Shown here: positions 1 to 64,000 of the stretch, in pieces
How positions within the stretch are numbered: the stretch's first letter is position 1
Layout of the letters: the number at the start of each line of letters is the position of its first letter
Assembly (NCBI RefSeq): GCF_004104415.1
Contig: NZ_CP034669.1
Source: Corallococcus coralloides
Lineage (GTDB): Bacteria > Myxococcota > Myxococcia > Myxococcales > Myxococcaceae
DNA: 64,000 nucleotides
Strand: one strand, 5' to 3'
The notes under the pieces: model-generated
Told to the model about the DNA's origin: nothing
The model's database searches: none
Seen by the model: only the letters and a program-made list of their open reading frames with translations
Made by a program: the position numbers and the translations under genes

Positions 1-162
1 TCTCTCCCATGTGGGAGACGTCGAAGAGGCCGACGGCGGTGCGCACGGCCTCGTGCTCGGCGATGAGGCCCGAGTACTGCACCGGCATGTCCCAGCCGGC
101 GAAGTCGACCATTCGGGCCCCCAGCTTGCGGTGGGCCTCGTTGAGGGGCGTACGCCGGGTCA
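1..162 (-). CDS. gcvT: glycine cleavage system T protein (aminomethyltransferase), N-terminal part; gene runs off window start
   Basis: Reverse translation from ATG at 162 gives [54 protein letters not shown], the conserved GcvT N-terminus. Confidence 0.85.
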
Positions 163-265
163 TTGACTTCTCCAGGGTGGGCAGGGGGTGGCGAAACGGC
201 GCGGACTATAGCGGCGCACCTTCTTCAATCAAGGCCGACGCGGAAGGGACTAAACTCATCCCGAC

Positions 266-1138
266 ATGAAGATTCGCAACTGCCTCAACCCCTCCAAGCC
301 GAGCTTCTCCTTCGAGTTCTTTCCTCCCAAGACGGACGCGGGCGTGGCCTCGCTCCTGCGCACGGTGGAGGAGCTTGCGCCGCTGGAGCCGGGGTTCGTG
401 TCGGTGACGTACGGGGCGGGCGGGAGCACGCGCGACCGGACGGTGGACCTCGTCACTCACATCAAGGAGAAGACCGGCATCGAGGCGATGGCGCACCTGA
501 CGTGCGTGGGACACACCCGCGACGAGCTTCGTGACGTGCTGCGCCGGCTTGACGCGGCAGGCATCGAGAACGTGCTCCTCTTGCGCGGGGACCCGCCGCA
601 GGGGCAGACGACCTTCGAGCCGGTGCCCGGGGGCTTCCGCTACGCGGAGGAGTTGGTCCGATTCGTTCGAGAAGAGGATTTCAACTTCTGCCTGGGGGGC
701 GCGTGCTATCCGGAGGGCCACGTGGAGACGGCGTCGCGCGAGGACGACCTCAAGCACCTGAAGGCCAAGGTGGATGCGGGGATGGACTTCGTGGTGACGC
801 AGCTCTTCTTCGACAACGCCTTCTATTTCGACTTCGTGGAGCGGGCGCGGCGGGCGGGCATCAACGTCCCCATCGTCCCCGGCATCATGCCCATCACCAA
901 CTACGAGCAGGTCCAGCGCTTCACGCGCATGTGTGGCGCGACGGTGCCCATGCGTCTGGCGTTGCAGATGGAGCGCGTGAAGGATCAACCGGACGCCGTC
1001 GTGCAGCTGGGCGTGGCGCACGCCACGGTGCAGTGCATGGAGCTGCTGTCGCGCGGCGTGCCGGGCATCCACTTCTATACGCTGAACAAGTCTCCCGCGA
1101 CGCGGATGATCGTGGGCGCGCTGAAGGGGCGGTCATGA
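266..1138 (+). CDS. metF: 5,10-methylenetetrahydrofolate reductase
   Basis: 290-aa ORF with MetF hallmarks ([34 protein letters not shown]). Confidence 0.93.
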
Positions 1139-1557
1139 GCGGTCCTGGTCCTCAGCTGGCGCCGGGCGACCCGCGCCTCAAGATCTTCCAGATCGTGCGC
1201 TTCCCGGCGTTCTTCCTGCTCATCGTCGGCGTGCTGCACGTCACCTTCAGCCTGCTGGGCGCGGTGCTGGCGGCGCTGAAGGTGGCGTCGCCCTTCTCCA
1301 CGCCGGGGCAGGCGCCGGTGGTGCTGGAGTTCACGACGGGCTTCTCGCTGGCCATCCTGGGCGGGATCCTCTGCGGGGTGCTCGCCGTCTGGGGCGCGTG
1401 GAACGCGATGAACCTCAAGGGGTACGGCCTGGCGACGGTGGGCGCCATCTGCGCGATGTACACGCTGACGCCCGGCTGTTTCATTGGCGTGCCGGTGGCG
1501 GTGTGGATGCTCTTCACGCTGCGCCGTGACGGCGTGCGCGAGGCCTTCGCACCATGA
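1135..1557 (+). CDS. small hydrophobic membrane protein (about 140 aa), function unknown
   Basis: ATG at 1135 overlaps the metF stop (ATGA); translation has 3-4 hydrophobic helices; stop overlaps hom start. Confidence 0.55.
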   Translation: MSGPGPQLAPGDPRLKIFQIVRFPAFFLLIVGVLHVTFSLLGAVLAALKVASPFSTPGQAPVVLEFTTGFSLAILGGILCGVLAVWGAWNAMNLKGYGLATVGAICAMYTLTPGCFIGVPVAVWMLFTLRRDGVREAFAP

Positions 1558-2609
1558 ACCCGCGCGCCGTCCGCACGGTGCGCTTCCTGCTCACGGGCCT
1601 TGGGAACGTGGGCGTGCCGCTGCTGGAGATCCTCCAGTCGCGCGCGTCGCTGCTGATGGAGCGCTACCGGCTGGAGCTGTTGCCGGTGGGGCTGGCGGAC
1701 TCGGGCGGCGCGGCGGTGTCGCCGCACGGGTTGGACATCGGGGCGGTGCTGGCGGTGAAGCGGGCGCGGCACTCCGTGGCGTCGCTGCCGGTGGTGGGGC
1801 GTCCGGGGATGAGCGGGCGCGACCTGGTGCGCGAGGTGAAGGCGGACCTCCTGCTGGAGGCCACCCCCACGAGCTTCCAGGACGGGCAGCCCGGGATGGA
1901 CATCACGCGGGACGCGCTGATGCGGGGCATGGCGGCGGTGCTCGCGAGCAAGGGGCCGCTGGTGCTGGGGTTCCAGGAGCTGGCGGGCTTGAGCGACCTG
2001 GAGTCGCCGGGCCGCCCTCCCCTGCGCTTCAGCGCGGCGGTGGGCGCGTCCATGCCGCTGGTGAACGTGGGGCGCCGGGACCTGGCGCTGGGGAAGCTGG
2101 GCCGCTTCGAGGGCGTGCTCAACAGCACCAGCCACCTGCTCTTGTGCCGCATGGCGGAGGGCCGGACGTACGAGGCCGCGCTGGCGGAGGCGCAGGCGAT
2201 GGGCATCGCGGAGACGGACCCCACGCTGGACGTGGACGGCTGGGACACGGCGGGCAAGCTGGTCATCCTGGCCAACGCGGTGATGCGCGTGCCCACGACG
2301 CTGAAGGACGTGTCCGTGACGGGCATGCGCGGCGTGACGCGCGCGGAGCTGGACGCGGCGAAGGCGAAGGGCGGCCAGGTGCTGCTCCTGGCGCGCGGCG
2401 AGCCCGTTGGCGGCGAGCGGTGGGAGTGGAGCGTGCGGCCCACCGCCGTGGACGCGGCCCATCCCCTGGCCCGGCTGGGCGCGATGGAGATGGGCGCGGT
2501 GTTCCGCAGTGATTTGCACGGCGTGAACACCGTCATCAACGGTGAGCAGGGCGCCCGGGGCACGGGCGCGGCGATGCTGAAGGACGTGCTCGAAATCTTT
2601 CCGGACTGA
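1554..2609 (+). CDS. hom: homoserine dehydrogenase
   Basis: 351 aa; GLGNVG NAD motif near N-terminus; IAETDPTLDVDGWDTAGKLVILANAV catalytic region. Confidence 0.9.
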   Translation: MNPRAVRTVRFLLTGLGNVGVPLLEILQSRASLLMERYRLELLPVGLADSGGAAVSPHGLDIGAVLAVKRARHSVASLPVVGRPGMSGRDLVREVKADLLLEATPTSFQDGQPGMDITRDALMRGMAAVLASKGPLVLGFQELAGLSDLESPGRPPLRFSAAVGASMPLVNVGRRDLALGKLGRFEGVLNSTSHLLLCRMAEGRTYEAALAEAQAMGIAETDPTLDVDGWDTAGKLVILANAVMRVPTTLKDVSVTGMRGVTRAELDAAKAKGGQVLLLARGEPVGGERWEWSVRPTAVDAAHPLARLGAMEMGAVFRSDLHGVNTVINGEQGARGTGAAMLKDVLEIFPD

Positions 2610-2612
2610 GCT

Positions 2613-3128
2613 TCAGCCCAGGGACTTCATGAGCCGCGCCACGAGCGGCTCCACGAGTTCCTGCCCGCGCAGCTGTGAGCGCCAGCGGTGGGGAATCCCG
2701 TTCAGGCCGTGGATGAGCCCCGCGATGCCGCCCGCCACGCAGGCCGTGGTGTCCGTGTCGTGGCCCAGCCGGATGGCGGATTTGACGACCTCACCGTCCA
2801 CGGCGAGGTAGCCCCAGTCCTGCCAGTTCACCAGCCGCCGGCCCAGGTCCTCGCAGTCGAGCCGCTTTTGATACGTCAGTGAGTCCAGCAGGCACAGCGC
2901 GTGGGCACCGTCGTCCGACCACGTCCCCGGGGGGACACGGTCATGCGCGCGGTCGAAGCCCGGCGGCGGCGTGTATTCGATGGCCTCGGGAGACGGAATC
3001 GTCTCCGGCCGGTGGAACTCATAGGGGACGCCCAACGCATCACCGATGAGCAACCCGTACAGCCCTCCCGCAATGCGCTCCTCGCGGTTCAGCATTCCCC
3101 AACCTCCCAGGTCCGTGGGCGAACCCAT
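2613..3128 (-). CDS. ADP-ribosylglycohydrolase family protein (unusually short, 171 aa)
   Basis: N-terminal LLIGDALGVPYEF and C-terminal DTDTTACVAGGIAGLIHGL motifs typical of the DraG/ADPRH fold; middle segment missing relative to typical members. Confidence 0.7.
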   Translation of the reverse strand: MGSPTDLGGWGMLNREERIAGGLYGLLIGDALGVPYEFHRPETIPSPEAIEYTPPPGFDRAHDRVPPGTWSDDGAHALCLLDSLTYQKRLDCEDLGRRLVNWQDWGYLAVDGEVVKSAIRLGHDTDTTACVAGGIAGLIHGLNGIPHRWRSQLRGQELVEPLVARLMKSLG

Positions 3129-3253
3129 CGTGTACCAAGGACACTATCAACGTAAAGAGGGGACTGGCTCGCGCGGCGTTCACGGTTCATGCGAAGCTCT
3201 CGCGCCCTTCCTTTTCGGGCCTGGCTTCCCCATCCTCACGAGAGGCGCTCCGG

Positions 3254-6200
3254 ATGCGTCGGCTCCCCCTGCTGCTTGTCCTTGGTTTGTCTGTCCTGAC
3301 CGCCTGCTCCACCGTGGAGCCCGAGGCGCCGGATGAGCACGAGATGTCTGGCGAAACCTCGCGGGCGCAGTCCTCGCCGGTGCAACAGGATTACCACTTC
3401 GAGTTGAGGTGGGACGGCGCGGCGAAGTGCCCCACGTGCCAGTACCCGTCCTACGCCTGCTCGGACAACACCGGAAACTGGAACGGTGGGGTCCGGAGCT
3501 TCACGGATCCCGTCAAGGCCGGTTGGATTGTGATTTCCGCCGACGTGGAGCTCTTCGGCCGTGGCTACGACGGCGGACTCACGACCGTCCTGCTGAACAG
3601 CCAGGAACTGGGGGCCTTCAGCATGCCCCCGAATCCCTACCGGGTGTGCGGTGGCTGCTATACGCCGGAAGTCGGCTTCAAGGCGCCCGACTCCACGGGG
3701 ATGCCAGGCTATCGCTACGGCAGCACCAATACCTTCACGCTGCGTTCGGAGCGGACCAACTGCTTCGCCGCCGCCCGGATCCGCCTGAGGACAGGGCGGC
3801 CCCTGCTCAAGGTCAATCCATCGAGTCTGTCCTTCGGCTCGATCGCGGTGGGCACGTCCGCCTCCCAGAAGGTGAGGCTGAGCAACGAGGGCGCCGTCCC
3901 GCTGATCATCGACGCCATGTCGCTTCCCCTCCCCTTCAAGCTGACACCGGTGTCCCTGCCCTTCACACTCAAGGAAGGCGCGTTCCTGGACGTGACCGTC
4001 ACGTACGCGCCCACGGCCGACCGCGTGGACTCGGGAATCCTGAGCCTGCTGAGCAGCGACCCCGACAAGGGCTCCCTGCCGATCAAGCTCGAGGGGACGG
4101 GCGGCGCCCCGAAGCTCGAGCTCGCGCCGGCCGCGCTCGACTTCGGCGCCGTGCGCGTGGGCACGAGCAGCAGCCTGCTCCTCCAGGTGAAGAACGTGGG
4201 GAGCCTGCCGCTCACGATTCCCGCCGTGCTGACGCAGGCTCCCTTCACCGTGAGCGGCCTGCCTCCGGGGGGCAGCGTGGTGCAGCCAGGGACGGTCCTC
4301 CCGCTCACGGTGACCTTCACGGCGACGGCGGGAGTGTCGTCCCTGCCGATGTACATCCAGGCCCAGGGGTCCGCCACGCCGCTCGCGGAGGTCTCTCTGC
4401 ATGGCACGGGCATCGAACCCGCCATCGTCGTGGCGGCGACCTCGCTGGACTTCGGTGTGCACACCGCGGGGGTCGACCCTGTTCGCAAGACGCTGGCGGT
4501 CAGCAACAGCGGCCTGGACGACCTCATCCTCACCGCCTTCGACGTCGAGGCGCCGTTCACGGTGGAGTCCGGCCTTCCGCTGACGATCCAGGCCCGGGAG
4601 CAGGCGAGCCTGACGGTGACCTACGCCCCGGGGGCGGGCCGCGCCGCGAAGGACCTCATCCTGCGGAGCAATGATCCGCGTACCCCCGCCGTGAAGGTGG
4701 CGCTCACCGGCACGGGCGTGGAGGTCCCCGCGCTCAAGGTCACCGCGTCCGATGGCGGCACGGCGCTGGAGTTCGGCTCGCGCGAGGTCAGCTCCGTGAG
4801 CGCGCCCCAGACGTTGACGCTCAAGAACGAGGGGGCCGGGACGCTCGTGGTGGAGCCCATCCAGCCGCCCACGGGCTTCGCCGTGACCCCCGCGGGGCGG
4901 TTCAGCCTGGCCCCCGGCGCCACGACCCAGGTCCAGGTGACCTTCGAGCCTCCGCATATCGCCCAGTTCGCGCAGGAGCTGATGCTGAGCGCGGACGGCC
5001 CGGGTGGCTCCTCCCAGACCGTGCTGCTCAGCGGACAAGGCGTCGAAGGAAAGCTGACCGCTACTCCCTCGGCGCTGTCCTTCGCGCGGACGGAAGTGGG
5101 GAACAGCAGCAAGGCGGTGCAGGTGACGATCGTCAATTCGGGGACGGACACGCTCACCCTCAGCACCATCGCGGTGGCGGGGCCGTTCTCGGTGGTGCTT
5201 CCGGAGCTGCCGAAGGAGCTCACGCCGCGCGACGCCTTCACCATGGAGGTCACCTTCATCCCGGTCGAGGACGGCGCCGCGACCGGCGTGCTCCGTGTGT
5301 TCTCGAACGCGCCGTCGTCTCCCACGGTGGTGAAGCTGGACGGAGAGGGGCTCCAGGCCGTCGGCCGGATGGCGAGCGACGTGATGGAGTTCGGCGGCCA
5401 GCGGTTGGGGGGCCTGAGCCCGCCCCGGGAACTCACGCTGTTCAACATGGGGAGCGAGTCGCTGAACGTGACGGCGGTGAACGTGAGCGGCCCGTTCCAG
5501 GTTTCAGGGCTCAACGTGGGCACCAGCGTGCCGCCGCTCGGAAACCGCACGTTCCAGGTCAGCTACAAGCCCACCGAGGCGACCGCGGAGAACGGCGTGC
5601 TGGAGGTCCAGAGCAACGCGCCGCGCGCCGCCCAGGTGACGCTGCGGGGCACGGGGACCACTGCCGCGATGGAAACCTCCGTGACGGCGCTGACGTTCGG
5701 TTCCCAGTTCCTCGGGGAGGCCTCGCAGCGCGTCGTGGAGTTGCGCAACACCGGCACGAGCCCTGTCACCATCACGGGACTGGATCCGGTGGACGGATTC
5801 TCCGTGTCCGGGCTGCCGCTGCCCCATGTCGTGGGGCCCGGCAGCAGCCATCCCTTCTACGTCGTCTTCGAGCCGCCGCGGCCGGGCGATTACGCAGGGT
5901 CGCTCGCGGTGCGGCACGATGCGTCCTCCACGCCGCTGATGATCGCGGTGCAGGGGGCCGGCGTGGCGCAGGGGCTGACGGTGACGCCCGGAGCCATCGT
6001 GTTCGGCAACCAGCGGGTGGACGCCACCAGCCAGCCCCTTTCGTTGGAGCTCGTCAACACGGGCAACGTGCCCGTCACCGTGGAGGTGAAGTCCTCCGAT
6101 GCCGCGTTCCGCGTGGACACGAGCACGGTGAGCGGTGCCATCGCGGCCGGTGGCCGAGCCTCCATCCCGGTGACGTTCCATCCGACGCGCACGGGCACGG

Positions 6201-6391
6201 TGCGCGGCGAGGTCCGCGTGGTGCCGAGCGGAGGCGGACTGGGCCCCACGGTCGTTCCCGTGGAGGGGATTGGCGAGGCCGTCACCGTGGAGGGCAGCGG
6301 CTGCGCGGTGGGCGGGAGCGGCGGGGTCTGGGTGCTGGCGGCGTGGATGCTGGCCAGGCGGAGGGCCCGGCGCGGTCAGCAGGCCCGCTAG
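3254..6391 (+). CDS. giant cell-surface lipoprotein with about 9 tandem choice-of-anchor-D/HYDIN-like beta-sandwich repeats and MYXO-CTERM sorting tail
   Basis: Lipoprotein signal MRRLPLLLVLGLSVLTACS; about 100-aa repeats (LxFGxVxVGTSxxxxLxLxNxG...); C-terminus GSGCAVGGSGGVWVLAAWMLARRRARR is a MYXO-CTERM motif. Confidence 0.9.
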   Translation: MRRLPLLLVLGLSVLTACSTVEPEAPDEHEMSGETSRAQSSPVQQDYHFELRWDGAAKCPTCQYPSYACSDNTGNWNGGVRSFTDPVKAGWIVISADVELFGRGYDGGLTTVLLNSQELGAFSMPPNPYRVCGGCYTPEVGFKAPDSTGMPGYRYGSTNTFTLRSERTNCFAAARIRLRTGRPLLKVNPSSLSFGSIAVGTSASQKVRLSNEGAVPLIIDAMSLPLPFKLTPVSLPFTLKEGAFLDVTVTYAPTADRVDSGILSLLSSDPDKGSLPIKLEGTGGAPKLELAPAALDFGAVRVGTSSSLLLQVKNVGSLPLTIPAVLTQAPFTVSGLPPGGSVVQPGTVLPLTVTFTATAGVSSLPMYIQAQGSATPLAEVSLHGTGIEPAIVVAATSLDFGVHTAGVDPVRKTLAVSNSGLDDLILTAFDVEAPFTVESGLPLTIQAREQASLTVTYAPGAGRAAKDLILRSNDPRTPAVKVALTGTGVEVPALKVTASDGGTALEFGSREVSSVSAPQTLTLKNEGAGTLVVEPIQPPTGFAVTPAGRFSLAPGATTQVQVTFEPPHIAQFAQELMLSADGPGGSSQTVLLSGQGVEGKLTATPSALSFARTEVGNSSKAVQVTIVNSGTDTLTLSTIAVAGPFSVVLPELPKELTPRDAFTMEVTFIPVEDGAATGVLRVFSNAPSSPTVVKLDGEGLQAVGRMASDVMEFGGQRLGGLSPPRELTLFNMGSESLNVTAVNVSGPFQVSGLNVGTSVPPLGNRTFQVSYKPTEATAENGVLEVQSNAPRAAQVTLRGTGTTAAMETSVTALTFGSQFLGEASQRVVELRNTGTSPVTITGLDPVDGFSVSGLPLPHVVGPGSSHPFYVVFEPPRPGDYAGSLAVRHDASSTPLMIAVQGAGVAQGLTVTPGAIVFGNQRVDATSQPLSLELVNTGNVPVTVEVKSSDAAFRVDTSTVSGAIAAGGRASIPVTFHPTRTGTVRGEVRVVPSGGGLGPTVVPVEGIGEAVTVEGSGCAVGGSGGVWVLAAWMLARRRARRGQQAR

Positions 6392-6414
6392 GCCCCCGGG
6401 CCCGGTGCGGCCAG

Positions 6415-6477
6415 AACCTGTCCGACTGTCGGACAGGTTTCCGCGGGCCGCGGCTGTCCGACTGTCGGACAGGTTTT
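6415..6477. terminator. tandem pair of perfect palindromic hairpins (bidirectional intrinsic terminator) between convergent genes
   Basis: aacctgtccgac-t-gtcggacaggtt at 6415-6439 followed by ttt; second copy ctgtccgac-t-gtcggacag at 6454-6472 followed by GTTTT; spacer ccgcgggccgcgg is itself palindromic. Confidence 0.7.
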
Positions 6478-6512
6478 CGCAGGGTGCCTCCGCCGGGGAG
6501 GCCCTCCTGGAC

Positions 6513-8063
6513 TCAGGGGGGAGGAGGCGCGGGGACGGAGCGGGCCGAAGTGGGCTCGCCCAGGATCAACAGAAGCTCCGCGCGGCGGTTCTCGCCCCGC
6601 CCTGCCGGCGTTCCGTTGGAGCCCGCGGGCCGGCGCGCACCGAGACCCCGGGCTTCCAACCGGTGGGCCGGGACGCCCTTTCGCACGAGGTACTCGCGCA
6701 CGGCCTCCGCGCGAGCGAGGGACAGGCGCTGATTGGATGCGGTGGAGCCTTCCGCGTCCGTGTGCCCTTCGATGACGACGCGCTCCACTTCCGGATGCTC
6801 CAACAGCACCCGCGCCACCTGATCCAGGACGCGAGAGCGGCCCGGCAGCGTCGTCGCGCCGACCTCGAAGAAGACCTGGCCATGGAGGACGAGTCGCTCA
6901 CGGGTCAGCGTGACGAGCGAGTCACCAGTCTCCGGGCAGCCGCCGTGCTCTCGGGTTCCCCGCTCGTGGATGCAGGCGTCCAACACGTCCACGACACCAT
7001 CACCATCCGAGTCGGTCTCGGAGACCGGCTCGTCCTTGGCGGGCTCGGGAGGTGGAGGTTCGGAAGGCGTGGGTTCGGGTTCGAGCTGTGGCTCGGCAGG
7101 GGCACGCGGGAGCCCCTGGACCAGCTCGTAGACGATGTCCTCCGGGGGCGGAGGTGGCGGCTTGTCGAAGAGAAGCGCGAAGCCCGCGAGCACCCGGTAT
7201 CGGGGCGCTCCCGGCTCCGCGCCCAGGCCCGCGCCGCCCAACGCGAAGAACTCCCAGGGCCGCGCCGGTGCGTAGCGCAGGCCGCCCAGCAGCTCTCCGC
7301 TGGTGCGCTGCTGCCGCCACGAGTACGCGCCGAGCGCCGACACCTCCGCGCGCAGGGCGTACCCCACCGTCAGTCCCACCCCGGCCCGCAGCTCGTTGCC
7401 CACGCCGTTGAGGCTGTCCACGCCGGAGTCCGTCGAGACGGCGCGACGCAGGAGCACGCCCACTTCCAGCGCCGGAGCCACGGGCCCCCAGCGCTTGCCC
7501 ATCATGATCCGTCCCTGGCCACGGACGCCCTGATCACGCGCGAGTGCGCCCGAACCACCCACGGGCAGCCGGACATCCAGGTCGAGCGCCAGATGGAAGG
7601 CCTCGGGAGCGGAGGTCCCCAGCAGCCCCAGTCGGGCAGCGAGCCGCGGCGCCCCCAGCCCGCTGCGTGACGGCGGGGAGATGGACAGCACGGTGCTCAC
7701 GTCCGCGCCGCTCTGATGGATGACGCCAGGAAGCTGGGCCTGAAGCTCCAGCCAGGGCAGCACGCCGACGGCCAGCGACACCACGCCGGTGGTCCGGGAC
7801 AGGACGAGCGGGTATTCGTCCGGCCCATTGCGGACCGTCAGCGATCTCCGCTGGTAGTGCGCCAGGAGCGAGATGCGCAGCGCGCCGGGCGCCAGCAGCT
7901 CCCCGCTCCCCATCGTCAGGGGCCCCAGGCCCGGGTTCGGGTCCAGGCGCTCCAGGGAGAACGTGGGCAGGGGCGTGGCGTCCTGGGCACGCGCGGGGGT
8001 TGCGAGCAGCAGCAGCCCCAGCGCGGCCCCGCCCACTGCGCATCGGTGCAAGGCCGGACCCAT
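6513..8063 (-). CDS. OmpA-family outer-membrane protein with thrombospondin-type-3-like Asp-rich repeat and Pro-rich linker
   Basis: Signal peptide MGPALHRCAVGGAALGLLLLATPARAQ (start chosen at 8063); DSDGDGVVDVLDAC calcium-binding motif; C-terminal OmpA_C region (TLPGRSRVLDQVARVLLEHPEVERVVIEGHTDAEGSTASNQRLSLARAEAVREYL...NRRAELL). Confidence 0.85.
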   Translation of the reverse strand: MGPALHRCAVGGAALGLLLLATPARAQDATPLPTFSLERLDPNPGLGPLTMGSGELLAPGALRISLLAHYQRRSLTVRNGPDEYPLVLSRTTGVVSLAVGVLPWLELQAQLPGVIHQSGADVSTVLSISPPSRSGLGAPRLAARLGLLGTSAPEAFHLALDLDVRLPVGGSGALARDQGVRGQGRIMMGKRWGPVAPALEVGVLLRRAVSTDSGVDSLNGVGNELRAGVGLTVGYALRAEVSALGAYSWRQQRTSGELLGGLRYAPARPWEFFALGGAGLGAEPGAPRYRVLAGFALLFDKPPPPPPEDIVYELVQGLPRAPAEPQLEPEPTPSEPPPPEPAKDEPVSETDSDGDGVVDVLDACIHERGTREHGGCPETGDSLVTLTRERLVLHGQVFFEVGATTLPGRSRVLDQVARVLLEHPEVERVVIEGHTDAEGSTASNQRLSLARAEAVREYLVRKGVPAHRLEARGLGARRPAGSNGTPAGRGENRRAELLLILGEPTSARSVPAPPPP

Positions 8064-8278
8064 GCGCGCATCATCCGTCAGGTCCCGCCCGGGCTGAAGG
8101 GGAATGGCGGCTGGACTCGCACCTGCGGCTCCCCTCCCCCTCCCGGAAAGACGCTCATGCAAAGGCAGTCATGCGCGGAAACCTTCACGCCTGTGATGAT
8201 TGATGCGGCGGGGTGCCCCGAAGACACCGAGCCAGATATCCTATCAAGGCAGCGCGGACCCAGAACCCAGGAGGGCAC

Positions 8279-8713
8279 ATGCGAGCAGCGATCATCGCAG
8301 GGCTGATGGCTGTCGGGGTGTTGGCGGGATGTGGACGAGAGGACTTGAACCAAGACGAGCAAGGCATCCTGGCGACGCATGAGGCCGCCCTGCCATCCGC
8401 ATCGGAATGTGAAGACACGTGCGAACAACTGCGTGTCGCATGCCTCGACACCGCGGAGAACAGCGCCCAGCGCATGGTGTGTCAGCGCGACTGGCTGGCA
8501 TGCAACGAGGGCTGTGCTTCTTCCAAGGCCGCGATGGCTCCGCCGGACAGCTGTGACCCGTTCGAGGACGACGGCTGGTGTCCTGTGTCCAGCAACAAGA
8601 TCACCTGCTCCAACGGAGTCCAGATGGATGCCCACTGGACTCCGGACGGCTGGTGCATCAACGCGGACGTCTGCAAGAACTACGGCGGCCCCTGGGTCTG
8701 CCCGGAGTGGTGA
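8279..8713 (+). CDS. small Cys-rich lipoprotein, paralog A of a local family
   Basis: AGGAGG 8 nt upstream of ATG; lipobox VLAGC; C-terminal module APPDSCDPxxDDGWC...CSNG...DGWC...CKNYGGPWVC shared with 8719 and 11884 copies. Confidence 0.7.
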   Translation: MRAAIIAGLMAVGVLAGCGREDLNQDEQGILATHEAALPSASECEDTCEQLRVACLDTAENSAQRMVCQRDWLACNEGCASSKAAMAPPDSCDPFEDDGWCPVSSNKITCSNGVQMDAHWTPDGWCINADVCKNYGGPWVCPEW

Positions 8714-8718
8714 GCGCC

Positions 8719-9012
8719 ATGAAACGACAGAAGACGCTTGCACTGGCCTTCAGCGTGGGGATGATGCTCGCCGGCTGTGGACCTGGGGCCGCGCCCGCCA
8801 CGGAGACCGAAACGACCGAGGACCGGGTGCACGCCATGGCACCGCCGGACAGCTGTGATCCGGACATCGATGTCGGCTGGTGCCGGATCACCACGGACCA
8901 GGTCCGCTGCGCGAATGGCTTCTACATGTATGCCTATTTGACGCTGGATGGCTGGTGCAGCCGCTACGACGCCTGCAAGAACCAGGGCGGGCCGTACGTC
9001 TGCGGTCTGTAG
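8719..9012 (+). CDS. small Cys-rich lipoprotein, paralog B
   Basis: MKRQKTLALAFSVGMMLAGCG lipoprotein signal; same 8-Cys C-terminal module (CDPDIDVGWC...CANG...DGWC...CKNQGGPYVC). Confidence 0.7.
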   Translation: MKRQKTLALAFSVGMMLAGCGPGAAPATETETTEDRVHAMAPPDSCDPDIDVGWCRITTDQVRCANGFYMYAYLTLDGWCSRYDACKNQGGPYVCGL

Positions 9013-9059
9013 TCCTGCGTATCCTCGCCTCCCTGCCCTATCATCGGCAGTGAGGTCCA

Positions 9060-11900
9060 ACTGCCGGACAACTCCAGCCTGCACTCGGGCGGCTTGGGCA
9101 TAGAGGTCGCTATGGGAGCAGTCCACATGCGGGAATGCAAAATCAAGGGTGTCACTGGGCTTGGCGCTTGGTACATTGCTACTCACAGGCTGCGGACCTG
9201 AAGAATGGCAGGCGGCCTTGCCTGCAGCACAAGCCTAGAAATTGGCTCACAACGCGAGCACAACAACCCGACCCAACAACAGCCAAAGAACACAACCCAA
9301 AGAGCCAATCCCACCACCAAGACCACCCAACAAAAATCGCCCACCGCTCGAAAACATCACACAAACACACACTCAAAAACCATTCATCAATGACCCTGAC
9401 ACCACACGATGAAGAATCGAATTTCGAAGCCGAAGTAATAAGAATAGCAAGGCAACTTTGGAAGACCGCTGAGTTCGGCGGAAGCCAAATTGAGGACGGC
9501 AGAGAAAGGGATGGTGTTTTCGTCGGAGAAGACACTGTCAATCTCGTCGAATGCACCGTCTCACGCAGAAAAGACAAGGCAGAGAAGGATGTCGGCAAGC
9601 TCATCGACCTGTCGGAAAAATTCCGAAAAACCCACCCCGACAAAGGAATTAAGGCTTGGTTCATCACCCGAGACGAGCCAACCGCAGATCAACGCAGCGT
9701 CGCACAAGCCACACAAAGCCGTGTTATAGCTGTCAGCTTCGACCAGTTTCGGTCTCGGCTAATTGACGCACGCTCCTATATTGATGCTCGAGGCCACTAC
9801 GCATTCGGGAGCATTCGCGATCCAGAGACGGGAAGCACGACCGATCGCACAGAGTATATTCCTCTTGATCTTTTAGCTCGCGAAAGCGGGGCACCACGCA
9901 CAATCAAGGATATTGCCAAAAAAGTCACAACAGGAAGTCGCTTTGTATTGCTGGGAGACTACGGAGCAGGCAAGAGCACCAGCCTAAGAGAAATTTTCTT
10001 TAGCGTAGTCAGCCTATTCAATAACAACAAGTGCCGAGCATTTCCCGTCCACTTGAATTTGCGCGACCACCAAGGCCAAACAAATCCTGCCGAGGCACTT
10101 CTTCGACACGGCACCAACATCGGCATGCCGAACCCCCTGCATCTTGTGCGAGCATGGCGAGCCGGATATGTCGTCGTTCTGCTAGACGGATTCGATGAGA
10201 TTGTAACAGCGGGCTGGGTGGGGCGCAGCAAAAAACTCAAAGAGTGGCGCCACCGCTCAGTCCAACTAATTCGAGAATTCGTCAAATCCACCCCGCCAGA
10301 CATTGGGCTTGTGGTTTCCGGCAGAGAGCATTTTTTTGACAGCACAAAAGAACTCACTGGAGCCCTGAGCACTGGCGAGGGATTTGAGATTTTGACTCTC
10401 AATGAATTCTCCGACGACCAGATCAAGGCATTTCTTGCCAAGAAGGGCTGGTCCGGCCCAGTTCCCGAGTGGCTCCCATCACGACCGCTCCTATTGGGGT
10501 ACCTGGCAGCAAAGGGGCTTTTACAAAAGACTCTTGAAGTAGATGCTGGCTCAAGCCCAGCCGCTGGATGGCATGCATTGCTGGATAGGATTTGTACACG
10601 CGAAGCCGAGATCGAAGCAGGCCTTGACGGGGAGACAATTCGGCGAATAATTGAGCAAATCGCAACAATCGCCAGAAGAGCTACTGATGGCCTTGGGCCC
10701 TTGGGCAGCCAGGACATAGTATCCGCTTTTAGCGAAGTCTGCGGCTATCCTCCCGATGAAATGGCAACGGTGCTTCTGCAACGCCTGCCTGGCCTAGGAG
10801 TTCACTCAGCGGGCGATGAATCCCGCGCGTTTATTGATCGTGACTTTGCGGCTGCGGCCAGGGCGGGCGATATTTTCCGTTATATTGAGGACCCATACTC
10901 CCACTCACTACGAGACCCTCAATCCTGGCAATGTCCGTTTGACGAATTGTCGACACAGGTCACCGCGCTTCGCATATCGGGAGCTCAAATTGACCCCAAG
11001 AAGATCAGCATTGCTACACAGAGAGCTGCCGAGAGCGCGGGGTGGGACATCGCAGCCCTTGATCTGATTCGTACAGGATACGAAGTTGGCGCACCGCGCC
11101 TATCTGGAAAGATGTACATAACAGAAGCATTCGTTTCATCGTTCGAGCTACATGAAGAGGAGACCGTCTGGACTGGAATTGAATTTCAAGATTGCATCTT
11201 CGGCCGATTGACCGTCCCGCCGGAAACCGATCTTGAAGCCTGCCCGCGCTTCGTACGGTGCCATTTCGGAATAGTAGATGGCCTGAATGAGAAAGATGGA
11301 CTTCCCGAAGGTATATTCGAAAACTGTACTTGCGACGCATTCGAGCAAAAAGTCCACACAACGGTAGGACTGCTCAACCTCTCGATCCCACTCGGGTCCA
11401 GAGTATTGCTTACTATCCTCAAGAAGCTTTACATGCAGCGAGGGACGGGCCGAAAGGAGAGCGCACTGTATCGAGGCTTAGATCATCGTGCCCGGCGACT
11501 TGTCCCTGACATTCTTTCGCTACTAGTGAGCGAAGGATTAGTAGTCAAAGCACGCGGAGGTGAACAAGTTGTCTGGCTTCCCGAGAGGTCCCATAGTGGG
11601 CACATTAGGCGGATTTTAGCCTCACCTGAAACCACGACTGACCCTTTGGTTTTGAAGGCAGGTCAGATTGTATGACTAAAAACCATTAACTACCCACATT
11701 TCCATCAGAACGGCCGGCATTTACAGGTGCACCCTGAGAAATCAGGTCGCCATCTGCAGTTTGCACCTGCGCCCCTCACGCCCTGTCAAGCGATATTTGA
11801 TGGGGCTTTATGCTCGACGCATAACCACGCATCGTGCGTACCCCGAGTCCATTCAGAAACCAATGCTTTGACTCCGGTTTCTGCATCGGCCCTGACGGTC
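9060..11900. other. low-GC (about 50%) horizontally acquired island inserted in the Cys-rich lipoprotein paralog array
   Basis: Abrupt base-composition drop versus about 70% flanks; bounded by about 88%-identical copies of the lipoprotein 3' end plus terminator (8850-9065 vs 11890-12130); carries a single large ORF. Confidence 0.7.
9390..11675 (+). CDS. NACHT-like STAND P-loop NTPase with N-terminal Mrr/NERD-like nuclease-fold domain; candidate antiphage defence protein (bNACHT/Avs-like)
   Basis: 761 aa; Walker A VLLGDYGAGKST; Walker B VVVLLDGFDE (NACHT-diagnostic DGFDE); sensor-1-like GLVVSGRE; N-terminal FEAEVIRIARQLW...RERDGVF...VNLVECTVSRRKDK resembles Mrr-cat/NERD; long C-terminal region without recognisable repeats. 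Confidence 0.75.
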   Translation: MTLTPHDEESNFEAEVIRIARQLWKTAEFGGSQIEDGRERDGVFVGEDTVNLVECTVSRRKDKAEKDVGKLIDLSEKFRKTHPDKGIKAWFITRDEPTADQRSVAQATQSRVIAVSFDQFRSRLIDARSYIDARGHYAFGSIRDPETGSTTDRTEYIPLDLLARESGAPRTIKDIAKKVTTGSRFVLLGDYGAGKSTSLREIFFSVVSLFNNNKCRAFPVHLNLRDHQGQTNPAEALLRHGTNIGMPNPLHLVRAWRAGYVVVLLDGFDEIVTAGWVGRSKKLKEWRHRSVQLIREFVKSTPPDIGLVVSGREHFFDSTKELTGALSTGEGFEILTLNEFSDDQIKAFLAKKGWSGPVPEWLPSRPLLLGYLAAKGLLQKTLEVDAGSSPAAGWHALLDRICTREAEIEAGLDGETIRRIIEQIATIARRATDGLGPLGSQDIVSAFSEVCGYPPDEMATVLLQRLPGLGVHSAGDESRAFIDRDFAAAARAGDIFRYIEDPYSHSLRDPQSWQCPFDELSTQVTALRISGAQIDPKKISIATQRAAESAGWDIAALDLIRTGYEVGAPRLSGKMYITEAFVSSFELHEEETVWTGIEFQDCIFGRLTVPPETDLEACPRFVRCHFGIVDGLNEKDGLPEGIFENCTCDAFEQKVHTTVGLLNLSIPLGSRVLLTILKKLYMQRGTGRKESALYRGLDHRARRLVPDILSLLVSEGLVVKARGGEQVVWLPERSHSGHIRRILASPETTTDPLVLKAGQIV

Positions 11901-12086
11901 CGCGCCGTGGAACCACCGACCAACTGTGATCCAGACATCGACGTCGGCTGGTGCCGGATCTCCACCGACCGCGTCCGCTGCGCCAACGGCTTCTACATGT
12001 ATGCCTATTCGACGCCGGACGGCTGGTGCATCCGTTACGACGCTTGTGTCAGCCAGGGCGGACCGTACGTCTGCGGTCTGCAATGA
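11884..12086 (+). pseudogene. 5'-truncated remnant of Cys-rich lipoprotein paralog C (signal peptide lost at island junction)
   Basis: About 88% nucleotide identity to 8850-9012 including stop and downstream hairpin (ccctgccctcacatgggggcaggg); no signal peptide; upstream ATG at 11727 gives a non-secretory leader. Confidence 0.6.
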
Positions 12087-12135
12087 AGTCCTCCTCCCTG
12101 CCCTCACATGGGGGCAGGGAGGTCCCACGGCCCAA

Positions 12136-12987
12136 TCACTTCCCAGCGCGCTGAGCCGCCTCCAGCGTGTTCTTCATCAGCATCGCAATCGTCATCGGGC
12201 CCACGCCACCCGGCACCGGAGTAATGAACGACGCGCGCTCGGACGCCGCAGCGAACTCCACGTCCCCCACCAGTTTGCCGTCCGCCTTGCGGTTCATGCC
12301 CACGTCAATCACCACCGCGCCGGGCTTGATCCACGCGCCCTTCACCAGCTCCGGCACGCCCACCGCCACCACCAGGATGTCCGCCTGGGCCACCTCCGAC
12401 GGCAGGTCGCTCTTGCGGTGGCACACCGTCACCGTCGCGTCCTTCTGGAGCAGCATCAGCGCCTGCGGCTTGCCCACGATGTTGCTGCGGCCCACCACCA
12501 CCGCGCGCTTGCCCGCCGGATTGCACCCCACCTCCTCCAACAGCCGCATCACCCCATAGGGCGTGCACGCCCGCGTCGCCGGCCGTCCCAGGAGCAGGTT
12601 GCCCGCGTTCATCGGGTGGAAGCCGTCCGCGTCCTTCTCCGGCTTCACCGCCGCGATGATGGCGTCCGCGTCAATGTGCTTGGGCAACGGCAGCTGCACC
12701 AGGATGCCGTGCACGGCCGGGTCCTCGTTCAGCCGGTGCACCAGCGCCAGGAGCGCGTCCTGGGTGATGGTCTCGTCCGGGTGGTGCTCCCAGGAGTTGA
12801 AGCCCACCTCCTCGGCGGCCTTCTTCTTCCCCGTCACATAAATCTTGGACGCCGGGTCCTCACCCACGCGCACCACGGCGAGCCCCGGGGTGATGCCGCG
12901 CTCCGCCTTCAGGCGCGTCACCTCCTCCTTGATCTCCGCCCGCACGCGCGCCGCCACTGCCTTGCCGTCAATCAACTGAGCCGTCAT
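12136..12987 (-). CDS. folD: bifunctional methylenetetrahydrofolate dehydrogenase/cyclohydrolase
   Basis: 283 aa from [13 protein letters not shown]...; FolD motifs ([49 protein letters not shown]). Confidence 0.93.
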
Positions 12988-13038
12988 GAGAGCCACCTTA
13001 TGCAAGACTGGCCCGGCACAAGGGAGCGAAGCGAAGGC

Positions 13039-13875
13039 ATGGGCGCGGGAAAAGTTCTCGGGGCGATGTTGGGTCTCATGGCCGGTCTCCTCATGGGAGG
13101 GCCCTGGGCCGTCGTGCTCTCCCTCATCCTGGGCACGGCCCTGGGCCACTACTTCGACGAACAGAACGCCGCGCCCCCGGACTTCCCCGAAATCTTCAGC
13201 GACTTCCCCGTCACCTTCGAGCCGCCTCCCAAGCCGGCCCCCCTCTCCCAGGGCCCGGGCGAGTTCCCCATCATCCAGGCCCCGGACGAGGACCCGCTCG
13301 ACCGCGACATCACCGCCCTCTTCGTGGACGTGGCCCGCGCCGACGGCGACATGCGCCGCGAGGAGGTCCGCGAGGTCCGCCGCTACTTCGAGGAGGTCCT
13401 CCGCGCCGACGCCCACACCGTCCAGGCCGTGCGCCGTTACCTCAAGGACTTCCTCGCCCGCCCCGCCTCCCTGGACGCCCCCGCCGCCCTCGCCTCCTGC
13501 CTGGACTCCCTGCCTTCGGGCGAACGGCTCCGCCTGCTGGACGCGCTCTATGAGATGGCGCTCTCGGACGGCCCCCTCCAGCGCTCCGAACGTGAGGCCC
13601 TGAAGCGCATGGCCGAAGGCCTGGACGTCCCCGACGCCAAGGTCCAGGCCCTGGCCGAACAGCACCTGGGCGACGCCACCGCCCACTACCAGACGCTGGG
13701 CCTCCCCCCGGACGCCACCGACGCGGAGGTGAAGAGCGCCTACCGCAAGCTCGCCGCCCGCTTCCACCCGGACAAGGCCAGCCACCTCGCGCCCAAGGCC
13801 GCCGAGCAGGCCGCCCGCCGGTTCCAGGCTGTCCGCGACGCCTACGAGGAAATCCGCAGGCTGCGCGGCCTGTAG
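13039..13875 (+). CDS. DjlA-like co-chaperone: N-terminal TM segment, TerB-like middle domain, C-terminal J domain
   Basis: Hydrophobic N-terminus [32 protein letters not shown]; C-terminal [32 protein letters not shown]-domain with HPD. Confidence 0.8.
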
Positions 13876-13899
13876 CCCGGGTTAGAAGACAGGAATCCC

Positions 13900-14604
13900 A
13901 TGAGCCAGCGTCCCCCCAAGAAGAAGGAAGCGGAGTTCCAGAACAACCCGTTCAAGTCCGCCATCAAGACGCTTCAGGATCAGCAGAAGCAGGAGAAGGA
14001 GGCCGCCGCCGCCGCGGAGGCCGCGAAGAAGAAGGCCGTCGTGCACAAGCCCTCGAAGGCCCCCAAGGCCCGTCCGGAAGACGACGACGTGGGCCTCTTC
14101 TTCTCCGCCATGGACGGCGTGCAGCAGATCACCAATCGCGGTGAAGCCCCCAAGACGAACCCGCGCCTGCCGGAGCTCATCGACGACAACGCGGAGGCGC
14201 TCGCGCAGCTCTCCGACCTGGTCGCCGTGGACGGGCCGCTGTCCTTCACCGGCTCGGACGAGTCCTTCGAGGGCGCCTCCCCCGGCACCGACCCCAACCT
14301 GCTGCGTTCGCTGCGCCGGGGAGACTTCTCCGTGCAGGACCGGTTGGACCTCCACGGCAAGACGCAGCGCGAGGCCCAGGCCGCCGTGGAGCGCTTCCTG
14401 TCCGACAGCCGCCGCGCCAAGCGCCGCTGCGTGCTCATCGTCCACGGGCGCGGTTTGAATTCCAAGGATCAGATCCCGGTGCTCAAGGACGCGGTGCGCG
14501 ACTTGCTGTCGCAGAAGCGGCTGGAGCGGATGGTGCTGGCGTTCTCCACTGCCCGTCCGCAGGACGGCGGGGCTGGCGCCGTCTACGTGCTGCTGCGCCG
14601 ATAG
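13900..14604 (+). CDS. Smr-domain protein (MutS2 C-terminal-like nuclease domain)
   Basis: C-terminal LDLHGKTQREAQAAVERFL...CVLIVHGRGLNS Smr signature; Lys-rich N-terminus. Confidence 0.8.
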   Translation: MSQRPPKKKEAEFQNNPFKSAIKTLQDQQKQEKEAAAAAEAAKKKAVVHKPSKAPKARPEDDDVGLFFSAMDGVQQITNRGEAPKTNPRLPELIDDNAEALAQLSDLVAVDGPLSFTGSDESFEGASPGTDPNLLRSLRRGDFSVQDRLDLHGKTQREAQAAVERFLSDSRRAKRRCVLIVHGRGLNSKDQIPVLKDAVRDLLSQKRLERMVLAFSTARPQDGGAGAVYVLLRR

Positions 14605-14640
14605 CTTTACGCGTGGCCGTGGCTGTGCATACATGCCGCC

Positions 14641-15633
14641 ATGGTTCGCGACCTCATTGACCTTCACATCCACGTGGGTGGCGCGGTGGCTCCGCACATC
14701 CTGTGGTCCATTGCCCACCAGCAGGGCTTCAAGCTCCCCGTCAAGAACTACTTCGACTTCGTCGAGCTGATCACCTCCCGTCCGGGCAAGGTGGGCAGCC
14801 TCGACGACTACCTGAAGATCCTCCACACCTGGACGGAGAAGATCCAATCCTCTCCCAGCGCCATCGAGCGCTCTGTCTACGAGGTGATTGGCAAGGAGTA
14901 CCGGGGCAGCCGCGTCACGCAGATTGAACTGCGCTTCAACCCGATGAAGCGCAACCTCTCCAGCGAGCTGGACCTGGACCACATCATCCACGCGGCGCTG
15001 CGGGGCATGGACCGCGCGACGCTGGAGTACGGCGTGAAGGTGGGCATCATCTTCTGCCTGGCCCGCGAGTTCGACCACAAGCTCAACAGCATCATCGTGG
15101 AGAAGGCCATCAAGTACCGCTCGCGCGGCGTGTACGGCATCGACCTGGCCGGCACGGAGCGCGACGCGATGGAGCACAGGTCCTCTCTCTCCGAGTACGA
15201 GGACCTCTACGCCCGCGCGCGCAAGGCGGGCCTCAAGTGCACCGTTCACACCGGCGAGACGGCCGGCACGGGCGCCAACGGCCTGATGGCGGCGGTGGAG
15301 AAGCTCAAGCCCCACCGCATCGGCCACGGCATCCGCGCCGCGTACGACGAGTCCGCGATGAAGGTGCTCCGCGAGAACAACATCACGCTGGAGCTGTGCC
15401 CGACCTCCAACATCCACACCAAGGCGGTGGCGGACCTGCAGGAGCTCAAGCACATCATGCAGACGTTCTGGGACCGCAAGGTGAAGTTCACCATCAACAC
15501 GGACGGCCCCTACCTGCTGGAGACGGACATGCGGCGGGAGATTGAGCTCGTCGAGTCCAACGGCCTGCTGACGACGGAGCAGGTGGACCAGGCACTCGCG
15601 TGGGCGCGCGAAGCGTCCTTCATCCCGGCCTGA
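14641..15633 (+). CDS. adenosine/AMP deaminase family protein
   Basis: DLHIHVGG metal-binding motif at N-terminus; TVHTGE and TINTDGP later motifs of the adenosine deaminase superfamily. Confidence 0.85.
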   Translation: MVRDLIDLHIHVGGAVAPHILWSIAHQQGFKLPVKNYFDFVELITSRPGKVGSLDDYLKILHTWTEKIQSSPSAIERSVYEVIGKEYRGSRVTQIELRFNPMKRNLSSELDLDHIIHAALRGMDRATLEYGVKVGIIFCLAREFDHKLNSIIVEKAIKYRSRGVYGIDLAGTERDAMEHRSSLSEYEDLYARARKAGLKCTVHTGETAGTGANGLMAAVEKLKPHRIGHGIRAAYDESAMKVLRENNITLELCPTSNIHTKAVADLQELKHIMQTFWDRKVKFTINTDGPYLLETDMRREIELVESNGLLTTEQVDQALAWAREASFIPA

Positions 15634-15636
15634 CGC

Positions 15637-16710
15637 ATGTACGGCCTGACTCGCGCATTGCTCTTCAGCCTGCCCCCGGAGCCCGCGCACCGGCTGGGCA
15701 TGTCGGGGCTCGCGGCCCTGGGGAAGTGGAACGCCCGCTGCCGCGCCATGCGCGAGCACACGCTGGCCCGCGCGCCCATGGACCTGTCCGTGGAGCTGGC
15801 GGGGCTGAAGTTCGCCCACCCGGTGGCGCTGGCCGCCGGGCTGGACAAGGACGCGGAGGCCGTGGACGGGCTGTTCGCCTGCGGCTTCTCCGCCGTGGAG
15901 ATTGGCACCGTCACGCCGAAGCCCCAGCCGGGCAACCCGAAGCCGCGCCTGTTCCGCCTGCCGGAGCACCGCGCGGTCATCAACCGCATGGGCTTCAACA
16001 ACCACGGCGCGGCCACCGCGGCGGAGCGCCTCAAGGCCCGCTCATGGAAGCCCGGCCCGCTGGGCGTGAACATCGGCAAGAACAAGGACACGCCGCTGGA
16101 GCGCGCGGTGGACGACTACGTGGCGTGCGTGGACGCGCTCGCGCCGCTGGGGGACTACGTCGTCGTCAACGCGTCCTCGCCCAACACGCCGGGCCTGCGC
16201 AAGCTGCAGGAGCCGGAGGCGCTGTCCGCGCTGCTGCTCGCCGTGCGCGAGCGCATGGACCAGGTGGCCCCGGGCACGCCGCTGTTCCTCAAGATCGCCC
16301 CGGACCTCACGCCCGAGGCCGTGGATGAGGTGGTGGACGTGGCGATGGCGCGTGGGTTGTCCGGGCTCATCGCCACCAACACCACCCTCACCCGCCCCTT
16401 CGAGCACCAGCACTCGAAGGAGGCCGGCGGCCTGTCCGGCGCCCCGGTGCGCGAGCTGTCCAACGCCGTCATCCGCCGCGCGTACCAGCGCGGCAAGGGC
16501 GCCCTGCCCCTCATCGGCGTGGGCGGCGTGTTCAGCGCGCAGGACGTCTACGAGAAGCTGCGCGCGGGCGCGACCGTGGTGCAGGTCTACACGGGCTTCA
16601 TCTACGAGGGCCCGGGCATGGTGGACCGCATCCTCCCGGAGCTGGGCGCCCTGCTGGCCCGGGACGGCTTCGCCTCCGTGCGCGACGTGATTGGCGTGGA
16701 CGCCCGCTAG
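15637..16710 (+). CDS. pyrD: dihydroorotate dehydrogenase (quinone), class 2
   Basis: 357 aa; GFNNHG, VNIGKNKDT, VNASSPNTPGLR, IGVGGV motifs of PyrD. Confidence 0.93.
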   Translation: MYGLTRALLFSLPPEPAHRLGMSGLAALGKWNARCRAMREHTLARAPMDLSVELAGLKFAHPVALAAGLDKDAEAVDGLFACGFSAVEIGTVTPKPQPGNPKPRLFRLPEHRAVINRMGFNNHGAATAAERLKARSWKPGPLGVNIGKNKDTPLERAVDDYVACVDALAPLGDYVVVNASSPNTPGLRKLQEPEALSALLLAVRERMDQVAPGTPLFLKIAPDLTPEAVDEVVDVAMARGLSGLIATNTTLTRPFEHQHSKEAGGLSGAPVRELSNAVIRRAYQRGKGALPLIGVGGVFSAQDVYEKLRAGATVVQVYTGFIYEGPGMVDRILPELGALLARDGFASVRDVIGVDAR

Positions 16711-16768
16711 CGAGAGCGCCTGTCCCCGAGTTCCTCCTGCCGTGGACGTCTGTGCTGCCAAGGCCCGG

Positions 16769-17455
16769 TCAGCGTTGTGGCACCTCGCTGAACTCGACGT
16801 CGCTCGGGCCCAGCTTGTCCACCGTGTCGGCGAAGCGCTCGGAGATCACCATCACCCCCGTTCCCCATACGCGGAACACGTCGCTCGATGGCACGGTGGC
16901 CGCGTCCAGCGCCCAGTCGGTGGCGAGGCTGAAGCCTCCCTGGTGGCCGCAGTAGTCACAGGACGGGCTGTCCGGCGTCACCGAGGCGTGGTGGGCGCGG
17001 CCGATGGGGCGCGCCTCCACCTCGTACAGCTGTCCCCCGCTCCCCTGCAGCTGGGCAGGCACCGCGTCCACGCCCTGCAGCGGCAGTTCGCGAAAGGCCG
17101 CCCAGGCGTCCTCGCGCACCAACAGCTGCCAGCCAGGCCATGCCGTCAGCGGACCGAAGTCACCGGACGCGGTGCCCCGAAGCGGCCCGAAGGCGCAGCC
17201 TGGCGTTACCTCCTGGTCCACCGCCACCAAGGGCGTGATGGCCGCCGCCATCCGGCGGTACTCGGCCACCGTCGTCGGCCAGAGCGTCTCCTCGAGTTCC
17301 TTCGCGAGTGCCCCCGTTCCGCTCAAGTCCACCGTCGGGTACGCGCCCGCGCCCGCCCAGGTTCCGCAGCGCGGACAGTCCACCCCTGGCAGCACCCAGC
17401 GGTGCTCAGCGTCGTAGCGCCCGCTCCACCGCCATGGCCCCTGCGCCGCGCGCAC
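16769..17455 (-). CDS. double-CXXCG motif protein (SitI-type immunity protein candidate)
   Basis: Two CxxCG motifs (CPRCGTWAG, CDYCGHQGG) about 140 aa apart; matches the myxobacterial double-CXXCG family that I recall being annotated as SitI6 immunity proteins. Confidence 0.6.
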   Translation of the reverse strand: MRAAQGPWRWSGRYDAEHRWVLPGVDCPRCGTWAGAGAYPTVDLSGTGALAKELEETLWPTTVAEYRRMAAAITPLVAVDQEVTPGCAFGPLRGTASGDFGPLTAWPGWQLLVREDAWAAFRELPLQGVDAVPAQLQGSGGQLYEVEARPIGRAHHASVTPDSPSCDYCGHQGGFSLATDWALDAATVPSSDVFRVWGTGVMVISERFADTVDKLGPSDVEFSEVPQR

Positions 17456-17469
17456 CCTTTAGTAGCGCA

Positions 17470-17670
17470 TCAGTCACCCCTCACAGGTTGGGGACTCAGG
17501 TCGACGACTTGCCAGTACGTCATGGTCAGGCCGAAGAGGCCGTGCCTCTGAATCATGGCCGACGCCTGCTCGAAGTATTCCGCCTTCCTGGCGCGGTCCT
17601 GTTTCATGCGAAGCCATTCCTCCCACTCGCCAGTTGGTGCGCAGCTGACAACGAGCAGCAGCCCAAGCAT
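17470..17670 (-). CDS. tiny lipoprotein ORF (about 66 aa) immediately upstream of the double-CXXCG gene; possibly degraded SitA-like toxin N-terminus
   Basis: MLGLLLVVSCAPTGEWEEW... lipobox VVSC; 14-nt gap to downstream gene; weak. Confidence 0.3.
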   Translation of the reverse strand: MLGLLLVVSCAPTGEWEEWLRMKQDRARKAEYFEQASAMIQRHGLFGLTMTYWQVVDLSPQPVRGD

Positions 17671-18228
17671 CCAACGCAGATGCCCCCCCGGACGTGAAAG
17701 CCGCAGTCTCCCGCACAGCGCACCGTCGCGAGCGTGTCCGCGCGGGCAGCGCTCCATCCGGTCGCCGACAGCGACCGGCCTTCCCGTTGCCCCAGGGCAC
17801 GCACGCGGTGGACTCCCTGACCGCGAACAAGACTCCTGCGGAAGCGATTGCCTTTACGCGCGTGGGCGAAAACCTCTTCTTCCGCGCCCTGCCCGGCGCA
17901 CCAGGCTTCTCGCTGTGGGCCATCCCGCTGAGCCAATAGCCTGACGCGTTATGCCCTCCAGGGCCTGATCCTTATCCTCAGGGCTGTCTGGCATTGAACG
18001 CTGACGCAATGCATCTCAGACGCCTCTTGGTCTTTCCAGGACTCCAAGGAAACTCCGAACCTGCCAGGTCCGATGATGGATCCAGGCCCAGCCTACCCCG
18101 AACCCGTCTTTCCCATTATCCGCGCCTGCCTACCTGATCCGGGTAGTGATTGTGACAATGGACAATGGCAGACATTTCACATCAGGCACGACGCACGCGG
18201 TCACGGGCGGTTGGTTATAGCGCCGCCC

Positions 18229-19191
18229 ATGCCCACCCTCCTCCTCAGCGCCAGGGATTTGCGCGGCCTCTACACCGTCGAGCTCGGCCTTGAAGCCGTC
18301 GAGCGTGCCTTCCTGGCCCATGGCCGCGGTGACGCGCTCATGCCTCCCAAGGTGTACCTGTCCCTGCCGAAGTACGACGGGGACTTCCGCGCCATGCCCG
18401 CGTTCCTGGACGGCGCGGCCGGCGTGAAGTGGGTCAACGCCCATCCCCAGAACCCGCGCAAGCACGGCCTGCCCACGGTGCGCGCCGTGTACGTGCTCAG
18501 CGACCCGGACACCGCGTCCCCGCTGGCCATCCTGGACGGCACGCTGCTCACCGCGTGGCGCACCGGCGCCGCTGGCGGCATCGCGTCCAAGTACCTGGCG
18601 AAGAAGCAGCCCCGCACGCTGGGGCTCGTGGGCTGCGGCGTGCAGGCGCGAGTGCTCATCGACGCGCACCGCGCCCTCTTCGGGGACCTGGAGCTGCTCC
18701 TGTCGGACGTGAATGCCCAGGCCGCGGAGGCGCTCCAGAAGGAGAAGGGCGGCCGCGTGGTGGGCCTCCAGGAGGCCTCCGGCGCGGACATCGTCTGCTC
18801 CGCCACGCCCGCGCGCGCCCCGGTGGTCCGCCGGGAGTGGGTCCAGGCCGGCGCCCACCTCAATGCCATGGGCGCGGACGCCCCCGGCAAGCAGGAGCTG
18901 GATCCGCGCCTGCTCGTCGAAGGGCGCGTCTTCATCGACGACGCGGATCAGGCGCTCCACTCCGGCGAGGTCAACGTGCCGCTGCACGACGGGCTCCTCC
19001 AGGCCGAGCAGCTCGCCGGCACCCTGGGAGAGGTCGTCGCGGGCCGCAAGCCCGGCCGCACCGGCACCGAGATCACCGTCTTCGACTCCACCGGCCTCGC
19101 CGTGCAGGACGTGGCCCTGGCCCGCGCGCTCTACGACGTCGCGCTGGCCAAGGGCGTGGGCCAGAAGTTCGACCTGGTCGACGAAGCCTGA
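18229..19191 (+). CDS. ornithine cyclodeaminase/mu-crystallin family protein
   Basis: About 320 aa; Rossmann GLVGCGVQA motif; family-typical blocks (AMPAFLDGAAGVKWV, LNAMGADAPGKQELD). Confidence 0.8.
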   Translation: MPTLLLSARDLRGLYTVELGLEAVERAFLAHGRGDALMPPKVYLSLPKYDGDFRAMPAFLDGAAGVKWVNAHPQNPRKHGLPTVRAVYVLSDPDTASPLAILDGTLLTAWRTGAAGGIASKYLAKKQPRTLGLVGCGVQARVLIDAHRALFGDLELLLSDVNAQAAEALQKEKGGRVVGLQEASGADIVCSATPARAPVVRREWVQAGAHLNAMGADAPGKQELDPRLLVEGRVFIDDADQALHSGEVNVPLHDGLLQAEQLAGTLGEVVAGRKPGRTGTEITVFDSTGLAVQDVALARALYDVALAKGVGQKFDLVDEA

Positions 19192-19275
19192 CGCCCACAT
19201 CCCACCCGGTGCGTCCTCCGCGCGGAGGAGACCCCAGAGGACGCCCGGGTGCGGAGTTGTGAGGCAAAAAAGAGA

Positions 19276-19312
19276 GCGCTCGCCGGCACCTTGGAGTTTT
19301 ACCGGCGAGCGC
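19276..19312. terminator. 11-bp-stem hairpin downstream of the OCD-family gene
   Basis: gcgctcgccgg ... ccggcgagcgc inverted repeat with 15-nt loop. Confidence 0.45.
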
Positions 19313-19739
19313 CCCGGGCCGCGTGCCGACTGGCAGGGCCTCGTAAAGTCGCGGCGGATGTGGAGCGGCCCTCGGGCCTGTCCACGCCACCTTCATGTTT
19401 CCAGCCGTCCGCCCCGCGTCCCGTGTCTCGGGCCCCGCGCTCGGCGTCCGTTTCCTTCAAAACTCCTGCGTACCGGCGGTGATTCCTCCACCCGCCTGCT
19501 CCGCCAAGCCCAGGGTGGGCACGCTCGCCGCCTCTGGCAACACCCGAGGCGCCATTACCACGCCTCGCCTGCAAACATCCACGAAAATCGAGCTATTCCC
19601 ATCTATAACCTGCGCACACACGCAGGGCCCTGCGGGAAACCGCCTCTTCATTTCTACGAACGCGCCCGCCCCCAATTGCTGAGGACGGGCGTGGATTATC
19701 CGGATCGGTCTGACATTTCCCGGCCCCTGGGGGCGGGTT

Positions 19740-20894
19740 TCAGCCTGGGGGCAGTCCTGCCACCTGGCGGTACAGCGCATCATGCCGGCGCACCATCTTC
19801 TCCAGGGACAGCTCGCGGGCGACGAAGCTGCGGGCGGCCTTGCCCATCTTCCGGGCCTCCTGGGGGTTGGCCAGCAGCCGGCGGAAGGCCTGGGCCAGCT
19901 GGGCGGGCCGCTCCGGCTCCACCACCAGGCCCCGCTCGCCGTCCGTGATGAGGTCCGGATTGCCGCCCACCCGGGTCACCACCATGGGCAGCCCCGCCGC
20001 CATGCCCTCCATCACCGCGTTGGACATGCCCTCCGCCGTGGAGCACAGGACGCCGAAGGTGGCCTGCCCATAGAGGGCCGGCACGTCCGTGCGGTGCTTG
20101 AGGAAGTGCACCCCGTCCGCCACCCCCAGCTCGTGCGCCAGCTTCTCCAGCGCCGGCCGGCGAGACCCGTCTCCCACGAACCACGCGTTCAGCTTCGTCC
20201 CCTCATGACGCAGCATGGCAAGTGCGAGCAGCACGTCCTCCTGCCGCTTCACGGGGTGGTTCATGTTGGCCACGTGGATGACCGTGGGCACGCCGCCGGT
20301 GCCGGGCAGCGTGTCCTTGAGTCCCTCCGCCACGCGCGCGTCGAAGCGCTGGAGGTCCAGGCCGTTGTGGATGACGGAGATGCGCGATTCGGGCAGCCCC
20401 TCCTCGTGGATGAGCAGCTGGCGGATGGCCTCCGCGTTGGCGATGACGTGATCCGCCATGCGCGTCATCTGCGCGTGCAGCAGCCGGCGGGCCTTGCCCT
20501 GCCAGTGGGACAGGTCCAACCGCCCGACGATGACCTTCGCGCCCGCGAGCTTCGCGGCCGGCACCGCGAGGATGCTGGAGTAGAAGTCGTGCACGTGCAC
20601 CAGCTGCACGCGGTTGGCCTTGAGCCACCGGGACATCCGGTGGATCTGCCTCAGCGTGTTGGGCTGCACGAGCGACCCCTTGAGGGGGAACACCTCCGGC
20701 GCGTGCCCCAGCTTCCACACCGAGCCCATCAAGGGCCCGGCGTCCTCCAACACAGACACCTGCAATTGGTAGCTGGAGGGCAGGCCTCGCAGCAGCTCCA
20801 GCACCTGCACTTCGGTGCCGCCAATGTGGAACGACCGGGTGAACTGCACCAGGCGGAGGGGCTCCTGCCCCAACCGCGCATCCTCACGCCGCAT
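19740..20894 (-). CDS. glycosyltransferase family 4 (GT-B, EX7E motif)
   Basis: 384 aa; ...GVLCSTAEGMSNAVMEGMAAGLPMVVTRVGG... typical GT4 C-terminal domain. Confidence 0.88.
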   Translation of the reverse strand: MRREDARLGQEPLRLVQFTRSFHIGGTEVQVLELLRGLPSSYQLQVSVLEDAGPLMGSVWKLGHAPEVFPLKGSLVQPNTLRQIHRMSRWLKANRVQLVHVHDFYSSILAVPAAKLAGAKVIVGRLDLSHWQGKARRLLHAQMTRMADHVIANAEAIRQLLIHEEGLPESRISVIHNGLDLQRFDARVAEGLKDTLPGTGGVPTVIHVANMNHPVKRQEDVLLALAMLRHEGTKLNAWFVGDGSRRPALEKLAHELGVADGVHFLKHRTDVPALYGQATFGVLCSTAEGMSNAVMEGMAAGLPMVVTRVGGNPDLITDGERGLVVEPERPAQLAQAFRRLLANPQEARKMGKAARSFVARELSLEKMVRRHDALYRQVAGLPPG

Positions 20895-22167
20895 GCCCAG
20901 ACCCCTCCCATGTGGCCACCGGCGCGGGACTCATCGCCGGCTGCCTCCCCACCGCCAGGGCGCGCTCCCGTGCCTGCGCGATGCGGTGCGCGCTCGCGGC
21001 CAGGCCGAAGAGCACGTAGCAGTGCGCGGACAGGATGTAGCCCGAGAACAAATCACAGACGAGGTAGCCCGCCACCGCCGCCAGCAGGGCGCGTGCCAGC
21101 CACCCCATCTCCGGGTCCGCGGACGCGGCCGCCGCCCCGCCCACGGCCCCTCCCGAGAACACCAGGAAGCACAGGAGGCCAATCCACCCGAGCTCCCCGA
21201 TGACGTCGAGGAAGATGTTGTGCGCCACGTAGGCGCGGTGCGCCTCCGGCGGCGCGTACTGGAACCAGGCGTAGCGGAAGCCGCCCGCGCCCACGCCGAG
21301 CAGCGGCTTGTCCAGGCTCATGCGGCTGGCCACCTGCCACGCGTAGACGCGGCCCATGGCGGACGCGTCCTCGTGGAACGACGCCACCGTCTCATTGCGC
21401 TGCCAGAAGCTCTTGGGCGCGAACACCGCCAGGCCCGCGACGAACACCGTGCCCAGCACGATGGCCTGCATGCGGCGCTTCTCACGGATGGCCCACATGG
21501 CCATCGCCACCGACAGGCCAATGAAGCCGCCGCGCGAGTGCGACAGCACGATGGCCACCACCGCCAGCACCGCGGACACCGCGCACAGCAGGCGGAACAC
21601 CCACGGGGTGCTCTTGCGCGCGAGGAACGCCACCGCGAGCGGCACCACCAGCACCATGTTCATGGCCATGTGGTTGGGGTCCGCGTACACGCCGACCCAG
21701 CGCGAACGGAAGCCCTCCACCATGTCCTCGCCGACCGTGTACCAGTTGATGACGCCAATGGACGTCACGATGGCGCCCAGCACCATGGCGCCGCACACCA
21801 CCGCCAGCCGCTTGGGCGTGGTGATGACGTTGACGAGCGTCAGGTAGATGGCCGTGAGCTTGAGCAGCTCCACGCCCTGGAAGCGCGTCACCTCCGGGTT
21901 CACGCTCCACGCCACCGAGCAGAACGCCAGCGTCGAGAACATCAGCAGCGCGATGCCCCGCGCGCCGTCAAAGAAGACGGGCTCCGCCTTGCCAATGCGG
22001 CGCATCACCATCAGGCCCGCGGCGAGCCCTGAAGTCAGCAGCGCGAGCCGCAGCGGCTCCAGTGCGGGGATCCACTCACCCGGCACCGCGTACATCACCG
22101 CCGCGAACCCCGCGAGCAAGTAGAACGCCAGTACGTCGCGACGCTGCCCCTCCGCGCCCGGTCCCAT
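20884..22167 (-). CDS. O-antigen ligase/polymerase family membrane protein (Wzy_C domain)
   Basis: About 10 TM helices; periplasmic loop AHNIFLDVIGELGWIGL characteristic of WaaL/Wzy_C; start could also be 22206. Confidence 0.8.
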   Translation of the reverse strand: MGPGAEGQRRDVLAFYLLAGFAAVMYAVPGEWIPALEPLRLALLTSGLAAGLMVMRRIGKAEPVFFDGARGIALLMFSTLAFCSVAWSVNPEVTRFQGVELLKLTAIYLTLVNVITTPKRLAVVCGAMVLGAIVTSIGVINWYTVGEDMVEGFRSRWVGVYADPNHMAMNMVLVVPLAVAFLARKSTPWVFRLLCAVSAVLAVVAIVLSHSRGGFIGLSVAMAMWAIREKRRMQAIVLGTVFVAGLAVFAPKSFWQRNETVASFHEDASAMGRVYAWQVASRMSLDKPLLGVGAGGFRYAWFQYAPPEAHRAYVAHNIFLDVIGELGWIGLLCFLVFSGGAVGGAAAASADPEMGWLARALLAAVAGYLVCDLFSGYILSAHCYVLFGLAASAHRIAQARERALAVGRQPAMSPAPVATWEGSGHAA

Positions 22168-22381
22168 GTACGCCACCCCTTCGCTGTCGGTCGCTCGTCC
22201 CGTCACACGCGTGCCCCTGGCCCTCGTGGGCTTCCCATCCGTTCGCGGTCTGCCAACGGCAAACAGCTAGCGGGCGAGGGGCAAAGCAGCGCGCGTGCCA
22301 GGGGATGACAGCGAGGGAGGCCTGTATCTTCAGGCGGTTGCGGGACCACCCGGACCGCCGGGAGGGGCAAGGCTGAAAAAG

Positions 22382-24043
22382 CTACGGGACCGGCGCGCTC
22401 TCCATCGGTAGGACCGCGGAGGCGATCAGGTCCAGGCGCCCCTCGCGCAGCCACGCCGGGCCCAGCTCCGACAGCAGCCGCGCCAGCGTGACGTTCACCA
22501 CCCGACGCAGCTCTTCACGCGCCGCCTCCGGCACCGCGGGTGAAAGCGCCGCCGCCGCGCGCTCCGCCGCGCTCGCGCGCAGGCGAGGCGCGTCCGGGGT
22601 GCCTTCGAACAGGCGCTGGCCCAGCTCCACCGTGCGCCCCAGCGGCACGGGCCGCACGTCCACGCCCTCCTCCAGCACGGCCATGCCCACCACGGCCGCC
22701 CACAGCCGCTCCACGCCCAGCACGTCCAGCGACACGCCGAAGCGCGCCAGCACCGTGTGCGCCGTTTCCTCGGAGCCGCCCAGCAGCGCGCCCAGCGCCG
22801 CCACCTGGCCCTCCGCCCGCGCGAGCAGCGCCTCCGAGCCGGCCACCTCCCGCAGCGACCGGAACGGGACCGCCTCCGCGCCCGGGACGCGCAGCGCCCG
22901 CCGGGGGCGCTTGCGCCGCAGGGCCTCCAGCGCGGCGGCCTCCTCCGGGAGCACCAGCGGCACTTCGTCCAGCTTCATGAAGGGCACCTTGAAGAGGCGG
23001 TCCGCGCGGTACTTGAGCTGGAGCGTCAGCGTGAAGCCCACCTGGAAGACGCGGCGCAGCGGCGTGTCGCGCAGCGCCTCTGGCGCCTTCGCGGGGTCGG
23101 CGCCCGTCAGGTGCTCCAGGCCCAACGACAGGTAGTCGCGCACCCATTCGCCCACGCGGCGCACGGCGTCCAGGTCGCCCGGGTCACCCAGCTCCGCGAC
23201 GAGCACCGCGTTGGCCACCTCCCGCAGCTCGTCCTCCGCGTTCATCCGCTCCACGTCGGACAGGTCCCGGAAGGCCGCCTCCAGGTAGTCCACGTGGCCG
23301 CCCGTGGCGGTGAGCGCGGGCGTCCCGGGCCCGGCGGGGCGCGGCGGCACGTCCACGCGGCTGAAGAGCGCGAGCGCGTCCTCCAGCGTCGGGAAGCCCA
23401 GGTCGGACAGGCGCGCGCGGCGGAACTGGAACGCGGTCTCCTCCAACTCGGAGGGAATCTCCCAGCGCACGGCTTCGAAGAGGCGCACCGCTTCGAAGGG
23501 GTTCTCCGCGATGAGATCGTTGAGGAGCGCGCGCATGGCGGACATCTCCACGCCCTCTACCTTCAGCTCCACCAGGTAGCGGCCTTCCGGGGTCTCCAGC
23601 GTCATGCCCTGCGGGTTGACGTCCGGGTTCTCCTCCAGGTCGTGGACGACGGTGAACTCCTTGAGGAGCGTCTCCACCACCTCCAGGTCCACCGCGTGCA
23701 CCTTGCGCAGGAAGTCCTCCGGCTCGTCGCCGCGCGCGGCGCGCAGCCAGGTGAGGACGGCGTGCGGGTCCAGCTTGTCCTTCGCCCAGCCGCCCAGGTC
23801 CACGAAGGTGCGGAACTGCGCGGGCGACGCCAGCTGCACGAGCTCCGTCGTGTCCGCCAGCCCCACCTCCTGGATGGTGACGTAGAGGTCCTCCGCGGGC
23901 AGCGAGCGCACCAGCGCGGGCGTATCCTCCGCGTCGTAGAGCGCAGCCACCCGCTGGCGCGGGGACAGGCGCATCAACCGCTGACGCTCCTCGCGAGGCG
24001 CGAGGGGCGAAACACCACCGTTCGTCTTGCCGTTCTGGGACAC
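22382..24043 (-). CDS. conserved hypothetical protein (553 aa, acidic, helical)
   Basis: Long uninterrupted ORF with coding-like GC3 pattern; no recognisable motif; apparent GTG start (ATG alternative at 23974). Confidence 0.6.
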   Translation of the reverse strand: MSQNGKTNGGVSPLAPREERQRLMRLSPRQRVAALYDAEDTPALVRSLPAEDLYVTIQEVGLADTTELVQLASPAQFRTFVDLGGWAKDKLDPHAVLTWLRAARGDEPEDFLRKVHAVDLEVVETLLKEFTVVHDLEENPDVNPQGMTLETPEGRYLVELKVEGVEMSAMRALLNDLIAENPFEAVRLFEAVRWEIPSELEETAFQFRRARLSDLGFPTLEDALALFSRVDVPPRPAGPGTPALTATGGHVDYLEAAFRDLSDVERMNAEDELREVANAVLVAELGDPGDLDAVRRVGEWVRDYLSLGLEHLTGADPAKAPEALRDTPLRRVFQVGFTLTLQLKYRADRLFKVPFMKLDEVPLVLPEEAAALEALRRKRPRRALRVPGAEAVPFRSLREVAGSEALLARAEGQVAALGALLGGSEETAHTVLARFGVSLDVLGVERLWAAVVGMAVLEEGVDVRPVPLGRTVELGQRLFEGTPDAPRLRASAAERAAAALSPAVPEAAREELRRVVNVTLARLLSELGPAWLREGRLDLIASAVLPMESAPVP

Positions 24044-24082
24044 GCCGGGGGTGCTACCACAGCGCGCCCGGGCCCGGCAGCC

Positions 24083-24703
24083 TCAGACGCGGGTGGCCTT
24101 GCCGAAGGTGTCCAGCAGCGTGCCCCACACCTCCTCCACGCCCAGCTTCTCCGTGGAGGAGAACGGGACGACCGCCTCGCGGGGCAGTTCCAGCTGCTCC
24201 GCCAGCTTGTGCAGCCGGGGCTTGCGCTGCGCCTTCGTCAGCCGGTCCACCTTGGTGGCCACGACGAGGATGCGGCGGTTGTGCTCCTGGAGGTAGTCCA
24301 GCGTCTGCAAATCTTCCGGCGTGGGGCCCACCTCCGCGTCGATGATGCTCACCACCACCTCCAACCGGTGCCGGTTCTTGAGGTAGCTGGTGATCATCTC
24401 CTGCCACTGGGCCTTGTCCGCCTTGCTCGCCTTGGCGAAGCCGTAGCCGGGCAGGTCCGCCAGGCGCACCGTGTGGCGCACGCCGTCGCGGTCCAGGTCC
24501 ACGTCGAAGAAGTTGAGCGTGCGGGTGCGCCCCGGCGTGTTGGACACGCGCACCAGCTTCCGCCGGTTCGTCAGGGCGTTGATCATGGACGACTTGCCGA
24601 CGTTGGAGCGGCCGACGAAGGCCACCTCCGCGGCGTGGTCCGTGGGCAGCCCCTTGAGCTCCACGGCGGTGGTGACGAAGCGGGAATCGAGGATCTTGAT
24701 CAA
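24083..24703 (-). CDS. engB: ribosome biogenesis GTP-binding protein YihA/EngB
   Basis: GRSNVGKSSMINALT (G1), DLPGYG (G3), TKVDRL (G4). Confidence 0.92.
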   Translation of the reverse strand: MIKILDSRFVTTAVELKGLPTDHAAEVAFVGRSNVGKSSMINALTNRRKLVRVSNTPGRTRTLNFFDVDLDRDGVRHTVRLADLPGYGFAKASKADKAQWQEMITSYLKNRHRLEVVVSIIDAEVGPTPEDLQTLDYLQEHNRRILVVATKVDRLTKAQRKPRLHKLAEQLELPREAVVPFSSTEKLGVEEVWGTLLDTFGKATRV

Positions 24704-24714
24704 GCGGAGGTCAC

Positions 24715-25224
24715 TTACTTCTTCGCCGTGGCCGGAGCCGGCGTGGAGGGGGCCGCGCCCGCGCGGGTCTGCTTGCGGGCGCGTTCGGCGGACCAGTGGT
24801 CAATGGCCTTCAGCGCTTCCTTGAAGTCGAACGGGCGCAGGGACGGCGAGGACGCGTCATGGCAGGTACGGCACTGCTTCTCCGACGGGTCCACCAACCC
24901 CACCAGCCGCGCCAACTCCGGGTCCTTCATCACATAGGACGGCGAGTAGTACTGCCCGCCGCCGTGGCACGTCTCACAGGTGACGGCCGCCAGCTGCTGC
25001 TCCGCCTGGTCCGGCGCGTGGCAGGACAGACACCGCGCGTCCTTCTTCTGGCTGTCCGCCAGCGTCTCCGTCGCCCGGGCGTGCTTGGACTTCATCCACG
25101 CGTCGTACGCCTCCGGGTGGCAGCCCTTGCAGCTGTCGGGGCCCGTGAAGTCCGCGGCGCCGGCGAGGCCGCCGGAGACGGCGAGCAAGAGGGCTGAAAA
25201 GACCCGGAAGGCACGAGAAGACAT
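24715..25224 (-). CDS. tetrahaem c-type cytochrome (periplasmic)
   Basis: Signal peptide MSSRAFRVFSALLLAVSGGLAGA; four CxxCH motifs (CKGCH, CLSCH, CETCH, CRTCH). Confidence 0.85.
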   Translation of the reverse strand: MSSRAFRVFSALLLAVSGGLAGAADFTGPDSCKGCHPEAYDAWMKSKHARATETLADSQKKDARCLSCHAPDQAEQQLAAVTCETCHGGGQYYSPSYVMKDPELARLVGLVDPSEKQCRTCHDASSPSLRPFDFKEALKAIDHWSAERARKQTRAGAAPSTPAPATAKK

Positions 25225-25359
25225 GCCTTGAGCACGTAGCAGAGGCCCCTGGAGGGGGCAAGGCGTCTCGTTCGTGATTGAATACCGGGTGGACAGGTGC
25301 GTGGCTTGAGGTAACGGACCTTGAGGCGTGCCTGCCTGATCCGCTAGGGAGGAGTCGAG

Positions 25360-25842
25360 ATGCGGACCCCCGTGATTGCCGTCCTGTTCGCCGTTGCCGT
25401 CCTTGTCGTCTGTCTGCCTGCTTCCGCCAAGCCGTGGCAGGGCATCGAGCCCGGGTCCTCCAAGAAGGAGGACGTGGTGAAGAAGTTCGGGGAGCCGTCC
25501 CGGACCATGAGCCAGGAGGGCAAGGAGATCCTGGCCTACTTCGCCAAGGAGGCCATCAAGGGCACCACCCAGGCCCAGTTCAAGGTGGACCCGGCCACCC
25601 ATCAGGTGGAGCGCATCGACGTGTTCCCCGGGCCCGTCATCGAGAAGGACACCATCGAGAACAGCTACGGCCCCGCGTGCCCGGCCGGCGCCATGCCCGC
25701 CACGCCCTGCTACCTGCGCAAGCTGACGGACGACTTCCGCACCTACTTCCTCTACGTGAAGCTGGGCGTGGCCATCTTCTTCAACGAGGACGGCAAGACG
25801 GTGCAGTCCTTCGTCTTCACCACGCCCAGGGCCGCGAAGTAG
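25360..25842 (+). CDS. secreted hypothetical protein (160 aa)
   Basis: Signal peptide MRTPVIAVLFAVAVLVVCLPASA; RBS-like GGGAGG upstream. Confidence 0.6.
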   Translation: MRTPVIAVLFAVAVLVVCLPASAKPWQGIEPGSSKKEDVVKKFGEPSRTMSQEGKEILAYFAKEAIKGTTQAQFKVDPATHQVERIDVFPGPVIEKDTIENSYGPACPAGAMPATPCYLRKLTDDFRTYFLYVKLGVAIFFNEDGKTVQSFVFTTPRAAK

Positions 25843-25845
25843 CCC

Positions 25846-26442
25846 GTGCACGTCTTCGGCCTGACGGGCGGCATCGCCTCCGGCAAGAGCACCGTGAGCC
25901 GGATGCTGCGGGAGCTGGGCGCGCGCGTGCTGGACGCGGACGTGCTCGCCCGCGAGGTGGTGGAGCCCGGCATGCCCGGCCTGAAGCGCATCGATGAGCG
26001 CTTCCCCGGCGTGGTGGGCCCCGACGGCCGCCTGGACCGGGTGAAGCTGGGCGCGCACATCTTCGCGGACCCCGCGGAGCGGGCCGCCCTCAACGCCATC
26101 GTGCACCCGGAGGTGCGCGCCCTCTTCCTCCAGAAGCTCCAGGCGCTGGAGGCCGAAGGGGTCACCCACGCCGTCTACGACGTGCCCCTGCTCATCGAAA
26201 CGGGGCTGCACCAGGCGATGGAGGGCGTGGCCGTGGTGTGGGTGCCCCGGGAGGTCCAGAAGGCGCGGCTGATGACGCGCGACGGGCTCTCCGCGGACCA
26301 GGCGGAGGCGCGGCTCGCCGCGCAGATGCCGCTGGACGACAAGCGCGCGCACGCGACGTGGGTCATCGACAACAGCGGGGCGCCGGAGGCCACCCGACCG
26401 CAGGTGGAGGCGGTGTGGCGGGCGATGCTCGCGCACGGCTGA
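25846..26442 (+). CDS. coaE: dephospho-CoA kinase
   Basis: GTG start; GLTGGIASGKST P-loop; CoaE length and downstream motifs. Confidence 0.9.
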   Translation: MHVFGLTGGIASGKSTVSRMLRELGARVLDADVLAREVVEPGMPGLKRIDERFPGVVGPDGRLDRVKLGAHIFADPAERAALNAIVHPEVRALFLQKLQALEAEGVTHAVYDVPLLIETGLHQAMEGVAVVWVPREVQKARLMTRDGLSADQAEARLAAQMPLDDKRAHATWVIDNSGAPEATRPQVEAVWRAMLAHG

Positions 26443-26465
26443 CGGGCGGTTATGCTGCGCCGCGC

Positions 26466-27635
26466 ATGAGCGAGACGTCGAAGACGCGGCAGGCCCCTGG
26501 CACCTACTTCATCACCGGCTACCCGGGCTTCATCGGCAAGCGGCTGGTGGAGCACATCGCGCGGGAGGACCCGAAGGGGCACATCTACGCGCTCGTGCAG
26601 CCCAAGGCCTTCAAGGAAGCGCAGGCGCTCGCGGCGAAGGTGAAGGGCGCGCGCGTGGAGCTGCTCACCGGAGACGCGGTGGACATGCACCTGGGCCTGT
26701 CCGGCGAGGAGTACCAGCGCCTGTGCGAACGGGTGACGGACATCTTCCACCTGGCCGCCGTCTCCCAGCTGGGCGTGCCCAAGGAGACCGCGTGGCGGGT
26801 GAACGTGGACGGCACGCGCAACCTGCTGGAGCTGGCGCGCGACTGCGAGAACCTCTCCCGCTTCAGCTACTTCTCCACCTGCTACGTGTCCGGCGACCGC
26901 GTGGGCGTCATCGCCGAGGACGAGCTGGACCGGGGCCAGTCCTTCCGCAACGCCTACGAGGAGACGAAGTTCCAGGCGGAGCGGCTGGTGCAGCGCGCCT
27001 CCGCCACCCTCCCCGTCACCATCTTCCGTCCGTCCAGCGTGGTGGGCGACTCGCGCACGGGGGAGATTGATCGCTTCGAGGGCCCCTACTACCTGGGCAT
27101 CCTGCTCGTCACCTCGCCGCTGGTGGTGCCGCTGCCCCTGCCGGGCAACGGCGTGGCGCCGCTCAACGTCGTCCCGGTGGACTTCGTGGTGGAGGCGGTG
27201 TGGAGGCTGTCGCGTGACGCGAGGGCGAAGGGGCGCACCTTCCACCTGGTGGACCCCAACCCCATGAGCGCGCGGCGCGTGTACGAGCTCATCGCGGAGA
27301 AGTCCCACAAGCGGCTGCCGCGCTTCAACCTGTCCGCGCGCGCCGCGGACGTGATGCTGCGGCTGCCCGTGCTGGAGAAGCTGGCCCGGCCCCAGCGCGC
27401 CGCCATCAGCTACGTGAACCACCTGGCCATCTACAACTGTCACAACACGCTGGAGCTGCTCGACGGCACCGGCGTGCGCTGCCCCCCGCTGTCGTCGTAT
27501 CTGGATCAGCTCGTCGCCTACGTGCGGGAAAAATACAAGCAGCGCAAGGAGGGCGCGGAGATCGATGACCCGCTGGACCACGGTCCGCTGCCCTCTTCGG
27601 ATGAAGGCGCGCCGGCACCGCGCTCGCGCCGCTGA
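26466..27635 (+). CDS. SDR-family NAD(P)-dependent reductase/epimerase (thioester-reductase-like)
   Basis: YFITGYPGFIGKRLV Rossmann motif; YxxxK-type region (YEETKFQAERL). Confidence 0.8.
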   Translation: MSETSKTRQAPGTYFITGYPGFIGKRLVEHIAREDPKGHIYALVQPKAFKEAQALAAKVKGARVELLTGDAVDMHLGLSGEEYQRLCERVTDIFHLAAVSQLGVPKETAWRVNVDGTRNLLELARDCENLSRFSYFSTCYVSGDRVGVIAEDELDRGQSFRNAYEETKFQAERLVQRASATLPVTIFRPSSVVGDSRTGEIDRFEGPYYLGILLVTSPLVVPLPLPGNGVAPLNVVPVDFVVEAVWRLSRDARAKGRTFHLVDPNPMSARRVYELIAEKSHKRLPRFNLSARAADVMLRLPVLEKLARPQRAAISYVNHLAIYNCHNTLELLDGTGVRCPPLSSYLDQLVAYVREKYKQRKEGAEIDDPLDHGPLPSSDEGAPAPRSRR

Positions 27636-28179
27636 GCAGGGTTTGGGCCCACAGGCAAGGTGCGGCGCGGCACCTGTGACACGCTCGCGCCCGCCCGGCT
27701 GCTACGGCTTATTCCAGACTGCCAATTGTTACTGGGTTGCTAACGCAAAGTTACAGGGGCCCCCCTCTTTTCAACGAAACAGTGTCCTGGTTAGCATGCA
27801 CTCCCACTGAATCTGGCGCGGTGAAAACAGCCGCTGCCGGGAGAGTGGGTTGGAGAGCAGCGCTTGCCGGTGACCGTTGACAGTCGATTCGGAGGGGCCG
27901 CCCCGGGTTCGGGTGTGGTGCCCCGGCTTTCCGGCCTGTCACAGCGCTTCGCCCCCGCCCTGCCCGCCTCGCGCGTCCCGCCTTTCCACGCTGAGAACCC
28001 CGCGCGCGTCGCCAATGCGACCTGTGGCGTTGGGCAGCGTTTCCTATCGGGCTGTTGTCCACCCACGGTCCGCCATCCGTAAGGCGCGGCCCGCCCCCCC
28101 GGCGGACCTCTCCTCGTGCAGTCGTCGTCTCTCGCAGTCCCCTCGTCCGGCAGTACATCACCCCCAAGAAGGAAGGCGC

Positions 28180-31100
28180 ATGCGTCTCAGGGAAAAGCTG
28201 TTGACCAGCCTGCTGCTGGTGCCCATCGCGGGTACCAGTGCGTGGGCCAAGGAGCGGTCGAACTACGACGCGTTCCTGGAGCAGCGGGACTCCCGCTCTC
28301 TCGCCGTGGATGCGAACACGGCGGTGTCCCGCGGGCTTCGCATCGAGCAGACCGAGCACCGGCTCGGCGTGCCGACGTTCGCCTGGGCGACGCAGGACGG
28401 CGCGCAGTCCAAGTCCGTCATCCGCAACGGCATGACGGCGGAGGGCGCGGCGCGCGCGCACCTGCAGGCCGTGGCGGACAGCTACCGGCTGACGCGTGAC
28501 GACGTCTCGGGCGCCAACCTGCGCTCGATGCACAACACCGGCAAGGGCGCGATCATCGCGACCTTCAACCAGTCGGTGGGTGGCATCCCCGTCTTCCGCA
28601 ACGAGATCAAGGTCGTCATGGGCCAGGACCTGCGCCTGGTGGCCGTGAGCGGCTACCTGGCCCCGTCCGAGCTGGCGTTCACCGCGCGCAGCAAGGCGCG
28701 CGCCGGCTTCAACCTGGGCGCCGCGGACGCGGTGTCCGGCGCGTTCAAGGACCTGACGGGCTCCGGCACGCAGGCCACCTCGTTCGTCAACACGGGCACG
28801 AAGGGTGACTTCACCTTCTTCGAGCTGGCCCCCTCCTCGAAGTCCGCGCTGCCGCAGGACCTGGCCACCCCGGCCCGCGCCCGGCAGGTGTACTTCATGC
28901 TGGCCGGCAACCTGGAGCCGGCCTGGTACGTGGAAGTGAACGCCGGCCCCAAGGCCGCGCGCTCCAGCCATTACTTCGGCTACGTGGTCTCCGCGGCCAC
29001 CGGCAAGGTCCTCTTCCGCAACGACCTGTCCGCGGACGCGGGCACGGAGTTCACGTACAAGGTCTGGGCGGACCAGGCGGCTCCGTTCATCCCGGAGGAC
29101 GGTCCCCAGGGCAACGACGCGACCCCGCACCCCACGGGTCTGCGCGACGGCTACCAGGCCCCGCTGAACCGCCCGGCGCACGACATCACCCTGGCCAACA
29201 GCCCCTACAGCAAGAACGACCCCTGGCTGCCGGCCAACGCCACGCAGACCACGGGTAACAACGTGGACGCGTACGCGGACCTGAACGAGCCGGACGGCTT
29301 CCAGCCCGGCACGAACGACCTCCGCGCGGAGACGACGAGCGAGAACACCTTCTCGTACGTCTACGACACGTCCAAGAGGCCGGGTTTCAGCCCCGAGCAG
29401 ATCAAGGCCTCGGTGGTGAACCTGTTCTACGTGAACAACTTCCTGCACGACTGGTACTACGACGCCGGCTTCGACGAGGCCGCGGGCAACGCCCAGTCGT
29501 TCAACTTCGGCCGTGGCGGCGTGGAGGGCGACCCCATCCAGGCCCAGGCGCAGGACTACGGCGGCCGCAACAACGCGAACATGAGCACGCCGGCGGACGG
29601 TGCGTCCCCGCGCATGCAGATGTACGTGTTCGACGGCACGCCCGAGCTGTCCGTGACGTCGCCCTCGTCGCTGGCCGCTGTCTACGAGGCCGGCTCCGCG
29701 AGCTACGGCCTGCAGGCGTACGACGTGACGGGTGAGATCCAGATCCCGGAGACCAACAAGGACGGCTGCGCCGCGTTCGCCCCGGGCTACTTCACCGGGA
29801 AGATCGCGCTCATCGACCGCGGGACGTGCAACTTCGTCATCAAGTCGCTCAACGCGCAGAACGCGGGCGCCATCGCCACGGTCATCGCGAACAACTCCGC
29901 CGGCAGCACCATCAACATGGGCGGCAACGGCACGGATGACGCCAAGATCACCACGCCGTCCCTGATGATCACCCTGGACGCGGCCAACGCGTGGAAGGCC
30001 GCGACGGAGCCGGTGTCCGTGAAGTTCCTGCGCGAGCCCAACCAGGACCGCGACGGCACGCTCGACAACGGCATCGTCGCGCACGAGTGGGGTCACTACA
30101 TCAGCAACCGCCTCATCGGTAACGCCGCGGGCCTGAGCAACAACCAGGGCCGCGCGATGGGCGAGGGCTGGGCCGACTTCCACTCCATGCTGATGCAGGT
30201 GCGCGAAGCCGACCGCACCAAGCCGGGCAACGGCAACTGGCAGGGCGTCTACACCAACGCTGGCTACACCGCCAGCGGCGGCAAGAACCAGGGCTACTAC
30301 TACGGCATCCGTCGCCTGCCCTACTCGACGGACATGAGCAAGAACGGCTACACGTTCCGGCACATCGGCAACTTCACCCAGCTGCCCAACGAGCTGGCGG
30401 CGTCGTCCACCGCCAGCAACAGCCAGGTCCACAACAGCGGTGAGGTGTGGGCCACGGCGCTGTGGGAGTGCTACGCGAGCCTGCTGAACGCGCACCCGTT
30501 CCAGGAGGCGCAGGACCGCATGAAGCGGTACATCGTCGCCGCCTACAAGGCGACGCCGAACGCGCCGACCTACACGGAAGCGCGTGACGCGGTGCTGGCC
30601 GTCGCGCTCGCGAGCGATCCGGCGGACTACCAGCGCTTCGTGGCGGGCTTCGCCAAGCGCGGCATGGGCTTCGGCGCCAGGTCGCCGGACCGCGACGCGT
30701 TCGACCACATCGGCGTGACGGAGAGCTTCGCGCAGGGTGGCAACCTGGAGGTCACCAGCATCACGCTGGCGGACACCGCGGCCGGCTGCGACCAGGACGG
30801 CATCCTGGACATCGGCGAGCAGGGTGAGCTGAAGATCACCGTGCGCAACGTGGGCGGCAACGGGCTGAGCGCCTTCACCGGCACCGTCAGCAGCACCAGC
30901 ACCACGGCGACGCTGGAGTTCCCGAACGGCGCCGCGGTCAACGTCCCGGCCCTGTCGCGCGGCGCTTCCGCCACGGTCACCGTGCCCGTCAACGTCACCG
31001 CGGTCTCCGGCTCGCCCGCGCGCGCCGGCATCCGGGTCGCCTTCGATTCCAACGAGATCCCGGCGGCGGCGAAGACGGTGACGTTCGACCCGCGCGTCAA

Positions 31101-33885
31101 CTACGACAACGTCTCCACGACCAGCAACACGGAGACGTTCGAGTCCGGCCTGACCGGGTGGACGGTGTCGCAGAACCTGTCGTCCTCGGGCGACTGGACG
31201 CTGTCCGGCTCGCCGGCCAACCGCTACGCGAATGGCAGGGATCCGGGCACGATCGCGGAGACCACCATCACCAGCCCCTGGCTGTCGGTGGATGACGCGA
31301 CCGACTTCGTGATGAGCTACAACTACCGTCACTCCTTCGAGTTCGACTCCAACGCCTCCTACGACGGCGCGGTGCTCGAGTTCACGGTGGACGGCATCGA
31401 CTGGATCGACCCCTGGGATCTGTACCCGGTGGTGGACGCGGATCCGGGCTACGTGGACTACATCGCCGCGGGCGGCGGCAACCCGCTCGAGGACCGCGCC
31501 GCGATGGCGCAGGTGAGCGCGGGCTTCCCGGGGTTCACGGCCGCGAGCATCAACTTCGGGACCTTCTTCCCCGACCTGGAGCTCAAGAACGTCCGCTTCC
31601 GCTTCCGCATCGGCGGTGACGTGGCGGTCGGCGGGTACGGCCTGGACATCGACAACGTGAAGTTCGAGGGCGCCACGGCGGTGTTCGCGGGCCAGCCGGA
31701 TCAGCCGGCGTCCACGGGCGTGTGCAACGTGCCCCCGGTGGCCAACGCCGGTCCGTCGCGCGTGGGCACGGCGGCGGTCGCGGAGGGTACGCTCGTCAAC
31801 GGCGTCCTCAACCGCGCCACCATCACCCTGAACGGCACGGGCAGCTTCGACCCGGATGCCGCCGCGGGTGACGCGCTCACCTACAGCTGGGCGCAGGTCG
31901 GTGGCGCCACGCCGGTCACGCTGACGGGCGCGGACACCGCGACGCCGAGCTTCGTGGCGGACGTGGACTACTCCGACACCCTCTCCTTCCAGCTCGTCGT
32001 CACCGACGCGGCTGGCAAGGCGAGCGCCCCCAAGACGGTGGACATCCAGGTCCTCAACGTGAACCAGCCCCCGGTGGCCGCGGCCACCGCGCCGGCGACG
32101 GTGGACGAGCGTGACCCCACGCCCGTGACCCTGGACGCCTCCGGCTCCACGGACGCGGACGTGGTTCACGCGAACGCGCTGACGTACGCCTGGGTCCAGA
32201 CGAGCCCCGCGACGCCCAGGCCGACGCTGACCAACGCCACCAGCGCGAGGGCCACGTTCCTGGCTCCGGAAGTGACGGCGGACACGCAGCTGAACTTCAC
32301 GGTCACCGTGACGGACAACAGCGGCGCGAAGTCCACCAAGGCCGTCGCCGTGACGGTGAAGAACGTGGACCGCGCTCCTACGGCCAACGCCGGCGCGGAC
32401 TTCGCGGTCGACACCCGCACGCAGGCGGCCCTCAGCGGCAGCGGCACGGACGAGGATGGCGACGCCGTGACGCTGAGCTGGGAGCAGACCTCCGGCCCGG
32501 CGGTGGTGCTGACGGGCGCGAACACGGCCACGCCGACGTTCGTGTCCCCGGACGTGCCCTTCAACACCGACCTCGTCTTCACGCTGACCGCCACGGCCAA
32601 CGGCCAGTCCGCCACCGACACCGTCACCGTGACGGTGAAGGGCGTGGACCGCGCGCCTACGGCCAACGCCGGCGCGGACATCGCGGCGGATGAGCGCACC
32701 GCGGTGACGCTGACGGGCACGGGCTCGGACGAGGATGGCGACACCCTCGGCTACCAGTGGGAGCAGATCGGTGGCACCGAGGTGCAGCTGACGGGTGCCA
32801 CGACGGCCACGCTGGCCTTCACGGCGCCGGAAGTCACGGCCACCACCACGCTCGTCTTCAAGTTCACGGTGACGGCGAACGGCAAGTCCGCCACGGACAC
32901 GGTCAACGTCACGGTGAACAACGTGGACCGCGCTCCTACGGCCAACGCCGGCGCGGACTTCGAGGCGAGCGCGCGCGCCACGGCGACGCTCCAGGGCTTC
33001 GGCTCGGATCCTGACGGCGACGCGGTGTCGTACGAGTGGGAGCAGACGGGTGGCGAGGCGGTGACGCTGACCGGCGCCAACTCGGCCTCCGCGACCTTCA
33101 CGGCGCCGGACGTGTCGGCCCCCACCGAGCTGACCTTCAAGCTCACGGTGACGGCGAACGGCCAGTCGGCGTCCGACCTGGTCAACGTGACGGTGCGCAA
33201 GTCCAACCGTCACCCGGTGGGCCAGGCTCCGGCCACCATCGACGCGGACGAGGGCAGCAACGTGGAGCTGGACGCTTCCGGCATCACGGATCCGGACGGT
33301 GACGCGCTCACCTACGTCTGGGCCCAGGTCGGTGGCACGACGGTCACGCTCGAAGGCACGGGCACCTCGAAGGTGAAGTTCACCGCGCCGCAGGTCCAGG
33401 CTGACACGGCCGTGGCCTTCAGCCTGACGGTGACGGACTCCGACGGCGCCACCGTTGGCCCGTTCGTCTACACGGTCAACGTGAAGCAGGTGAACCAGGC
33501 GCCGGTCGCCAAGGTCCGGGTCATCTCGGGCGTGCGCGGCGGTGAGCTGGTGAAGATCGACGCCGCGACGTCCACGGATCCGGACAACGAGGCGCTGACC
33601 TACACCTGGGCGCAGACGGGCGGCCCCTCCGTGACGCTGACCGGCGCCAACTCCGCCGAGGCCAGCTTCACCCCGCCGGCCAAGAAGACGCTGGAGACCT
33701 ACACCTTCACCGTGACGGTGAAGGACGCGGCCGGTGCCACCAGCACCGCCGAGATCAAGGTCTCCGTGCCGAAGTCCGACGACGACGGCGGCGGCTGCTC
33801 CTCCACGGGCGGCTCCGCTGGCGGCATGGCGCCGCTGATGGCGCTGTTCGCGGCGATGGCGCTCGCGCGCCGTCGCAAGGCGTAA
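28180..33885 (+). CDS. secreted M36 (fungalysin)-family zinc metalloprotease with PA domain, about 9 PKD/Ig-like tandem repeats and MYXO-CTERM tail
   Basis: RBS AAGAAGGAAGG; signal peptide; HEWGHYISNRL HExxH zinc site plus downstream GEGWADF; PA-domain GKIALIDRGTCNFVIKSLNAQNAGAIA; repeats ANAGADxxxxxxxxxxLxGSGSDxDGDxxxYxWxQ; C-terminus GGGCSSTGGSAGGMAPLMALFAAMALARRRKA. Confidence 0.9.
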   Translation: MRLREKLLTSLLLVPIAGTSAWAKERSNYDAFLEQRDSRSLAVDANTAVSRGLRIEQTEHRLGVPTFAWATQDGAQSKSVIRNGMTAEGAARAHLQAVADSYRLTRDDVSGANLRSMHNTGKGAIIATFNQSVGGIPVFRNEIKVVMGQDLRLVAVSGYLAPSELAFTARSKARAGFNLGAADAVSGAFKDLTGSGTQATSFVNTGTKGDFTFFELAPSSKSALPQDLATPARARQVYFMLAGNLEPAWYVEVNAGPKAARSSHYFGYVVSAATGKVLFRNDLSADAGTEFTYKVWADQAAPFIPEDGPQGNDATPHPTGLRDGYQAPLNRPAHDITLANSPYSKNDPWLPANATQTTGNNVDAYADLNEPDGFQPGTNDLRAETTSENTFSYVYDTSKRPGFSPEQIKASVVNLFYVNNFLHDWYYDAGFDEAAGNAQSFNFGRGGVEGDPIQAQAQDYGGRNNANMSTPADGASPRMQMYVFDGTPELSVTSPSSLAAVYEAGSASYGLQAYDVTGEIQIPETNKDGCAAFAPGYFTGKIALIDRGTCNFVIKSLNAQNAGAIATVIANNSAGSTINMGGNGTDDAKITTPSLMITLDAANAWKAATEPVSVKFLREPNQDRDGTLDNGIVAHEWGHYISNRLIGNAAGLSNNQGRAMGEGWADFHSMLMQVREADRTKPGNGNWQGVYTNAGYTASGGKNQGYYYGIRRLPYSTDMSKNGYTFRHIGNFTQLPNELAASSTASNSQVHNSGEVWATALWECYASLLNAHPFQEAQDRMKRYIVAAYKATPNAPTYTEARDAVLAVALASDPADYQRFVAGFAKRGMGFGARSPDRDAFDHIGVTESFAQGGNLEVTSITLADTAAGCDQDGILDIGEQGELKITVRNVGGNGLSAFTGTVSSTSTTATLEFPNGAAVNVPALSRGASATVTVPVNVTAVSGSPARAGIRVAFDSNEIPAAAKTVTFDPRVNYDNVSTTSNTETFESGLTGWTVSQNLSSSGDWTLSGSPANRYANGRDPGTIAETTITSPWLSVDDATDFVMSYNYRHSFEFDSNASYDGAVLEFTVDGIDWIDPWDLYPVVDADPGYVDYIAAGGGNPLEDRAAMAQVSAGFPGFTAASINFGTFFPDLELKNVRFRFRIGGDVAVGGYGLDIDNVKFEGATAVFAGQPDQPASTGVCNVPPVANAGPSRVGTAAVAEGTLVNGVLNRATITLNGTGSFDPDAAAGDALTYSWAQVGGATPVTLTGADTATPSFVADVDYSDTLSFQLVVTDAAGKASAPKTVDIQVLNVNQPPVAAATAPATVDERDPTPVTLDASGSTDADVVHANALTYAWVQTSPATPRPTLTNATSARATFLAPEVTADTQLNFTVTVTDNSGAKSTKAVAVTVKNVDRAPTANAGADFAVDTRTQAALSGSGTDEDGDAVTLSWEQTSGPAVVLTGANTATPTFVSPDVPFNTDLVFTLTATANGQSATDTVTVTVKGVDRAPTANAGADIAADERTAVTLTGTGSDEDGDTLGYQWEQIGGTEVQLTGATTATLAFTAPEVTATTTLVFKFTVTANGKSATDTVNVTVNNVDRAPTANAGADFEASARATATLQGFGSDPDGDAVSYEWEQTGGEAVTLTGANSASATFTAPDVSAPTELTFKLTVTANGQSASDLVNVTVRKSNRHPVGQAPATIDADEGSNVELDASGITDPDGDALTYVWAQVGGTTVTLEGTGTSKVKFTAPQVQADTAVAFSLTVTDSDGATVGPFVYTVNVKQVNQAPVAKVRVISGVRGGELVKIDAATSTDPDNEALTYTWAQTGGPSVTLTGANSAEASFTPPAKKTLETYTFTVTVKDAAGATSTAEIKVSVPKSDDDGGGCSSTGGSAGGMAPLMALFAAMALARRRKA
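31720..33780 (+). repeat. tandem about 270-nt PKD-like coding repeats with near-identical nucleotide blocks
   Basis: gtggaccgcgc(t/g)cctacggccaacgccggcgcggac recurs at about 32375, 32647, 32923; similar blocks throughout. Confidence 0.8.
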
Positions 33886-33984
33886 GCCGGCGCTTCGTCC
33901 TGAAGCCCTGAAGTGACGAGGGGCGGTCCTCACGAAAGTGGGGGCCGCCCCTTCTTCATTTGATGCGGTAGGCTTCCGCGCCTC

Positions 33985-34380
33985 ATGGCACGCACGTTCC
34001 AGGTGGGAGACACCTTCACGCACGTCCGCCAGTGCGACCGGCTGCGGCCGGTGTATTACGCGGGCGCTTCCGGGGACTACAACCCCATCCACATCGACCC
34101 GGAGGTGGGCCGGCAGGCCGGCTTCAACGGCGTCATCCTCCAGGGGCTCTGCACGCTGGGCTGGGCGGTGGAGGCGGTGGCCGTCTTCGTGGGAGACCCG
34201 GGCCGGGTGCGCCGGGTGAGGGTGCGCTTCTCCCGGCCGGTGCTGCCGGAGGACACCGTCACCTTCCAGGGCCGCGTCACCGCCATCGCGGACGGCCGGC
34301 TCACCACGGAAGTCACCGCCACCAACCAGCGCGGCGAGCCCGTCCTCCGGGGCGCCGTCGTGGAAACCTCGCTCGGATAG
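33985..34380 (+). CDS. MaoC-like (R)-specific enoyl-CoA hydratase, hotdog fold
   Basis: YAGASGDYNPIHID catalytic motif. Confidence 0.85.
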   Translation: MARTFQVGDTFTHVRQCDRLRPVYYAGASGDYNPIHIDPEVGRQAGFNGVILQGLCTLGWAVEAVAVFVGDPGRVRRVRVRFSRPVLPEDTVTFQGRVTAIADGRLTTEVTATNQRGEPVLRGAVVETSLG

Positions 34381-34382
34381 CC

Positions 34383-34865
34383 ATGGCCCTGGACCCCAAG
34401 TTCGTCGGCCGTGCGTACGGCCCCTTCACCTATGAGATTGGCCGGGAGAAGCTGCGCGAGTTCTCCCTCATCCTCGGCGGCTCCGTGCCCTCCGCGGGCA
34501 CCTTCGGCGAGCCCCCGGCGCACGTCAGCCCCCTGCTCTACTCGCAGGAGGCGGCCCAGGCGGGCCCCTACGGCGACGTCATCGCCTTCCCCAGCTTCGC
34601 GGTGGTGTTCGCCATCCGCCCCTTCAGCGCCGCCATCGCGGATCCCGAGCTGGGCGTGGACCGCGTGCGGCTGGTGCACGGGGAGCAGGAGCTGGAGTTC
34701 CTGGGCGTGATGCGCCCCGGGGACGTGCTCACCACCACGGGCTCCATCACGGAGCTGTACCGCAAGGCTGGGATGGACTTCCTCGTCGTCACCACGGAGA
34801 CGCGCAACGCGAAGGGCGAGCCCGTGGTGCGCGGCGTGTGGACGGCCGTCATCCGCCCCGCGTGA
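34383..34865 (+). CDS. MaoC-N/FAS1-like dehydratase partner subunit (hotdog fold, non-catalytic-type)
   Basis: ATG 3 nt after upstream stop; hotdog-like 160-aa protein lacking the DxNPIH motif; arrangement resembles split HadA/HadB-type hydratase pairs. Confidence 0.7.
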   Translation: MALDPKFVGRAYGPFTYEIGREKLREFSLILGGSVPSAGTFGEPPAHVSPLLYSQEAAQAGPYGDVIAFPSFAVVFAIRPFSAAIADPELGVDRVRLVHGEQELEFLGVMRPGDVLTTTGSITELYRKAGMDFLVVTTETRNAKGEPVVRGVWTAVIRPA

Positions 34866-34883
34866 CGGCCAGGCCGCGCGCGC

Positions 34884-35660
34884 CTACTCGCCGGGGGCGA
34901 TGATGCCCTCGTCGAGCAGCTGCGCGAGGATGCGCGCCGTGTCCAGGCGCGACATGCCGGACAGCGCGAAGAGGTCGTCGAAGCTCACCGCGCCGTCAAT
35001 CTGCGCCAGCACGAAGCCCGCGCGGTGGTCCAGGTTGAGCCAGATGATGTCATCCGGCTGCAGCCGCACGCGCGGCACGCGGTGCAAGTCTCCCAGCCGC
35101 GCCTCCAGCATGGACACCAGGATGCGCTCGCTGCGATCTCTCAGCGCCTCCACGCGCGGGTTCTCCGGCGCCAGGGACTGGGCCCGGCGCAACAGCTCCA
35201 CCGCGCCGGAGTGGTCATCCAGCGCCAGCAGGTCCTCCGCGCCGCGCAGCAGGCTCTCCACCTCCGAGCCCTCCGGCAGCCCGCCCGCCGGCGCGAAGGT
35301 GTCCGGCAGCCCGAACTCCTGGGTGCGGTGCGCCTCCGCGATGAGGTCCAACGCGTCGCCGCGCACGCCCGTGCCCTCGGGCAGGCTCACGGACTCACGC
35401 AAGGAGACCTCCACCGGGCCGGGCTCCGTGGGGCCGGCCCAGGCGCCCCAGTCCACGTCCTGCTCCGGGCCCGCCAGGTTCCAGCCGGTGTCCCCGGCGT
35501 GCTCCGCCGGGCCGTCCCGCCCCAGCAGCCGGCGCGCGCGCGCGTTGGCCGGGTCCAGCTCCAGGGCCCGGGCGAACAGCTTCTCCGCGCCGGCCATGTC
35601 GCCACTCAGCCGCAGCAGCAACCCGGCTTCGACCAGCGCCTTGGCCCGGATCGCGTTCAT
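34884..35660 (-). CDS. TPR-like/helical hypothetical protein, last gene of the J-protein-Hsp70 operon
   Basis: 258 aa; N-terminal TPR-like helices (AKALVEAGLLLRLSGDMAGAEKLFARALELDP); 3-nt gap to the Hsp70 gene stop. Confidence 0.6.
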   Translation of the reverse strand: MNAIRAKALVEAGLLLRLSGDMAGAEKLFARALELDPANARARRLLGRDGPAEHAGDTGWNLAGPEQDVDWGAWAGPTEPGPVEVSLRESVSLPEGTGVRGDALDLIAEAHRTQEFGLPDTFAPAGGLPEGSEVESLLRGAEDLLALDDHSGAVELLRRAQSLAPENPRVEALRDRSERILVSMLEARLGDLHRVPRVRLQPDDIIWLNLDHRAGFVLAQIDGAVSFDDLFALSGMSRLDTARILAQLLDEGIIAPGE

Positions 35661-35663
35661 GGG

Positions 35664-37511
35664 CTACCTCCCCGGCGCGCCGCGCGGGCCCGCCGAGCGC
35701 AGCAGCGGCAGGCTCTGGGCCAGGGCGTCGCAGGCCCGGGTGAGCGTGCCCACGTCTTCCGCGCCGCGCGCCTGACGCGCGGAATCCAGGGCGGCCTCCG
35801 CGCGGGCGACGACGTCCGGCGACAGGCCTCCGGCCCCGGGCATGAGCCGCACGCGGGAGAGCGCGTCCACCAGGTCGCGGGCCAGGATGTCCAGCTCCAC
35901 GCGCTTGGCCTTCAGCTCCTCCGTGTTGCGCGCCGCCACCAGCCAGTCGCGCTGCTCGTCCATGATGCGGCGCAGCTCGTCCTCCGTCAGGCCGCTGGAC
36001 GCGGTGACGGTGATGGACTGGCGCAGGCCCGTGTCGCGGTCGCGCGCGGACACGGACACGATGCCCTCCGCGTTGATGTCGAACGTCACTTCAATCTCCA
36101 CCTGCCCGCGCGGCGCCTCGCGCAGGCCGGTGAGGAGGAACTCGCCCAGGAGCTCGTTGTGGTGCGCGAGCTCGTGCTCGCCCTGGAGCACCATGATCTT
36201 CACCGTGCGCTGGAAGTCCTTGGAGGTGGCGAACACCTCCGTGGCGGACGTGGGCACGGTGGTGTTGCGCGGAATCAGCCGCCGCACGTAGCCGCCCGCG
36301 ATGGCCACGCCCATGCTCTGCGGCGTGACGTCCAGGAGCAGCAACTCGCTCTGCTGCCCCACCAGCGCGTGCGCCTGGATGGCGGCGCCCAGGGCGACCA
36401 CCTCCTCCGCGTGCACGCCCTTGCAGGGCTCGCGGCGGAAGTACTGGCGCACCTGCTCCACGATGCGGGGCATGCGCGACATGCCCCCCACCAGGATGAC
36501 CTCCTTCAGGTCCGAGGGGCGCACCTTCGCCTCGCCCAGCACTTCGGACGTGATGCCCACCAGGCGCTCGCCCAGGTCCGCCGTGAGCTCCTCCAGCTTC
36601 TCGCGGGTGAGCGTGGACTGCAGGTGCAGCGCGGCGCCTCCGCCCGGCGGCGTGCAGATGAAGGGCAGGTGCACCTGCGTCTCCTTCACCGACGACAGCT
36701 CCACCTTCGCCTTCTCCGCGGCGTCCTTCAGCCGCTGCAGCGCCATGCGGTCCTTGCGCAGGTCGATGCCGTGCTCCTTGGCGAAGCCGAACACCATCCA
36801 CTCGATGATGCGGTGATCCCAGTCCTCGCCGCCGAGGAAGGTGTCACCGCCGGTGGCCACCACGTCGAAGATGCCGTTGTTGATTTCGAGCACCGACACG
36901 TCGAAGGTGCCGCCGCCCACGTCCAGCACGGCGACCTTGCCGTTCACCGTGCGGCCGAAGCCGTAGGCCAGCGCCGCCGCGGTGGGCTCGTTGATGATGC
37001 GCAGGACGTCCAGCCCCGCGATGCGGCCCGCGTCCTTGGTGGCCTGGCGCTGCCCGTCGTTGAAGTAGGCCGGCACGGTGATGACGGCCTGGGTGACGGG
37101 CCGTCCGAAGTGCGCCTCCGCGTCCGCCTTCAGCTCCGCCAGAATCATGGCGCTGACCTCCGGCACGGCGAGGTCGCGGCCGGACAGCCGGATGCGCACG
37201 TCGTCGTGCGCGCCGCACACCACCTGGTACGTGAGCGCGCGCAGCGCGTCCTGCACCGGGTGCGAGGAGAACTTGCGGCCGATGAGGCGCTTGGCCGCGG
37301 ACACCGTCTCCTGCGGGTTGGTGATGGCCTGGCGCTTGGCGATGCTGCCCACCAGCCGCTTGCCGTTCTTCGACACCGCCACCACCGACGGCGTGAGGGG
37401 CTGGCCGGTGCGGTTCTTGATGATGACGGGCTGGCCGTCCTGCACCGTGGCGACGAGGCTGTTCGTCGTCCCCAGGTCGATGCCAATCAGCGGTTCGGGC
37501 TCAGCAGCCAT
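35664..37511 (-). CDS. Hsp70-family chaperone (DnaK paralog, non-canonical C-terminus)
   Basis: [31 protein letters not shown] Hsp70 ATPase motifs; substrate-binding/lid region divergent and short. Confidence 0.9.
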
Positions 37512-37529
37512 GGGGACGCCTGCACCTCA

Positions 37530-38858
37530 TCACGTGAACGTCCAGCGCAGCTTCTTGAGGCCGGCGCGCGCGTCGGCGTTGTCGGGATCCAGACGCGCGA
37601 CCTCCTCGAAGTGGTGCTTGGCCTGCTTCTTCTGCCCCGCCACCAGGAGCACCTGGGCCAGCAGCAGCTGGTAGTCCGCGCGCCCCGGCTTCAGCTCCAC
37701 CGCGCGCTGCGCGAGCTTCAGCACCTCATGTGCGTCCTGCGCCAGCTCCCGCCCCACGCGCGCCGCCTGGAAGGCCGCCTCCGGGTTGTCCCCGTTGAGC
37801 GACACGGCCAGCTTGTACGCGGCCTGCGCGCCGGAGAAGTCGCCGCGCATCTCCAGCTCCTGGCCGCGCTCCACCTCCGCCTGCGCGCGCGTCAGGTCGT
37901 GCTTGCGGCGCGCCTCCACCAGCAGCTGCGCGACCTCGCGGTTCTTCGGGTCCAGGCCCAGCACGTGGTTGAACTCCTGGTACGCCCGCTCGAAGTCCCC
38001 GCGCGCGGTGGCCGCCCTGCCCCGGGCGATGAGCTCCGTGAGCTTGTGGCTGCGCGCCATGTACGGGTGGCGCGCGAGGCGGGCCTGGCGCTCGGCGCGG
38101 CGGGCCTCGGACTCCGTGTCCTCCGGGGGCGGCGCGGCGGAAGGCGGCACGGTGGCGAACGCCCCCGACGGTGGCCGGGCGCCCGAAGCGGCCGGGGGCG
38201 ACACCGCCGAGAAGCCGCCGCCCGTCACCGTCCGAGGGGGCGCGGCGGCCGGAGGAGGCGTCGCCGGAGCGCGGGCGGGCGGGGCCGGGGGCGGCGTCGC
38301 GGGGGCGCGCGGCGGCTCCTGCCGGCTGAGGGCGTTGTGGGCGTCCGTGAGGCGCTTGAAGATGCGCTCCAGCCGGGCGCGGAAGCTGCCCAGGTTCTTG
38401 CCGAAGTAGCGGTCCGGGTGGAAGCGGCGGGACGCGTTGTAATACGCCTGCTTCACCTCCTGGGGACTGGCGCCCCGGGCCACGCCCAGCACCGCGTGGT
38501 GGTCCAGCTTCTCCAGCGAGCGCTCCATCTCGATGATGTCGCGCTTCTGGTCGGGCTCCAGGTCCACCTCCTCGGACAGGGCGGCGTCCACCACCGGGGC
38601 GACGGGCGGAGCGCGCTGCACGACGCGGGCGGGCACGATGGCCCCCTTGGCGCGCAGCGCCAGCAGCACGGCGATGGTGCGCGCCTCCCCCAGCGAGGAG
38701 CGGGACAGCACGGCGTCGATGCGCTCGACGCGGCCCACCAGCGCCAGCACGGAGCCCTCCTCCGGGCTGAGCTGGAGACGGGCCGGGTCCAGGTGGGGAA
38801 CCGTGGCGATGTGGTCGGTCCTGCCCCCCAGGCCGACGATGGGGTTGGGCGCGCTCAA
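37530..38858 (-). CDS. J-domain protein with C-terminal TPR repeats (dedicated co-chaperone)
   Basis: DHHAVLGVARGASPQEVKQAYYNASRRFHPDR J domain (HPD); Pro/Ala-rich linker; four or more TPR-like repeats at C-terminus. Confidence 0.8.
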   Translation of the reverse strand: MSAPNPIVGLGGRTDHIATVPHLDPARLQLSPEEGSVLALVGRVERIDAVLSRSSLGEARTIAVLLALRAKGAIVPARVVQRAPPVAPVVDAALSEEVDLEPDQKRDIIEMERSLEKLDHHAVLGVARGASPQEVKQAYYNASRRFHPDRYFGKNLGSFRARLERIFKRLTDAHNALSRQEPPRAPATPPPAPPARAPATPPPAAAPPRTVTGGGFSAVSPPAASGARPPSGAFATVPPSAAPPPEDTESEARRAERQARLARHPYMARSHKLTELIARGRAATARGDFERAYQEFNHVLGLDPKNREVAQLLVEARRKHDLTRAQAEVERGQELEMRGDFSGAQAAYKLAVSLNGDNPEAAFQAARVGRELAQDAHEVLKLAQRAVELKPGRADYQLLLAQVLLVAGQKKQAKHHFEEVARLDPDNADARAGLKKLRWTFT

Positions 38859-38950
38859 GATGTCAGTTCCGCGGGCTGGCGAATCCCCAAGTGTAGGTGT
38901 CCGGGAAGCAGGGCGTCAAACCTCCCGGCACCGCCAAACCGCTCCCCCTT

Positions 38951-40174
38951 CTACAGCGTGGAGAGGACACGCTGGAGGATGCCCAGCGCTTCGTCCAGCT
39001 CGGTCCGGGTGATGATGAGGGGCGGGGCGAACCGGAGCGTCACCTCTCCGGCGGAGTTCACCAGCAGGCCGGCGTCGCGCAGCTTCGCGATGACGGGGGC
39101 GGCCTCGCGGTCCAGCTCCACGCCCAACAGCAGCCCCTGCCCGCGCACGGCCTGGATGCGGCCCTCCGGCAGCGAGGCCTGGAGCGCTCGCGCGCCGGCG
39201 AGGAAGTGCTCCCCCTTGGCCTGCACCTCCGCCAGGAAGCCGGGCTGGCGCATCAGCCGCAGCACCACGTTGCCCGCGGCGGCGGACACCAGGTTGCCGC
39301 CGAAGGTGGAGCCGTGGGTGCCCGCGGAGAGGCTGCCCGCCAGCTCCTCGCGGCAGAGCATGGCGCCCATGGGCAGCCCGTTGCCCAGCGCCTTGGCGAT
39401 GCTGATGGCGTCCGGCCGGATGCCGTGGTGCATGAAGCCGAAGGGCTGGCCGGTGCGGCCCATGCCCGTCTGGACCTCGTCCACGAGCAGCAGCAGGCCC
39501 TGCTCGTCACAGAGGGCGCGCAGGCCCTGGAAGTAGCCCGGGGGCGCCATGCGCACGCCGCCCTCGCCCTGGATGGGCTCCACCAGGATGGCGGCGGTGG
39601 ACGGCCCCACGGCGCGGCGCACCGCCTCCAGGTCGCCGAACGGCAGGTGCCGGAAGCCCTGGGGCAGCGGCTCGAAGCCGGCGTGGTACTTCGGCTGGCC
39701 GGTGGCGGTGACGGTGGCCAGCGTGCGGCCGTGGAAGCTCTTCTCGAAGGTGAGGATCTCGAAGCGCTCGGGCTGGCCCCGGTCCTTCATCACCTTGCGG
39801 GTCAGCTTGATGAGGGCCTCGTTGGCCTCCGCGCCGGAGTTGCAGAAGAACGCGCGCGGCAGGCCCGCCCAGTCGGTGAGCTGCGCGGCCAGGTCTATCT
39901 GCGGCTGCGAGTAGAAGACGTTGGAGACGTGCCACAGCGTGTCCAACTGCGCCTTGGCCGCCGCGACCACCTCCGGGTGGCAGTGGCCCAGCGCGCACAC
40001 GGCGATGCCGCCGATGCAATCCAGGTACGCCTTGCCATCCGCGTCCCACACCCGCGTGCCCTGCCCGCGCACCAGGGCAATGGGTTGCTGCTTGTAGTTC
40101 TGCAGCAGGTGCTGCTTCGCCTTCTGGATGAGGCTCTCGTTACCAGGGGCGGATGCGGGGGACGGCGTTTGCAA
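38951..40174 (-). CDS. argD: acetylornithine aminotransferase (class III PLP aminotransferase)
   Basis: GxGxRVWD, FCNSGAEANE, LLLVDEVQTGMGRTG, THGSTFGGN motifs; start assigned to TTG at 40174 with upstream GAGAGAGG (start uncertain). Confidence 0.85.
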   Translation of the reverse strand: MQTPSPASAPGNESLIQKAKQHLLQNYKQQPIALVRGQGTRVWDADGKAYLDCIGGIAVCALGHCHPEVVAAAKAQLDTLWHVSNVFYSQPQIDLAAQLTDWAGLPRAFFCNSGAEANEALIKLTRKVMKDRGQPERFEILTFEKSFHGRTLATVTATGQPKYHAGFEPLPQGFRHLPFGDLEAVRRAVGPSTAAILVEPIQGEGGVRMAPPGYFQGLRALCDEQGLLLLVDEVQTGMGRTGQPFGFMHHGIRPDAISIAKALGNGLPMGAMLCREELAGSLSAGTHGSTFGGNLVSAAAGNVVLRLMRQPGFLAEVQAKGEHFLAGARALQASLPEGRIQAVRGQGLLLGVELDREAAPVIAKLRDAGLLVNSAGEVTLRFAPPLIITRTELDEALGILQRVLSTL

Positions 40175-40232
40175 GGTGGTGTACCTCTCTCTGCCTGATG
40201 ACGCGGTGGGACGACGCGCGGACCCTAGCGCG

Positions 40233-41630
<1,398 letters not shown>

Positions 41631-41642
41631 GGGGCGGTCCTC

Positions 41643-42170
41643 TCAGAGCTCTTCGTAGGAGACGTTGGCGTTGGTGTAGACGCAGATGTCCGCGGCGATG
41701 GCCATGGCCTGCGTGCAGATGTCACGGGCGGACAGGTTGGAGTGCGCCTGGAGGGCGCGCGCGGCGGCCAGGGCGTAGTGGCCCCCGCTGCCCACGGCGG
41801 CGATGCCATGGTCCGGTTCGATGACGTCACCCGCGCCGGACAGGATGAAGGTCTTCTCCTTGTCCGCGACGATGAGCAGCGCCTCCAGGCGGCGGAGGAA
41901 GCGGTCGGTGCGCCAGTCCTTGCCCAGCTCCACGCAGGCGCGGGCCAGGTTCTTCTGGTGCTCCTTGAGCTTGGCCTCGAAGCGCTCGAAGAGGGTGAAG
42001 GCGTCCGCGGTGCTGCCCGCGAAGCCGGCGAGCACCTGCCCCTCGCCCAGCTTGCGCACCTTGCGCGCCGTGTTCTTCATGATGGTCTTGTCGAGGCTGA
42101 CCTGGCCGTCGCCCGCGATGACGACCTTCCCGTCACGGCGGACGCAGAGGATGGTGGTTCCGTGGAACAT
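41643..42170 (-). CDS. hslV: ATP-dependent protease subunit HslV
   Basis: [25 protein letters not shown]-terminal Thr protease signature. Confidence 0.95.
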
Positions 42171-42251
42171 GACTGGGGGTTTAACAAGACCGCCCGGCCG
42201 CGACCCACAAAAACCGCGCGGCTGTCCGCTCCCTCACCCTGCGCAGGGCGC

Positions 42252-42641
42252 TCAGGTCGCGGTCGCTTTCATCCAGCGGCCCACAAGCTTAACCAGAGCC
42301 GCTTTCTTCGCCTTCACCGTCTTCGCGTCCGGCAGCGTCACCACGCCCCGGTCCGGCGCCAGCCACTCCACCAGCCCGGAGTCGTCCTCGAAGGCGAAGC
42401 CCGTCGCGTCCTTCACCTTCGCGCCCCGGTGGAGGATGACCTGGAAGATGCCCTTGGGGGCCAGGCGGAACGTCACGCGGTCATCACCCGAGTGCACGAA
42501 GCTGGGGGCCTTCCACTTGATCCGCTCGGTGATGCTGTCGTCGGAGGCGAGGATGGCCGCGCGCACGGCTTGGATCTCCGCCTTCAGCGGGTGCTCGAGA
42601 TCCGCCATGAACTGCTCGACTTCGTCAGCGTGGTTCGCCAT
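42252..42641 (-). CDS. DUF1801 (YdhG-like) domain protein
   Basis: 129 aa from MANHADEVEQFMADLEHPLK...; family-typical ...KWKAPSF... block. Confidence 0.65.
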   Translation of the reverse strand: MANHADEVEQFMADLEHPLKAEIQAVRAAILASDDSITERIKWKAPSFVHSGDDRVTFRLAPKGIFQVILHRGAKVKDATGFAFEDDSGLVEWLAPDRGVVTLPDAKTVKAKKAALVKLVGRWMKATAT

Positions 42642-42687
42642 GGCCCGTCCTCCGTTCAAGCTTGCCGCAGGATGAGTTCCGCCCCAC

Positions 42688-43176
42688 TCATTCAAAGACA
42701 TGAATCAGGACCGCCACCTGACGCTCCCGGTCCTCCACCTCGCAACTCAACATCTGCGAGACGCCCGCCGGGAGCCGGATTTCGATCCCTTTCGCGCGAG
42801 ACGCATCTTCCACACTGTCAACGATGACGTAGGGTTCGGCTTGCACCCGGAAAGACACTCGTTCGACCACGGAGTGAAGACTCGAATCAAATTCGAGCGC
42901 AGTCTGGAGTAGGAGCACCTCGTCAGGAGCATATCTCCACCTGACAACCATCGGCCCCTCCGGCCGCGAGATGACGCAAGTGCGAAGGGGTTCATCAGCC
43001 AGGACCACTACGTCGCCCCAGTCCCGCTTGATAACCGCCGACGACGTATAAATCGAGCAAGCCTCATCATAGTCCTTCGTCTTGACGCCTTCCCACATCT
43101 TCGTCTTGGAAATGGGCAGCATGACGAATGGACCGCCCAATGACTCGATCCACTCACTTTGCTCGAACTTCATCAC
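42688..43176 (-). CDS. orphan immunity-like protein (second gene of low-GC cassette downstream of RHS toxin)
   Basis: 162 aa; GC about 53%; RBS GGAGTG; no signal peptide; position within Rhs-associated immunity cassette. Confidence 0.5.
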   Translation of the reverse strand: MMKFEQSEWIESLGGPFVMLPISKTKMWEGVKTKDYDEACSIYTSSAVIKRDWGDVVVLADEPLRTCVISRPEGPMVVRWRYAPDEVLLLQTALEFDSSLHSVVERVSFRVQAEPYVIVDSVEDASRAKGIEIRLPAGVSQMLSCEVEDRERQVAVLIHVFE

Positions 43177-43307
43177 TCAGTCACTCCTGCCCAACTCCGC
43201 CGAGGAACTGCCAGTCGCCGTCGTCGCGCGACACCAATAGAGCCCGATGCGTCCTCTGGAACACATGCGAACAGACGCAAGCCGGAGACTCAGCCTCACC
43301 CATGGAT

Positions 43308-43757
43308 TCAGTCCTGTCTCAGTATTGGCTCTTCGTAATCCGCGATGTCTCCAGACGCGACCGCTTCTTCCAGGTATCGCCGAACCTCCTTGAGCGATGC
43401 ATTTTCCGGCACGCTGAGGGCAATCAGTTGATAGGCCGGCAACGACTCGCTCGTGCATCCCAGCCGCTCCAGCGCGGACCTGATGTCAGCAGAATCGACA
43501 TCCTCGGGAACGACAATTCGAATCAACGAATTGTTCGACCTCCCTACGGTGGAGCGATACCAGAGCTGGCCATCCTCTTCAGCGACCTCAATCTCGTCAC
43601 CCAAGGTTGCGTCTCGAACGAAAAAGGGCGTGTTATCCAGGACAAATCGCCCGTTCCCGGATGAACGAGCCCAAAGGCTCTCCACGCCGACTGGAGGATA
43701 CCCATCCTCATCCTGCTCGAGGCGAAAGAAGATTTTCCTGATTTCACTCACGGCCAT
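43308..43757 (-). CDS. cognate immunity protein candidate for the RHS HNH-nuclease toxin
   Basis: 149 aa acidic protein; its ATG overlaps the toxin stop (ccATGgccgTGA = PWP* / MAV); low GC. Confidence 0.6.
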   Translation of the reverse strand: MAVSEIRKIFFRLEQDEDGYPPVGVESLWARSSGNGRFVLDNTPFFVRDATLGDEIEVAEEDGQLWYRSTVGRSNNSLIRIVVPEDVDSADIRSALERLGCTSESLPAYQLIALSVPENASLKEVRRYLEEAVASGDIADYEEPILRQD

Positions 43758-46700
43758 GGATATTTATCACCCTTCTCTCGATTACAATCCCGACACAGGA
43801 CCTGGCCATTCTCTGGCGACCCTTTTCCTCCCTTGGATTCAGGAATCACATGGTCAACTTGGGTTTCATTTCCAGGAGGTCTCACGCCTGACCGGCTCTG
43901 CTGTGAGGGTACTGTTGTAGTGCCGCAGTTTTCGCAAACGGTATCGCCTCCATTTCTGGCCCGATTCTCTTCGACGACTATATCTCTGCCTTTTCGCGTA
44001 AAAGACTTGCCGCTACGGTCCTTTGCTGACGAAAAGACTGCCAGCCCCTTCGTTGCATCAGCCACTCCCTCCGCCCCGACGACCAGCGAACCTGCAACCG
44101 CGGCGGCAGAAACAGCTGCGACAGGCACCCCCACTGCGGCGCCGACTCCTGTGAAGCTGATGGCGCCCCCTATCCCTTCGCCGGCAACTCCACCCACGAA
44201 CATGCCAGCGGCCGCGTAGAGCTCCATCAGGCTGACGGCCCCCATTCCGACACCATAACCACGGTAGAAGTCCTGGGTCTGATCCTCGGGAATCGGCAGC
44301 AGATGCCCTGCCGGGAGCAATCCCGCCATGACGCCCATCAGACCGCCCCCCAGCCCCTGGGTCAGCCGCGTCAGCAACACGTTGACCTCGTCGGGATGAT
44401 AGACGGTCGTTTCGAGCAACGTGATGGACTCGGTGATCTCACCACCCTTCGAATAATCCGTCGACCGGAGGTGACTCTGCTCCAGAGAGGTATAGGACTG
44501 ATCGCCGAAGCGGATCTCCATCGTAACGGGCTCGTAGTTCGGCGAGCGCTCGAAGAGGCCGGGCCCATAGCCTGATGCCGGGCTCCTGCTTACCGGCTCG
44601 GTCCAGTTACTGAAATCGCGGCCAATCTCCGCTCCGTACCAACTGTCGTAGTAGTAGATCAGCTCCATCGACATGAAGCCGGACGGGTCCGTGTAGCGCA
44701 GCGGGTTGTTCAACACATAGCTGTACCGGTTGAACGACTGCCCCCACAAAGGCGCCTGCACCACGGGATCCGGGCTCAGGAAGCGGCCCAGCCTTGGGTC
44801 GTAGATGCGCCCCCGCATGTTCACGAGCTCGAACTCCGAGTCCTGCTCGTGGCCCGTGAAGGAGTGCCGGACCTCGTGCGAGGCCCCCTGCCACTTCAGC
44901 GACAGGTCCAGCGGATGACGCCGCGCTCCGAACGGGTCGTACTTCATCCGGCCCACGACGAGGCCGGCATCGTCAGTCACCGACTCCGTGGAGCCCAGGT
45001 GATCCGAGTGCATGTAGCGCCACTGCTTCTTGATCGCCACGCCCGAAGCAGCCTCGACCCGCCAGGTCACCTCGGCAATCCCCCGCTCCGCCGCGCTCAC
45101 ATGGAATGAATGCGTGACGGCGCCCCCCGGCTCACGGCGCTCCTCGTAGAGACCACCGACATACGTGGTCATCGTCCCATCCGAGTGCCGCTTCACGGTC
45201 CGGGCGTTGTTCGCCGAGTACCGGTACGACACGCTCTGCTGACCGTCCATGATGCGGGAGGGAAGATGGAAGCCCGTGAACTCCACCGTCCGCCCCGGCG
45301 CGGACGTCTGGTTGCCGCTGGCGTCGTAGCCATAGCTCCCCGCCTGAGACCCCGTCAGCGCATGCGGCCCTGCCGGGCCGGCGCCATAGGTGAAAGTCTC
45401 GGACTCGCTCGCCCCCAGGGTGGAGGTCCAGCCCAGCAGGTTGCCCAGATCATCATACGAATAGGATTGGATGGTGTTGCGGCAGTTCTGGACGATGTTC
45501 CATTCGGTCAGCCGGTCCAATCCGTCATAGTGGAAGTCCTCGGTCGTCCTCGCGAGCCGATCATGCCGACTTCTGACATTTCCGTTCGGCTGGTACTCGT
45601 AGGCCAGCTGCTGGAGCGGAACCGTTCCCTTCTGGCTGTCAATGAAGCGCAGCCGGCCCATCGAATCGTAGAGCCGCTGTGTCACCACGCCATTGCCCAG
45701 GCTTTCGGACGTGAGCTGCCCCAGGGCGTTACGCTCCAACACCTTCCACTTCTCACTCAGCGTCTCTAGGTCCCGGACGCTCCGGAGATAGCCTTGAGAG
45801 GTGTATTCATAACCCAGGCGCAATCGCGTCCCCGCGACAGCAGGGTACTCCAGACTCAGTGACCGTCCGTAGGCGTCGTAGCTTCGGTCAATGGCATACG
45901 CGCGCCCCTCCACCAGCCATTGCTCCTGCGTGAGCCTGCCGAGGGTGTCATAGCCATAGGCCACGGCGATGTCGTCCGTGGTCGTCGCCGGATCTCCTTC
46001 ACGTACGCTGCCCATGAGCAGTCCAGGCATACTGGGTCCCTGGGCGGGGGTGTCCCACGTGAAGCGGTCGACTCCATCCCGGCTGCTGGTCACCGTGACC
46101 GGCCGGCCCAGCACATCCCGGACATAGGTCGTCACGACCTGTGACGCATCCTCGGTCCGATCAATCTCTCCCAGGGCCGTGTAGCGGGTGGTGGTCAGGC
46201 CCGAGTCCGGTGTTCGCAGCGAGGTCCGACGCCCGAGCCGGTCGTAGCCCAGGAGCGTTTCGTTCCCCTGGGGATCCAGCACCCGCTGGAGCTGTCCAAA
46301 GGGCCCATACTGATACGTCGACTCCAACCACGGCGCGGTGAACGCCGTCCGCTCCATGCTCTTGATGACCCGGCCATTCACGTCGTTCAAGAAGCGGCGG
46401 GAATTGCCGTTCTCATCGGTGGTGGTGACCTGGAACCCCTCGCGATAGCCGCGGTACCAGGCGCTCGACACCGACCCATCCGGATGGGTCGTCTTGAGCA
46501 GGCGGTTGAGCGGATCATACTGGTAGGCCGTCACCATGCCGGTGGCGCCCCCCTGCGGATCCGGATCGGTCACCTCCACCACCCGTCCCAGGGCATCGAA
46601 CTTCCTCGTGCTGATGGCCTGGGTGCCATTGAACGAGAGCCGGCTCGATCTTACGGACCGCCCCAGGCGGTCATAGTCGACGGTGACGGTCTGCCCTCCC

Positions 46701-49700
46701 GCGACGGACGTCGTCACACGGGTCGTGTAGGCCGTCCCGGCGATGAGCTGCGTGTAATGAACCTCCGTGTCCGACTGATCGGGCGCATCCTCTTTTCGCA
46801 GCCTGCCAAACCCGTCGTATTGCCAGCGCGTCTCGACCCCGCGCTCGTCACGGACTGCGGCCAGCACGCCCAGGCCTCGGTGGTACGCGAATTCCGTGAC
46901 ATGCCCGGCCGCATTGGTGATGGAGGCAGGAAGCCCCCGGTCAAAGGAGTCGTAGGTGATTTGGGTCACCCGGGGAGTCAGGATTCCCGCTCCGCTTCGC
47001 GTCACCCGCGAAGCAAGTCCGTCCCGGGTACGGCCGTAGGTCGTCGTCTGTTCCAGGTTCGGATCGCCTGGTTCGGAGGTCTCGCTCAGGAGGAAACCTG
47101 TCCAGGACTGATACGTCAGGGATTTGCGGCGGGTGACAGTCTGGCCATTGACCGTGCTGGACTCCGTCACCAGGGTCGGCAAACCCACGAGCCAACTTGA
47201 GGGGGAGTTGGAATACTCCGCATGCCATGCGACCTGGTCGCCCCCCACGGTGCTCTGCGTCTTGTCCGTGAGGTTGCCGTAGGTGTCGTCATAGGTCCAT
47301 GAAGTCTGCGTGGTCCGCACGAACGCGGAGGCTGCATTCGGACCAGCCTCGGTAGCGTAGTTCCTCTCAATCTCCGTCCCGTTCACCGGGAAGATGGAGA
47401 GCACCTTCGTGTACGAGACCGTCCCAGGCCGCAGCACCGACCGGTAATGGATCTCCCGCTCGCGCTCCGTGGTCCAGCCATCGAACTGGAGCCGGACACG
47501 CTCACGAATGGGTGTCGCGGCATAGGGATAGAAGGTGTCGACCCGCGTCGTGACGTCGTACTCGGTCCGGGTCTCCGTGCCGGCCTGCACGTCCTGCACC
47601 GTCATCGCCTTGAACCCCAGCCAGCCGCGGCCGGTGACGTCGAACCGTCCGTCCTCGTAGAAGTAGCGCTTGACTCGCACCGGATGCCCCTCCCCCGCGT
47701 CCGTCTGGCTTTCGGCCACCACCCAGTGTCCCTGTCGGGAACAGGTGTTGGGGTACCCGCAGTCCGTTCCGCGAGCATGAACCGTGGTGTCGGAGATGGG
47801 CTTATAGGTGAAGGTGGTGCCGGAGTTCATGCTGTCCTTCACCCCCTTGAGCAGCCCGGGGCGCTGACCATTCTGGCGGTAGACAACCAGCTGGCCATTC
47901 ACGGGCTGGACGAAGTCCGCCAGTCCGTCTCCATTCATGTCCAGCACCTGGGAGAGCTGATTGCGTCGCGTCCCGGCCTCGTCCGACACGGTGATGGCCG
48001 CGAGTTCCTGGGGATCGAAGGAGGTGCCGTTCGACAACAGCAGGACGAATTTCGTCCGGTCCGAGCCCTTCTTGTCCATCAACAGCAGGTCCTGACGCCC
48101 GTCATGGTTGTAGTCGAGGACGCGGACGCCATTGTCATAGTCCCAGGAGCTGAACTTCGCGAAGGCGGGAAGTACCTGGGCCACTGGCGCGGCGAAGCCG
48201 TTGCCAGTGTTCATCATGATTTCAATGTCTCCCCCCGCCACTGGACTCAGGATGGCATCCGGCAGTCCATCCCCATTGATATCGGCGAAGAGGTAGACCT
48301 TCTCGTCGACGGTCGGCAGCAGCAGGGTCGTCTCCGTCTTGACGTAGACGCCATTGCGCTTCTCCAGCGCCCAGAGGCGATTCGACGCGCTGAGGACGAA
48401 TCCGGAGCTGTCCATCACCTTCCGCTCCATCAACAGGCTGCTCCGGGGCAAGCCATCCAGGTTGACCGCGTACTGGATGAAATCGTGCCACTCGCTCGCA
48501 CCGAGAGTGATGGGCTGGAAGGCCCACAGGGTTCCCTGGATGATGGGCCGGAAGGACAACTGCGGATGCCCATTGGGGCCATCCATGGTGATCTGGACAG
48601 GGTTCATCAGGCCGCTTCCGTCCAGATCCGCCAGGAACATCCTCCCGGAGGGTCCCGTGCCCGAGAGTGAGAACCCGTTGCTGCCCCCCACGTAGTTCAT
48701 CATCGTGCGGGGCGGCGTCACCTGACAGCCATCCTTCTTGACGATGCTGACGTCCAGCAGGCCATCCAGGTTGAAGTCGAACCAGCGGCCGTCTTCGCCG
48801 TCAGAGCTGTACCAGCAGGTTTCCGGAAGCACCGTGTTCACGGGCGCGGCGAAGGCGGTGCCGGTGCTCGAGCTGGTCCTCCACTTGTAGAAATACTGGG
48901 TGGACGCAGGGGCCCGGTAGATCAGGTCATCCAGTCCATCCCCATTGACGTCACCCGGCTGGAGGGTCGCGAACTCAGGAATGATGGACGCATCCGTGAT
49001 CTGGGTGTTCACGGTCGTGAAGCTGTTCGCGGGCTGGGTCCATTCGAAGGTCATGGGGCGCTTGCACTTGCCCCCCCCGTCGCATTCCTTGAGCGAGGAG
49101 AGCAGGCTCCTGTCACTGCCTGCCTCCTGGGCATAGGTGAACTCATAGGTCCGCAGCGTGACCTCCTGGCCAACTTCATCGGGCCCGCGCATCTGCAAGG
49201 ATTTGAGCCGTTGGCTGGACTTGATCTTGAAGCCGGCGACATAGGCCGTCCGGATGTCCTTCGCGGGCCGGGTGTCGTACGAAAAATTCACATGGCGCAG
49301 GGAGGCCTGCGCGGCATCCAAACTGCTTGTGTACGTAATGTGGCTCAACACCTGTTCATAGCTGTTGTCCGACGCGTCATACACGATCGGGCCGTAATGG
49401 AAGGCCACCACATTGTCAACGCGGTCGATGATGCTTGTCAGCCCCCAGGAGTACCGGCTCACCGCGGTGTCACGGGTGGTGGCATAGTCCTTTTCATATT
49501 GGGGCCGGACGGCAACGCGGTTTCCCTGAAAGACTGCGTTCGCCTCGATATTGCCGTAGTTGAGGATGCGGCCATCCTTGGCAAGGACGGTGAAAGACTT
49601 AGGACCGTTGGCGTCGGAGCTGTGCGACACGATCTTGGAGAACGTGTCCGTTTCCGTCCGGTACTCCGTGTTCGACGCGCCGTACTGACCATTCACCGCG

Positions 49701-50140
49701 ATCAACTTCTGCCCGTCCAGACAGAACGAGTCCGCCTGGGTGAAGGTCACGGGCATGGACACGCCATCCGCTGCCATGTTCTTCGAACAGCGGGTGATTT
49801 GAGAAAGGCCAGACAAGCTCCAGCCCACCCCCAGGAGCCCGTTCGGCAGGTTGCTGCGATAGCTGAGGGACAAGGACGGTTGGAGGCCCGCCCGCCCCGG
49901 CGGGACCCAGAGGGGAATTGAATAGGTGGCGGAACCGTCTGACCCCACGCCGGCCTGTCCCTGAAGGTTGCCTACCGCGGCGCCGTCCGGCCCTACCTCC
50001 GTGGGCAGCACGGTGCCCGCGGGCACCGACAGCGATTGGCCCTCGGTTCGGAGCAGTTCGCCATCCCGAGGCGAGCCTGGCTCCGTGCGGCCACAGGCCA
50101 TCACCAACGTGAACAATGTCAGGAATACAATGCGATTCAT
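43748..50140 (-). CDS. RHS/YD-repeat polymorphic toxin lipoprotein with SpvB-like N-terminal domain, FG-GAP/VCBS-type repeats, RHS core and C-terminal HNH nuclease domain
   Basis: Lipoprotein signal MNRIVFLTLFTLVMAC; DxNGDGLxD repeats; many YD repeats; RHS core ending YVLNNPLRYTDPSGF (PxxxxDPxGL cleavage motif); C-terminal CENCG...VDHVIPESKGG...NGQVLCRDCNREKG HNH motif. Confidence 0.9.
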   Translation of the reverse strand: MNRIVFLTLFTLVMACGRTEPGSPRDGELLRTEGQSLSVPAGTVLPTEVGPDGAAVGNLQGQAGVGSDGSATYSIPLWVPPGRAGLQPSLSLSYRSNLPNGLLGVGWSLSGLSQITRCSKNMAADGVSMPVTFTQADSFCLDGQKLIAVNGQYGASNTEYRTETDTFSKIVSHSSDANGPKSFTVLAKDGRILNYGNIEANAVFQGNRVAVRPQYEKDYATTRDTAVSRYSWGLTSIIDRVDNVVAFHYGPIVYDASDNSYEQVLSHITYTSSLDAAQASLRHVNFSYDTRPAKDIRTAYVAGFKIKSSQRLKSLQMRGPDEVGQEVTLRTYEFTYAQEAGSDRSLLSSLKECDGGGKCKRPMTFEWTQPANSFTTVNTQITDASIIPEFATLQPGDVNGDGLDDLIYRAPASTQYFYKWRTSSSTGTAFAAPVNTVLPETCWYSSDGEDGRWFDFNLDGLLDVSIVKKDGCQVTPPRTMMNYVGGSNGFSLSGTGPSGRMFLADLDGSGLMNPVQITMDGPNGHPQLSFRPIIQGTLWAFQPITLGASEWHDFIQYAVNLDGLPRSSLLMERKVMDSSGFVLSASNRLWALEKRNGVYVKTETTLLLPTVDEKVYLFADINGDGLPDAILSPVAGGDIEIMMNTGNGFAAPVAQVLPAFAKFSSWDYDNGVRVLDYNHDGRQDLLLMDKKGSDRTKFVLLLSNGTSFDPQELAAITVSDEAGTRRNQLSQVLDMNGDGLADFVQPVNGQLVVYRQNGQRPGLLKGVKDSMNSGTTFTYKPISDTTVHARGTDCGYPNTCSRQGHWVVAESQTDAGEGHPVRVKRYFYEDGRFDVTGRGWLGFKAMTVQDVQAGTETRTEYDVTTRVDTFYPYAATPIRERVRLQFDGWTTEREREIHYRSVLRPGTVSYTKVLSIFPVNGTEIERNYATEAGPNAASAFVRTTQTSWTYDDTYGNLTDKTQSTVGGDQVAWHAEYSNSPSSWLVGLPTLVTESSTVNGQTVTRRKSLTYQSWTGFLLSETSEPGDPNLEQTTTYGRTRDGLASRVTRSGAGILTPRVTQITYDSFDRGLPASITNAAGHVTEFAYHRGLGVLAAVRDERGVETRWQYDGFGRLRKEDAPDQSDTEVHYTQLIAGTAYTTRVTTSVAGGQTVTVDYDRLGRSVRSSRLSFNGTQAISTRKFDALGRVVEVTDPDPQGGATGMVTAYQYDPLNRLLKTTHPDGSVSSAWYRGYREGFQVTTTDENGNSRRFLNDVNGRVIKSMERTAFTAPWLESTYQYGPFGQLQRVLDPQGNETLLGYDRLGRRTSLRTPDSGLTTTRYTALGEIDRTEDASQVVTTYVRDVLGRPVTVTSSRDGVDRFTWDTPAQGPSMPGLLMGSVREGDPATTTDDIAVAYGYDTLGRLTQEQWLVEGRAYAIDRSYDAYGRSLSLEYPAVAGTRLRLGYEYTSQGYLRSVRDLETLSEKWKVLERNALGQLTSESLGNGVVTQRLYDSMGRLRFIDSQKGTVPLQQLAYEYQPNGNVRSRHDRLARTTEDFHYDGLDRLTEWNIVQNCRNTIQSYSYDDLGNLLGWTSTLGASESETFTYGAGPAGPHALTGSQAGSYGYDASGNQTSAPGRTVEFTGFHLPSRIMDGQQSVSYRYSANNARTVKRHSDGTMTTYVGGLYEERREPGGAVTHSFHVSAAERGIAEVTWRVEAASGVAIKKQWRYMHSDHLGSTESVTDDAGLVVGRMKYDPFGARRHPLDLSLKWQGASHEVRHSFTGHEQDSEFELVNMRGRIYDPRLGRFLSPDPVVQAPLWGQSFNRYSYVLNNPLRYTDPSGFMSMELIYYYDSWYGAEIGRDFSNWTEPVSRSPASGYGPGLFERSPNYEPVTMEIRFGDQSYTSLEQSHLRSTDYSKGGEITESITLLETTVYHPDEVNVLLTRLTQGLGGGLMGVMAGLLPAGHLLPIPEDQTQDFYRGYGVGMGAVSLMELYAAAGMFVGGVAGEGIGGAISFTGVGAAVGVPVAAVSAAAVAGSLVVGAEGVADATKGLAVFSSAKDRSGKSFTRKGRDIVVEENRARNGGDTVCENCGTTTVPSQQSRSGVRPPGNETQVDHVIPESKGGKGSPENGQVLCRDCNREKGDKYPWP

Positions 50141-50223
50141 TGATTCGCCTGAAGAAGCAGCTTGAAAAGGAAACGCATGCGGGTCACGCATGGAAGACAT
50201 TCGCACGGTACGCTCGGGCTCGT

Positions 50224-50778
50224 TCACGACTCGGAGCCACCGGGGTTGCAGGAGATTCCCGGGCACAGGCGGTTCGTGTTGCACGAACCATCACAGCACT
50301 TGTACTGCCCCTGCGGGCACGCGGGCGGAGGCGGCGTGACACACTGGCCATTCGTGCACGTATCACCCTGGGAGCAGGTGCCACACTGAAGGGTTCCCCC
50401 GCAGCCATCCGAGGCCGGGCCACACGTCACCCCGAGGTCGGCGCAAGTCATTGGGGCACATTGGCACACATTGTCCGCGCAAGCGATTCCGGAACCGCAG
50501 GTGCCACAGTTCAACCACGCGCCACACCCATCCGGCATGGCCCCACAGTTCTTGCTCAACCCCTGGCAGGTGAATGGCGCACAGCTGCAGGCGAGGTCAC
50601 TCGTGCGGCAGACGTCGTCTTCGTCCACCCACCCGTCGCAATCATCATCCCGGCCATTGCAGACCTCCGCCGCGGGAGTACAAGCCGCGTCCGCTGTCGA
50701 AGGCACTACGAGCCCGACCGCCAACCACGCCACAGTCAGGAGCCACACCCAGCGAAGCGGCTTCGTGAGAATCGTCAT
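50224..50778 (-). CDS. secreted cysteine-rich repeat protein with MopE-like CNGxDDDCDGxVDE metal-binding motif
   Basis: Signal peptide MTILTKPLRWVWLLTVAWLAVGLVVPSTADA; about 36 Cys in 184 aa in CxxxTCxxLGxxCGxxxDGCGxxLxCGTC repeats. Confidence 0.7.
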   Translation of the reverse strand: MTILTKPLRWVWLLTVAWLAVGLVVPSTADAACTPAAEVCNGRDDDCDGWVDEDDVCRTSDLACSCAPFTCQGLSKNCGAMPDGCGAWLNCGTCGSGIACADNVCQCAPMTCADLGVTCGPASDGCGGTLQCGTCSQGDTCTNGQCVTPPPPACPQGQYKCCDGSCNTNRLCPGISCNPGGSES

Positions 50779-51074
50779 GTCAGTGCTGAATCCAAAAGGG
50801 GGCGCGAGTCCGCGATGAGTGGCACCGCCAACCGCGAGGAGTCGCGCTTCTACATCATGCCCCCAAAGAAAATCCAGACATGGGCCGGAAGTACGCGCGG
50901 ACCCATGCCTGGATGCCTGCTTTCACGATCTTCAGGAGTTGTCTGGATTCAACCCGTGCCAGCAGTTGCGTGGCCAATGCGTGGCGCATCGCCTGCGGGC
51001 ACACCTGACATGGTCGGGGAAGCCTGGGCCTCCCCCGAGCCACGCAGGATTCGCGGCGCGCCGCGAGCCCTGCC

Positions 51075-53357
51075 CTACTTCGCGGGCGCCGGAGCGGGCG
51101 CCGCGGCCGGTGCCGTCCCCGCGGGGGCAGGCGCGCCCGACAGCTCGGACGGCACCAGCTTGGGCAGCAGCACGCGGCACGCGTCCTCGGACAGCCAGTG
51201 GTACGTGCACAGCCACTCCGTGACGGGCACGCGCACCTGCCAGCCCAGCACGAAGAGGATGAGCAGCGTGAGCCCCAGGCGGGCCCCCAGCGACATGCGC
51301 TCGGCCTCGTCGTCGCCCTGCGTGTGGCGCAGCGCCCCGCGCACCAGGTCCACGTGGTCCACGCGCGCGTTGGCGGGCAGCTTGGGCTTGCGGGTGATGA
51401 GCGTCGCCACGCCGCGAGTGAGCATCAGCCGGTCGTTGAGCGCCCAGCCGGAGCCTTCCAACAGCAGCGCCAGGTTGCGCCGCCGCAGCTTCAGCCACCC
51501 GAGCAGTCCCGCGGGAGCCATCACCACGATGGCCAGGATGGTCGCCGCGGTGATGACGTCCACCAGCGTGAGTGACTTCACCTGCGTGAGGATGAACGCC
51601 AGCGAGGAGCCCAGCGCCGCGAACGCGATGCCGCCCGCCGCGAGCACCCCCGCGATGCCGCCTCCCGCCGGAGCCGCCGCGGGCGCAGCAGCCGCCGCCG
51701 GGGCTGGAGCCGCCGGGGGCGGAGGCGCGGTCACCGTCTGCTTGTAGCCGGACTCCAGCGACGCATCGAAGTCCTTCTCACCAGACGCGGCCAGCCCCTC
51801 CACCTTGCTGGTGATGAACGCGCCGATGCGCATGAACGGCATGGTCATCGACTCCCAGAGCGACACGGGCTGCCGGATGACCTGCGTGACGATGGCGTCG
51901 CTCTCCTTGCCGTCCACGTCGTAGAACACGCCGCGCTTGCCAACGATGAGCTCCGTGCTGCGGCCGGAGGTGACGGGCACCGCCACCTCGTAGCCGTCCG
52001 TCGCGTCGCGGGGCAGCACCTTCACGTAGAGGATGCAGGTGGTCCCCTGCCCCGTCAGCGCCGCGTGCGCCGCGTGGTCCGTCACCAGCACGGACAGCGT
52101 GTACTTGCGCCCCGCGAGGATGAGCGTGCCCCGCTCCATCAGCGCCCGCCGCTTGGGCAGGTACAGGTTGGGCATGCTGATGAAGTTGTTGGCGAACTGC
52201 AGCAGCCAGCGCTGGTACAGCACCAGCCGCTCCAGCTCCGCGATGACGTCCAGCGTGGGCTTGAGCGACAGGTCCTCGCGGCTCACCGACTCCAGCGCGT
52301 CCAGCTCCTCGTCCGACACCGAGCCCAGCGTGTCCGCCACCGCGTGCAGCGGGCTTGCGTCGCGCTTCGCCTGCCAGGCGAGGATCCCTTCCGCCTTCGC
52401 GGACAGCTCGCGCCAGGCCGTGTCCGTCAGCTTCACGCCGTCACCCAGCAGCGGCGTCGCCACCTCCTGGTGGAAGGCCTCCAGCTTCTCGTAGCCCGCG
52501 CCGCGGTACAGCCGCGCCCACACCAGCACGCCGCTCGGGTCTGGCGGCGCGATGGGCAGCTCGTTCGCGGCCTTCCCCATGGCGCCCAAATCGCCCAGCG
52601 CGCCCTCCACCCGGTCCGCGCGCAGGCGCAGGCTGGCGGCGGCCTCCGGCTGCGCGGCCACCAGCCGGCACTGCACGAAGTAGCCGTTCAAGAGCGGCGC
52701 CACGTCATGCACGCGCTTCGCCTGCTCCAGGCTCGCCGTGCCCCAGGTGAACACGGAGTCCCTGCCGCCCAGGTGCGCGAGCAGGGCCGCGCGCTCCTCC
52801 CGGAAGCGCTTCACCAGGCCCACGTCCACGCCCGCCAGGCCCGCGCGGTTCGTCACCTGCGGGAAGGCCGCGATGATGGACTGGGCCAGGGGCCGCAGGC
52901 GCTCCGGCAGCGACACCGGCGCGATGAGGCCGTCGCCGTTCTTGCCCGCGTCGCGCAGCGCCTTGTCGCTGGTGCGCAGCTGCTCCAGCGACAACTTCGT
53001 GGTGTCCGGCGCGTTGAGCGTGCGCAGCACCAGCTCCGCCGCGCCCTTGAGGTTGGACGCCGTATCGGACAGCGCCGAGAGCTCCAGCACGTCGCTGCCG
53101 GCGTCCGCGCCCTTGCGGTCCTGGAGCCGCGCCGCCGTCCAGTCCACCGCCGCGCGCAGCTCCTCCACCCGGATGCGGCCGTTGCCGTCCGCGTCCATCA
53201 GCGTGAGGAAGCGTGGATCACACGCGATGCCCTCCAGGGGGCATGCGAGCGCCATCCACTGCGTGGCGGGGATCCTCACCGCCTCGGTGAGGGTGTTGAA
53301 ATCGGGGATGTCGACCTGGAGCGAGCCGCCGTAGCGGCGATAGACGAGCTGTGCCAT
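51075..53357 (-). CDS. large hypothetical membrane protein with Pro/Ala-rich low-complexity segments
   Basis: 760-aa ORF; TM segments near C-terminus (IAGVLAAGGIAFAALGSSLAFIL; TAATILAIVVMAPAGLLGWL); PAPAAAAAPAAAPA tracts. Confidence 0.6.
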   Translation of the reverse strand: MAQLVYRRYGGSLQVDIPDFNTLTEAVRIPATQWMALACPLEGIACDPRFLTLMDADGNGRIRVEELRAAVDWTAARLQDRKGADAGSDVLELSALSDTASNLKGAAELVLRTLNAPDTTKLSLEQLRTSDKALRDAGKNGDGLIAPVSLPERLRPLAQSIIAAFPQVTNRAGLAGVDVGLVKRFREERAALLAHLGGRDSVFTWGTASLEQAKRVHDVAPLLNGYFVQCRLVAAQPEAAASLRLRADRVEGALGDLGAMGKAANELPIAPPDPSGVLVWARLYRGAGYEKLEAFHQEVATPLLGDGVKLTDTAWRELSAKAEGILAWQAKRDASPLHAVADTLGSVSDEELDALESVSREDLSLKPTLDVIAELERLVLYQRWLLQFANNFISMPNLYLPKRRALMERGTLILAGRKYTLSVLVTDHAAHAALTGQGTTCILYVKVLPRDATDGYEVAVPVTSGRSTELIVGKRGVFYDVDGKESDAIVTQVIRQPVSLWESMTMPFMRIGAFITSKVEGLAASGEKDFDASLESGYKQTVTAPPPPAAPAPAAAAAPAAAPAGGGIAGVLAAGGIAFAALGSSLAFILTQVKSLTLVDVITAATILAIVVMAPAGLLGWLKLRRRNLALLLEGSGWALNDRLMLTRGVATLITRKPKLPANARVDHVDLVRGALRHTQGDDEAERMSLGARLGLTLLILFVLGWQVRVPVTEWLCTYHWLSEDACRVLLPKLVPSELSGAPAPAGTAPAAAPAPAPAK

Positions 53358-53460
53358 TCGGCGCGCGAAGACAGCACACCCCGTCCGGGTGTGCACGCCT
53401 CAACGTCACGCCGCGCGCGGGAAGGAAGGCCCGGGCGGCCTCCCTTCCCTGGGTCACCCG

Positions 53461-55080
53461 CTACTGCGCGGTGGCGACGGCGCTGTACACGCCGGGGTTG
53501 GGCCCCTGGCCGATGATGTAGACGGCCCGCGCGTCATCCTTGCCCGCGAAGTACACGGGCACCTGCACGCCCTGGTCGAGCGTCTTCCTCGCCCCCGACT
53601 TCACGTCGTAGACGGCCACGTCGTAGGTGTCCGAGTCCATGCGCGCGTACGTCGCGAGCACGCGCGCTCCGTCCTCGGAGATCTTGTAGCTGAAGATGCC
53701 CTGCATCCACGTCTTCGCCTCGGCCTGCTTCTGGCCCAGGTCCACGGCCTTGAAGTCGCACGCGCGGCCGTTGCGGATGCAGTTGGTGCGGAACACCACC
53801 GCGCTGTTGTTCGGCGCGAAGCCGTAGCCGAACACGCCCGGCTGCACCTTCTCCGCCTTCTCCTGGCCCAGCGCGTACAGCATCAGGTCCACGGAGAACA
53901 CCGGCTTCACGAAGCGCGACAGGAACGCCACGTAGCGGCTGTCCGAGCCCCACACGAAGTTGGGCACCCGGTCCCCTACGCGCTTGGGCGCGCCGTCCGG
54001 CAGCGCCGCCACGCCCAGGGCGCCCGCGCGCGACGGCTGATCATACTTCTCCAGGTAGGCCACCGCCTTGGAGTCCGGCGCGAACGCCAGCTCCTCCACC
54101 GCCTCGCCCACCTTGCGCCCCGCGCCGCCGGACGCCGGGCCCACGTACAGGTCGCCCAATTGCTCCGGCTTGCCGTTCTCCGTGCGCGCCAGCCACTGGC
54201 CATCCGGAGAGAAGCTGAAGTTCTTCGAGCCCGTGGCCAGCTTCGTGCCCTTCAGCGCGGGCAGGTCCGCCAGGTACAGGTCATACATCCCGCGCACGGC
54301 CTCGCTGCGCACCTGGTAGGCCACGTGCTTGCCGTCGGAGGACACCTGGTAGTCGCCCACCTGGTCCGCCAGCTTGCGAGGCGCCTCCGTGGCGCCCACC
54401 GTCACCGCCGCCAGCCCGCCCGCGGCCGACAGCCGGCGCTTGAAGAGCAGCGTCTTGCCGTCCGGGGTGAACTGCGCGGTGCTCACCTCGCCCGCCACGT
54501 CCTGGAACGGCCCCTGCGGCAGCTTGCCCAGCTTCAGCGTGCCCGCGTCCACGAAGGCCGCGTGCACGCCGTCCGGAGACGGCAACAGGTAGCTCACCGC
54601 CGTGCCCAGCTTCACCGGCTCCGCGGCCGCGTCCGTGAGCGCCAGCACGTTCAGCTCGCCGGACTGCGAGGCCGGGTTGTAGCCCGTCACGTACAACAGG
54701 TGCTTCGAGTCCTGGGAGAACAGCAGGCTGCCCGGCACGTTCGTCACGCCGTCGCCCAGCGCGCGCACGTTGCCGCCCGTCACCGGCACGACGTACAGCG
54801 AGCCCACCAGCATCTGCGGCGGGATGCCGTCCAGCCGGGGCTTCTGCCCGTTGAGCAGGAACGAGGCGTACTGCCCGTCCGGCGACAGGCGCAGGTCCGC
54901 CGCGCGCCCCGGCACGAGCAGCTGCCCCTGCCCGCCCACCACCGCGGTGCCCTTCGCCGCGCTGCGGACCGTGTCCCCCTGCGCGGCGCTGCGCTGGGAG
55001 GGCGCGGCGTTGTCCTCGCCCTTCTTGCACCCCGACACCGCCAGCAGGGCCAGCAGGCCCACCATTCCGGTTCGCTTCAT
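53461..55080 (-). CDS. TolB-like beta-propeller (PD40/WD40-like repeat) lipoprotein
   Basis: Signal peptide [20 protein letters not shown]; repeated SPDG/FSPDGQ/FAPDSK propeller blade motifs. Confidence 0.75.
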
Positions 55081-56441
55081 GCGCTCGTCTGTCCTTCCGT
55101 CTGGGCGACAACGCCCGCCAGTGGCAGCCAGGCCGCCAGGTCCTGCTTCGCCCGCGCCGAGTAGGCCGCGCGCTTGTCCGCCTTCTTCATCCGCCCGGAC
55201 AGCGGCGGGAACAGGCCGTAGATGACGTTGGTGGGCTGGTGCGGGTGATCCGGCGGGTGCGCTTCCCCGGTCAGGTGCCGGTACAGCGACCCCAGCGCCG
55301 TCGTGGCCGGGGGCGGCACGAACGCACCGCCCGTCAGCCGCGCGTGCACCGCCAGCGCCACCAGGTAGCCGCACGCCGCGCTCTCCACGTAGCCCTCCAC
55401 GCCCGTCACCTGTCCCGCGAAGAACACCCGCCGCTCCGTCTTCAACGACAGGTCCTCCGCCAGCAGGCGGGGCGAGTCGATGAACGTGTTGCGGTGGATC
55501 TGCCCCATCCGCAGGAAGTCCGCATTCTGGAGGCCCGGGATGCACGCGCTGAAGATGCGCTTCTGTTCACCCCAGGTCAGACGCGTCTGGAAGCCCACCA
55601 TGTTCCACGCCGTGCCCGCCCGGTCCTCCATGCGCAGCTGCACCACCGCGTACGGATCCTGCCCCGTGCGCGGGTCCTTCAGCCCCACGGGCTTCATGGG
55701 CCCGTAGGCCAGCGTGTCGTCGCCGCGCTCGGCCATCACCTCGATGGGCAGACACCCTTCGAAGTACTTCGGTTCCTCGAAGCTGTGCGGCACCACCTTC
55801 TGGCCCGCCTTCACCTCGTTGACGAAGCGGTAGTACTCGTCCTTCGTCATGGGGAGGTTGAGGTAGTCATCCCCGCCGCCCTTGCCGTAGCGGCTCTGGC
55901 GGAAGGCGATGTCCATGTCGATGGAGTCCCCGGACAGGATGGGCGCGATGGAGTCGTAGAAGTAGAGCTTCGTGCCCACGTGGCGCTCCAGGTCCGCCGT
56001 GAGCGCCTCCGACGTCAGCGGCCCCGTGGCCACCACCACCACGCCGTCCTCCGGCAGCCGCTCCACCTCGCCGCCGACAATCTCCACGCCCGCGCCGGAC
56101 ACCAGCCGGGTGGTGATTTCGCGAGAGAAGCCCTCGCGCTCCACCGCCAGCGCGTCGCCCGCGGGCACGCGGTGCAGGTCCGCGCTGGACAGCACCAGCG
56201 AACCCAGCGCGCGCAGCTCCGCGTGCAGCAGGCCAATGGCGCTCTCCGGGTTGTCCGAGCGCAGCGAGTTGCTGCACACCAGCTCCGCGAGCGTGTCCGA
56301 CTTGTGTGCCGGGGAGCGCTTGTGCGGCTTCATCTCCCGCAGCACCACCGGCACGCCACGCTGGGCCAGCTGGTACGCGCACTCCGTCCCCGCCAGGCCG
56401 CCGCCAATCACCGTCACCCGCTGCTGCTTCACGTCCGCCAT
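55077..56441 (-). CDS. trmFO: methylenetetrahydrofolate--tRNA-(uracil54-C5)-methyltransferase
   Basis: [21 protein letters not shown] motif; TrmFO/Gid length and conserved blocks; stop overlaps downstream ATG. Confidence 0.9.
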
Positions 56442-56669
56442 GCATGCCTCCGGGCCCCCGCACCGGGGCCCCAAAGGGCCCTGTTAGCAGAGACACCCCG
56501 CCCTTTCACGTCCGCCCGCCTGCCCTGCGTCCCACCATGCGTGCGGAACGGGAGGTGAGGTTTCCCCACCTGGGATCCAACCCTAGGTTTCTCGCGGTCT
56601 TCGCTCGGGACGGAAAGCGTCCGGGCGAGCGCCCTACAACCGCGAATCTGGGATGGGAGTGACGCAGCC

Positions 56670-57062
56670 ATGAGCCGAGCCAACGACTTGTTGAAGATCC
56701 GGGGCCTGTTGCAGGAGCGTCGCAGGACGACCGAGACCGCCCAGGCGGGCGCCCGCCGTGAGCTGGCCGCCCTGAAGGATCAGGAGCGCGATCCCGAGTA
56801 CGAGGAGCAGGCGCAAGCGGAGCTGGCGGACTACACGCTCTCCACGCTGATTGAAGCGCAGCGCCGGGAGATCATGCTCATCGACGCCGCGTTGGCGCGC
56901 ATGGAAAACGACGTGTTCGGTGAGTGCGTGGACTGCGGCAACGAGATCTCGCTGGACCGGCTGGAGGCCATGCCCTTCGCCATCCGCTGTGAAGAGGACG
57001 CCGCCATCCACGAGCAGGAGACGCGGGAGGCCGCGCGCCACGTAGGCAGCCTGTCCCTCTAG
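56670..57062 (+). CDS. DksA/TraR-family C4-type zinc-finger protein
   Basis: Coiled-coil N-terminus; C-terminal FGECVDCGNEISLDRLEAMPFAIRCEEDA zinc-finger. Confidence 0.8.
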   Translation: MSRANDLLKIRGLLQERRRTTETAQAGARRELAALKDQERDPEYEEQAQAELADYTLSTLIEAQRREIMLIDAALARMENDVFGECVDCGNEISLDRLEAMPFAIRCEEDAAIHEQETREAARHVGSLSL

Positions 57063-57124
57063 CGAAGCCGTCCAAGCGCTCCCCCGTGCGTCCATCCCGC
57101 GCGGGGGAGTCGTGCATCCGGCGC

Positions 57125-57703
57125 CTACTCCGCGTCGCGCTGGAGCACGATGAAGCGGTAGTTCTGCAGCTCGTTCACGCCCGCCGTGTAGAGCACCGTG
57201 AGCAGCAGATCATACGGGACCATCTTGTCCGCGATGACCGACAGCTCATGCGTGAAGGGCGCCGCCGGGTTGCGCTCTTCGATGTACTTGAGCTTCGCCA
57301 CTTCCTTCTTCAGCTGCGCGTCCAGCCCGAGCACCAGGCGCTCCCCCTGGAGCTGATTCTTCGGGATCTGGCCGTTCTCCAGCCGCACCACCTCTTTGTC
57401 CCCCACGAGGATGTTCTTGGGGGTGATGGTGATGGCCACCGTGTCCTTGGGCGAGGCGCGCGTGGAGGACACCGGCGGCCGCACGTCTTCGGACGCGGTG
57501 ATGGCCGCGGAGGACGACGCGAAGGACTTCAGGAGGAACACCAGGATGATGGTCATCATGTCCATCATCGCGGTGATGTTGAGCTCCTTCACTTCACTGG
57601 CGGCCTCGCGCTCCTTGCGCTTCTTGCGCGCGAGCGCCCGGCGGTAGCGCATGCGCGCGAGCTGGTCGGCTTCCTCGGCGGACAGGGTCGCGGGTTCGGA
57701 CAT
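57125..57703 (-). CDS. exbD: ExbD/TolR-family biopolymer transport protein (second paralog)
   Basis: Single TM MDMMTIILVFLL followed by periplasmic ExbD domain. Confidence 0.85.
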   Translation of the reverse strand: MSEPATLSAEEADQLARMRYRRALARKKRKEREAASEVKELNITAMMDMMTIILVFLLKSFASSSAAITASEDVRPPVSSTRASPKDTVAITITPKNILVGDKEVVRLENGQIPKNQLQGERLVLGLDAQLKKEVAKLKYIEERNPAAPFTHELSVIADKMVPYDLLLTVLYTAGVNELQNYRFIVLQRDAE

Positions 57704-57705
57704 GG

Positions 57706-58230
57706 CTAGAGGACGCCCAGGGTGACGTCGGGGAAGAGCAGCTTGCGCTCGGCGACGGTGCCCGGCGTCTCACGCAGGGCGTCCATCGTCTGGATCAGCG
57801 CCTCGTAGGGGATGTCCGGATCCGCCGCGACGATGACCTTCGTCTCCTGCGGAAAGGCGGCCTTGAGCTTCACCATCTGCGCGTTCAGCGCGGCGAAGTC
57901 CTGCGTGCCGTCCGGGCGCAGGGGCAGCGTGGGCGCCCCGCCCTCCGTGACGGGGATCTCCGCGCTGTCGCCCCGGACGATGAGCCCCTTCCGGGAGATG
58001 AGCACGGACAGGTTCAGCTTGGGCGCGTCCGCGTCCCCACCCGCCCCCGCGGCGGCGCCGTAGCTGGGCGCGTTCACGTTGAGCGCGCCAAAGGCGGTGA
58101 GCCCCGTGATGGAGAGCAGCATGAAGATGATGAGGTTCATGAGGATGTCGAGGTACGGGACGATGTTCAGCTCGCCCGCCTCCTCCTCTTCCCTCGGCTT
58201 CAGCTTCCGGCGCGAGTAGTGGAACGCCAT
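57706..58230 (-). CDS. exbD: ExbD/TolR-family biopolymer transport protein (first paralog)
   Basis: ELNIVPYLDILMNLIIFML TM; periplasmic domain. Confidence 0.85.
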   Translation of the reverse strand: MAFHYSRRKLKPREEEEAGELNIVPYLDILMNLIIFMLLSITGLTAFGALNVNAPSYGAAAGAGGDADAPKLNLSVLISRKGLIVRGDSAEIPVTEGGAPTLPLRPDGTQDFAALNAQMVKLKAAFPQETKVIVAADPDIPYEALIQTMDALRETPGTVAERKLLFPDVTLGVL

Positions 58231-58240
58231 GGCGGGGCCA

Positions 58241-58996
58241 CTAGGACGCGGCGCGGACGTCGGAGTCCGAGGGGACGACTTCCAGCGAGCCCCGGCGCGA
58301 CAGGAGGTTCTCCAGCTTCAGCGCGTTGAGCTCCACCAGCTCCACCATGTTCTTGGCGTAGTTGCTGAAGAACAGGTGCGCCACGATGCAGAGCACCGCG
58401 ATGGAGAGGCCGAATCCCGTGTTGTACATGGCCTCCGAGATGCCGTTGGAGAGCAGCGCCTGCTTCTGCTCCGCCGGCACGTTGCCCAGCGCGCGGAAGG
58501 TGCCGATGAGGCCCACGATGGTGCCCACCAGGCCCACCAGCGTCGCGATGTTCGCGAGCGACCACAGCCACTGCACCCGGCGCGAGACGTGCGGCGTGTA
58601 CTCCGCCATCGCCTCCTCCACCGCCTTGGCCACCTCCAGCTCACCCCGGTTCGCGTTGATCAGCCCCGCGCGGATGACGCGGGCCAGGGGCGAGCGCGGC
58701 GCCATGCCGCAGAACTTCACCGCGCGGTCCAGGTTGCCGCTGCGGACCATCTTGTGGACCTGCTCGATGAACGCCGCCGCGTTGAGGCGGTAGCGGAAGA
58801 GCAGCGTCACCGCGCGCTCACCAATCACCGCCAGCGAAGCGGCCAGCCAGAACAGGTTCACGAACATGAACGGGCCGCCGGCCTTGAACGCGCCGACGAT
58901 GAAGTCCCCCAGGCCTCCAGAAGAAGCATGGCCCGCTGCCGCGGGGGCGGCCTCGGCCACCACCACACGCAGCAACTCACTGACAGAGGGAATCAT
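58241..58996 (-). CDS. exbB: MotA/TolQ/ExbB-family proton channel
   Basis: 3 TM helices; LSNGISEAMYNTGFGLSIAVLCIVAHLFF conserved channel helix. Confidence 0.88.
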   Translation of the reverse strand: MIPSVSELLRVVVAEAAPAAAGHASSGGLGDFIVGAFKAGGPFMFVNLFWLAASLAVIGERAVTLLFRYRLNAAAFIEQVHKMVRSGNLDRAVKFCGMAPRSPLARVIRAGLINANRGELEVAKAVEEAMAEYTPHVSRRVQWLWSLANIATLVGLVGTIVGLIGTFRALGNVPAEQKQALLSNGISEAMYNTGFGLSIAVLCIVAHLFFSNYAKNMVELVELNALKLENLLSRRGSLEVVPSDSDVRAAS

Positions 58997-59159
58997 CGCG
59001 ACCGCGTCCTTTCGCTGCCCCCCGCGCGCACCCCTGCCGCGAAACGGGCAGGAGGCATGCTGGCGGGCCGGGAGCAATCCCGACTTCTAGGACTTCGTGC
59101 GCGAGGGTGTCAAGCCAGGGGGCGGAGCCTACCCCCCTGGAATGACTGGGCTTTTGCGC

Positions 59160-61751
59160 TCAGGCTTCCACGGTCGGCGTGGGAGCAGGCACGGCCTCCG
59201 CGGAAGCCCCCGGAATGGCTGGCTCCACCACCTCGCGGCGGTAGTCGCATTCCTTGTTCGGGCAGGCGATGTAGGCGCCGTCCCGCTTGGAGAACTTCTG
59301 CAGCAGGTAGGGGGACGCGCACTGCGGGCAGGCTTCCGCGAGCGGCCGGTCCCACGCGGCGAACTTGCACTCCGGATACCGGTTGCAGCCGAAGAAGATC
59401 TTCCCGCGGCCGCTGCGGCGCTCGGTGAGGTAGCCCACCTTGCACTCCGGGCAGTTGACGCCAATGGAGATGGGCTTGGACGTCTTGCAGTCCGGGTAGC
59501 CCGAGCACGCCATGAAGCGCCCGAACCGGCCGCGCTTGATCACCATGGGCTTGCCGCACTTCTCGCACTTCTCGTCCGTGGTCTCCTCCTCCACGATGAC
59601 GATCTTCCCTTCCGCGTCCCGCTTGAAGTCCTTGGTGTTCTTGCAGTCGGGGTAGTTCGAGCAGGCGAGGAAGTGGCCCATCTTCCCGAACTTGATGACG
59701 AACGGGTTGCCGCACTTCTCGCAGGCGATGTCGGTCTTGATCTCCTCGCGCTTGACGTCGCGCATCTCCGCTTCGGCCTTCTCCAGGGTCTCCTTGAAGG
59801 GGCCGTAGAAGTCGCGCAGCACCGTCTTCCAGGACGCGCCGCCGTCGGAGATCTGGTCCAGCTTCTCCTCCATGCTGGCCGTGAACGACACGTCCAGCTC
59901 ATGGGGGAAGTGCTTCACCAGGAGCTCGTTGGTCATCTGCCCCAGGTCGGTGGGGCGGAAGCGGCTCTCCAGCTTCTCCACGTACTTCTTGTCCTGGATG
60001 TTGGAGAGGATGGCCGCGTACGTGGACGGACGCCCGATGCCGCGCTCCTCCAGCTCCTTCACCAGCGTGGCCTCGCTGAAGCGCGGAGGGGGCTGGGTGA
60101 AGTGCTGCTCGTTGAGCAGCTTGTCCAGCGTGAGGACCTCGCCCTCGTTGAGCGGGGGCAGCTCGCCCACCACGTCCTCGGCGCCCTCTTCACCCGCGGC
60201 CTTGGCCTTGTCGCGCTCGGACTCCTCTTCCGGCGTGAGGCCGGCGCCGTAGACGCCCAGGTAGCCGGGGAACTTCAGCGTGCTGCCGGACGCGCGGAAG
60301 GTGGCGCGGCCCGCGGTGATGTCCGCGGCCGTCTGATCATAGATGGCGGGCTTCATCTGGCACGCGACGAAGCGGTTCCAGATGAGCTCGTAGAGCCGGA
60401 ACATGTCCAGCTCGTCCATGGCGTCGAAGAAGGGACGCACGCGCTCGGGCGGGTACTCCAGGGACGTGGGCCGGATGGCCTCGTGCGCGTCCTGGGCGCT
60501 CTTGCGGCTCTTGTAGACCATGGGCTCCGGCGGCAGGTAGTCCGCGCCGTACTTCTGGCCAATGAACTCGCGCACCTGCGTCACGGCGTCGTCCGACAGA
60601 CGCGTGGAGTCCGTACGCATGTACGTGATGAGCGCCGTCTGGCCCTCTTCACCCAGCGGCACGCCTTCGTACAGCTTCTGCGCCAGCGTCATCGTCTTCT
60701 TGGCGGTGAAGTGCAGCCGGTTCGCCGCCTCCTGCTGGAGCTTGGAGGTGATGAAGGGCGCGGGCGCGTTGCGGCGGCGCTCCTTGCGGTCCACCTTCGC
60801 CACGGTGAAGGGGGCATCCTTCAGCTCCGCGACGAGCCCGTCCGTGGTGGCGCGGTCCTTGAGCTCCACCTTCTTGCCGTCCACGCGGGACAGCTTCGCC
60901 TTGAAGGGCGGCGGCCCCTGCGGGCCCTGCACCAGCGCGTCCAGCGTCCAGTACTCTTCCGGCTGGAAGGCCTTGATCTCCGCCTCGCGCTCGACGATCA
61001 GGCGCACCGCGACGGACTGCACGCGGCCGGCGGACAGGCCGCGGCGGATCTTCTTCCAGAGCAGCGGCGAGATTTGATAGCCGACGAGCCGGTCGAGGAT
61101 GCGGCGGGTCTGCTGCGAGTCGTAGTTGTCCTGGTTGAGCTCACGCGGCTGCGCGATGGCGTCCTGCACGGCGCGCTTGGTGATCTCGTTGAACGTCACC
61201 CGGAGCGAGTCCGGGTGGCCCAGCTCCTCCTTGATGTGCCAGGCGATGGCCTCGCCCTCGCGGTCGGGGTCCGTCGCCAGGAAGACGCGGTCCACCGTCT
61301 TGGCCATCTTCTTCAGCTCGTTGAGGACCTTCTCCTTGCCCTTGATGACCGTGTACTCGGGCTTGAAGTCGTCCTCCACGTCGACGCCGATCTTGCTCTT
61401 GGGCAGGTCCTTCACGTGCCCCACGGAGGCCTTCACCGTGTAGCCGGAGCCCAGGTACTTCTTGATGGTCTTGGCCTTGGCGGGCGACTCCACCACCACC
61501 AGGTAGTGCGGGCCCTTGCCACGGCGCTCGGGCACTTCCTCTTCGGCGTCCGCGTCCACGGTGGGGAGCTCGTCGGCGTCCGCGCCACGGCGGCGGGCCG
61601 CCGCCGTCTTCTTCTTGGCGGTGACCTTCTTCGCCGCCGTCTTCTTCTTGGCCGCCTTCTTGGCCGCCGGCTTCTTCGCAGCCGCCTTCTTGGGCGTCTC
61701 CTCCGCCGCCGCCTCCGTCTGCGCCGCCTGTGTCTTCTTCCGCGTGGCCAT
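59160..61751 (-). CDS. topA: DNA topoisomerase I with C-terminal C4 zinc ribbons and Lys/Ala-rich N-terminal tail
   Basis: Toprim (LVVVESPAKAKTI), catalytic region, repeated CxxC...CxxC ribbons (CEKCGNPF, CSNYPDCK, CEKCGKPM, CSGYPDCK, CPECK, CNRYPECK). Confidence 0.95.
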   Translation of the reverse strand: MATRKKTQAAQTEAAAEETPKKAAAKKPAAKKAAKKKTAAKKVTAKKKTAAARRRGADADELPTVDADAEEEVPERRGKGPHYLVVVESPAKAKTIKKYLGSGYTVKASVGHVKDLPKSKIGVDVEDDFKPEYTVIKGKEKVLNELKKMAKTVDRVFLATDPDREGEAIAWHIKEELGHPDSLRVTFNEITKRAVQDAIAQPRELNQDNYDSQQTRRILDRLVGYQISPLLWKKIRRGLSAGRVQSVAVRLIVEREAEIKAFQPEEYWTLDALVQGPQGPPPFKAKLSRVDGKKVELKDRATTDGLVAELKDAPFTVAKVDRKERRRNAPAPFITSKLQQEAANRLHFTAKKTMTLAQKLYEGVPLGEEGQTALITYMRTDSTRLSDDAVTQVREFIGQKYGADYLPPEPMVYKSRKSAQDAHEAIRPTSLEYPPERVRPFFDAMDELDMFRLYELIWNRFVACQMKPAIYDQTAADITAGRATFRASGSTLKFPGYLGVYGAGLTPEEESERDKAKAAGEEGAEDVVGELPPLNEGEVLTLDKLLNEQHFTQPPPRFSEATLVKELEERGIGRPSTYAAILSNIQDKKYVEKLESRFRPTDLGQMTNELLVKHFPHELDVSFTASMEEKLDQISDGGASWKTVLRDFYGPFKETLEKAEAEMRDVKREEIKTDIACEKCGNPFVIKFGKMGHFLACSNYPDCKNTKDFKRDAEGKIVIVEEETTDEKCEKCGKPMVIKRGRFGRFMACSGYPDCKTSKPISIGVNCPECKVGYLTERRSGRGKIFFGCNRYPECKFAAWDRPLAEACPQCASPYLLQKFSKRDGAYIACPNKECDYRREVVEPAIPGASAEAVPAPTPTVEA

Positions 61752-61774
61752 GGCTCTCCTACCTCGAACTGCCT

Positions 61775-62905
61775 CTAGACCTTCTCGTACCGTTTACCCG
61801 GGTGCTGGACCACCAGCCCCGACAATTCCAACTCCACCAGGGCGCTCGTGAGCGCCGCGGGAGACAGCGGGCTTGCGGCGAGCACCTCGTCGAACGAACG
61901 GGGAGCCCGGTCCAACAGCCCATAGGCCCCGCGCGCTTCCGCCGACAACGCCTCCCACCACCCGCTGTCCCGCCCCGCGGGCACCGCACGGACCGGATGA
62001 ACGCCCACGACCGCGCAAATCGCTTCCGCGGACGTGCAGGCCCGGGCCCGCCCGTCCGCCAGCAGGGCGTTGCAGCCCGCCGCGGCCGGCTGCCAGACAT
62101 CCCCTGGCAGGGCGAACACCGGCCGGCCCTGCGCCTGCGCCGCGTCCGCCGTGTACAGGGCCCCGGAGCCCTCCCCCGCCCGCATCACCAGCACCGCATC
62201 CGACGCGCCAGCGATGAGCCGGTTGCGCCGGGGGAAGGTCGTCGTGCTCGCCCGGACTCCGGGCGGCAGCTCGCTGAAGTACACCCCTCCCCGCTCCAGG
62301 AAGTGGGGCAGCAGCCGGGCCTGGGCGGGGTCCAACGCGTCCAGCGCGGAGCCCAGGAAGGCCCACGTCTCCGCACCCACATCCAGCGCGCCCCAGTGGC
62401 AGGCCCGGTCCACGCCCTCGGCCGCGCCCGACACCACCCCCACCCCGGCCTCCGCCACCTTCCGGGCGAACGTGCGCGCGAACGGCAGGAAGCCCTGGTC
62501 CGGATGGCGGCTGCCCACCATCGCCAGCCTGCGTCGGGGCGGCCCCGGGTTTCCCAGGAAGAACAGCAGCGGGGGCGCGTCCTCCAGCCCCACCAGCCGG
62601 GCGGGGTACGCCGGCGAGCCCGCGAAGGCCACCTGGAGCCCCGTCCGGGCACAGGCCTCCTCCGTCCGGGACGCCAGGGCGTCCAGGGATGCGACGGCGG
62701 CCAGCCGCTGGCGGACGGTCGCGGGCACCGGGACATCCGCCACCCAGTCCCGCACGGGCGCGGACGCGAGCCGGGACAGCGCCCCTCCGGCGAACGCGCG
62801 CACCGCGTCCAACGTCCGGGGCCCCAGGCCCGCAATGGCCCAGAGCGCCAGGGTGGCGCGCTGCTCGTCCCAGTGTCGGTGCGTATCCGTGTTTGTGTCC
62901 GCCAT
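61775..62905 (-). CDS. dprA: DNA-processing protein DprA (Smf)
   Basis: Rossmann-like DprA core (AMVGSRHP, VVSGAAEGVDRACH, GTLITA-like block) and C-terminal winged-helix region; adjacent to topA as is common. Confidence 0.85.
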   Translation of the reverse strand: MADTNTDTHRHWDEQRATLALWAIAGLGPRTLDAVRAFAGGALSRLASAPVRDWVADVPVPATVRQRLAAVASLDALASRTEEACARTGLQVAFAGSPAYPARLVGLEDAPPLLFFLGNPGPPRRRLAMVGSRHPDQGFLPFARTFARKVAEAGVGVVSGAAEGVDRACHWGALDVGAETWAFLGSALDALDPAQARLLPHFLERGGVYFSELPPGVRASTTTFPRRNRLIAGASDAVLVMRAGEGSGALYTADAAQAQGRPVFALPGDVWQPAAAGCNALLADGRARACTSAEAICAVVGVHPVRAVPAGRDSGWWEALSAEARGAYGLLDRAPRSFDEVLAASPLSPAALTSALVELELSGLVVQHPGKRYEKV

Positions 62906-63046
62906 GCCGTCCCCCGCCTGTTTCCCACCTATATAGAGGTGGTCCCGGGAGGGGCGTGACACATAACACCGGTTCTTCGAGGGTCAAGCGACCCGCCCTT
63001 CCCGGGCGGGTCGGAATGCAGCATTCCTGCCGATCGCCGCCTTCGT

Positions 63047-64000
63047 TCAGCGGCTGGCGGTGGGCGTCCCGTCCTTGCGCATGGTGGCGCGGTCACCCGC
63101 GGAGACCTCCACCATGGAGCGGGTCATCAGGCAGTTGGAGGTGCGCTCACGCACTTCGGTGACCATGCACTGGGCCACGGCCTCCCAGGGGTAGGTCTTC
63201 TGGCCCTTGCCCGCGTCGCCCATCTTGTAGTCGCTGCGGCCGAGCACATCCAGGCTGGGGTCGCCCCGGCGCTCGATGGTGAAGGTGTTGCCCACCTGCA
63301 CGCCGTCCGCGGTGCCGCGGTCCACGACGACGAAGTTGTGCTCGCCCAGGAGCGTCTGGCCCGGCGTCATCGGCGTGAGCACGACGCCGGGGATCTCCTT
63401 GCTGTTGGGCTTGGGGGAGATGCGCTCCGACAGCTTCTCGCTGGAGGGGCCCACCAGGTCGCCGCGGGAGATGGGGTCCCACGTCTCCATGATGCGCGCG
63501 GTGACCACGTCGTTGTTGATGGCGACGACCTGCACCGTGCCCAGGAGCTCCGTGAGGTAGCCCGTGCGCGCGTTCGTCACCGGGTGCTTCACCTCTTCCA
63601 CGGTGTGGAAGATGACGTAGCGGTCGCCAATCTTGGCGGCGCCGCGCTTCTTGAAGCGCAGGTAGACCTTCTCCGGGGCGGAGAGCATCAGCGCCTCGGA
63701 GGTCGAGCCCTCGATGCGGCCCGCTTCGTCCAGTTCGCGCGTCGTCACGAAGCCCTTGGTCGTCACCGGGCTGGACCTGGACGGGTCGAAGCCGATCTTC
63801 CCGACCACCGACACCAGGCTGCCGCCGCTCACGTCCGTGGGCGCCGACACGTCGTCGGAGGGCAGGTCCCCGCCTTCCACGCGCGCGGGCACCTCTTCGC
63901 CCCCCGCGAAGAACTTCACGTTGTTGCCGGGGTAGATCCAGTGCGGGTTGGCGATCTGCGGGTTGTAGGACCAGACCTTGGGCCAGTACCAGGGGCTGCC
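63047..64000 (-). CDS. LysM-like domain protein, runs off window end (N-terminus outside window)
   Basis: Frame stays open to position 64000; ...WSYNPQIANPHWIYPGNNVKF resembles the C-terminal half of a LysM motif; rest unrecognised. Confidence 0.5.
   Translation of the reverse strand, partial: GSPWYWPKVWSYNPQIANPHWIYPGNNVKFFAGGEEVPARVEGGDLPSDDVSAPTDVSGGSLVSVVGKIGFDPSRSSPVTTKGFVTTRELDEAGRIEGSTSEALMLSAPEKVYLRFKKRGAAKIGDRYVIFHTVEEVKHPVTNARTGYLTELLGTVQVVAINNDVVTARIMETWDPISRGDLVGPSSEKLSERISPKPNSKEIPGVVLTPMTPGQTLLGEHNFVVVDRGTADGVQVGNTFTIERRGDPSLDVLGRSDYKMGDAGKGQKTYPWEAVAQCMVTEVRERTSNCLMTRSMVEVSAGDRATMRKDGTPTASR

Follow-up and report, generated by a model that had tools for sequence, protein, structure and literature searches.

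The 64-kb window analysed here (64,000 nt of the Corallococcus coralloides contig NZ_CP034669.1) is read, with a probability of about 0.7, as carrying a lineage-specific lipoprotein pair, copies A and B, bordering an integration hotspot, where a third copy of their common module, copy C, corresponds to a displaced or duplicated fragment of the insertion target. Overall, the locus is tidy yet fairly ordinary.

Copy A (8279..8713, + strand) and copy B (8719..9012, + strand), delineated from ORFs and sequence, encode lipoproteins of 144 and 97 aa, respectively. Both genes are intact and separated by a gap of 5 nt, with AGGAGG located 7 nt upstream of the ATG of copy A, and as a co-oriented pair they are probably co-transcribed. 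The protein N-termini, i.e., MRAAIIAGLMAVGVLAGC for A and MKRQKTLALAFSVGMMLAGC for B, exhibit a positive charge, then a hydrophobic segment that leads to an L-A-G-C lipobox, in agreement with the n-region, h-region and lipobox ([LVI][ASTVI][GAS]C) of lipoproteins processed by signal peptidase II (SPase II), and the lipobox Cys is invariant across the alignment. Both signals are predicted from the sequence, by a pattern-level test, to be of the Sec/SPase-II type, and lipoprotein-signal models (LptM) gave only sub-threshold matches. The Gly at position +2 would point to an outer-membrane localisation. The small secreted lipoprotein paralogue family of the initial annotation is real, with A and B intact and a lipobox present in each.

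In copy A, the signal peptide with its VLAGC lipobox (residues 1-18) is followed by (i) a disordered tether, (ii) a helical hairpin of pattern C-X3-C-X6-C-X12-C-X6-C-X3-C (residues ~41-86, nt ~8399-8536), and (iii) a six-Cys module (8531-8701, + strand), while in copy B an MLAGC lipobox and a ~20-residue tether lead to the six-Cys module (8833-9003). The AF2 model of copy A comprises helices 41-58 and 62-86 (pLDDT 80-94), then five short strands, and the module of copy B is modelled with a mean pLDDT of 85. The additional Cys-rich segment attributed to copy A, N-terminal to the module, was borne out, in contrast to the description of the proteins as 8-Cys: the shared module, 57 residues long, contains 6 Cys, the B precursor 7 including that of the lipobox, and A 13. 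The module is beta-rich and held by three disulfides, of which one between Cys1 and Cys4 is implied by family covariation, these two residues being jointly lost in 6/20 clusters. At low confidence, it could be guessed to be a binding or inhibitor-like domain facing the periplasm or the surface.

A repeat search (family D1) places three copies of the module at 8524-8707, 8826-9009 and 11897-12080, and a family HMM run over the six frames of the window returned exactly three matches (E = 7e-26, 2.7e-28, and 1.4e-28), which confirms that one module is present three times. Searches of the family against Pfam, NCBIfam, PDB sequences and PDB folds gave no match, in line with the failure to recognise it at first reading. 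A profile search run exhaustively over 1.84 billion representatives gave 22 matches, the genuine ones being small lipoproteins of Myxococcota; the family is unnamed or unannotated and confined to this phylum (myxobacteria). Within Corallococcus, P0007 (Corallococcus sp. CA054B) is a 144-aa orthologue of copy A with 95% identity, and full-length homologues of copy B span 95-104 aa.

Copy C (11897-12086, + strand) represents the 3'-terminal 190 nt of a B-type gene, with all six Cys codons and an intact frame; neither a start codon nor a signal peptide is present. Its frame is 11883/11886 and homology begins at 11897; the start formerly assigned at 11884 is out of frame, its translation giving a stop codon. 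Copy B and copy C share 84.8% nucleotide identity over the 171-nt module and 85% over 184 nt ungapped, below the ~88% first estimated, and 80% protein identity. Copy C is a leftover B-type gene end, not a third gene, and the claim of three adjacent genes gives way to a pair plus a fragment located 2.87 kb downstream of B. That copy C had been decapitated by the island holds to the extent that it is 5'-truncated and abuts this low-GC island, but it reads as the displaced end of a B allele and not as a gene.

Copy C belongs to the right member (11897..12132, + strand) of a ~240-nt imperfect direct repeat, together with a terminator hairpin whose arms lie at 12093-12106 and 12109-12122. In the left member (8826..9065, + strand), 187 nt from the 3' end of gene B are followed by a degenerate version of the terminator hairpin (9031-9052) and a further ~13 nt. 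The two members are 80.6-80.7% identical over 242-243 columns (blastn, local alignment), with folding energies of -16.9 kcal/mol (z = -3.05) for the left hairpin and -29 kcal/mol for the right one. The initial annotation had missed that copy C and the 3' end of B form a direct repeat delimiting the island, as well as the recurrence of insertion at this site; rather than ending with the coding sequence, the repeat runs on through the terminator hairpin and comes to lie at most 4 nt from the folD stop codon.

Between the two members, the composition profile delimits an inserted island of 2831 nt (9066..11896), with a GC content of ~0.47-0.55 (about 0.52) against ~0.66-0.76 (about 0.70) in the flanks; blastn of the island against the other related loci and their cargo regions gave no matches. 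Its only credible ORF (9390..11675, + strand) encodes a NACHT-domain STAND NTPase of 761 aa, which passes the Pfam threshold for NACHT (PF05729; 33.3 bits for a cutoff of 26.7, E = 5e-8). This protein is 100% identical to the nr entry "NACHT domain-containing protein [Corallococcus coralloides]"; its next relative is 60% identical, followed by relatives at ~50% from several phyla. The island is foreign and carries one NACHT NTPase gene. Downstream of this gene and upstream of copy C, a consensus scan indicated a terminator-like hairpin with a T-run (11780..11806, + strand), for which the evidence is weak since the site count of the scan was not above shuffle expectation.

The nature of the insertion site appears from 14 related loci (designated by L numbers), 13 of them at the folD site. 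The folD gene (12136..13020, - strand; methylenetetrahydrofolate dehydrogenase/cyclohydrolase; Pfam THF_DHG_CYH_C, E = 9e-69, and THF_DHG_CYH, E = 9e-44) is a conserved core gene that converges on gene B and constitutes the right border of the hotspot. On the left, an OmpA-family gene (6513..8162, - strand; Pfam OmpA, E = 2.5e-21), divergent from copy A, is the conserved neighbour in most Corallococcus loci and is absent at L013; along with folD and an ADP-ribosylglycohydrolase, it is among the conserved neighbours in the gene calls of the related loci. At an empty B/folD site, the stop codons are separated by 53 nt containing a single hairpin. Such is the case of L013, with one hairpin between gene B and folD, and L006 and L008 are likewise collinear across the site; in the empty-site genomes (L013, L006, L008, and L010), a single B-type gene adjoins folD. 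From 11895 onwards, the window itself aligns collinearly with L013, one of the empty sites, at 90% identity across 2610 nt, i.e., copy C, hairpin and folD together match an empty site.

Besides the empty states, eight different cargo states occur between gene B and folD. The cargo of the other genomes includes an HNH endonuclease, SUKH/SMI1_KNR4, DUF6086, a trypsin-like protease and unknowns, in modules that are shuffled and shared between genomes as a mosaic. With the same conserved flanks enclosing a varying gene content, the B/folD interval is a hotspot of recurrent insertion. The repeats that flank the cargo centre on the hairpin, the sole element common to all of them, and differ in length: 31-32 nt in L004 and L002, 52-72 nt in L001, L011 and L012, 240 nt in the window, and 354-364 nt, i.e., the whole gene, in L005. 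In L001, L011 and L012, the repeat takes in a piece of the 3' end of folD; L002 and L012 have three hairpins each, and the cargo of L012 also contains a decayed B copy. In L003, cargo is present with no detectable flanking repeat and the right-hand hairpin is lacking.

The island sits at the terminator on which gene B and folD converge. The history proposed for the locus is that incoming DNA bearing a B-type 3' end and a hairpin would have recombined with the resident copy; one B-type 3' end would then complete the expressed gene and the other would stay beside folD as a displaced fragment. For the recombination, we infer either a Campbell-type single crossover or an exchange at the hairpin; the mechanism is kept at this level because neither the island nor any cargo region encodes a recombinase, with ORF and domain searches revealing no integrase, no transposase and no other recombinase. 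Either 3' end may be the native one, both being mosaics: with weak bootstrap, the 3' end of B is nearest to L004B (94%), and the middle and 3' parts of C are nearest to L001B/L011B (90-100%). In favour of C being a B allele, its middle 60 nt are 100% identical to L001B and L012B, and the full-length homologues P0001 and P0002 have a B-like N-terminus and a C-like C-terminus ending in ...SQGGPYVCGLQ. The dS of 0.42 between B and C reaches the depth of comparisons between species, and a duplication that arose in situ long ago, followed by turnover of the cargo, is an equally good fit.

In the version of the initial annotation, a complete paralogue B', the third of the family, stood beside folD in an ancestor and was followed by a terminator of its own, and the island inserted between the terminator of B and B', removing the first ~110 nt of the latter. 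The same dS would suggest an old split, tandem paralogy (D, A and B types) is the usual arrangement at the locus, and the shorter remnants in L011, L001 and L012 could be eroded B' copies; moreover, in L005 (C. aberystwythensis) 3.2 kb of cargo separate two B-type copies, both full-length and both with a hairpin behind them, in a repeat beginning exactly at the ATG. However, this history appears unlikely, as B' has no clade of its own: copy C nests within the B alleles of other strains without forming a separate paralogue lineage, and the two L005 copies are mutual closest relatives (89% bootstrap), the second having lost the lipobox Cys and several invariant residues. In addition, the four empty-site genomes hold only one B-type gene by folD, and the repetition of the folD 3' piece in L001, L011 and L012 is predicted by target duplication, not by gene duplication.

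Another reading, modelled on Xer/dif modules or on the attC cassettes of integrons, would make the hairpin a recombination site for a host recombinase encoded elsewhere, with the cargo moving as integrase-less cassettes. With its 11-nt inverted arms (CCTCCCTGCCC / GGGCAGGGAGG) and a spacer of 5-8 nt, the hairpin resembles a tyrosine-recombinase core site in geometry. It is the one element in every flanking repeat, three-hairpin arrays divide distinct cargo modules in L002 and L012, and these modules are shuffled among genomes in cargo devoid of mobility genes. Nonetheless, this reading is improbable: a GC-rich perfect palindrome between convergent genes has the look of a bidirectional terminator, its sequence is unlike canonical dif, including the predicted dif of M. 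xanthus (PMC2731167), an integron integrase and attI are absent from all fetched loci, and the right-hand hairpin is missing from the L003 cargo. The window contains one perfect and one degenerate hairpin copy, both at this locus, hence no sign of genome-wide use, and homologous recombination over 30-360 nt of shared sequence would give the same pattern.

As for selection, Nei-Gojobori dN/dS was computed for 29 pairwise comparisons over the 57-codon module. It amounts to 0.27 for B against C, 0.11-0.40 among B orthologues, 0.07-0.31 among A orthologues, and 0.42-0.52 for A against B paralogues, i.e., 0.07-0.52 overall and in all cases well below 1; the family is under purifying selection. The initial annotation would have given up its proposal for a widespread, single-copy housekeeping lipoprotein under purifying selection; the selection is indeed purifying, but the family is narrow, numbers between 1 and 3 copies at a locus, and has decayed to pseudogenes in strains L004 and L008, being dispensable for some strains. 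That proposal, a diversifying array of secreted bacteriocin- or toxin-like peptides, here extended by taking copy C as a spare or silent cassette feeding variation of B via gene conversion, is hardly credible in spite of the small, disulfide-rich, secreted proteins in lineage-restricted tandem arrays, the mosaic B alleles diverging far more than A (75-88% against ~96% identity to the close relative L011), the open frame and six Cys retained by C, and the SUKH immunity-family gene in the L003 cargo: it is unsupported because selection is purifying, the proteins are anchored to lipid through the lipobox instead of being released, the 14 loci have no exporter, immunity or toxin gene as a consistent neighbour, such a fragment is single in the window, and divergence beside a recombination hotspot is expected without selection for diversity. 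ABC exporters, peptidases and conserved small immunity genes are all absent from the gene calls of the related loci, and none of the described families of bacteriocins or toxins is homologous.

Among known systems, MliC/PliC-type lysozyme inhibitors and T6SS amidase immunity lipoproteins are small disulfide-stabilised lipoproteins of the periplasm or outer membrane. A and B would resemble them by analogy in having ~75-125 mature residues, a lipobox anchor and disulfides, and in occurring as lineage-restricted, dispensable tandem paralogue arrays, but have no sequence or fold similarity to them or to the PDB. The island cargo resembles the bacterial NACHT proteins related to NLRs and active against phages, bNACHT (bioRxiv 10.1101/2022.07.19.500537), in its central NACHT NTPase domain, its ~760 aa and its organisation as a single-gene horizontally mobile unit in a variable region; it differs in that the defence models of PADLOC v2.0.0 gave no match and the N- and C-terminal domains are unannotated.

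Three systems were considered and set aside. For Xer/dif insertion (IMEX, pdif-module), defined by a 28-nt site with ATAA...TTAT arms, no dif-like match occurs in the window, including with the predicted M. xanthus dif (PMC2731167), and the hairpin sequence is unrelated. Integron cassettes are defined by an intI integrase and attI beside an array of attC-bounded cassettes; no integrase was annotated or detected in the fetched loci, and repeated hairpins alone are not diagnostic. Silent-cassette gene conversion of the pilS type depends on multiple partial copies that lack promoters and that selection preserves in different strains; the window has one fragment, and its equivalents are not maintained, those of L011 and L001 having eroded to ~45-60 nt and that of L012 having decayed with loss of all Cys.

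Integration hotspots between core genes turn over their cargo by homologous recombination in the flanks. The locus is alike in its conserved flanks (gene B with usually the OmpA-family gene further left, folD on the right), in a mosaic cargo that differs by genome, shares modules and mostly lacks mobility genes, and in the raised divergence of the bordering gene; unlike in those hotspots, the cargo is bracketed by a duplicated hairpin and part of the bordering gene, neither of which is needed for flank-mediated replacement. The Islander database (PMC4383910) uses the principle that an island entering a gene at its 3' end regenerates this target and displaces a fragment of it. Here, the target is a protein-coding gene with its terminator and not a tRNA or tmRNA, the repeat is 240 nt long and only 81% identical, ranging from 31 to 364 nt between genomes, and no integrase gene lies inside the island beside an att site. 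Since the ORFs of island and cargo lack recombinase domains, the island is not classed as integrase-mobilised and only resembles the end product of such integration, with which it shares a foreign composition, an imperfect direct repeat derived from the 3' end of the target gene, of which one member completes the gene and the other is orphan, and relatives with empty sites (L013, L006, and L008).

The lipoprotein genes A (8279-8713) and B (8719-9012), separated by 5 nt and probably co-transcribed, are intact and encode products of 144 and 97 aa, which start with a basic stretch, followed by a hydrophobic stretch and then by an L-A-G-C lipobox, whose Cys is invariant across the aligned homologues. 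Both end in a 57-residue module with six Cys, and not eight as first proposed, out of a total of 13 Cys in A and seven in B. The third occurrence of this module, namely copy C (11897-12086), is a fragment devoid of start codon and signal peptide and located 2.87 kb from B; as such, the initial annotation of three adjacent genes is right for A and B but not for C, for which the start put forward at 11884 is out of frame. Within the window, the modules of A, B and C form a single repeat family (67%, 100%, and 85% identity, respectively, over 184 nt), and scanning the 64-kb window in all six reading frames with the family HMM gave exactly three matches (E = 7e-26 to 1.4e-28), hence the three-copy observation is real and far above chance.

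As estimated by the Nei-Gojobori method on the 57-codon module, dN/dS is 0.27 between B and C (14.2 nonsynonymous and 11.8 synonymous differences), 0.11-0.40 among B orthologues, 0.07-0.31 among A orthologues and 0.42-0.52 between A and B paralogues. Selection on the module is purifying all along this range (0.07-0.52), so that the family cannot be called diversifying, and its reading as bacteriocin-like finds no support either. What appeared as a diversifying toxin-like family is instead a small lipoprotein domain together with a well-delimited insertion hotspot, with a displaced gene fragment marking its boundary. The family is dispensable, since its genes have decayed in L004, where both lipoprotein genes exhibit stop codons or lost Cys, and one is broken in L008, two of the related loci from other genomes (L001 to L014). 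Across the paralogue types D, A, and B, one to three copies are present per locus. In the C. exiguus strain of L004 (7710-8303, 5980-7329), where both lipoprotein genes are pseudogenes, a PIN-domain gene lies upstream; in L002 (7200-7945), an IS element with a DDE transposase sits between the D-type and B-type genes.

In Myxococcus xanthus, a Lys at position +2 after the lipidated Cys leads to retention of lipoproteins in the inner membrane. With Gly and not Lys at this position, A and B would go to the outer membrane, a location we infer from sequence with lower confidence, as we do for the module being a putative tethered binding or inhibitor-like domain. Copy A carries an extra segment (residues 41-86, 8399-8536) with the symmetric pattern C-X3-C-X6-C-X12-C-X6-C-X3-C, shared only by the window and Corallococcus sp. 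CA054B, for which neither a sequence relative in the PDB nor a significant fold relative was found; its model as a two-helix hairpin (pLDDT 80-94) suggests three inter-helix disulfides. In copy B, residues 74-81 (8938-8961) hold private nonsynonymous changes, i.e., S36L, P38L, and I43S in module numbering, which are absent from other B alleles and cluster in an otherwise conserved S-T-P-D-G-W-C-I motif.

Scans of A, B, and C against Pfam, NCBIfam, and PADLOC returned nothing except sub-threshold lipoprotein-signal matches, and a PDB sequence search with the family gave zero matches. Among 5.8 billion proteins, a word-indexed search retrieved no more than six relatives for B and three for A, the named ones being from Corallococcus in every case, while an HMMER profile search, run exhaustively against 1.84 billion representatives, yielded 22 proteins at E <= 1e-3. 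The genuine profile matches are lipoproteins, 96-119 aa long except for one of 152 aa, that share the C-terminal module, the named ones belonging to Myxococcus stipitatus, M. dinghuensis, M. qinghaiensis, Vitiosangium, and Chondromyces crocatus and the remaining ones to metagenomes or sequencing-run assemblies. Five large matches (P0012-P0014, P0024, P0025), namely Flg_new repeat proteins plus one repeat protein of eukaryote-like type, were judged spurious because their scores sum many weak partial stretches. When one genome per species was scanned, the module was found in Corallococcus, a Myxococcaceae MAG, and Citreicoccus. The AlphaFold2 model of the module comprises five short strands (mean pLDDT 85). 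Variants with four, six, and eight Cys occur within the family, an extra Cys pair being present in 2/20 family clusters, and in 6/20 Cys1 and Cys4 are jointly swapped for aromatic residues, a joint loss that implies a putative Cys1-Cys4 disulfide, next to which Cys2-Cys3 and Cys5-Cys6 would be the likely pairs. In M. stipitatus (L014, 5620-6288), two members of the four-Cys subfamily stand in tandem, away from folD and with uninformative neighbours, and tandem pairing may be conserved across the family. Although undescribed, the lipoprotein domain is one more lineage-specific small lipoprotein family; unannotated, restricted to Myxococcota and without known fold relative, it defines a new domain family that Pfam or NCBIfam could take up.

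The genome around the locus has a GC content of about 70%. Between the two repeat copies, the foreign island (9066-11896) spans 2831 nt at about 52% GC and contains one gene only, encoding a NACHT NTPase of 761 aa. This protein is 100% identical to the nr entry 'NACHT domain-containing protein [Corallococcus coralloides]', besides which no Corallococcus relative was found elsewhere, nor any non-coding island sequence common to other loci. A defence role against phage has been demonstrated for NACHT STAND NTPases of such kind (bioRxiv 10.1101/2022.07.19.500537); the protein of the window resembles them in kind but differs in having zero matches in a PADLOC scan. Its residues 1-170 (9390-9900) have zero Pfam matches, and inspection by eye points to a candidate D...E-x-K-like motif in the N-terminal region (DGVF...VNLVECTVSRRK), recalling PD-(D/E)xK nucleases. 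Directly upstream of the start codon, a low-complexity tract rich in A and C and about 160 nt long (9230-9390), with an AT skew up to 0.55 and a GC skew of -0.24, gives a spurious 85-codon N-terminal ORF extension from 9135.

On both sides of this island, the similarity between B and C runs past the stop codon through a GC-rich hairpin (CCTCCCTGCCC...GGGCAGGGAGG) and ends 4 nt short of the stop codon of folD (12136-13020, minus strand), which converges on B; 8826-9065 therefore recurs as a unit at 11897-12132. B and C share about 85% identity across the module and 81% across the whole 242-nt repeat, and not the 88% given initially. In the NJ tree, copy C nests among B alleles, its central 60 nt match the B alleles of L001 and L012 without a difference, and in P0001 and P0002, both full-length homologues, a B-like N-terminus is joined to the very C-terminal end of copy C (...SQGGPYVCGLQ), all of which is evidence for C being allelic to B and not a separate paralogue. 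As for the native B-type 3' end, be it that of B or of C, segment identities and the NJ tree are mosaic, with either grouping weakly supported, the 3' end of B being closest to the B allele of L004 (94%) and the middle and end of C to those of L001 and L011. Given the low dN/dS between B and C, most of their divergence arose while both belonged to working genes, and the truncation of C is therefore recent relative to this divergence; private substitutions, counted as a gauge of relaxed selection on C, are few, namely three nonsynonymous and one synonymous in C, and three of each in B. That it has no start codon or signal and that a terminator-like site (11780-11806, weak evidence) lies between it and the NACHT gene together argue against expression of copy C as a lipoprotein. 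Copy C is a relic that marks the edge of an insertion carrying the NACHT gene at a recurrent hotspot, and the ORF 11727-12086 should be annotated as such and not as a gene. It is doubtful that C descends from an old tandem duplicate of B, lying next to folD and decapitated later: the two full copies of L005 support it, but the nesting of C among B alleles speaks against it, the present-day anatomy being identical whether C is such a duplicate or a displaced fragment.

The close relatives of the locus all come from Corallococcus genomes. At the empty site of L013, gene B is followed by one hairpin and then folD, with stop codons 53 nt apart; L006 and L008 are likewise collinear across the site, and from 11895 on (C, hairpin, folD) the window aligns unbroken with L013 (90% over 2610 nt). 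Other sites are differently occupied, the cargo between gene B and folD consisting of an HNH endonuclease gene in the closest relative, L011 (gene A 95% identical), a SUKH/SMI1_KNR4 gene and an unknown in L003, DUF6086 and two unknowns in L002, a trypsin-like protease and an RCC1 fragment in L005, and unknowns in L001, L004, L009, and L012. The hairpin-centred direct repeat flanking the cargo measures 31 nt in L004, 32 nt in L002, 52-57 nt in L001, 59-61 nt in L012, 66-72 nt in L011, 240 nt in the window, and 354-364 nt, i.e., the whole B gene, in L005; none was found around the cargo of L003. Three hairpins each are present in L002 and L012, and the latter, with a heavily decayed B copy in its cargo, looks like two cassettes split by this copy and a hairpin. 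In L001, L011, and L012, the left repeat extends beyond the hairpin by a few nt into the folD 3' end, and folD pieces lie inside the cargo of L005 (3515-3805, 291-nt internal piece, 93%) and L012 (11158-11256, 99-nt 3' piece, 90%), which indicate repeated duplication or recombination involving both hotspot borders. The cargo regions are modular mosaics (L012 8643-11951, L001 8353-9881, L003 9116-9528, L002 9335-9987, L004 8740-9493, L009 6542-7295), with 1530 nt common to L001 and L012 (99% identity), 413 nt to L003 and L012 (88%), 657 nt to L002 and L012 (70%), and 755 nt to L004 and L009 (70%); the window island has nothing in common with them, and no recombinase was found in any cargo region. 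Relative to its closest relative, B is 75-88% identical and the adjacent A about 96%, a higher divergence of B that is expected where a gene adjoins a recombination hotspot.

Along the window, cumulative GC skew climbs for 9 kb (+0.033) and then declines over the other 55 kb (-0.047), its maximum (about 9000) coinciding exactly with the gene B/folD site, and the same sign change occurs in the flanks of 8/9 related loci examined (named exceptions, L008 and L010). The window contains no dif site, whether canonical or M. xanthus-type, and the position of the locus in CP079946, a complete genome of 9.43 Mb, is 5.92 Mb; the switch could be a local gene-orientation effect or reflect proximity to the replication terminus. 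Further along, about 12 kb (40000-52000) with a GC content of 0.62-0.65, vs. 0.69-0.72 in the rest of the window, may be another acquired region.

Regarding the displaced-fragment origin of copy C, DNA would have entered by recombination inside the B 3'-end/hairpin region, candidate routes being (i) a Campbell-type single crossover of a circular intermediate, (ii) recombination at the hairpin, or (iii) an illegitimate insertion duplicating the target, and conserved flanks and hairpin repeats would then drive cargo turnover. It is improbable that the terminator-like hairpin (11-nt inverted arms, 5-8-nt spacer), which fails both the dif and the integron tests applied to it, is a dedicated recombination site of a host-encoded recombinase capturing, stacking, and exchanging integrase-less cassettes, including NACHT-type defence genes, with the attached lipoprotein 3' end travelling as extra homology; if true, myxobacteria would possess a cassette-capture system that is new and of considerably higher interest. 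The locus offers a convenient natural site in Corallococcus for studying the gain and swap of integrase-less cargo, including NLR-like defence genes. The displaced-fragment principle has been described for tRNA-gene islands (PMC4383910), and copy C is the counterpart of the fragment displaced when an island integrates in the 3' end of a gene, the replacement end being brought or duplicated. The window matches the end product of such islands, i.e., a regenerated target plus a displaced fragment, but differs from them in that its island holds no integrase gene; set against integration hotspots between core genes, the gene B/folD site behaves as a classical one.

Follow-up and report, generated by a model that had tools for sequence, protein, structure and literature searches.

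The low-GC block that interrupts the Cys-rich lipoprotein array of Corallococcus coralloides (contig NZ_CP034669.1) is the horizontally acquired cargo of a strain-variable hotspot, which lies between the last lipoprotein gene with its hairpin and folD. We base this conclusion on eight assemblies in which the same flanks hold unrelated cargo and on a divergence between strains that climbs towards the site. The only gene of the block encodes a true NACHT STAND NTPase, bacterial and NLR-related, with a nuclease fold at its N-terminus, and it is probably a one-gene anti-phage system. For the explanation as a whole, namely acquired hotspot DNA, a NACHT-nuclease with an abortive anti-phage role and exchange through the flanks, we estimate a probability of roughly 0.65. 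All coordinates are those of the window, which is the entire stretch of 64,000 nucleotides that was analysed.

The foreign block and its flanks

The features of the locus are as follows.

6513..8162, minus strand: OmpA-family gene, conserved left flank of the hotspot (Pfam OmpA, E = 2.5e-21)
8279..8713, plus strand: lipo1, a 144-aa Cys-rich lipoprotein with the lipobox LAGC and the shared C-terminal 6-Cys domain (from the translation)
8719..9012, plus strand: lipo2, a 97-aa Cys-rich lipoprotein, last intact gene of the array (identical to QAT86315.1 / P0278)
9028..9056, plus strand: hairpin A, which repeats the terminator hairpin on the folD side in slightly degenerate form (repeat D2)
9059..11896, plus strand: foreign low-GC block
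9245..9389, plus strand: A+C-rich (85%), G-poor leader that abuts the start codon (A64 C59 G13 T9)
9390..11675, plus strand: NACHT-nuclease gene, 761 aa (100% identical to RefSeq WP_164933303.1)
11676..11896, plus strand: non-coding 3′ tail of the block (GC 0.529)
11897..12086, plus strand: C-terminal domain left over from a third lipoprotein paralog (85% identical to 8826-9009)
12093..12122, no strand: hairpin B, a perfect GC-rich terminator hairpin (inverted repeat I8)
12136..12987, minus strand: folD, conserved right flank of the hotspot (Pfam THF_DHG_CYH and THF_DHG_CYH_C)

The drop in base composition that had led the first-pass annotation to describe an island is borne out by windowed GC: the block has a GC content of 0.527 (z = -5.4), whereas the other 2838-nt windows of the 64 kb have a mean of 0.689 (sd 0.030, minimum 0.604). 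In 300-nt windows, the value is 0.47-0.55 from ~9200 to 11900 and ~0.70 on either side. The codon composition likewise sets the gene apart, with a GC3 of 0.516 in the NACHT ORF compared with 0.93 in folD, 0.91 in a 1045-aa gene with an ASH domain, and 0.77-0.82 in the lipoprotein genes. No other ORF of the block has family support, and the ORF and family scan also confirmed that the block contains no integrase or transposase, as first reported. A search for tRNA genes in the 64-kb window found none, an Rfam scan of 8000-12400 returned no match, and promoter and terminator scans of the same interval yielded nothing above expectation. The features by which integrase-borne islands are recognized (an integrase, a transposase, a tRNA or att target, and att-type direct repeats) are all missing. 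An imperfect 20-nt direct repeat at 9185 and 11723 had been proposed as the mark of the inserted core; the repeat exists but is at chance level and was rejected, because its best local alignment score of 13 is reached or exceeded by 34% of shuffled boundary zones (12.1 ± 1.8).

An upstream ATG at 9135 was rejected in favor of the start at 9390, because most of the listed homologs have 750-771 aa and align from the Met at 9390. The leader that precedes this start holds the longest G-free run of the 64-kb window; no Shine-Dalgarno sequence was found in it, and it is not conserved relative to the upstream regions of homologs in two other loci (L083 and L084). The 3′ tail has no homology in the related loci compared.

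According to the first-pass annotation, the block is flanked by two ~88%-identical copies of a lipoprotein 3′ end, each with its hairpin. Both copies are present (8826-9009 and 11897-12080), with one hairpin downstream of each, but their identity is 85% over 184 nt, ungapped. The C-domain DNA of lipo1 provides a third paralogous copy (8524-8707), with 67% identity to lipo2. The L-A-G-C lipobox occurs in both proteins; lipo1 has 144-aa orthologs in DSM 2259 and AB011P, and the lipo2 family comprises 6 clusters from Corallococcus only. The downstream copy has indeed lost its start and signal peptide, as had been stated: it begins at ~11885-11897, and the frame upstream contains neither a lipobox nor a hydrophobic signal sequence. 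In C. exiguus L081, the last lipoprotein gene matches this remnant with 86.5% identity. On the left, homology to four other loci (L081, L082, L085 and L086) stops at 9058-9065, by hairpin A. Hairpin B, which is common to the lipoprotein remnant and the convergent folD, matches the 64-kb window exactly at a single place, against a chance expectation of 0.04, and is kept beside folD in seven loci (L002, L069, L081, L085, L088, L090 and L092).

The flanking repeat is the eroded remnant of an older duplication of the lipoprotein 3′ end plus hairpin and not a target-site duplication. Erosion of the right-hand copy differs by strain, with ~190 nt left here, ~35 nt in AB011P and 12 nt in DSM 2259. 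The 12-nt direct repeat GAAGTCCCCCTC around the DSM 2259 cargo was also rejected as a target-site duplication; this repeat is better explained as the spacer and first hairpin bases that survived from the same old duplication, and the same spacer follows the stop codon in the right-hand copy of the window and in L081. The hairpin itself was considered as a dispersed REP-like or attC-like recombination site, and this was rejected because in the related loci it occurs at the OmpA-folD locus only. In addition, we dropped the idea that the sequence after hairpin A is a remnant of the folD 3′ end, left by a Campbell-type duplication into folD: in local alignments of the two at five loci, a fraction of 0.22-0.83 of the shuffles scored at least as high as the observed sequence.

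The hotspot in related strains and the origin of its cargo

Chromosomal hotspots of defence and accessory genes between conserved core genes have been described in Pseudomonas, E. coli and Vibrio. Our sample consists of eight related Corallococcus assemblies with the same flanks and this genome. Syntenic loci were found mainly through the lipoprotein family, and a FolD scan of species genomes gave at least three Corallococcus loci, one of which is a 1.2-kb contig. The OmpA-family gene is kept in every syntenic Corallococcus locus, and in every assembly the cargo lies between the last lipoprotein gene and folD. Within this OmpA-folD frame, the nine assemblies hold eight different cargo sets, the set of DSM 2259 being repeated in L089. 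At this site, C. coralloides DSM 2259 carries a 5.4-kb SdpC-toxin cassette (Wzy_C/HTTM/SdpA/SdpC/transglycosylase, also found in SRR29904089), AB011P carries HNH_2, AB030 carries Mrr_cat with four DDE transposases, CP079946 carries SUKH with a 158-aa protein, and three C. exiguus strains carry three differing sets of unknowns plus a PIN_8 gene and IS5. The cargo of the site includes the NACHT-nuclease, HNH_2, Mrr_cat, PIN_8, the SdpC toxin cassette and the SUKH immunity protein; a PADLOC scan of eight other cargo proteins from L081, L082, L085 and L086 returned no match, and several of these eight have no known domain. Cargo size ranges from 1.2 to 9.8 kb, and often a single gene is present. 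A direct comparison of five loci revealed no similarity between their cargo segments, and the other four differ in their called gene content. The genes next to the hotspot are housekeeping genes, with no other defence systems among them, and the other cargoes are in part genes of interbacterial conflict (SdpC toxin, SUKH immunity); both observations speak against an anti-phage reading.

In none of the syntenic loci examined did we see a relative of the NACHT gene. The first-pass annotation had suggested a look for relatives that lack the insert and bear an intact third lipoprotein paralog; the insert is missing at the syntenic site in all examined relatives, but an intact third paralog with an empty site was found in none of them. 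The first-pass interpretation thus survives the comparison that it had named as a possible refutation. The earlier picture of an insertion into the lipoprotein array needs refinement, in that the block is one state of a recurrent hotspot rather than a one-off event.

Divergence from the type strain DSM 2259 climbs towards the site from both sides. Identity is 97.5-98.5% far from the site, 83-95% over 2800-9012 and 92.5-95.5% over the 3′ half of folD. The two flanks of a strain also differ from each other, with 96-97% identity on the left and 87% on the right in AB030, and 94.5% on the left and 96.3% on the right in AB011P. Judged from these identities, the flanks are mosaic among strains, and the cargo is probably exchanged by homologous recombination in the flanks. 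Part of the divergence of the left flank could stem from fast-evolving surface-protein genes. As in known accessory and defence hotspots, the core-gene flanks are fixed, the cargo differs by strain (and may be mostly conflict-related here), a dedicated integrase is missing, and there are signs of flank recombination. Unlike known hotspots, this one is very small, is framed by a locally duplicated unit of lipoprotein 3′ end and terminator hairpin, and holds anti-phage-like nucleases side by side with genes for interbacterial toxins and immunity.

Horizontal acquisition, which had been proposed from the composition of the block, is upheld by the foreign GC and GC3, by the absence of the gene from the examined relatives and by a nearest-relative search of the insert, in which the closest homolog is 60% identical. 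The contrary possibility, a native gene of atypical composition, has an intact reading frame and nothing else in its favor; it is refuted by the GC3 (0.52 vs. 0.91-0.93) and by the DSM 2259 site, where the gene is absent in a conspecific type strain as it is in the other examined relatives, and so distant a nearest homolog also opposes it, so that we give it practically no weight. With regard to the route, we propose that the DNA most probably entered between the two copies of the lipoprotein 3′ end plus hairpin by illegitimate recombination, that this event would have deleted the 5′ part of the third lipoprotein paralog, and that cargo would later have been swapped between strains via homologous recombination in the conserved flanks. 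Because neither an empty site nor a donor was found among the relatives examined, this route is a conjecture. Arrival on a self-mobile or circular element (a decayed prophage, an integrative element or a Campbell-integrated circle) is a doubtful alternative, although several observations suit it. A Campbell circle carrying the lipoprotein 3′ end and hairpin would itself create a flanking 85%-identical direct repeat, and direct repeats of ~230 nt flank the block exactly; the two copies are the allelic types of different strains, '...GL*' and '...GLQ*', which is the outcome expected from a crossover with foreign Corallococcus DNA; and a temperate phage carries a homolog of the gene. However, no integrase, transposase, tRNA, att-like repeat or phage gene lies in or next to the block, and the similarity of the repeats ends ~10 nt past the hairpin and stops short of folD. 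Moreover, AB011P (35 nt) and DSM 2259 (12 nt) keep shorter right-hand remnants with quite different cargo, and therefore an old duplication eroded by successive cargo turnover fits better than a fresh Campbell event.

The NACHT protein and its family

The domains and motifs of the 761-aa protein are as follows.

9390..9797, plus strand: N-terminal PD-(D/E)xK restriction-endonuclease-fold domain, residues 1 to ~136
9942..10442, plus strand: NACHT P-loop NTPase core (Pfam NACHT, motifs, Foldseek)
9954..9977, plus strand: Walker A, GDYGAGKS, residues 189-196, within the NACHT core
10179..10199, plus strand: Walker B and NACHT signature, LLDGFDE, residues 264-270, within the NACHT core
10840..11675, plus strand: C-terminal region, residues ~484-761, presumed sensor (secondary structure of the AF2 model)

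According to Kibby et al. (doi 10.1101/2022.07.19.500537), a D[GAS]hDE signature in and after Walker B is the criterion of the NACHT clade. The signature reads D266-G-F-D-E270 in this protein, and all five residues are invariant in 30 homologs, as are G189, D190, Y191, G192, G194, K195 and S196 of Walker A (GxxxxGK[ST]). With the Pfam NACHT profile (PF05729; gathering cut-off 26.7), the protein scores 33.3 bits (E = 5.2e-8), and 30 of 30 family members match the profile. With the AF2 model (pLDDT 82), the top PDB folds in Foldseek are NOD2, NLRC4, NLRP3, NAIP5 and Avs3, and the E values of 7e-11 to 1e-8 to the first four point to an NLR-type NBD-helical-winged-helix fold. The first-pass identification of the sole cargo as a STAND NTPase is therefore sustained by both profile and fold. 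PDB sequence searches with the whole protein and with the N-domain profile found no match.

The N-terminal domain was recognized through structure comparison alone; Pfam found no match on the isolated N- and C-terminal parts. The alpha-beta-beta-beta-alpha-beta core fold of the PD-(D/E)xK superfamily is present, and the domain is closer to Card1/Can2 and type IIS cleavage domains than to Mrr. Its invariant residues are E39, D41, E54, T56, S58 and K63, and the invariance of D41, E54 and K63 extends over 30 sequences from several phyla. D41 lies on strand 2 and E54 on strand 3, the +2 position is occupied by T56 instead of K, and K63 lies on the helix that follows strand 3. This arrangement would be compatible with either a migrated lysine or an inactive domain. 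Because the canonical lysine of the motif is a threonine (E54-C-T56) and because two family members weakly match Pfam NA-iREase1, 'NACHT-associated inactive restriction endonuclease', we treat the domain as a putative nuclease. In the AF2 model, residues 484-566 of the C-terminal region are helical, residues 575-651 form short beta-strand repeats, and a winged-helix-like unit ends the chain. Many of its residues are invariant across phyla. Conservation of this unusual degree speaks against a sensor engaged in an arms race with phages.

More than 1200 relatives of the protein were found. At 50% identity, 548 clusters contain the N-domain, in most cases as the N-terminal part of proteins with 750-780 aa; shorter N-domain matches may be fragments. 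The family has a fixed ~760-aa architecture over many phyla, with members in Geobacter, Gemmatimonadota and Chloroflexota, and homologs from different phyla are 45-60% identical over their full length. The closest homolog is itself a single-gene low-GC block (0.50) within a contig of 0.67 GC, and in both of the homolog loci that we examined the gene stands alone. The temperate Pseudomonas phage Haddon carries a full-length homolog (36% identity, all motifs kept) 620 nt from a tyrosine integrase, and a further homolog lies on a 37-kb Erwinia plasmid. In PADLOC-DB v2.0.0 (2023), no model matches the 761-aa protein at E <= 0.01, and therefore no curated defence family claims it; the best matches are mad3 (E = 0.012) and PtuA (0.039), both to the P-loop only. 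Some other family members match mad8 weakly, and a literature search on MADS and mad8 returned nothing useful. No experimental data on the family were found in the literature searched.

Function and significance of the family

In bNACHT25 and bNACHT32, a PD-(D/E)XK DNase is joined to a NACHT module and, at the C-terminus, to the helical NCH1 domain; defence by these proteins depends on residue D48 of the nuclease, and DNA degradation is triggered by a phage coat protein (PMC12169576). Like these clade 6 proteins, the protein described here is encoded by a single gene and has three parts (PD-(D/E)xK effector, NACHT with D[GAS]hDE, and a non-repeat, largely helical C-terminal region), and an acidic active-site residue occupies a similar place (D48 there, D41 here). 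Unlike them, it has beta-strand repeats and a winged-helix-like end at the C-terminus. Between its N-domain profile and bNACHT25, of which residues 1-96 were compared, hhalign detects no sequence similarity (probability 0.2%); at the sequence level, this partial comparison shows no close relationship and does not disprove distant homology. Avs proteins, among them Avs3 and Avs4 with nuclease effectors, are 1500-2000 aa long, carry large TPR-like sensors and fall in a different STAND clade, whereas the present protein, of 761 aa, is a member of the NACHT clade without a PADLOC match. Card1 and Can2, compared on the nuclease domain only, are activated by a CARF domain that binds cyclic oligoadenylate, whereas regulation here would fall to the NACHT NTPase.

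By analogy with bNACHT25/32 and with the nuclease-bearing Avs proteins, we propose a working model in which the resting protein would be an ADP-bound, autoinhibited monomer held by its C-terminal region. An infection cue, either a phage protein or a host factor that the infection has changed, would release it; the released NACHT module would bind NTP and then oligomerise, and the clustered N-terminal nuclease domains would cut DNA, so that the infection is aborted. Both the family resemblance and the genomic context suggest an anti-phage function of this kind, in which NTP-driven oligomerisation would activate the nuclease.

Two other functions must be weighed against this model. The N-terminal fold could be catalytically dead and act as a DNA-binding or oligomerisation module, in which case the protein would be a sensor, a regulator or a scaffold, or would use an unlinked effector. 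The replaced motif lysine (E54-x-T56), the weak NA-iREase1 matches of two members and the winged-helix-like unit at the C-terminus of the AF2 model are consistent with such a role, which we nevertheless regard as unlikely. NACHT/STAND conflict systems are enriched in multicellular bacteria, and the protein might instead be an NLR-like switch of conflict or cell death that serves interbacterial antagonism, kin discrimination or developmental cell death rather than phage defence. At the same hotspot, DSM 2259 has the SdpC-toxin cassette and CP079946 the SUKH immunity protein, an Rhs-HNH polymorphic toxin is encoded at a distance of 32 kb, and the highly conserved C-terminal region would suit a conserved cellular cue. 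However, the family occurs in many non-multicellular phyla, in the Pseudomonas phage and on the Erwinia plasmid; the protein has no signal peptide, secretion-associated domain or adjacent immunity gene; and the NACHT-nuclease proteins that have been tested are anti-phage (PMC12169576). We consider this switch quite unlikely, even more so than a dead nuclease, and prefer the abortive anti-phage model.

NACHT-nuclease defence proteins and defence hotspots are already established, and the locus is a good example of a known phenomenon and not a new one, which leaves current concepts unchanged. It illustrates cleanly how, in nature, a soil bacterium of high GC and proficient recombination swaps single conflict genes at a tiny fixed site that has no dedicated mobility gene. 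A bolder reading, which we put forward as a long shot, is that the ~760-aa family is an uncharacterised single-gene NLR-like immune nuclease guarding an invariant feature and that the hotspot is an integrase-free site of cassette exchange. If so, the family would guard an invariant host or nucleic-acid feature and not a variable phage protein, because its compact non-repeat C-terminal module is conserved across myxobacteria, Geobacter, Chloroflexota and a phage of Pseudomonas; and the duplicated unit of lipoprotein 3′ end and terminator hairpin would provide direct repeats for the loop-out and capture of cargo by homologous recombination. To our knowledge, few tested defence systems are known in myxobacteria. 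Because the family is large (at least 548 clusters at 50% identity) and fixed in architecture, and because it has no model in PADLOC-DB v2.0.0 and no experimental data in the literature searched, it is a reasonable candidate for phage-defence screens, myxobacteria included.

Gene order and composition of the locus

The low-GC block of the window, whose single ORF is the NACHT-nuclease gene, lies between an array of Cys-rich lipoprotein genes and folD, in the following order.

6513-8162, minus strand: OmpA-family gene
8279-8713: lipo1, Cys-rich lipoprotein gene
8719-9012: lipo2, Cys-rich lipoprotein gene
9028-9056: hairpin A, terminator hairpin
9059-11896: low-GC block, single ORF
11897-12086: lipoprotein C-domain remnant
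12093-12122: hairpin B, terminator hairpin
12136-12987, minus strand: folD

The product of 9390-11675 is RefSeq WP_164933303.1 (100% identity), of which a longer GenBank version, QAT86316.1 (EJ065_4774), is placed on a 9.59-Mb contig; the adjoining 97-aa lipoprotein is QAT86315.1.

According to the first-pass annotation, the block is a horizontally acquired defence island inserted into the lipoprotein array, and this reading proved essentially right. The GC content of the block (0.527) is the lowest dip of the window, compared with a mean of 0.689 (sd 0.030, minimum 0.604) for the remaining same-length windows (z = -5.4), and the GC3 of the NACHT ORF is 0.516 vs. 0.93 for folD and 0.91 for an ASH-domain gene. 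The two similar copies of a lipoprotein 3′ end that were said to flank the block with their hairpins were recovered as an ungapped match between 8826-9009 and 11897-12080 (85% identity), and the hairpins that follow them are related. The downstream copy is indeed truncated and is without the start codon context, lipobox and signal peptide; an L-A-G-C lipobox is present in lipo1 as well as in lipo2. No integrase or transposase was found in the block, as had been claimed, and searches for tRNA and Rfam elements at the locus found none. The exception is the imperfect 20-nt direct repeat that was thought to mark the inserted core, which is at chance level (34% of shuffles reach an equal score).

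A second reduced-GC region of the window (42000-51000, GC 0.55-0.65) contains the gene of a 2178-aa Rhs/TcdB/SpvB-type polymorphic toxin (43748-50284, minus strand) with an HNH nuclease tip at the C-terminus, and this region is probably another acquired conflict locus.

Cargo and flanks in related Corallococcus

The lipoprotein family is limited to Corallococcus, which gave access to syntenic loci. The OmpA-family gene, the lipoprotein array and folD are present in all of these loci, and comparison with the relatives favoured the acquisition reading: what separates the last lipoprotein gene from folD in them is cargo other than that of the window.

Cargo before folD in syntenic Corallococcus loci (locus handles in brackets)
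C. coralloides DSM 2259 (L088) and a Logan assembly (L089): Wzy_C, HTTM, SdpA, SdpC toxin, transglycosylase; 5.4 kb
AB011P (L092): 290-aa HNH_2 protein
AB030 (L090): Mrr_cat, four DDE transposases, unknowns; 9.8 kb
CP079946 (L082): SUKH/SMI1 protein and 158-aa protein
C. exiguus, three strains (L081, L085, L086): three differing sets of unknowns

No similarity was found among the cargo segments of five directly compared loci, and the called gene content of the cargo differs in four others. The left homology breakpoint is identical for four relatives (window 9058-9065), and homology with DSM 2259 extends only to the stop codon of lipo2. The hairpin and folD also occur in two more distant species, with different genes beyond; one of the two, C. 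praedator, keeps a remnant of a lipoprotein C-domain immediately beside the hairpin. The block can thus be described as one of the cargo states of a strain-variable hotspot, probably of conflict genes, and this sharpens the earlier interpretation.

Several of these loci have features of their own. The cassette of the type strain DSM 2259 (L088 10424-14560) is sdpABC-like (SdpC toxin, SdpA and an HTTM protein), with a Wzy_C membrane protein and a transglycosylase, and resembles a Bacillus-type cannibalism toxin locus, here in a myxobacterium. In C. exiguus, a PIN_8 gene lies to the left of the array in one strain, and an IS5 is inserted within the array in another. An additional lipoprotein-gene copy and a duplicated folD 3′-end fragment lie among the four DDE transposase genes of AB030 (L090 14338-14673 and 19137-19235), which indicates that IS activity also remodels the hotspot. 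In the C. carmarthensis draft (NZ_RAWE01000456.1, L001), folD is the only gene of a 1210-bp contig, which means that the assembly is broken on both sides of folD; such breaks would fit DNA that is repeated or variable at this hotspot too.

The hairpin CCCTGCC...GGCAGGG was found only at this locus; it stands beside folD in seven relatives, and in the window, AB011P and two C. exiguus strains (L081 and L086) it is also found after the last lipoprotein gene that is intact. The two flanking copies of the window represent two allelic types with the protein ends GL* and GLQ*, each of which is single in other strains, and the similarity between them ends about 10 nt past the hairpin. The C-domain of lipo1 provides a third copy of the 3′ end (67% identity). 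The right-hand copy measures about 190 nt in the window and about 35 nt in AB011P, and in DSM 2259 only the 12-nt post-stop spacer GAAGTCCCCCTC is left. The simplest reading is that an old tandem duplication of the lipoprotein gene and its hairpin contained a gap that became a site of insertion and replacement, and that the second copy would have been shortened, starting at its 5′ end, with each turnover of cargo. The "truncated third paralog" of the first-pass annotation agrees with this old duplication. On this reading, the repeat did not arise through the insertion of the NACHT block; the shorter right-hand remnants in strains with other cargo fit the old duplication better.

The window matches DSM 2259 at 97.5-98.5% identity in the far flanks, at 83-95% over 2800-9012 and at 92.5-95.5% in the site-proximal half of folD, and the identity recovers beyond. 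The flanks are also mosaic among strains, with 96-97% on the left and 87% on the right for AB030, and 94.5% and 96.3%, respectively, for AB011P. A dip in identity toward the site and mosaic flanks are the pattern expected of homologous recombination in the flanks that swaps entire segments together with their cargo, and we suggest that the cargo moves in this way. Fast-evolving surface-protein genes may have added to the left-side divergence, but they cannot explain the gradient within folD. Compared with DSM 2259, AB030 and AB011P, the window is without ~450 nt near 2790, inside an ADP-ribosylglycohydrolase gene (ORF 2613-3128, minus strand; 311 aa in the relatives) that is probably disrupted in this strain, and the drop in identity to DSM 2259 starts at this junction.

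The NACHT-nuclease protein and its family

We place the start of the NACHT gene at the ATG at 9390, which gives 761 aa, because RefSeq uses it and most of the listed homologs (750-771 aa) align from that Met. The GenBank version (846 aa) starts at the ATG at 9135, and its 85 extra residues are low-complexity read-through of an A+C-rich leader. This leader (9245-9389) is 85% A+C (A64 C59 G13 T9) and harbors no Shine-Dalgarno sequence; the 41 nt that run up to the ATG lack G altogether and are the longest such stretch in the window. The leader may stay unstructured and support S1-dependent translation. It has no conserved counterpart in front of the homologs at two other loci (L083 and L084).

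Every criterion tested places the protein in the NACHT clade of STAND NTPases, and the original assignment of the cargo to the STAND NTPases was thus confirmed. The Pfam NACHT score is 33.3 bits (gathering cut-off 26.7), the Walker A motif is GDYGAGKS, and the NACHT-specific signature D[GAS]hDE (doi 10.1101/2022.07.19.500537) is present as D266-G-F-D-E270 and invariant across 30 homologs. The top solved-structure matches of the AlphaFold2 model (pLDDT 82, pTM 0.79) are NOD2, NLRC4, NLRP3, NAIP5 and Avs3. The N-terminal PD-(D/E)xK-fold domain (residues 1 to about 136) has the invariant residues E39, D41, E54, T56, S58, R59 and K63, and a threonine occupies the position of the canonical motif lysine, so that nuclease activity is likely, not certain. 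Pfam matches in the 30 family members are weak for Card1_endonuc (7/30) and "NACHT-associated inactive REase 1" (2/30), and one member matches Mrr_cat. The C-terminal 280 residues have no Pfam match; the model predicts helices there, together with pairs of short beta strands (575-651) and a terminus that resembles a winged helix. The PADLOC models gave no match to the window protein. Among its 30 aligned homologs, eight match mad8 of the MADS system weakly (best E 1.4e-7) and five match Csx1; the window protein matches neither.

The protein has more than 1200 relatives. The top 120 share 45-60% identity with it and, with few exceptions, are full length (676-795 aa); Geobacter, Gemmatimonadota and Thermoflexales are among their named sources. 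A profile search with the N-terminal domain among 1.84 billion representatives returned 548 clusters at 50% identity. The domain is N-terminal in proteins of mostly 750-780 aa (shorter matches may be fragments), and the family architecture is therefore fixed. The distribution of the family is solitary and mobile. The gene is solitary in both homolog loci examined, and the closest homolog found (60% identity) is a one-gene block with a GC of 0.50 in a contig of about 0.67; no donor of the block that exceeds 60% identity was found. A further homolog is carried by a 37-kb Erwinia plasmid, and the Pseudomonas phage Haddon (PQ571161.1, L087 4202-8277) has one of full length that retains every motif at 36% identity. 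The phage gene, CDS0030, lies 620 nt from CDS0027 in divergent orientation, and CDS0027, annotated as "hypothetical protein", is a tyrosine integrase (Pfam E 2.5e-18).

Proposed mechanism and standing of the finding

The defence proteins bNACHT25/32 combine a PD-(D/E)XK DNase, a NACHT module and a helical C-terminus; a D48A mutant loses defence, and a phage coat protein triggers DNA degradation (PMC12169576). By analogy with bNACHT25/32, a cue would release the window protein from autoinhibition, the protein would oligomerise in an NTP-dependent manner, and the activated N-terminal nuclease would lead to abortive infection. The data themselves establish the domain make-up, the motif conservation, the solitary and mobile distribution, and the presence of a homolog in a phage. 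The window protein is no close relative of bNACHT25; no match emerged when a profile was compared with the first 96 residues of bNACHT25.

Three alternatives bear on different parts of this account. Arrival on a decayed mobile element or through Campbell-type integration would suit the homolog in a phage, and we consider it unlikely for a block without an integrase or transposase. That the N-terminal nuclease is inactive would suit the threonine at the lysine position and also appears unlikely. A conflict role unrelated to phages, as the toxin and SUKH/SMI1 cargo of other strains might suggest, appears unlikely as well.

Bacterial NLR-related NACHT nucleases are an already known protein type, and defence or accessory hotspots between core genes are an already known phenomenon. 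The main value of the present case is a candidate defence gene without a model in PADLOC-DB v2.0.0, and it also provides a tidy example of cargo exchange without an integrase.

Follow-up and report, generated by a model that had tools for sequence, protein, structure and literature searches.

The analyzed window is a stretch of 64,000 nucleotides from the Corallococcus coralloides chromosome (contig NZ_CP034669.1). Composition profiles reveal in it, at positions 9050..11890, a single-gene island (not assigned to a strand) of low GC content, about 52%, in a chromosome with about 70% GC. The gene lies on the plus strand, as do all features described below (CDS 9390..11675, stop codon included), and encodes a protein of 761 aa, WP_164933303.1, in which a restriction-endonuclease-fold (REase) domain precedes a NACHT module. 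This REase-NACHT gene is intact and was acquired horizontally. Two direct-repeat copies bracket the island, the left one at 8826..9047 and the right one, 85% identical, at 11897..12112 (repeat families D1 and D2). The left copy is the 3' end of a small Cys-rich lipoprotein gene with its downstream sequence, and the right copy sits in a 5'-truncated paralogue of this gene that has no signal peptide. The window copy of the REase-NACHT gene is surrounded by housekeeping genes, the flanks encoding OmpA, small Cys-rich lipoprotein paralogues, FolD, a TerB-DnaJ protein, Smr, adenosine deaminase and DHODH. There is no partner gene at the locus, consistent with the stand-alone island described in an earlier note on this DNA; no tRNA gene or integrase marking the island was found, and scans for sigma-70 promoters and terminators yielded nothing exceeding the shuffled expectation.

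The gene is preceded by an A/C-rich 5' leader (9240..9389, 83% A+C), in which no Shine-Dalgarno sequence is obvious. The leader was considered as a family-wide regulatory element, and this was rejected, as only the window copy is A/C-rich here: at 77 homologue loci the median A+C content of the leaders is 0.50 and the maximum is 0.61.

The central part of the protein is a NACHT nucleotide-binding domain (residues 184-340; 9939..10409). It matches Pfam PF05729 with 33.3 bits over residues 185-351 (gathering cut-off 26.7), and the same profile is matched by all 31 aligned family members. The motifs of the NTPase are intact. In particular, the P-loop GxxxxGK[ST] is represented by the sequence G189-D-Y-G-A-G-K195-S-T, invariant in the family (Walker A, G189..S196; 9954-9977). 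The Walker B region (residues 262-270; 10173-10199) contains the signature D266-G-F-D-E270, invariant in two sets of 113 and 78 sequences, and the pattern D[GAS]hDE at Walker B is what defines the NACHT clade (Koonin and Aravind / Leipe et al., quoted by Kibby et al., 10.1101/2022.07.19.500537). The sensor-1 residue R312 (10323-10325), also invariant, is positioned after the strand 307-312.

The AlphaFold2 model of the whole protein (pLDDT 88.1, pTM 0.83) shows that the NTPase core is followed by a helical and winged-helix extension (residues 341-483 by the secondary structure of the model; 10410..10838), with helices in the segment 342-464 and a beta-hairpin at 469-481; this part carries the conserved motifs P-S-R-P-L-L-L and R-L-P-G-L-G. 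In a Foldseek search with the full model, where the alignments span 500-790 columns, the matches include NOD2 (2.4e-11) and Avs4 (8.4e-10), and also NLRP3, NLRC4, NAIP5 and Avs3. The protein is thus a NACHT-clade STAND NTPase with an NLR-like overall fold, as had been read earlier from the sequence. The winged-helix His (the equivalent of NLRC4 H443) is characteristic of the NACHT clade, not strictly defining, and among 79 sequences no column of residues 341-500 has a conserved His. The hairpin of the winged-helix domain (WHD) is followed by an invariant Asp, D483. An equivalence between F-L-H-R-S-F of bNACHT25 and F481-I-D483-R-D-F, with His replaced by Asp, was withdrawn: MAFFT placed the His opposite a gap, and the score of the local alignment to the F-L-H motif of bNACHT25 is 20 against the shuffle mean of 19.3.

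The N-terminal domain (residues 1-135; 9390..9794) belongs by its fold to the PD-(D/E)xK, or restriction-endonuclease, superfamily and is a putative nuclease effector. It has the alpha-beta-beta-beta-alpha-beta core of the superfamily, and the acidic residues are found in the expected positions, with E13 on helix 1 (9426-9428), D41 at the start of strand 2 and E54 on strand 3. The putative catalytic core, as delineated by conservation, comprises E13 and the segment E39-R-D41 ... E54-C-T56 ... K63 (9504..9578). In a sample of 79 sequences with 29-50% identity, E39 and D41 are retained in all, E13, E54 and T56 in 78 each, and K63 in 76; the spacing of the core residues is kept in a plasmid homologue with 29% identity.

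The canonical Lys two residues past the strand-3 acid is absent, and Thr, T56, stands in its place in 78/79 sequences, which bears out the observation of E-C-T instead of E-x-K made in the earlier note. With Lys replaced by Thr, nuclease activity is not certain. A PD-(D/E)xK variant documented as 'PD-EXX-K' (PMC3424549) has its Lys relocated to the second core helix; in its Pa4535 type (PDB 1y0k; Steczkiewicz et al. 2012, PMC3424549) Lys comes from this helix and none is provided by strand 3. The counterpart in the window protein would be D41 / E54-x-T56 / K63 with the helix 61-81, a geometric precedent only, drawn from sequence positions, and K63 on this helix is predicted to be a residue that could replace the canonical Lys.

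Kinship of the N-terminal domain to known nucleases is seen only at the fold level. The closest structures in the fold search are N.BspD6I, R.BspD6I and the nuclease domains of Can2/Card1/VC1899 (PF09002), while FokI, MspJI and McrC are also among the nearest nuclease folds. The structural likeness to Can2/Card1/VC1899, the two BspD6I subunits and FokI goes along with 12-20% identity. These enzymes place their nuclease under the control of a CARF or DNA-recognition domain, while in the window protein this role is taken by NACHT; moreover, unlike Can2/Card1, BspD6I and FokI, the window family has no canonical Lys at the E-x-K position. The Card1_endonuc profile (PF09002) matches 9 of 31 members, the best at 19.9 bits, below the gathering cut-off of 26.4, with no match for the window protein itself. 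A profile of the domain searched against PDB sequences found nothing.

The earlier assignment of this domain as 'Mrr-cat/NERD-like' holds at the level of the fold, while as membership in either Pfam family it was rejected. Mrr_cat (PF04471) does not match the window protein or its isolated domain even at E<=10, and only one of 31 members reaches 16.1 bits (cut-off 21), whereas the N terminus of bNACHT25, used as a positive control, passes with 22.4 bits. NERD (PF08378) has no match in the window protein, in any of 31 members at E<=0.1, or in any of nine isolated N-terminal domains at E<=10. NA-iREase1 (PF22722), a REase fold likewise found N-terminal to bacterial NACHT modules, gives weak partial matches in 2/31 members (E 0.001-0.04, at most 19.2 bits, cut-off 27), limited to profile positions 55-98, outside the catalytic strands. 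Unlike in the inactive NA-iREase1, the catalytic positions in the window family are still occupied by invariant acidic residues.

The C-terminal region consists of two parts. Residues 484-655 (10839..11354), a helical bundle with a beta-rich module, are the most variable part of the family, with column entropy of 2.2-2.6 bits compared to 1.35-1.46 in the REase, nucleotide-binding and winged-helix domains, and form a candidate sensor surface. Residues 656-745 (11355..11624) form a conserved basic module with entropy of 1.44, where K679, G685, R688 and G696 are invariant. The secondary structure of this module in the model (H668-681, H690-694, H699-702, H705-714, E718-723, E726-732, H733-744) is winged-helix-like (H-H-H-beta-beta-H), which suggests a winged-helix fold. 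As had been noticed earlier, the C-terminal region carries no repeat-type sensors: in about 280 C-terminal residues of 10 members Pfam yields no NCH1, HTH or other family at E<=10. Pentapeptide repeats, considered for residues 575-655 (F-Q-D-C-I-F-G-R-L..., R-F-V-R-C-H-F-G), were rejected, with no Pfam match in 31 members and 10 C-terminal segments; hhalign to a pentapeptide-repeat protein gives the probability of 4% over 13 columns.

The family is not peculiar to a myxobacterium: over 1200 members are known, distributed among more than 10 phyla. Its members are compact (about 757 aa) and rigid in architecture, and some are found on three IMG/VR contigs and one plasmid. Among eight sampled loci, for which the numbers are raw counts with no enrichment statistic, restriction-modification (RM) genes adjoin two, a toxin-antitoxin pair adjoins one and another pair lies about 5 kb away at a second locus, one locus has an integrase/resolvase-bearing element, transposase genes are near four, and two or three have housekeeping surroundings only. 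The association with defence islands is only moderate, the gene being placed among housekeeping genes at no fewer than 3/8 loci and in the window too. PADLOC-DB 2.0.0, one of the checks proposed in the earlier note, gave no model match, only P-loop noise (mad3, E 0.012; PtuA, E 0.039); this says little, because PADLOC 2.0.0 misses bNACHT25 too. Of the other checks proposed there, Pfam returned NACHT, although not Mrr_cat or NERD, and structure prediction with Foldseek returned both the NLR-like fold and the nuclease-fold N terminus.

The combination of REase and NACHT had been taken for undescribed. In fact, single-gene nuclease-NACHT proteins are an established antiphage architecture, already proven by experiment in bNACHT25/32 and Avs4. 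bNACHT25 and bNACHT32 are E. coli proteins from clade 6 of the bacterial NLR-related proteins of Kibby et al.; their effector is a PD-(D/E)xK nuclease, and the D48A substitution abolishes defence (10.1101/2022.07.19.500537; PMC12169576). The nuclease is needed for defence, and infection triggers DNA degradation (PMC12169576). As in the window protein, their N-terminal PD-(D/E)xK nuclease is followed by NACHT in the centre and by about 280 aa of non-repeat sequence at the C terminus; the sizes are nearly equal (752 aa in bNACHT25, 761 aa here), and both are single-gene systems on mobile DNA, bNACHT25 residing in a Rac-like prophage.

Still, detectable homology to bNACHT25 is confined to the NACHT cores (hhalign probability 64%, E 6.6e-5, residues 182-450). 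The core of bNACHT02 from clade 14 (probability 90%, E 1.7e-6) is at least as close as that of the clade-6 bNACHT25, the affinity to clades being judged here from pairwise hhalign scores. The nuclease domain of bNACHT25 passes Mrr_cat and has the canonical Lys (I-C-K), while the window family has E-C-T and K63, and no sequence relationship between the two nuclease domains was detected (hhalign found nothing). The C terminus of bNACHT25 is NCH1 (PF22728, 132 bits), a domain matched neither by the window protein nor by any of 10 C-terminal segments.

Avs4 (PDB 8dgf) also combines a STAND NTPase with an N-terminal effector of the restriction-endonuclease fold, and it is a fold-search match of the full model as well as of the N-terminal model taken alone. 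The Avs4 effector is activated by oligomerisation, and by analogy the same may apply to the window protein. Avs4, however, has about 1540 aa, a Mrr-like nuclease and a large TPR-like sensor with the phage portal as its ligand, whereas the window protein is half its size, repeat-free and matches no PADLOC Avs model.

Taken together, these observations make it probable that the protein is a single-chain, NLR-related (bacterial NACHT) antiphage sensor-nuclease, and this is its most likely function; an antiphage role had been proposed earlier and, by analogy with the characterised systems, is plausible. By analogy with bNACHT25/32 and Avs4, the NACHT module would keep the protein as an inactive monomer in the resting state, and on infection the variable C-terminal part (residues about 484-655) would detect a trigger. 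The NACHT modules would then oligomerise in a nucleotide-dependent manner and gather the N-terminal PD-(D/E)xK domains, which resemble non-specific, dimerisation-dependent cleavage modules such as those of type IIS enzymes and Can2/Card1 effectors. The assembled nucleases may degrade DNA of the phage, the host or both and thus halt phage replication, the infected cell probably being sacrificed. No published experimental test of this family was found in the literature. The points counting against the antiphage reading are the moderate link to defence islands, the housekeeping neighbours, Thr in place of the canonical Lys and the weak NA-iREase1 matches.

The alternative that fares best, although improbable, is an NTP-dependent restriction-like nuclease sensing nucleic acid. 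Here the module 656-745 would bind DNA, either recognising foreign or modified DNA or loading the enzyme onto DNA, and the NACHT NTPase would license cleavage by the N-terminal nuclease, with no phage protein sensed and cell death dispensable. The last 90 residues are indeed as conserved as the catalytic domains, unlike what is expected of a diversifying protein sensor, and this module, with its predicted H-H-H-beta-beta order, has many basic residues in addition to the invariant K679 and R688. Type IIS and modification-dependent enzymes (BspD6I, FokI, MspJI, McrC) among the nearest folds and the RM neighbours at 2/8 loci point in the same direction. However, the winged helix is inferred, Pfam HTH being absent from 10 members at E<=10, and the adjacent region 500-620 diversifies like a STAND sensor. 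Moreover, every NACHT or Avs defence protein characterised so far responds to proteins or to signals mediated by the host (PMC13581612; PMC12169576).

A non-defence STAND signalling protein or transcription regulator is quite improbable. In such a protein the REase-fold domain would be dead, serving for DNA binding or oligomerisation only, and the winged-helix-like C-terminal module would be the output, following MalT-like logic. STAND regulators with a terminal HTH exist and provide a precedent; the E-x-K Lys is replaced by the invariant T56, weak partial NA-iREase1 matches occur in 2/31 members, and the gene is often located among housekeeping genes. Against this, members from more than 10 phyla keep, almost without exception, four acidic residues and K63 where a metal-dependent PD-(D/E)xK site would have them, a conservation difficult to reconcile with a dead domain, and the NA-iREase1 matches cover profile positions that exclude the catalytic strands. 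The sampled loci have no conserved neighbouring target operon, and the patchy, horizontally transferred spread with occurrences on viral contigs and a plasmid is what accessory conflict genes usually show.

A selfish or addictive mobile gene, that is, a self-spreading or persisting nuclease similar to a homing endonuclease or toxin and giving no host protection, is very improbable: the lone 2.8-kb insert without integrase, bracketed by an 85% direct repeat, and comparable lone insertions between housekeeping genes in other phyla agree with it, but a homing enzyme would not be expected to be a large regulated STAND switch whose NTPase is intact and whose C-terminal region diversifies, no cognate antitoxin or immunity gene is present at the sampled loci, and the repeat consists of host paralogue sequence, not of a target site duplicated by the element.

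As the nuclease-NACHT antiphage architecture is already known, what is new in the probable sensor-nuclease described here lies at the subfamily level only, namely a distinct nuclease subfamily and a distinct C-terminal module. A more far-reaching interpretation seems unlikely to us: a separate NLR-like lineage that reached the nuclease-NACHT design on its own, apart from bNACHT25 and Avs4, uses a migrated-Lys site (D41/E54-x-T56/K63), and senses or engages nucleic acid, not a phage protein, via the terminal winged-helix-like and neighbouring beta-rich modules. If true, it would mean an NLR-type switch acting like an NTP-gated restriction enzyme. Since the sensor to NACHT to nuclease logic is established, a positive result for the antiphage sensor-nuclease would extend, not change, the current understanding. 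Bacterial NACHT proteins are prokaryotic relatives of the animal inflammasome receptors, and few of their clades have been tested so far. A large family of compact proteins spread over many phyla, with a confident model and an unclassified sensor region, would be tractable for finding a new phage trigger, and it would also be suited to asking whether a PD-(D/E)xK site works when Thr takes the place of Lys.

The NACHT gene of the window (9390-11675, + strand) lies in a single long ORF (9135..11675, + strand, in the mechanical ORF list of the window), and its start codon differs between records: GenBank QAT86316.1 has 846 aa counted from ATG 9135, RefSeq WP_164933303.1 has 761 aa. Nearly all of the best 120 homologues have 746-771 aa and cover 98-100% of the 761-aa protein. 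These lengths support the shorter form; ATG 9390 is the correct start, as the earlier note had it, and nr contains the identical full-length WP_164933303.1, already annotated as 'NACHT domain-containing protein [Corallococcus coralloides]'; QAT86316.1 is probably over-extended, running through the 5' leader (9135-9389). The 150-nt leader stretch 9240-9389 is 83% A+C (A 0.44, C 0.39, G 0.09, T 0.07) and resembles CA/CAA repeats, with no Shine-Dalgarno sequence visible before ATG 9390. The equivalent stretch in 77 homologue loci has median A+C content 0.50 and maximum 0.61, and thus the A/C-rich leader is specific to the window copy.

According to the composition profile, the gene sits in a stretch with about 52% GC (~9050-11890), the rest of the window having about 70% GC; it is indeed a stand-alone, single-gene island among ordinary chromosomal genes (encoding an Ig-repeat protein, an OmpA-family protein, small Cys-rich lipoprotein paralogues, FolD, a TerB-DnaJ protein, Smr, adenosine deaminase and dihydroorotate dehydrogenase). 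The island has neither a tRNA gene nor an integrase. Three paralogous small Cys-rich ORFs, none with a Pfam match, are situated nearby (8213-9012 and 11727-12086). Two of them carry signal peptides of the lipoprotein type (…LAGC); the third, directly 3' of the island, retains the conserved C-terminal 60 aa and looks 5'-truncated, as it lacks the signal peptide. These ORFs form a direct repeat (8826-9047 / 11897-12112, about 200 nt, 85% identical) bracketing the island, which suggests insertion of the NACHT gene into a tandem array of paralogues, or replacement of part of that array by it. The gene for a TerB and DnaJ-domain (DjlA-like) protein follows the island 1.3 kb downstream (13000-13872, + strand). 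The host chaperone DnaJ is required for sensing by bNACHT25, an E. coli antiphage NACHT protein (PMC12169576); as the flanks are native chromosome, the proximity is most likely a coincidence.

The assignment to NACHT-clade STAND NTPases, made initially from sequence motifs, is confirmed by the Pfam NACHT profile PF05729 (residues 185-351, 33.3 bits, gathering score 26.7), which matches all 31 aligned family members, by the DGFDE motif and by NLR-like fold matches. All the motifs quoted at that time are present and conserved: Walker A (G189-D-Y-G-A-G-K195-S-T), Walker B (D266-G-F-D-E270, 71 residues past K195) and the sensor-1-like G-L-V-V-S-G-R312-E. The Walker B region bears the D[GAS]hDE signature, which separates NACHT from other STAND NTPases (Kibby et al., 10.1101/2022.07.19.500537). 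In 113 metagenomic homologues and 78 genome-derived relatives (29-50% identity), K195, D266, D269, E270 and R312 never vary. The AlphaFold2 model built from the 113 homologues is confident (pLDDT 88.1, pTM 0.83), and a Foldseek search of the full model against PDB yielded NOD2 (E 2.4e-11), NLRP3, NLRC4, NLRP9, NAIP5, Avs4 (8.4e-10) and Avs3, with Cdc6/Orc and Apaf-1 ranking next. Judged by these residues, the central module is a live NACHT NTPase. Its helical and winged-helix part comprises residues 341-483. A His that contacts the nucleotide is present in the winged-helix region of many NACHT and NB-ARC proteins; no conserved histidine is seen in residues 341-500 (10410-10889) of the family alignment. 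A near-invariant Asp (D483) follows the winged-helix beta-hairpin, and the idea that it replaces the His was dropped, as an explicit alignment test gave no support.

The N-terminal domain (residues 1-135) was modeled as helix 5-23, strands 32-35/38-41, 43-45 and 49-56, helix 61-81, strand 86-93, helix 99-106 and strand 112-116; this order is the alpha-beta-beta-beta-alpha-beta core of the restriction-endonuclease (REase) fold. Fold-comparison scores were 9.1 for the R.BspD6I small subunit, 8.8 for VC1899, 8.2 and 8.1 for Can2, 8.1 for NucS, 8.0 for NgoMIV, 7.9 for FokI, 7.5 for CdiA-CT toxins, 6.9 for McrC, 6.8 for Shedu SduA, 6.5 for HamA and 5.9 for Avs4. Foldseek, an independent method, gave a concordant list (N.BspD6I, E 5e-4, prob 1.00; Avs4, E 4.9e-3, prob 0.99; also Can2, Cdn1, Card1, XisH and MspJI). 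Hence, of the proposed Mrr-cat/NERD-like identity the REase fold stands and the family names do not: neither Mrr_cat nor NERD matches the protein, even for the isolated domain at E<=10, whereas the bNACHT25 N terminus, a positive control, passes Mrr_cat in the same run. The only recurrent sequence-level signal is Card1_endonuc (PF09002), sub-threshold over the catalytic strands in 9/31 members (best 19.9, cut-off 26.4 bits), and at this level the domain is unclassified.

The protein is probably a single-chain NLR-like antiphage sensor-nuclease; the domain identities, intact motifs and lack of partner genes are observed here. By analogy with bNACHT25/32 and Avs proteins, from which we infer trigger, oligomerization, substrate and outcome, a trigger would engage the variable C-terminal region, the NACHT module would bind or exchange nucleotide and oligomerize, and the N-terminal nuclease domains, drawn together, would cut DNA. 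FokI, BspD6I, Can2 and Card1 modules cleave non-specifically and need dimerization or allosteric activation, so activation by induced proximity, as in Avs4 (PDB 8dgf), would fit these closest folds. In bNACHT25/32, D48A abolishes defense, and DNA is degraded upon infection (PMC12169576).

In the C-terminal region, the model has a helical bundle (residues 484-566), then a beta-rich part whose strands are short and paired (575-651), and at the end an H-H-H-beta-beta-H module (656-745). Ten diverse members have no Pfam match here at E<=10; in particular, TPR, LRR and WD40 repeats are absent, as was noted before, and no NCH1 or pentapeptide match occurs in the family. A pentapeptide-repeat reading was rejected after its profile had been compared directly to that of a pentapeptide-repeat protein (prob 4%). 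By column entropy, variability peaks in residues 500-620 (2.3-2.6 bits), far above the REase, nucleotide-binding and winged-helix parts (1.35-1.46 bits), and this stretch likely forms the sensor surface. The terminal module, no less conserved than the enzymatic parts (1.44) and with many invariant basic residues, may be a conserved functional element, possibly binding DNA; that the protein is instead a restriction-like enzyme sensing nucleic acid through this module seems unlikely.

The earlier observation of E-C-T in place of E-x-K in the N-terminal nuclease domain is borne out, T56 in strand 3 being present in 78/79 sequences (down to 29% identity). Equally conserved are E13 in helix 1 (78/79), E39 (79/79), D41 just ahead of strand 2 (79/79), E54 in strand 3 (78/79), and K63 (76/79), D67 (76/79) and K70 (77/79) in helix 2; an Erwinia plasmid homologue (29% identity) retains D ... 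E-x-T ... K(+9) ... D(+13) ... K(+16). Precisely this kind of variant is known from Pa4535 (1y0k), where the lysine has 'migrated' to the adjacent second core helix ('PD-EXX-K'), and such sites are often completed by a Glu from helix 1 (Steczkiewicz et al., PMC3424549). Because four acids and the helix-2 Lys are near-absolutely conserved, a working metal-dependent site is expected rather than a decayed one, and the domain is predicted to be active. The Pfam profile 'NACHT-associated inactive REase 1' matches two members weakly, at profile positions 55-98 only, outside the catalytic strands. That the protein is a STAND regulator with no role in defense, its REase domain being dead, is quite improbable.

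Among the candidates scored, 1221 homologues were obtained at E<=1e-3, the best 120 all being full-length and 45-60% identical to the window protein; by this measure the family is large and its architecture rigid. It is no myxobacterial peculiarity: when one genome per species was scanned, 99 relatives turned up, belonging to Acidobacteriota, Chloroflexota (including Dehalococcoidia), Planctomycetota, Actinomycetota (many Streptomyces), Pseudomonadota, Bacteroidota, Spirochaetota, Verrucomicrobiota, Nitrospirota, Gemmatimonadota and Myxococcota, a patchy spread typical of horizontal transfer. No partner gene is conserved across eight neighborhoods. One adjoins an Eco57I-type RM gene and has transposases as well as an AAA_15/21 ATPase close by, one adjoins a type III-like methyltransferase and ResIII pair, one a DUF433/DUF5615 toxin-antitoxin pair; one is within an element bearing integrase, resolvase and AlpA, and others, like the window copy, lie between housekeeping genes. 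IMG/VR viral contigs carry three relatives, and on the Erwinia persicina plasmid NZ_CP146502.1 a relative (8866-11103, 29% identity) is followed by an integrase and a RelE/Phd pair. The context is compatible with a defense gene, with a defense-island signal that is not strong. A selfish nuclease gene is a highly improbable reading. About 800 bp upstream of the plasmid relative, a 191-aa pentapeptide-repeat protein is encoded (7487-8062); no sequence relationship was found between it and the beta-rich module of the NACHT protein.

The combination is not undescribed, since the nuclease-NACHT architecture and logic have been experimentally validated in other lineages. bNACHT25 (WP_001702659.1), found in an E. 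coli genome via the DNA fragment printed in the supplement of the paper, matches the window protein in the order of its parts and nearly in length (752 vs 761 aa). However, it ends in an NCH1 domain (132 bits), absent from the window protein, and its nuclease is of the Mrr_cat type with the canonical Lys, showing no profile similarity to that of the family. The NACHT cores alone align (prob 64%, E 6.6e-5), no better than with bNACHT02 from clade 14 (prob 90%, E 1.7e-6). As nucleases and C termini differ and the cores are no closer than that of bNACHT02, the fusion may be independent of bNACHT25. What is new lies at the subfamily level, namely the unclassified migrated-lysine nuclease domain and the unclassified C-terminal module; no experimental test of the family was found in the literature, and the clade tables of Kibby et al. 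and Lee et al. may already include it. The bNACHT25 gene is located in a Rac-like prophage segment (NZ_CP091756.1, 4001-6259), with ydaT, ydaV, DUF1627 and DUF977 genes upstream and IS3 downstream; some genomes label it only 'hypothetical protein', and no PADLOC-DB 2.0.0 model recognizes it.

The second lower-GC region of the window contains a gene for a 2178-aa Rhs/TcdB/SpvB-type polymorphic toxin (43748-50284, - strand) with FG-GAP and RHS repeats and an HNH nuclease tip at the C terminus. The lowest-GC kilobase (43-44 kb, GC 0.55) spans the tip at the 3' end of the gene and the sequence directly downstream, where an immunity gene would be expected.

Follow-up and report, generated by a model that had tools for sequence, protein, structure and literature searches.

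[quoted passage not shown] Outer-membrane exchange is known to transfer outer-membrane lipoproteins (PMC5562445), and the SitA toxins, which are known cargo of this exchange, have N-terminal escort domains of ~375 aa, with no Rhs family described among them (PMC8546572). A further related group is the 'TcdB/TcaC-type' class of toxins, which, in the parts of the survey of Zhang et al. (2012) considered here (PMC3482391), includes delta-proteobacterial members and carries Tox-HNH and NGO1392-like tips. The same parts list Imm21 together with NGO1392-like HNH toxins of the CxxC/DH/CxxC type.

Here, a stretch of 64,000 nucleotides from Corallococcus coralloides (NZ_CP034669.1; hereafter the window) was analysed. 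As a whole, the explanation proposed is that the window holds a chromosomal polymorphic-toxin locus directed against related bacteria, in kin discrimination or competition, and we give it a probability of roughly three in four. The findings add a small step to a class of systems that is already well known. The features are listed below; L001 is the syntenic locus of Corallococcus interemptor, and L002 is a second ortholog locus.

50224-50778, minus strand: secreted protein rich in Cys, type I signal peptide, 184 aa, candidate accessory partner (translation)
43748-50140, minus strand: rhs, 2130 aa plus stop, predicted lipoprotein and Rhs polymorphic toxin of the TcB/TcC-fusion type (translation, Pfam/NCBIfam, orthologs)
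50093-50140, minus strand: type II signal peptide and lipobox, aa 1-16, LVMAC (sequence)
47543-49963, minus strand: TcB-like front half, aa ~60-866 (PF03534, PF01839, PF13517, PF12256 and fold match)
44942-47542, minus strand: RHS/YD-repeat shell, aa ~867-1733 (PF05593, E 2.4e-29; TIGR01643, E 2.6e-20)
44675-44941, minus strand: Rhs-associated core, aa 1734-1822, ending in ...NNPLRYTDPSGF (TIGR03696, aa 1734-1821)
44366-44674, minus strand: module A, aa 1823-1925, starting MSMELIYYYDSWYG... (conservation in L001 and L002)
44051-44365, minus strand: module B, aa 1926-2030, Gly/Ala-rich hydrophobic 'glycine-zipper' (hydropathy, GxxxG-type runs)
43748-44050, minus strand: swapped toxin tip, aa 2031-2130, predicted zinc-finger HNH nuclease (PF01844)
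43308-43757, minus strand: DUF4265 gene, 149 aa, candidate cognate immunity gene (PF14085, E 2.8e-27)
42688-43176, minus strand: Imm21, 162 aa, second gene of an immunity family, no adjacent toxin (PF15589, E 5e-14)

A one-chain TcB/TcC fusion behind a lipoprotein signal peptide

The rhs gene occupies the ORF at 43748-50284 (minus strand) in a neighbourhood of conserved housekeeping genes (dprA-topA-trmFO ... hslVU). Translated from the ATG at 50140, the protein has 2130 aa; its N-terminus reads MNRIVFLTLFTLVMAC followed by G, and residue 16 is the lipobox Cys. The ORF and the length of 2130 aa stated earlier in a preliminary description of this DNA are confirmed, and the lipobox predicts the lipoprotein claimed there. 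The lipobox Cys is kept in four homologs, among them L001 (VLVAC before S), L002 (LLGAC before S) and the homolog P0037 (ALGSC before G). Sorting of lipoproteins to the outer membrane follows the rule that Lys is absent from position +2 and Ala from position +7 (PMC5562445). Gly occupies both +2 and +7 in the window protein, counted from C16, and the corresponding residues are S/G in L001 and S/S in L002, all in line with this rule. These residues predict sorting of the Rhs protein to the outer membrane.

The front half is composed, in this order, of an SpvB-N-like domain, an FG-GAP beta-propeller (aa ~390-700) and a TcdB middle/N region (715-866). Pfam matches are SpvB at aa 66-160, FG-GAP and FG-GAP_3, and TcdB_toxin_midN at 715-866, and the DxNGDGLxD repeats claimed earlier were located at aa 397, 620 and 734. 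The AlphaFold model of aa 1-1000 has a pLDDT of 81 and a pTM of 0.85, with residues 1-53 as a low-confidence linker. When this model was compared with the PDB, the top 13 matches were all TcB structures (TcdB2, TcdB1, YenB; E 1e-30 to 1e-35, TM 0.60-0.65). A word-index search with aa 1-1000 returned relatives that are 24-40% identical and missed the Corallococcus orthologs; it shows that the architecture is widespread.

The fold match raises the question of a Tc (ABC) complex with the window protein as its BC component: the propeller would dock on a TcA pentamer encoded elsewhere, and the cargo would be injected into eukaryotic or prey cells. Both the likeness to TcdB2, TcdB1 and YenB, propeller included (E ~1e-35), and the SpvB and TcdB_toxin_midN assignments fit such a complex, and the hypervariable region of Tc toxins is about the same size as the 308-aa cargo described below. 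The lipobox, however, would tether the Rhs protein to the membrane, and a TcA gene was not detected in the scanned window ORFs, in the called genes of the loci L008-L010 or in those ORFs next to rhs that were inspected in L001 and L002. In addition, the coupled immunity gene and a DNA nuclease tip shared with Rhs, PT-TG, PT-HINT and PT-VENN scaffolds point to bacterial targets. A Tc complex is thus considered improbable.

Behind the front half, NCBIfam recognizes YD_repeat_2x in the shell, and sequence matches of the shell in the PDB are the Rhs cocoons 8h8a, 8qja, Tse15 and Tse5. The presence of YD repeats holds, but their number was put too high: instead of 'dozens', a loose YDxxGR expression matches 14 times, with about a dozen matches in the shell (aa 1108-1562). 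The matches to 8qja, Tse15 and Tse5 are what would be expected of a T6SS Rhs effector with its vgrG, PAAR and chaperone genes elsewhere. Such an effector is highly improbable on several counts. The N-terminus has a Sec/lipoprotein signal in place of a PAAR, prePAAR or VgrG-binding region, and the N-terminal half matches TcB, while T6SS Rhs structures align to its model with a TM of only about 0.15. No PAAR, VgrG, other T6SS or TcA gene was found among the subset of window ORFs scanned against Pfam, in line with the earlier remark that PAAR and VgrG are missing nearby. Moreover, Rhs antagonism in myxobacteria survives in T6SS mutants (PMC10433427). The T6SS effector was rejected on the lack of PAAR or VgrG among the ORFs scanned and the presence of the Sec signal.

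In the Rhs-associated core, TIGR03696 scores 70.6 bits (cutoff 32.5) and covers positions 1-75 of 76. The autoproteolysis motif that had been reported for this core was found as YVLNNPLRYTDPSGF, with DPSGF at aa 1818-1822. The core contains two Asp-Pro motifs, SPDP and TDPSGF, its terminal motif is invariant in three orthologs, and its nucleotide identity to L001 is 97-100%. Autoproteolysis is predicted to occur between F1822 and M1823. In sum, the gene joins the TcB and TcC halves of a Tc/Rhs cocoon in one chain that starts with a lipoprotein signal peptide. A Pfam/NCBIfam scan, of the kind suggested in the preliminary description, matched SpvB, RHS_repeat, the Rhs core TIGR03696 and HNH PF01844, and with the TcB fold matches it agrees on an Rhs polymorphic toxin with an SpvB-like N-terminus.

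Foreign composition and exchange of the tip

The GC content is 0.70-0.71 in the flanks, 0.634 in the Rhs body and 0.571 in the immunity cassette, and it falls to 0.538 across 43748-44080 and to 0.521 across 43748-44050; the drop noticed earlier for the tip and the immunity cassette is therefore real. At third codon positions, GC3 is 0.91-0.97 in flanking genes, and within rhs it is 0.84 before and 0.51 after a change point inside module B, at aa ~1982-2005 (about 44125-44194; log-likelihood ratio 30.5). Across the HNH tip (aa 2036-2125), GC3 is 0.40-0.47, about 0.46, and it is 0.63 in DUF4265 and 0.69 in Imm21. By composition, then, the HNH nuclease is foreign together with the 3' part of module B, and so are DUF4265 and Imm21.

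This boundary was then compared with orthologs. The rhs orthologs of C. interemptor and C. carmarthensis are 84% and 65% identical in amino acids. In L001, the flanks are 94% and rhs 86% identical to the window, and there is no homology to the window across 44040-42640; both the tip and the immunity gene of C. interemptor are unrelated to those of the window. Since an unrelated tip lies between flanks that are 94% identical, the tip is polymorphic. Tip polymorphism against orthologs had been set beforehand as a test that could refute displacement, and the C. interemptor tip proved non-homologous. No Pfam family was found for the tips of L001, P0037, P0038 and P0039 or for their downstream ORFs.

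The same comparison bears on the idea that no horizontal transfer took place: the GC drop would come from amino-acid composition or from codon selection that is relaxed at the end of the gene, and the small ORFs downstream would have no link to rhs. GC1 and GC2 do vary along rhs too, as this idea would have it. The drop is nevertheless one of third positions specifically (from 0.84 to 0.51) and falls within about 50 codons of the total loss of homology, next to flanks of 94% identity, and the downstream ORFs belong to Imm21, a named immunity family, and to DUF4265, which is tied to the HNH clade elsewhere. A purely compositional artefact, ruled out by the ortholog comparison, is scarcely credible.

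The core motif DPxG[LF] is the classic swap junction of Rhs toxins. In this gene, the break in composition and homology lies about 160-210 aa past the Rhs core, inside or after module B. C-terminal displacement as such therefore stands, but it is not 'classic' in its junction, which is downstream of DPxG[LF]. The exchange unit in this Rhs family is the last ~100-150 residues, not everything after DPxGL.

An HNH fold at the C-terminus had been proposed, and it is borne out by PF01844 (aa 2069-2126; E 1e-10 in the whole protein, E 1e-12 with the tip alone), by invariant catalytic and zinc residues and by a confident model (pLDDT 85-96). The residues are C2069 and C2072 (CxxC), D2096-H2097, N2111, C2116 and C2119 (CxxC) and N2120, and all eight are invariant across 15 homologs. 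Homologs of the tip occur on Rhs, PT-TG, PT-HINT and PT-VENN scaffolds. In structure, it comes closest to the Gme HNH nicking endonuclease (4H9D) and to McrA (6GHC), and Foldseek with the cargo model gave only weak HNH matches. The tip is predicted to be an HNH nuclease of the NGO1392-like clade, a placement made by motif description only.

Cargo modules and neighbouring genes

The toxin part had been taken as ~110 aa, which is too short: the predicted cargo, released after the F of DPSGF, comprises 308 aa (~32 kDa), namely module A, module B and the 100-aa HNH domain, which is only the last third. Module A is conserved at about 50% aa in L001 and L002 and has no Pfam match. A HMMER search of the whole library gave only 8 matches, and the named carriers of module A are Corallococcus, Myxococcus sp. 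CA039A and Citreicoccus. Module A is a family-specific post-core region that was met nowhere outside this Rhs family of Myxococcaceae.

Module B, which also has no Pfam match, follows the pattern LLPxP..DFYxGY..GVGAAVGVPVAAVS. It is conserved in the orthologs and in the homologs P0036-P0042, where a different toxin follows in each. In the family, it is followed by HNH, a PF00545 ribonuclease, LHH, Ntox24 and four tips without an assigned family, a small sample of eight tips since only 8 relatives were found overall. When a profile of module B (alignment A4) was searched against a word index of 5.8 billion proteins, nothing was returned, probably because Gly/Ala-rich words swamped the candidate list. 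In the AlphaFold model of the 308-aa cargo, the HNH domain alone is confident and modules A and B have a pLDDT of 30-40, so that their roles are read from composition and conservation only. A precedent is Tde1, in which a glycine zipper carries a DNase across the inner membrane (PMC10240207). Module B is proposed to be a membrane-translocation module and a recombination handle. That it is itself the toxin seems unlikely: the orthologs share module B yet differ in immunity genes, which suggests that it needs no immunity of its own. As a conserved hydrophobic module common to other scaffolds, it is a candidate membrane-translocation device.

The DUF4265 gene starts within the last codons of rhs, with an overlap of 10 nt (CCATGGCCGTGA). 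A DUF4265 gene is directly downstream of all homologous HNH tips examined (8/8). Starting instead from DUF4265, HNH was found upstream in 3 of 80 loci and in one truncated locus. Elsewhere, DUF4265 is flanked by Imm9 and Imm11 within a polyimmunity array (L016) or is an orphan gene (L011). DUF4265 can now be understood as the immunity protein that partners a widespread clade of HNH toxins. Its profile matches PDB 5UEB; this family of solved structure is mentioned in a single paper of the literature searched, and the immunity reading is a by-product of the present analysis. A metagenome search with DUF4265 for the donor of the cassette gave a best relative of 50% identity and no near-identical donor cassette.

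Imm21 is absent from L001 and was found in none of the DUF4265 loci examined. It may either add protection against HNH toxins of a related kind or be left over from a previous cassette. The remnant of a displaced toxin was sought between DUF4265 and Imm21 (43177-43307), where there are two small ORFs with no Pfam match. With PADLOC, neither the immunity genes nor a NACHT protein had any match.

On the other side, the gene for the Cys-rich secreted protein lies 83 nt upstream of rhs on the same strand. The protein has a MopE-type CNGxDDDCDGxVDE motif and a weak match to PF11617, below the cutoff (E 2.5e-4). Its orthologs are 84% (L001) and 67% (L002) identical in amino acids, and the nucleotide identity of the gene to L001 is 82%, near that of rhs and unlike the 94% of the flanks. 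A gene of this kind is found upstream of rhs in four loci, and in L008 one with the MopE motif is directly upstream of a family member in an unrelated genomic context.

Proposed delivery and relation to known systems

In the proposed mechanism, Sec would export the Rhs protein, and with a lipid attached at Cys16 it would be sorted to the outer membrane. The aspartyl protease of the core would cut between F1822 and M1823, and the unfolded ~32-kDa cargo would stay in the shell. After cell-to-cell transfer, module B would enter the inner membrane of the recipient so that the HNH domain reaches the cytoplasm, where it would cut DNA. In the producer, DUF4265, translationally coupled to the toxin, would neutralise the HNH domain. 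New tips would be gained by homologous recombination in the conserved GVGAxVGVP segment of module B.

For the transfer, outer-membrane exchange (TraAB) would be the most likely step, favoured because outer-membrane lipoproteins are its known cargo, and yet it is the weakest link. That a 230-kDa Rhs cocoon can be exchanged is an assumption, and the known SitA cargo is described with escort domains of ~375 aa and not as Rhs proteins. The TcB-like propeller also counts against the proposed explanation, as it is the part that docks on TcA in Tc toxins, and a TcA gene may lie elsewhere in the genome. In its fullest form, the proposal would make the Rhs cocoon a cargo of outer-membrane exchange and a counterpart of SitA, in which modules A and B carry the nuclease inward, module B is the recombination handle, and the Cys-rich protein replaces TcA as opener or partner of the TcB-like propeller; this full form is speculative and, as a whole, unlikely.

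The same toxin may also take another route without TraAB exchange, either surface display with contact delivery (CDI- or WapA-like) or outer-membrane vesicles. For Rhs4 and Rhs5, a review proposes that they are displayed on the cell surface and delivered in a CDI-like way (PMC10433427), the SitA literature lists no Rhs family (PMC8546572), and the conserved Cys-rich upstream partner might act as an accessory at the surface or in receptor binding. The lipobox, though, leads by default to the periplasmic face of the outer membrane, and Pfam detected no surface-export or receptor-binding domain; a surface or vesicle route is possible but somewhat doubtful. Whichever the route, the locus is a concrete handle on the delivery of myxobacterial Rhs toxins, and with a conserved lipobox that predicts outer-membrane residence, TraAB-dependent exchange is testable.

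The Tc BC cocoons (Photorhabdus TcdB2-TccC3, 4O9X/6H6E; Yersinia YenB-YenC, 4IGL) have the SpvB-like domain, propeller, TcdB-mid region, shell and core in common with the window protein, as well as a cargo of roughly 30 kDa past the core motif. The cargo of TccC3 is an ADP-ribosyltransferase that acts on eukaryotic cells. In contrast to the Tc BC cocoons, the window protein is a single polypeptide with a lipobox, a predicted antibacterial HNH cargo and coupled immunity genes, and it has no TcA gene nearby among the ORFs scanned. Identical in domain order are the 'TcdB/TcaC-type' toxins, with signal peptide, SpvB, integrin-like propeller, RHS and Tox-HNH or other tips; the lipobox, modules A and B, the shifted junction, the DUF4265 partner and the Cys-rich gene are not part of the description in the sections of Zhang et al. 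(2012) considered (PMC3482391).

Rhs4 and Rhs5 of Myxococcus xanthus are, by description, alike in being large T6SS-independent proteins of Myxococcaceae with a signal peptide, but they have about 4000 aa and lie in Mx-alpha prophages, whereas the window protein has 2130 aa and a housekeeping neighbourhood (PMC10433427). The two-part fragment released from CdiA (CdiA-CT), a constant entry domain followed by a variable nuclease, has the same layout as the cargo. Likewise, Tde1 needs a GxxxG-rich segment for passage of its DNase across the inner membrane, as is proposed for module B (PMC10240207). CdiA-CT and Tde1 belong to other scaffolds (T5SS and T6SS) and have no sequence relationship to module B. 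SitA differs in that none of its six defined escort domains is described as SpvB/TcB-like, as the window N-terminus is (PMC8546572), and the constant 'delivery' modules of the window protein sit after the Rhs core. In common with SitA, it has a lipobox with outer-membrane sorting residues and a modular C-terminal nuclease followed by an immunity gene, and the sitB-sitA-sitI order is matched by an upstream gene with a type I signal peptide, the toxin and the immunity gene (PMC5562445, PMC8546572).

The Rhs product as a Tc-like cocoon

The rhs gene (43748..50140, minus strand) lies in a single open frame, called at 43748..50284 (-), and from the ATG at 50140 it encodes a product of 2130 aa with the N-terminus MNRIVFLTLFTLVMAC|GRTEPG. 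Pfam and NCBIfam scans placed the following domains in it.

aa 66-160, SpvB (Pfam)
aa 393-414 and 620-686, FG-GAP repeats (Pfam)
aa 715-866, TcdB_toxin_midN (Pfam)
RHS/YD repeats (E 2.4e-29)
aa 1734-1821, Rhs-associated core TIGR03696 (NCBIfam)
aa 2069-2126, HNH PF01844 (Pfam)

The DPSGF motif occupies aa 1818-1822. The preliminary description spoke of DxNGDGLxD repeats and of dozens of YD repeats; three of the former were found by motif search, and the latter number was too high, as a loose YDxxGR regular expression gave 14 matches, about 12 of them within the RHS shell.

The AlphaFold model of aa 1-1000, built on 38 sequences (pLDDT 81, pTM 0.85), has TcdB2, TcdB1 and YenB as its best 13 PDB matches (E 1e-30 to 1e-35, TM 0.60-0.65). 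Since the modelled front end matches TcB structures, the product is a single-chain TcB-TcC type cocoon, in keeping with the polymorphic toxins that Zhang et al. (2012; PMC3482391) group as "TcdB/TcaC". T6SS Rhs structures match the same model at a TM of about 0.15. Among the window ORFs scanned there are no TcA, PAAR, VgrG or T6SS families, in agreement with the earlier remark that PAAR and VgrG are absent nearby. Delivery by a T6SS is effectively excluded; a TcA partner encoded elsewhere is possible.

In a sequence search the SpvB-TcB-type architecture proved common in environmental bacteria, with relatives at 24-40% identity. A genome scan gave two rhs orthologs, those of Corallococcus interemptor AB047A (locus L001, 84% aa identity) and C. 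carmarthensis (L002, 65% identity), the latter on a contig that stops within the C-terminal region of its rhs. The unusual feature of this cocoon is its lipobox, which is kept in the window, in both orthologs and in a Myxococcus sp. CA039A relative (P0037). Under the sorting rule applied to SitA (PMC5562445), the residues at +2 and +7 predict a location in the outer membrane. Ahead of the signal-peptide Met the frame continues without a stop for another 48 codons (50141..50284 (-)). The first ~17 of those codons (QHEPxVPGNxLQPxW) are conserved at L001 9941..10000, with an in-frame ATG before them in L001; either translation begins earlier in some strains, or the stretch is a conserved 5' leader or promoter.

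The rhs island and its composition

The gene order is dprA-topA-...-trmFO-...-[xerC]-Cys-rich gene-rhs-immunity-DUF1801-hslV-hslU, and downstream of rhs, on the same strand, lie the following genes.

43308..43757 (-), DUF4265 gene (Pfam E 2.8e-27)
42688..43176 (-), Imm21 gene (Pfam E 5e-14)
beyond the Imm21 gene, DUF1801, hslV and hslU

The ATG of the DUF4265 gene falls within the final rhs codons (CCATGGCCGTGA). Nucleotide identity to L001 is 94.5% over 59382-51007 and 93.8% over 42624-34000, 85.7% in rhs and 82% in the upstream Cys-rich gene, and 44252-42624 gave no BLAST match to L001. A gene for a XerC-type tyrosine recombinase separates the Cys-rich gene from one for a 773-aa membrane protein. 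It is intact at L001 8373..9275 and L002 7993..8895, where it encodes 300 aa (TIGR02224, 326 bits). Only a remnant is left in the window (50855..51043 (-)), made up of the ATGTC start and a fragment of ~45 nt that encodes AMRHALATQLL; two internal deletions appear to have removed about 850 bp. The rhs island is therefore bounded by xerC on one side and hslVU on the other.

In the window (50224-50778), L001 and L002, the gene directly upstream of rhs encodes a secreted, Cys-rich protein that bears a MopE-type motif, and a Cys-rich MopE-motif gene holds this position at the Myxococcus sp. CA039A locus (L008) too, in an unrelated genomic context. This is suggestive of an association with rhs, and the order Cys-rich gene-rhs-immunity resembles sitB-sitA-sitI. 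The window protein and its CA039A counterpart share only 27% identity, largely driven by repeats, and the adjacency may be coincidental if MopE-type motifs are frequent enough in myxobacteria.

Base composition along the island

Flanks: GC 0.70-0.71, GC3 0.91-0.97
rhs body: GC 0.63, GC3 about 0.84
Tip, 43748-44050: GC 0.52, GC3 0.40-0.47
DUF4265 gene: GC 0.56, GC3 0.63
Imm21 gene: GC 0.57, GC3 0.69

The maximum-likelihood change point of GC3 in rhs (0.84 to 0.51, log-likelihood ratio 30.5) falls after aa ~1982, and the final high-GC3 block ends near aa 2005 (window ~44194-44125). This profile confirms the drop in GC that had been noticed in the tip and the immunity cassette, and a compositional artefact as its cause is effectively excluded.

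Elsewhere in the window, 9135..11675 (+) encodes an 846-aa NACHT-domain (STAND NTPase) protein without a PADLOC match; at GC 0.52 and GC3 0.52 (genome GC 0.68), the gene is clearly foreign DNA. The secreted protein of 27874..33885 (+), 2003 aa long, joins a metallopeptidase of the M36 fungalysin type to a PA domain and at least seven PKD/Ig-like domains; this large extracellular protease may have a role in predation and is unrelated to the rhs finding.

A tripartite cargo with an exchanged tip

The sequence right after DPSGF is still conserved in the protein alignment of the three orthologs, and variability starts later. Two modules conserved at about 50-60% aa come first: module A, of ~103 residues (MSMELIYYYDSWYG...), and module B, of ~105 Gly/Ala-rich hydrophobic residues (GLLPAxxLLPxPExxxxDFYxGYG...TGxGAxVGxPxxAVS...KGxAVF). 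Homology stops around aa 2030, at ...KGLAVFSS|AKDRSGKSF. Beyond it comes the HNH domain in the window; in L001 the tip (116 aa) is unrelated, as is the ORF of 118 aa behind it, and neither of these two has a Pfam family. Thus, the C-terminal polymorphism proposed in the preliminary description was borne out by the alignment of orthologs suggested there. Nucleotide identity to L001 is 97-100% over the core motif (44790-44641), about 55-65% over modules A and B (44640-44050) and none from ~44040 to 42640. This three-step drop suggests two nested boundaries, an older one near the classical DPxG[LF] site and a younger one that lies within module B or immediately behind it and coincides with the fall in GC3.

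Neither module matched Pfam, and HMMER against 1.84 billion representative proteins gave only eight relatives. These are the C. carmarthensis ortholog, P0037 (a 2181-aa SpvB-Rhs lipoprotein), a 501-aa orphan fragment of Citreicoccus inhibens (P0038), an Archangium violaceum Rhs with module B directly after DPSGQ (P0039) and short metagenomic proteins. The tip after module B differs from relative to relative: a PF00545 ribonuclease in P0040, LHH in P0041, Ntox24 in P0042, and tips without an assigned family in P0036/P0037, P0038 and P0039. The Citreicoccus fragment (L010 8001..9901, contig JAHNZT010000057) runs from the end of the shell through the core and both modules to a new tip, with a 128-aa ORF behind it. 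Its neighbours are a serine recombinase, a partial integrase and a DUF2924 gene. The locus has the look of a mobile store from which this Rhs family could draw cargo/immunity cassettes.

Runs of [GAS]xxx[GAS] mark three to four hydrophobic segments of module B, of which aa 1998-2023 is the strongest (Kyte-Doolittle hydropathy up to 2.1). Since module B is common to orthologs whose immunity genes differ, it is probably not the toxin and would require no dedicated immunity. By analogy with the glycine zipper of Tde1 (PMC10240207) we infer a membrane-translocation module, and its conserved GVGAxVGVP segment may provide homology for tip exchange.

Immunity, delivery and known systems

Homologs of the tip, 40-66% identical, end Rhs, PT-TG, PT-HINT and PT-VENN scaffolds or are short stand-alone proteins. 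All those aligned keep the two CxxC pairs, the D-H dyad and the Asn positions unchanged. The AlphaFold model of the cargo is confident for the HNH domain alone (pLDDT 85-96), with the Gme HNH nicking endonuclease (4H9D) and McrA as the closest structures. DUF4265 lies directly downstream of a tip homolog in all five contigs examined, and where a metagenomic DUF4265 locus has any toxin upstream (L031, L084 and L090), that toxin is an HNH tip homolog in 3/3. One of two other DUF4265 loci inspected (L011) has it as an orphan gene. At L016 (1221..5294) it stands, with no toxin gene, in a polyimmunity array of SUKH-1, unknown, Imm9, DUF4265 and Imm11, on a metagenome contig with low-GC-looking coding sequence whose adjacent matches in the list are human-gut assemblies. 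From the tip-homolog loci and this array, DUF4265 is taken to be an immunity family and the predicted cognate partner of the window tip. Dozens more contigs, many labelled human gut metagenome, carry a DUF4265 gene at 38-39% identity.

DUF4265 is scarcely mentioned in the literature searched, and its only solved structure, 5UEB, is an uncharacterised Neisseria gonorrhoeae protein. NGO1392, after which a clade of CxxC/DH/CxxC HNH toxins is named, is presumably a gonococcal locus tag. Imm21, whose gene is missing from L001, may either add protection against related tips or be left over from an earlier cassette, as Zhang et al. (2012; PMC3482391) list it with NGO1392-like HNH toxins (motif CxxC, DH, CxxC).

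In the proposed mechanism, an outer-membrane-anchored Rhs cocoon would cleave itself at F1822|M1823, enclose the unfolded ~32-kDa cargo and be transferred to neighbouring cells, where module B would take the HNH DNase over the inner membrane; DUF4265 would protect the producer. Transfer via outer-membrane exchange is favoured because outer-membrane lipoproteins are its cargo (PMC5562445). Against it counts that descriptions of the SitA toxins do not include Rhs proteins (PMC8546572), and surface display or delivery on vesicles is possible. The overall interpretation as an Rhs polymorphic toxin with a swapped HNH tip is supported. The system is of a known kind. Its variant features are that the Tc-like cocoon carries a lipoprotein anchor, the cargo is tripartite, the swap junction is shifted downstream and DUF4265 is the immunity partner.
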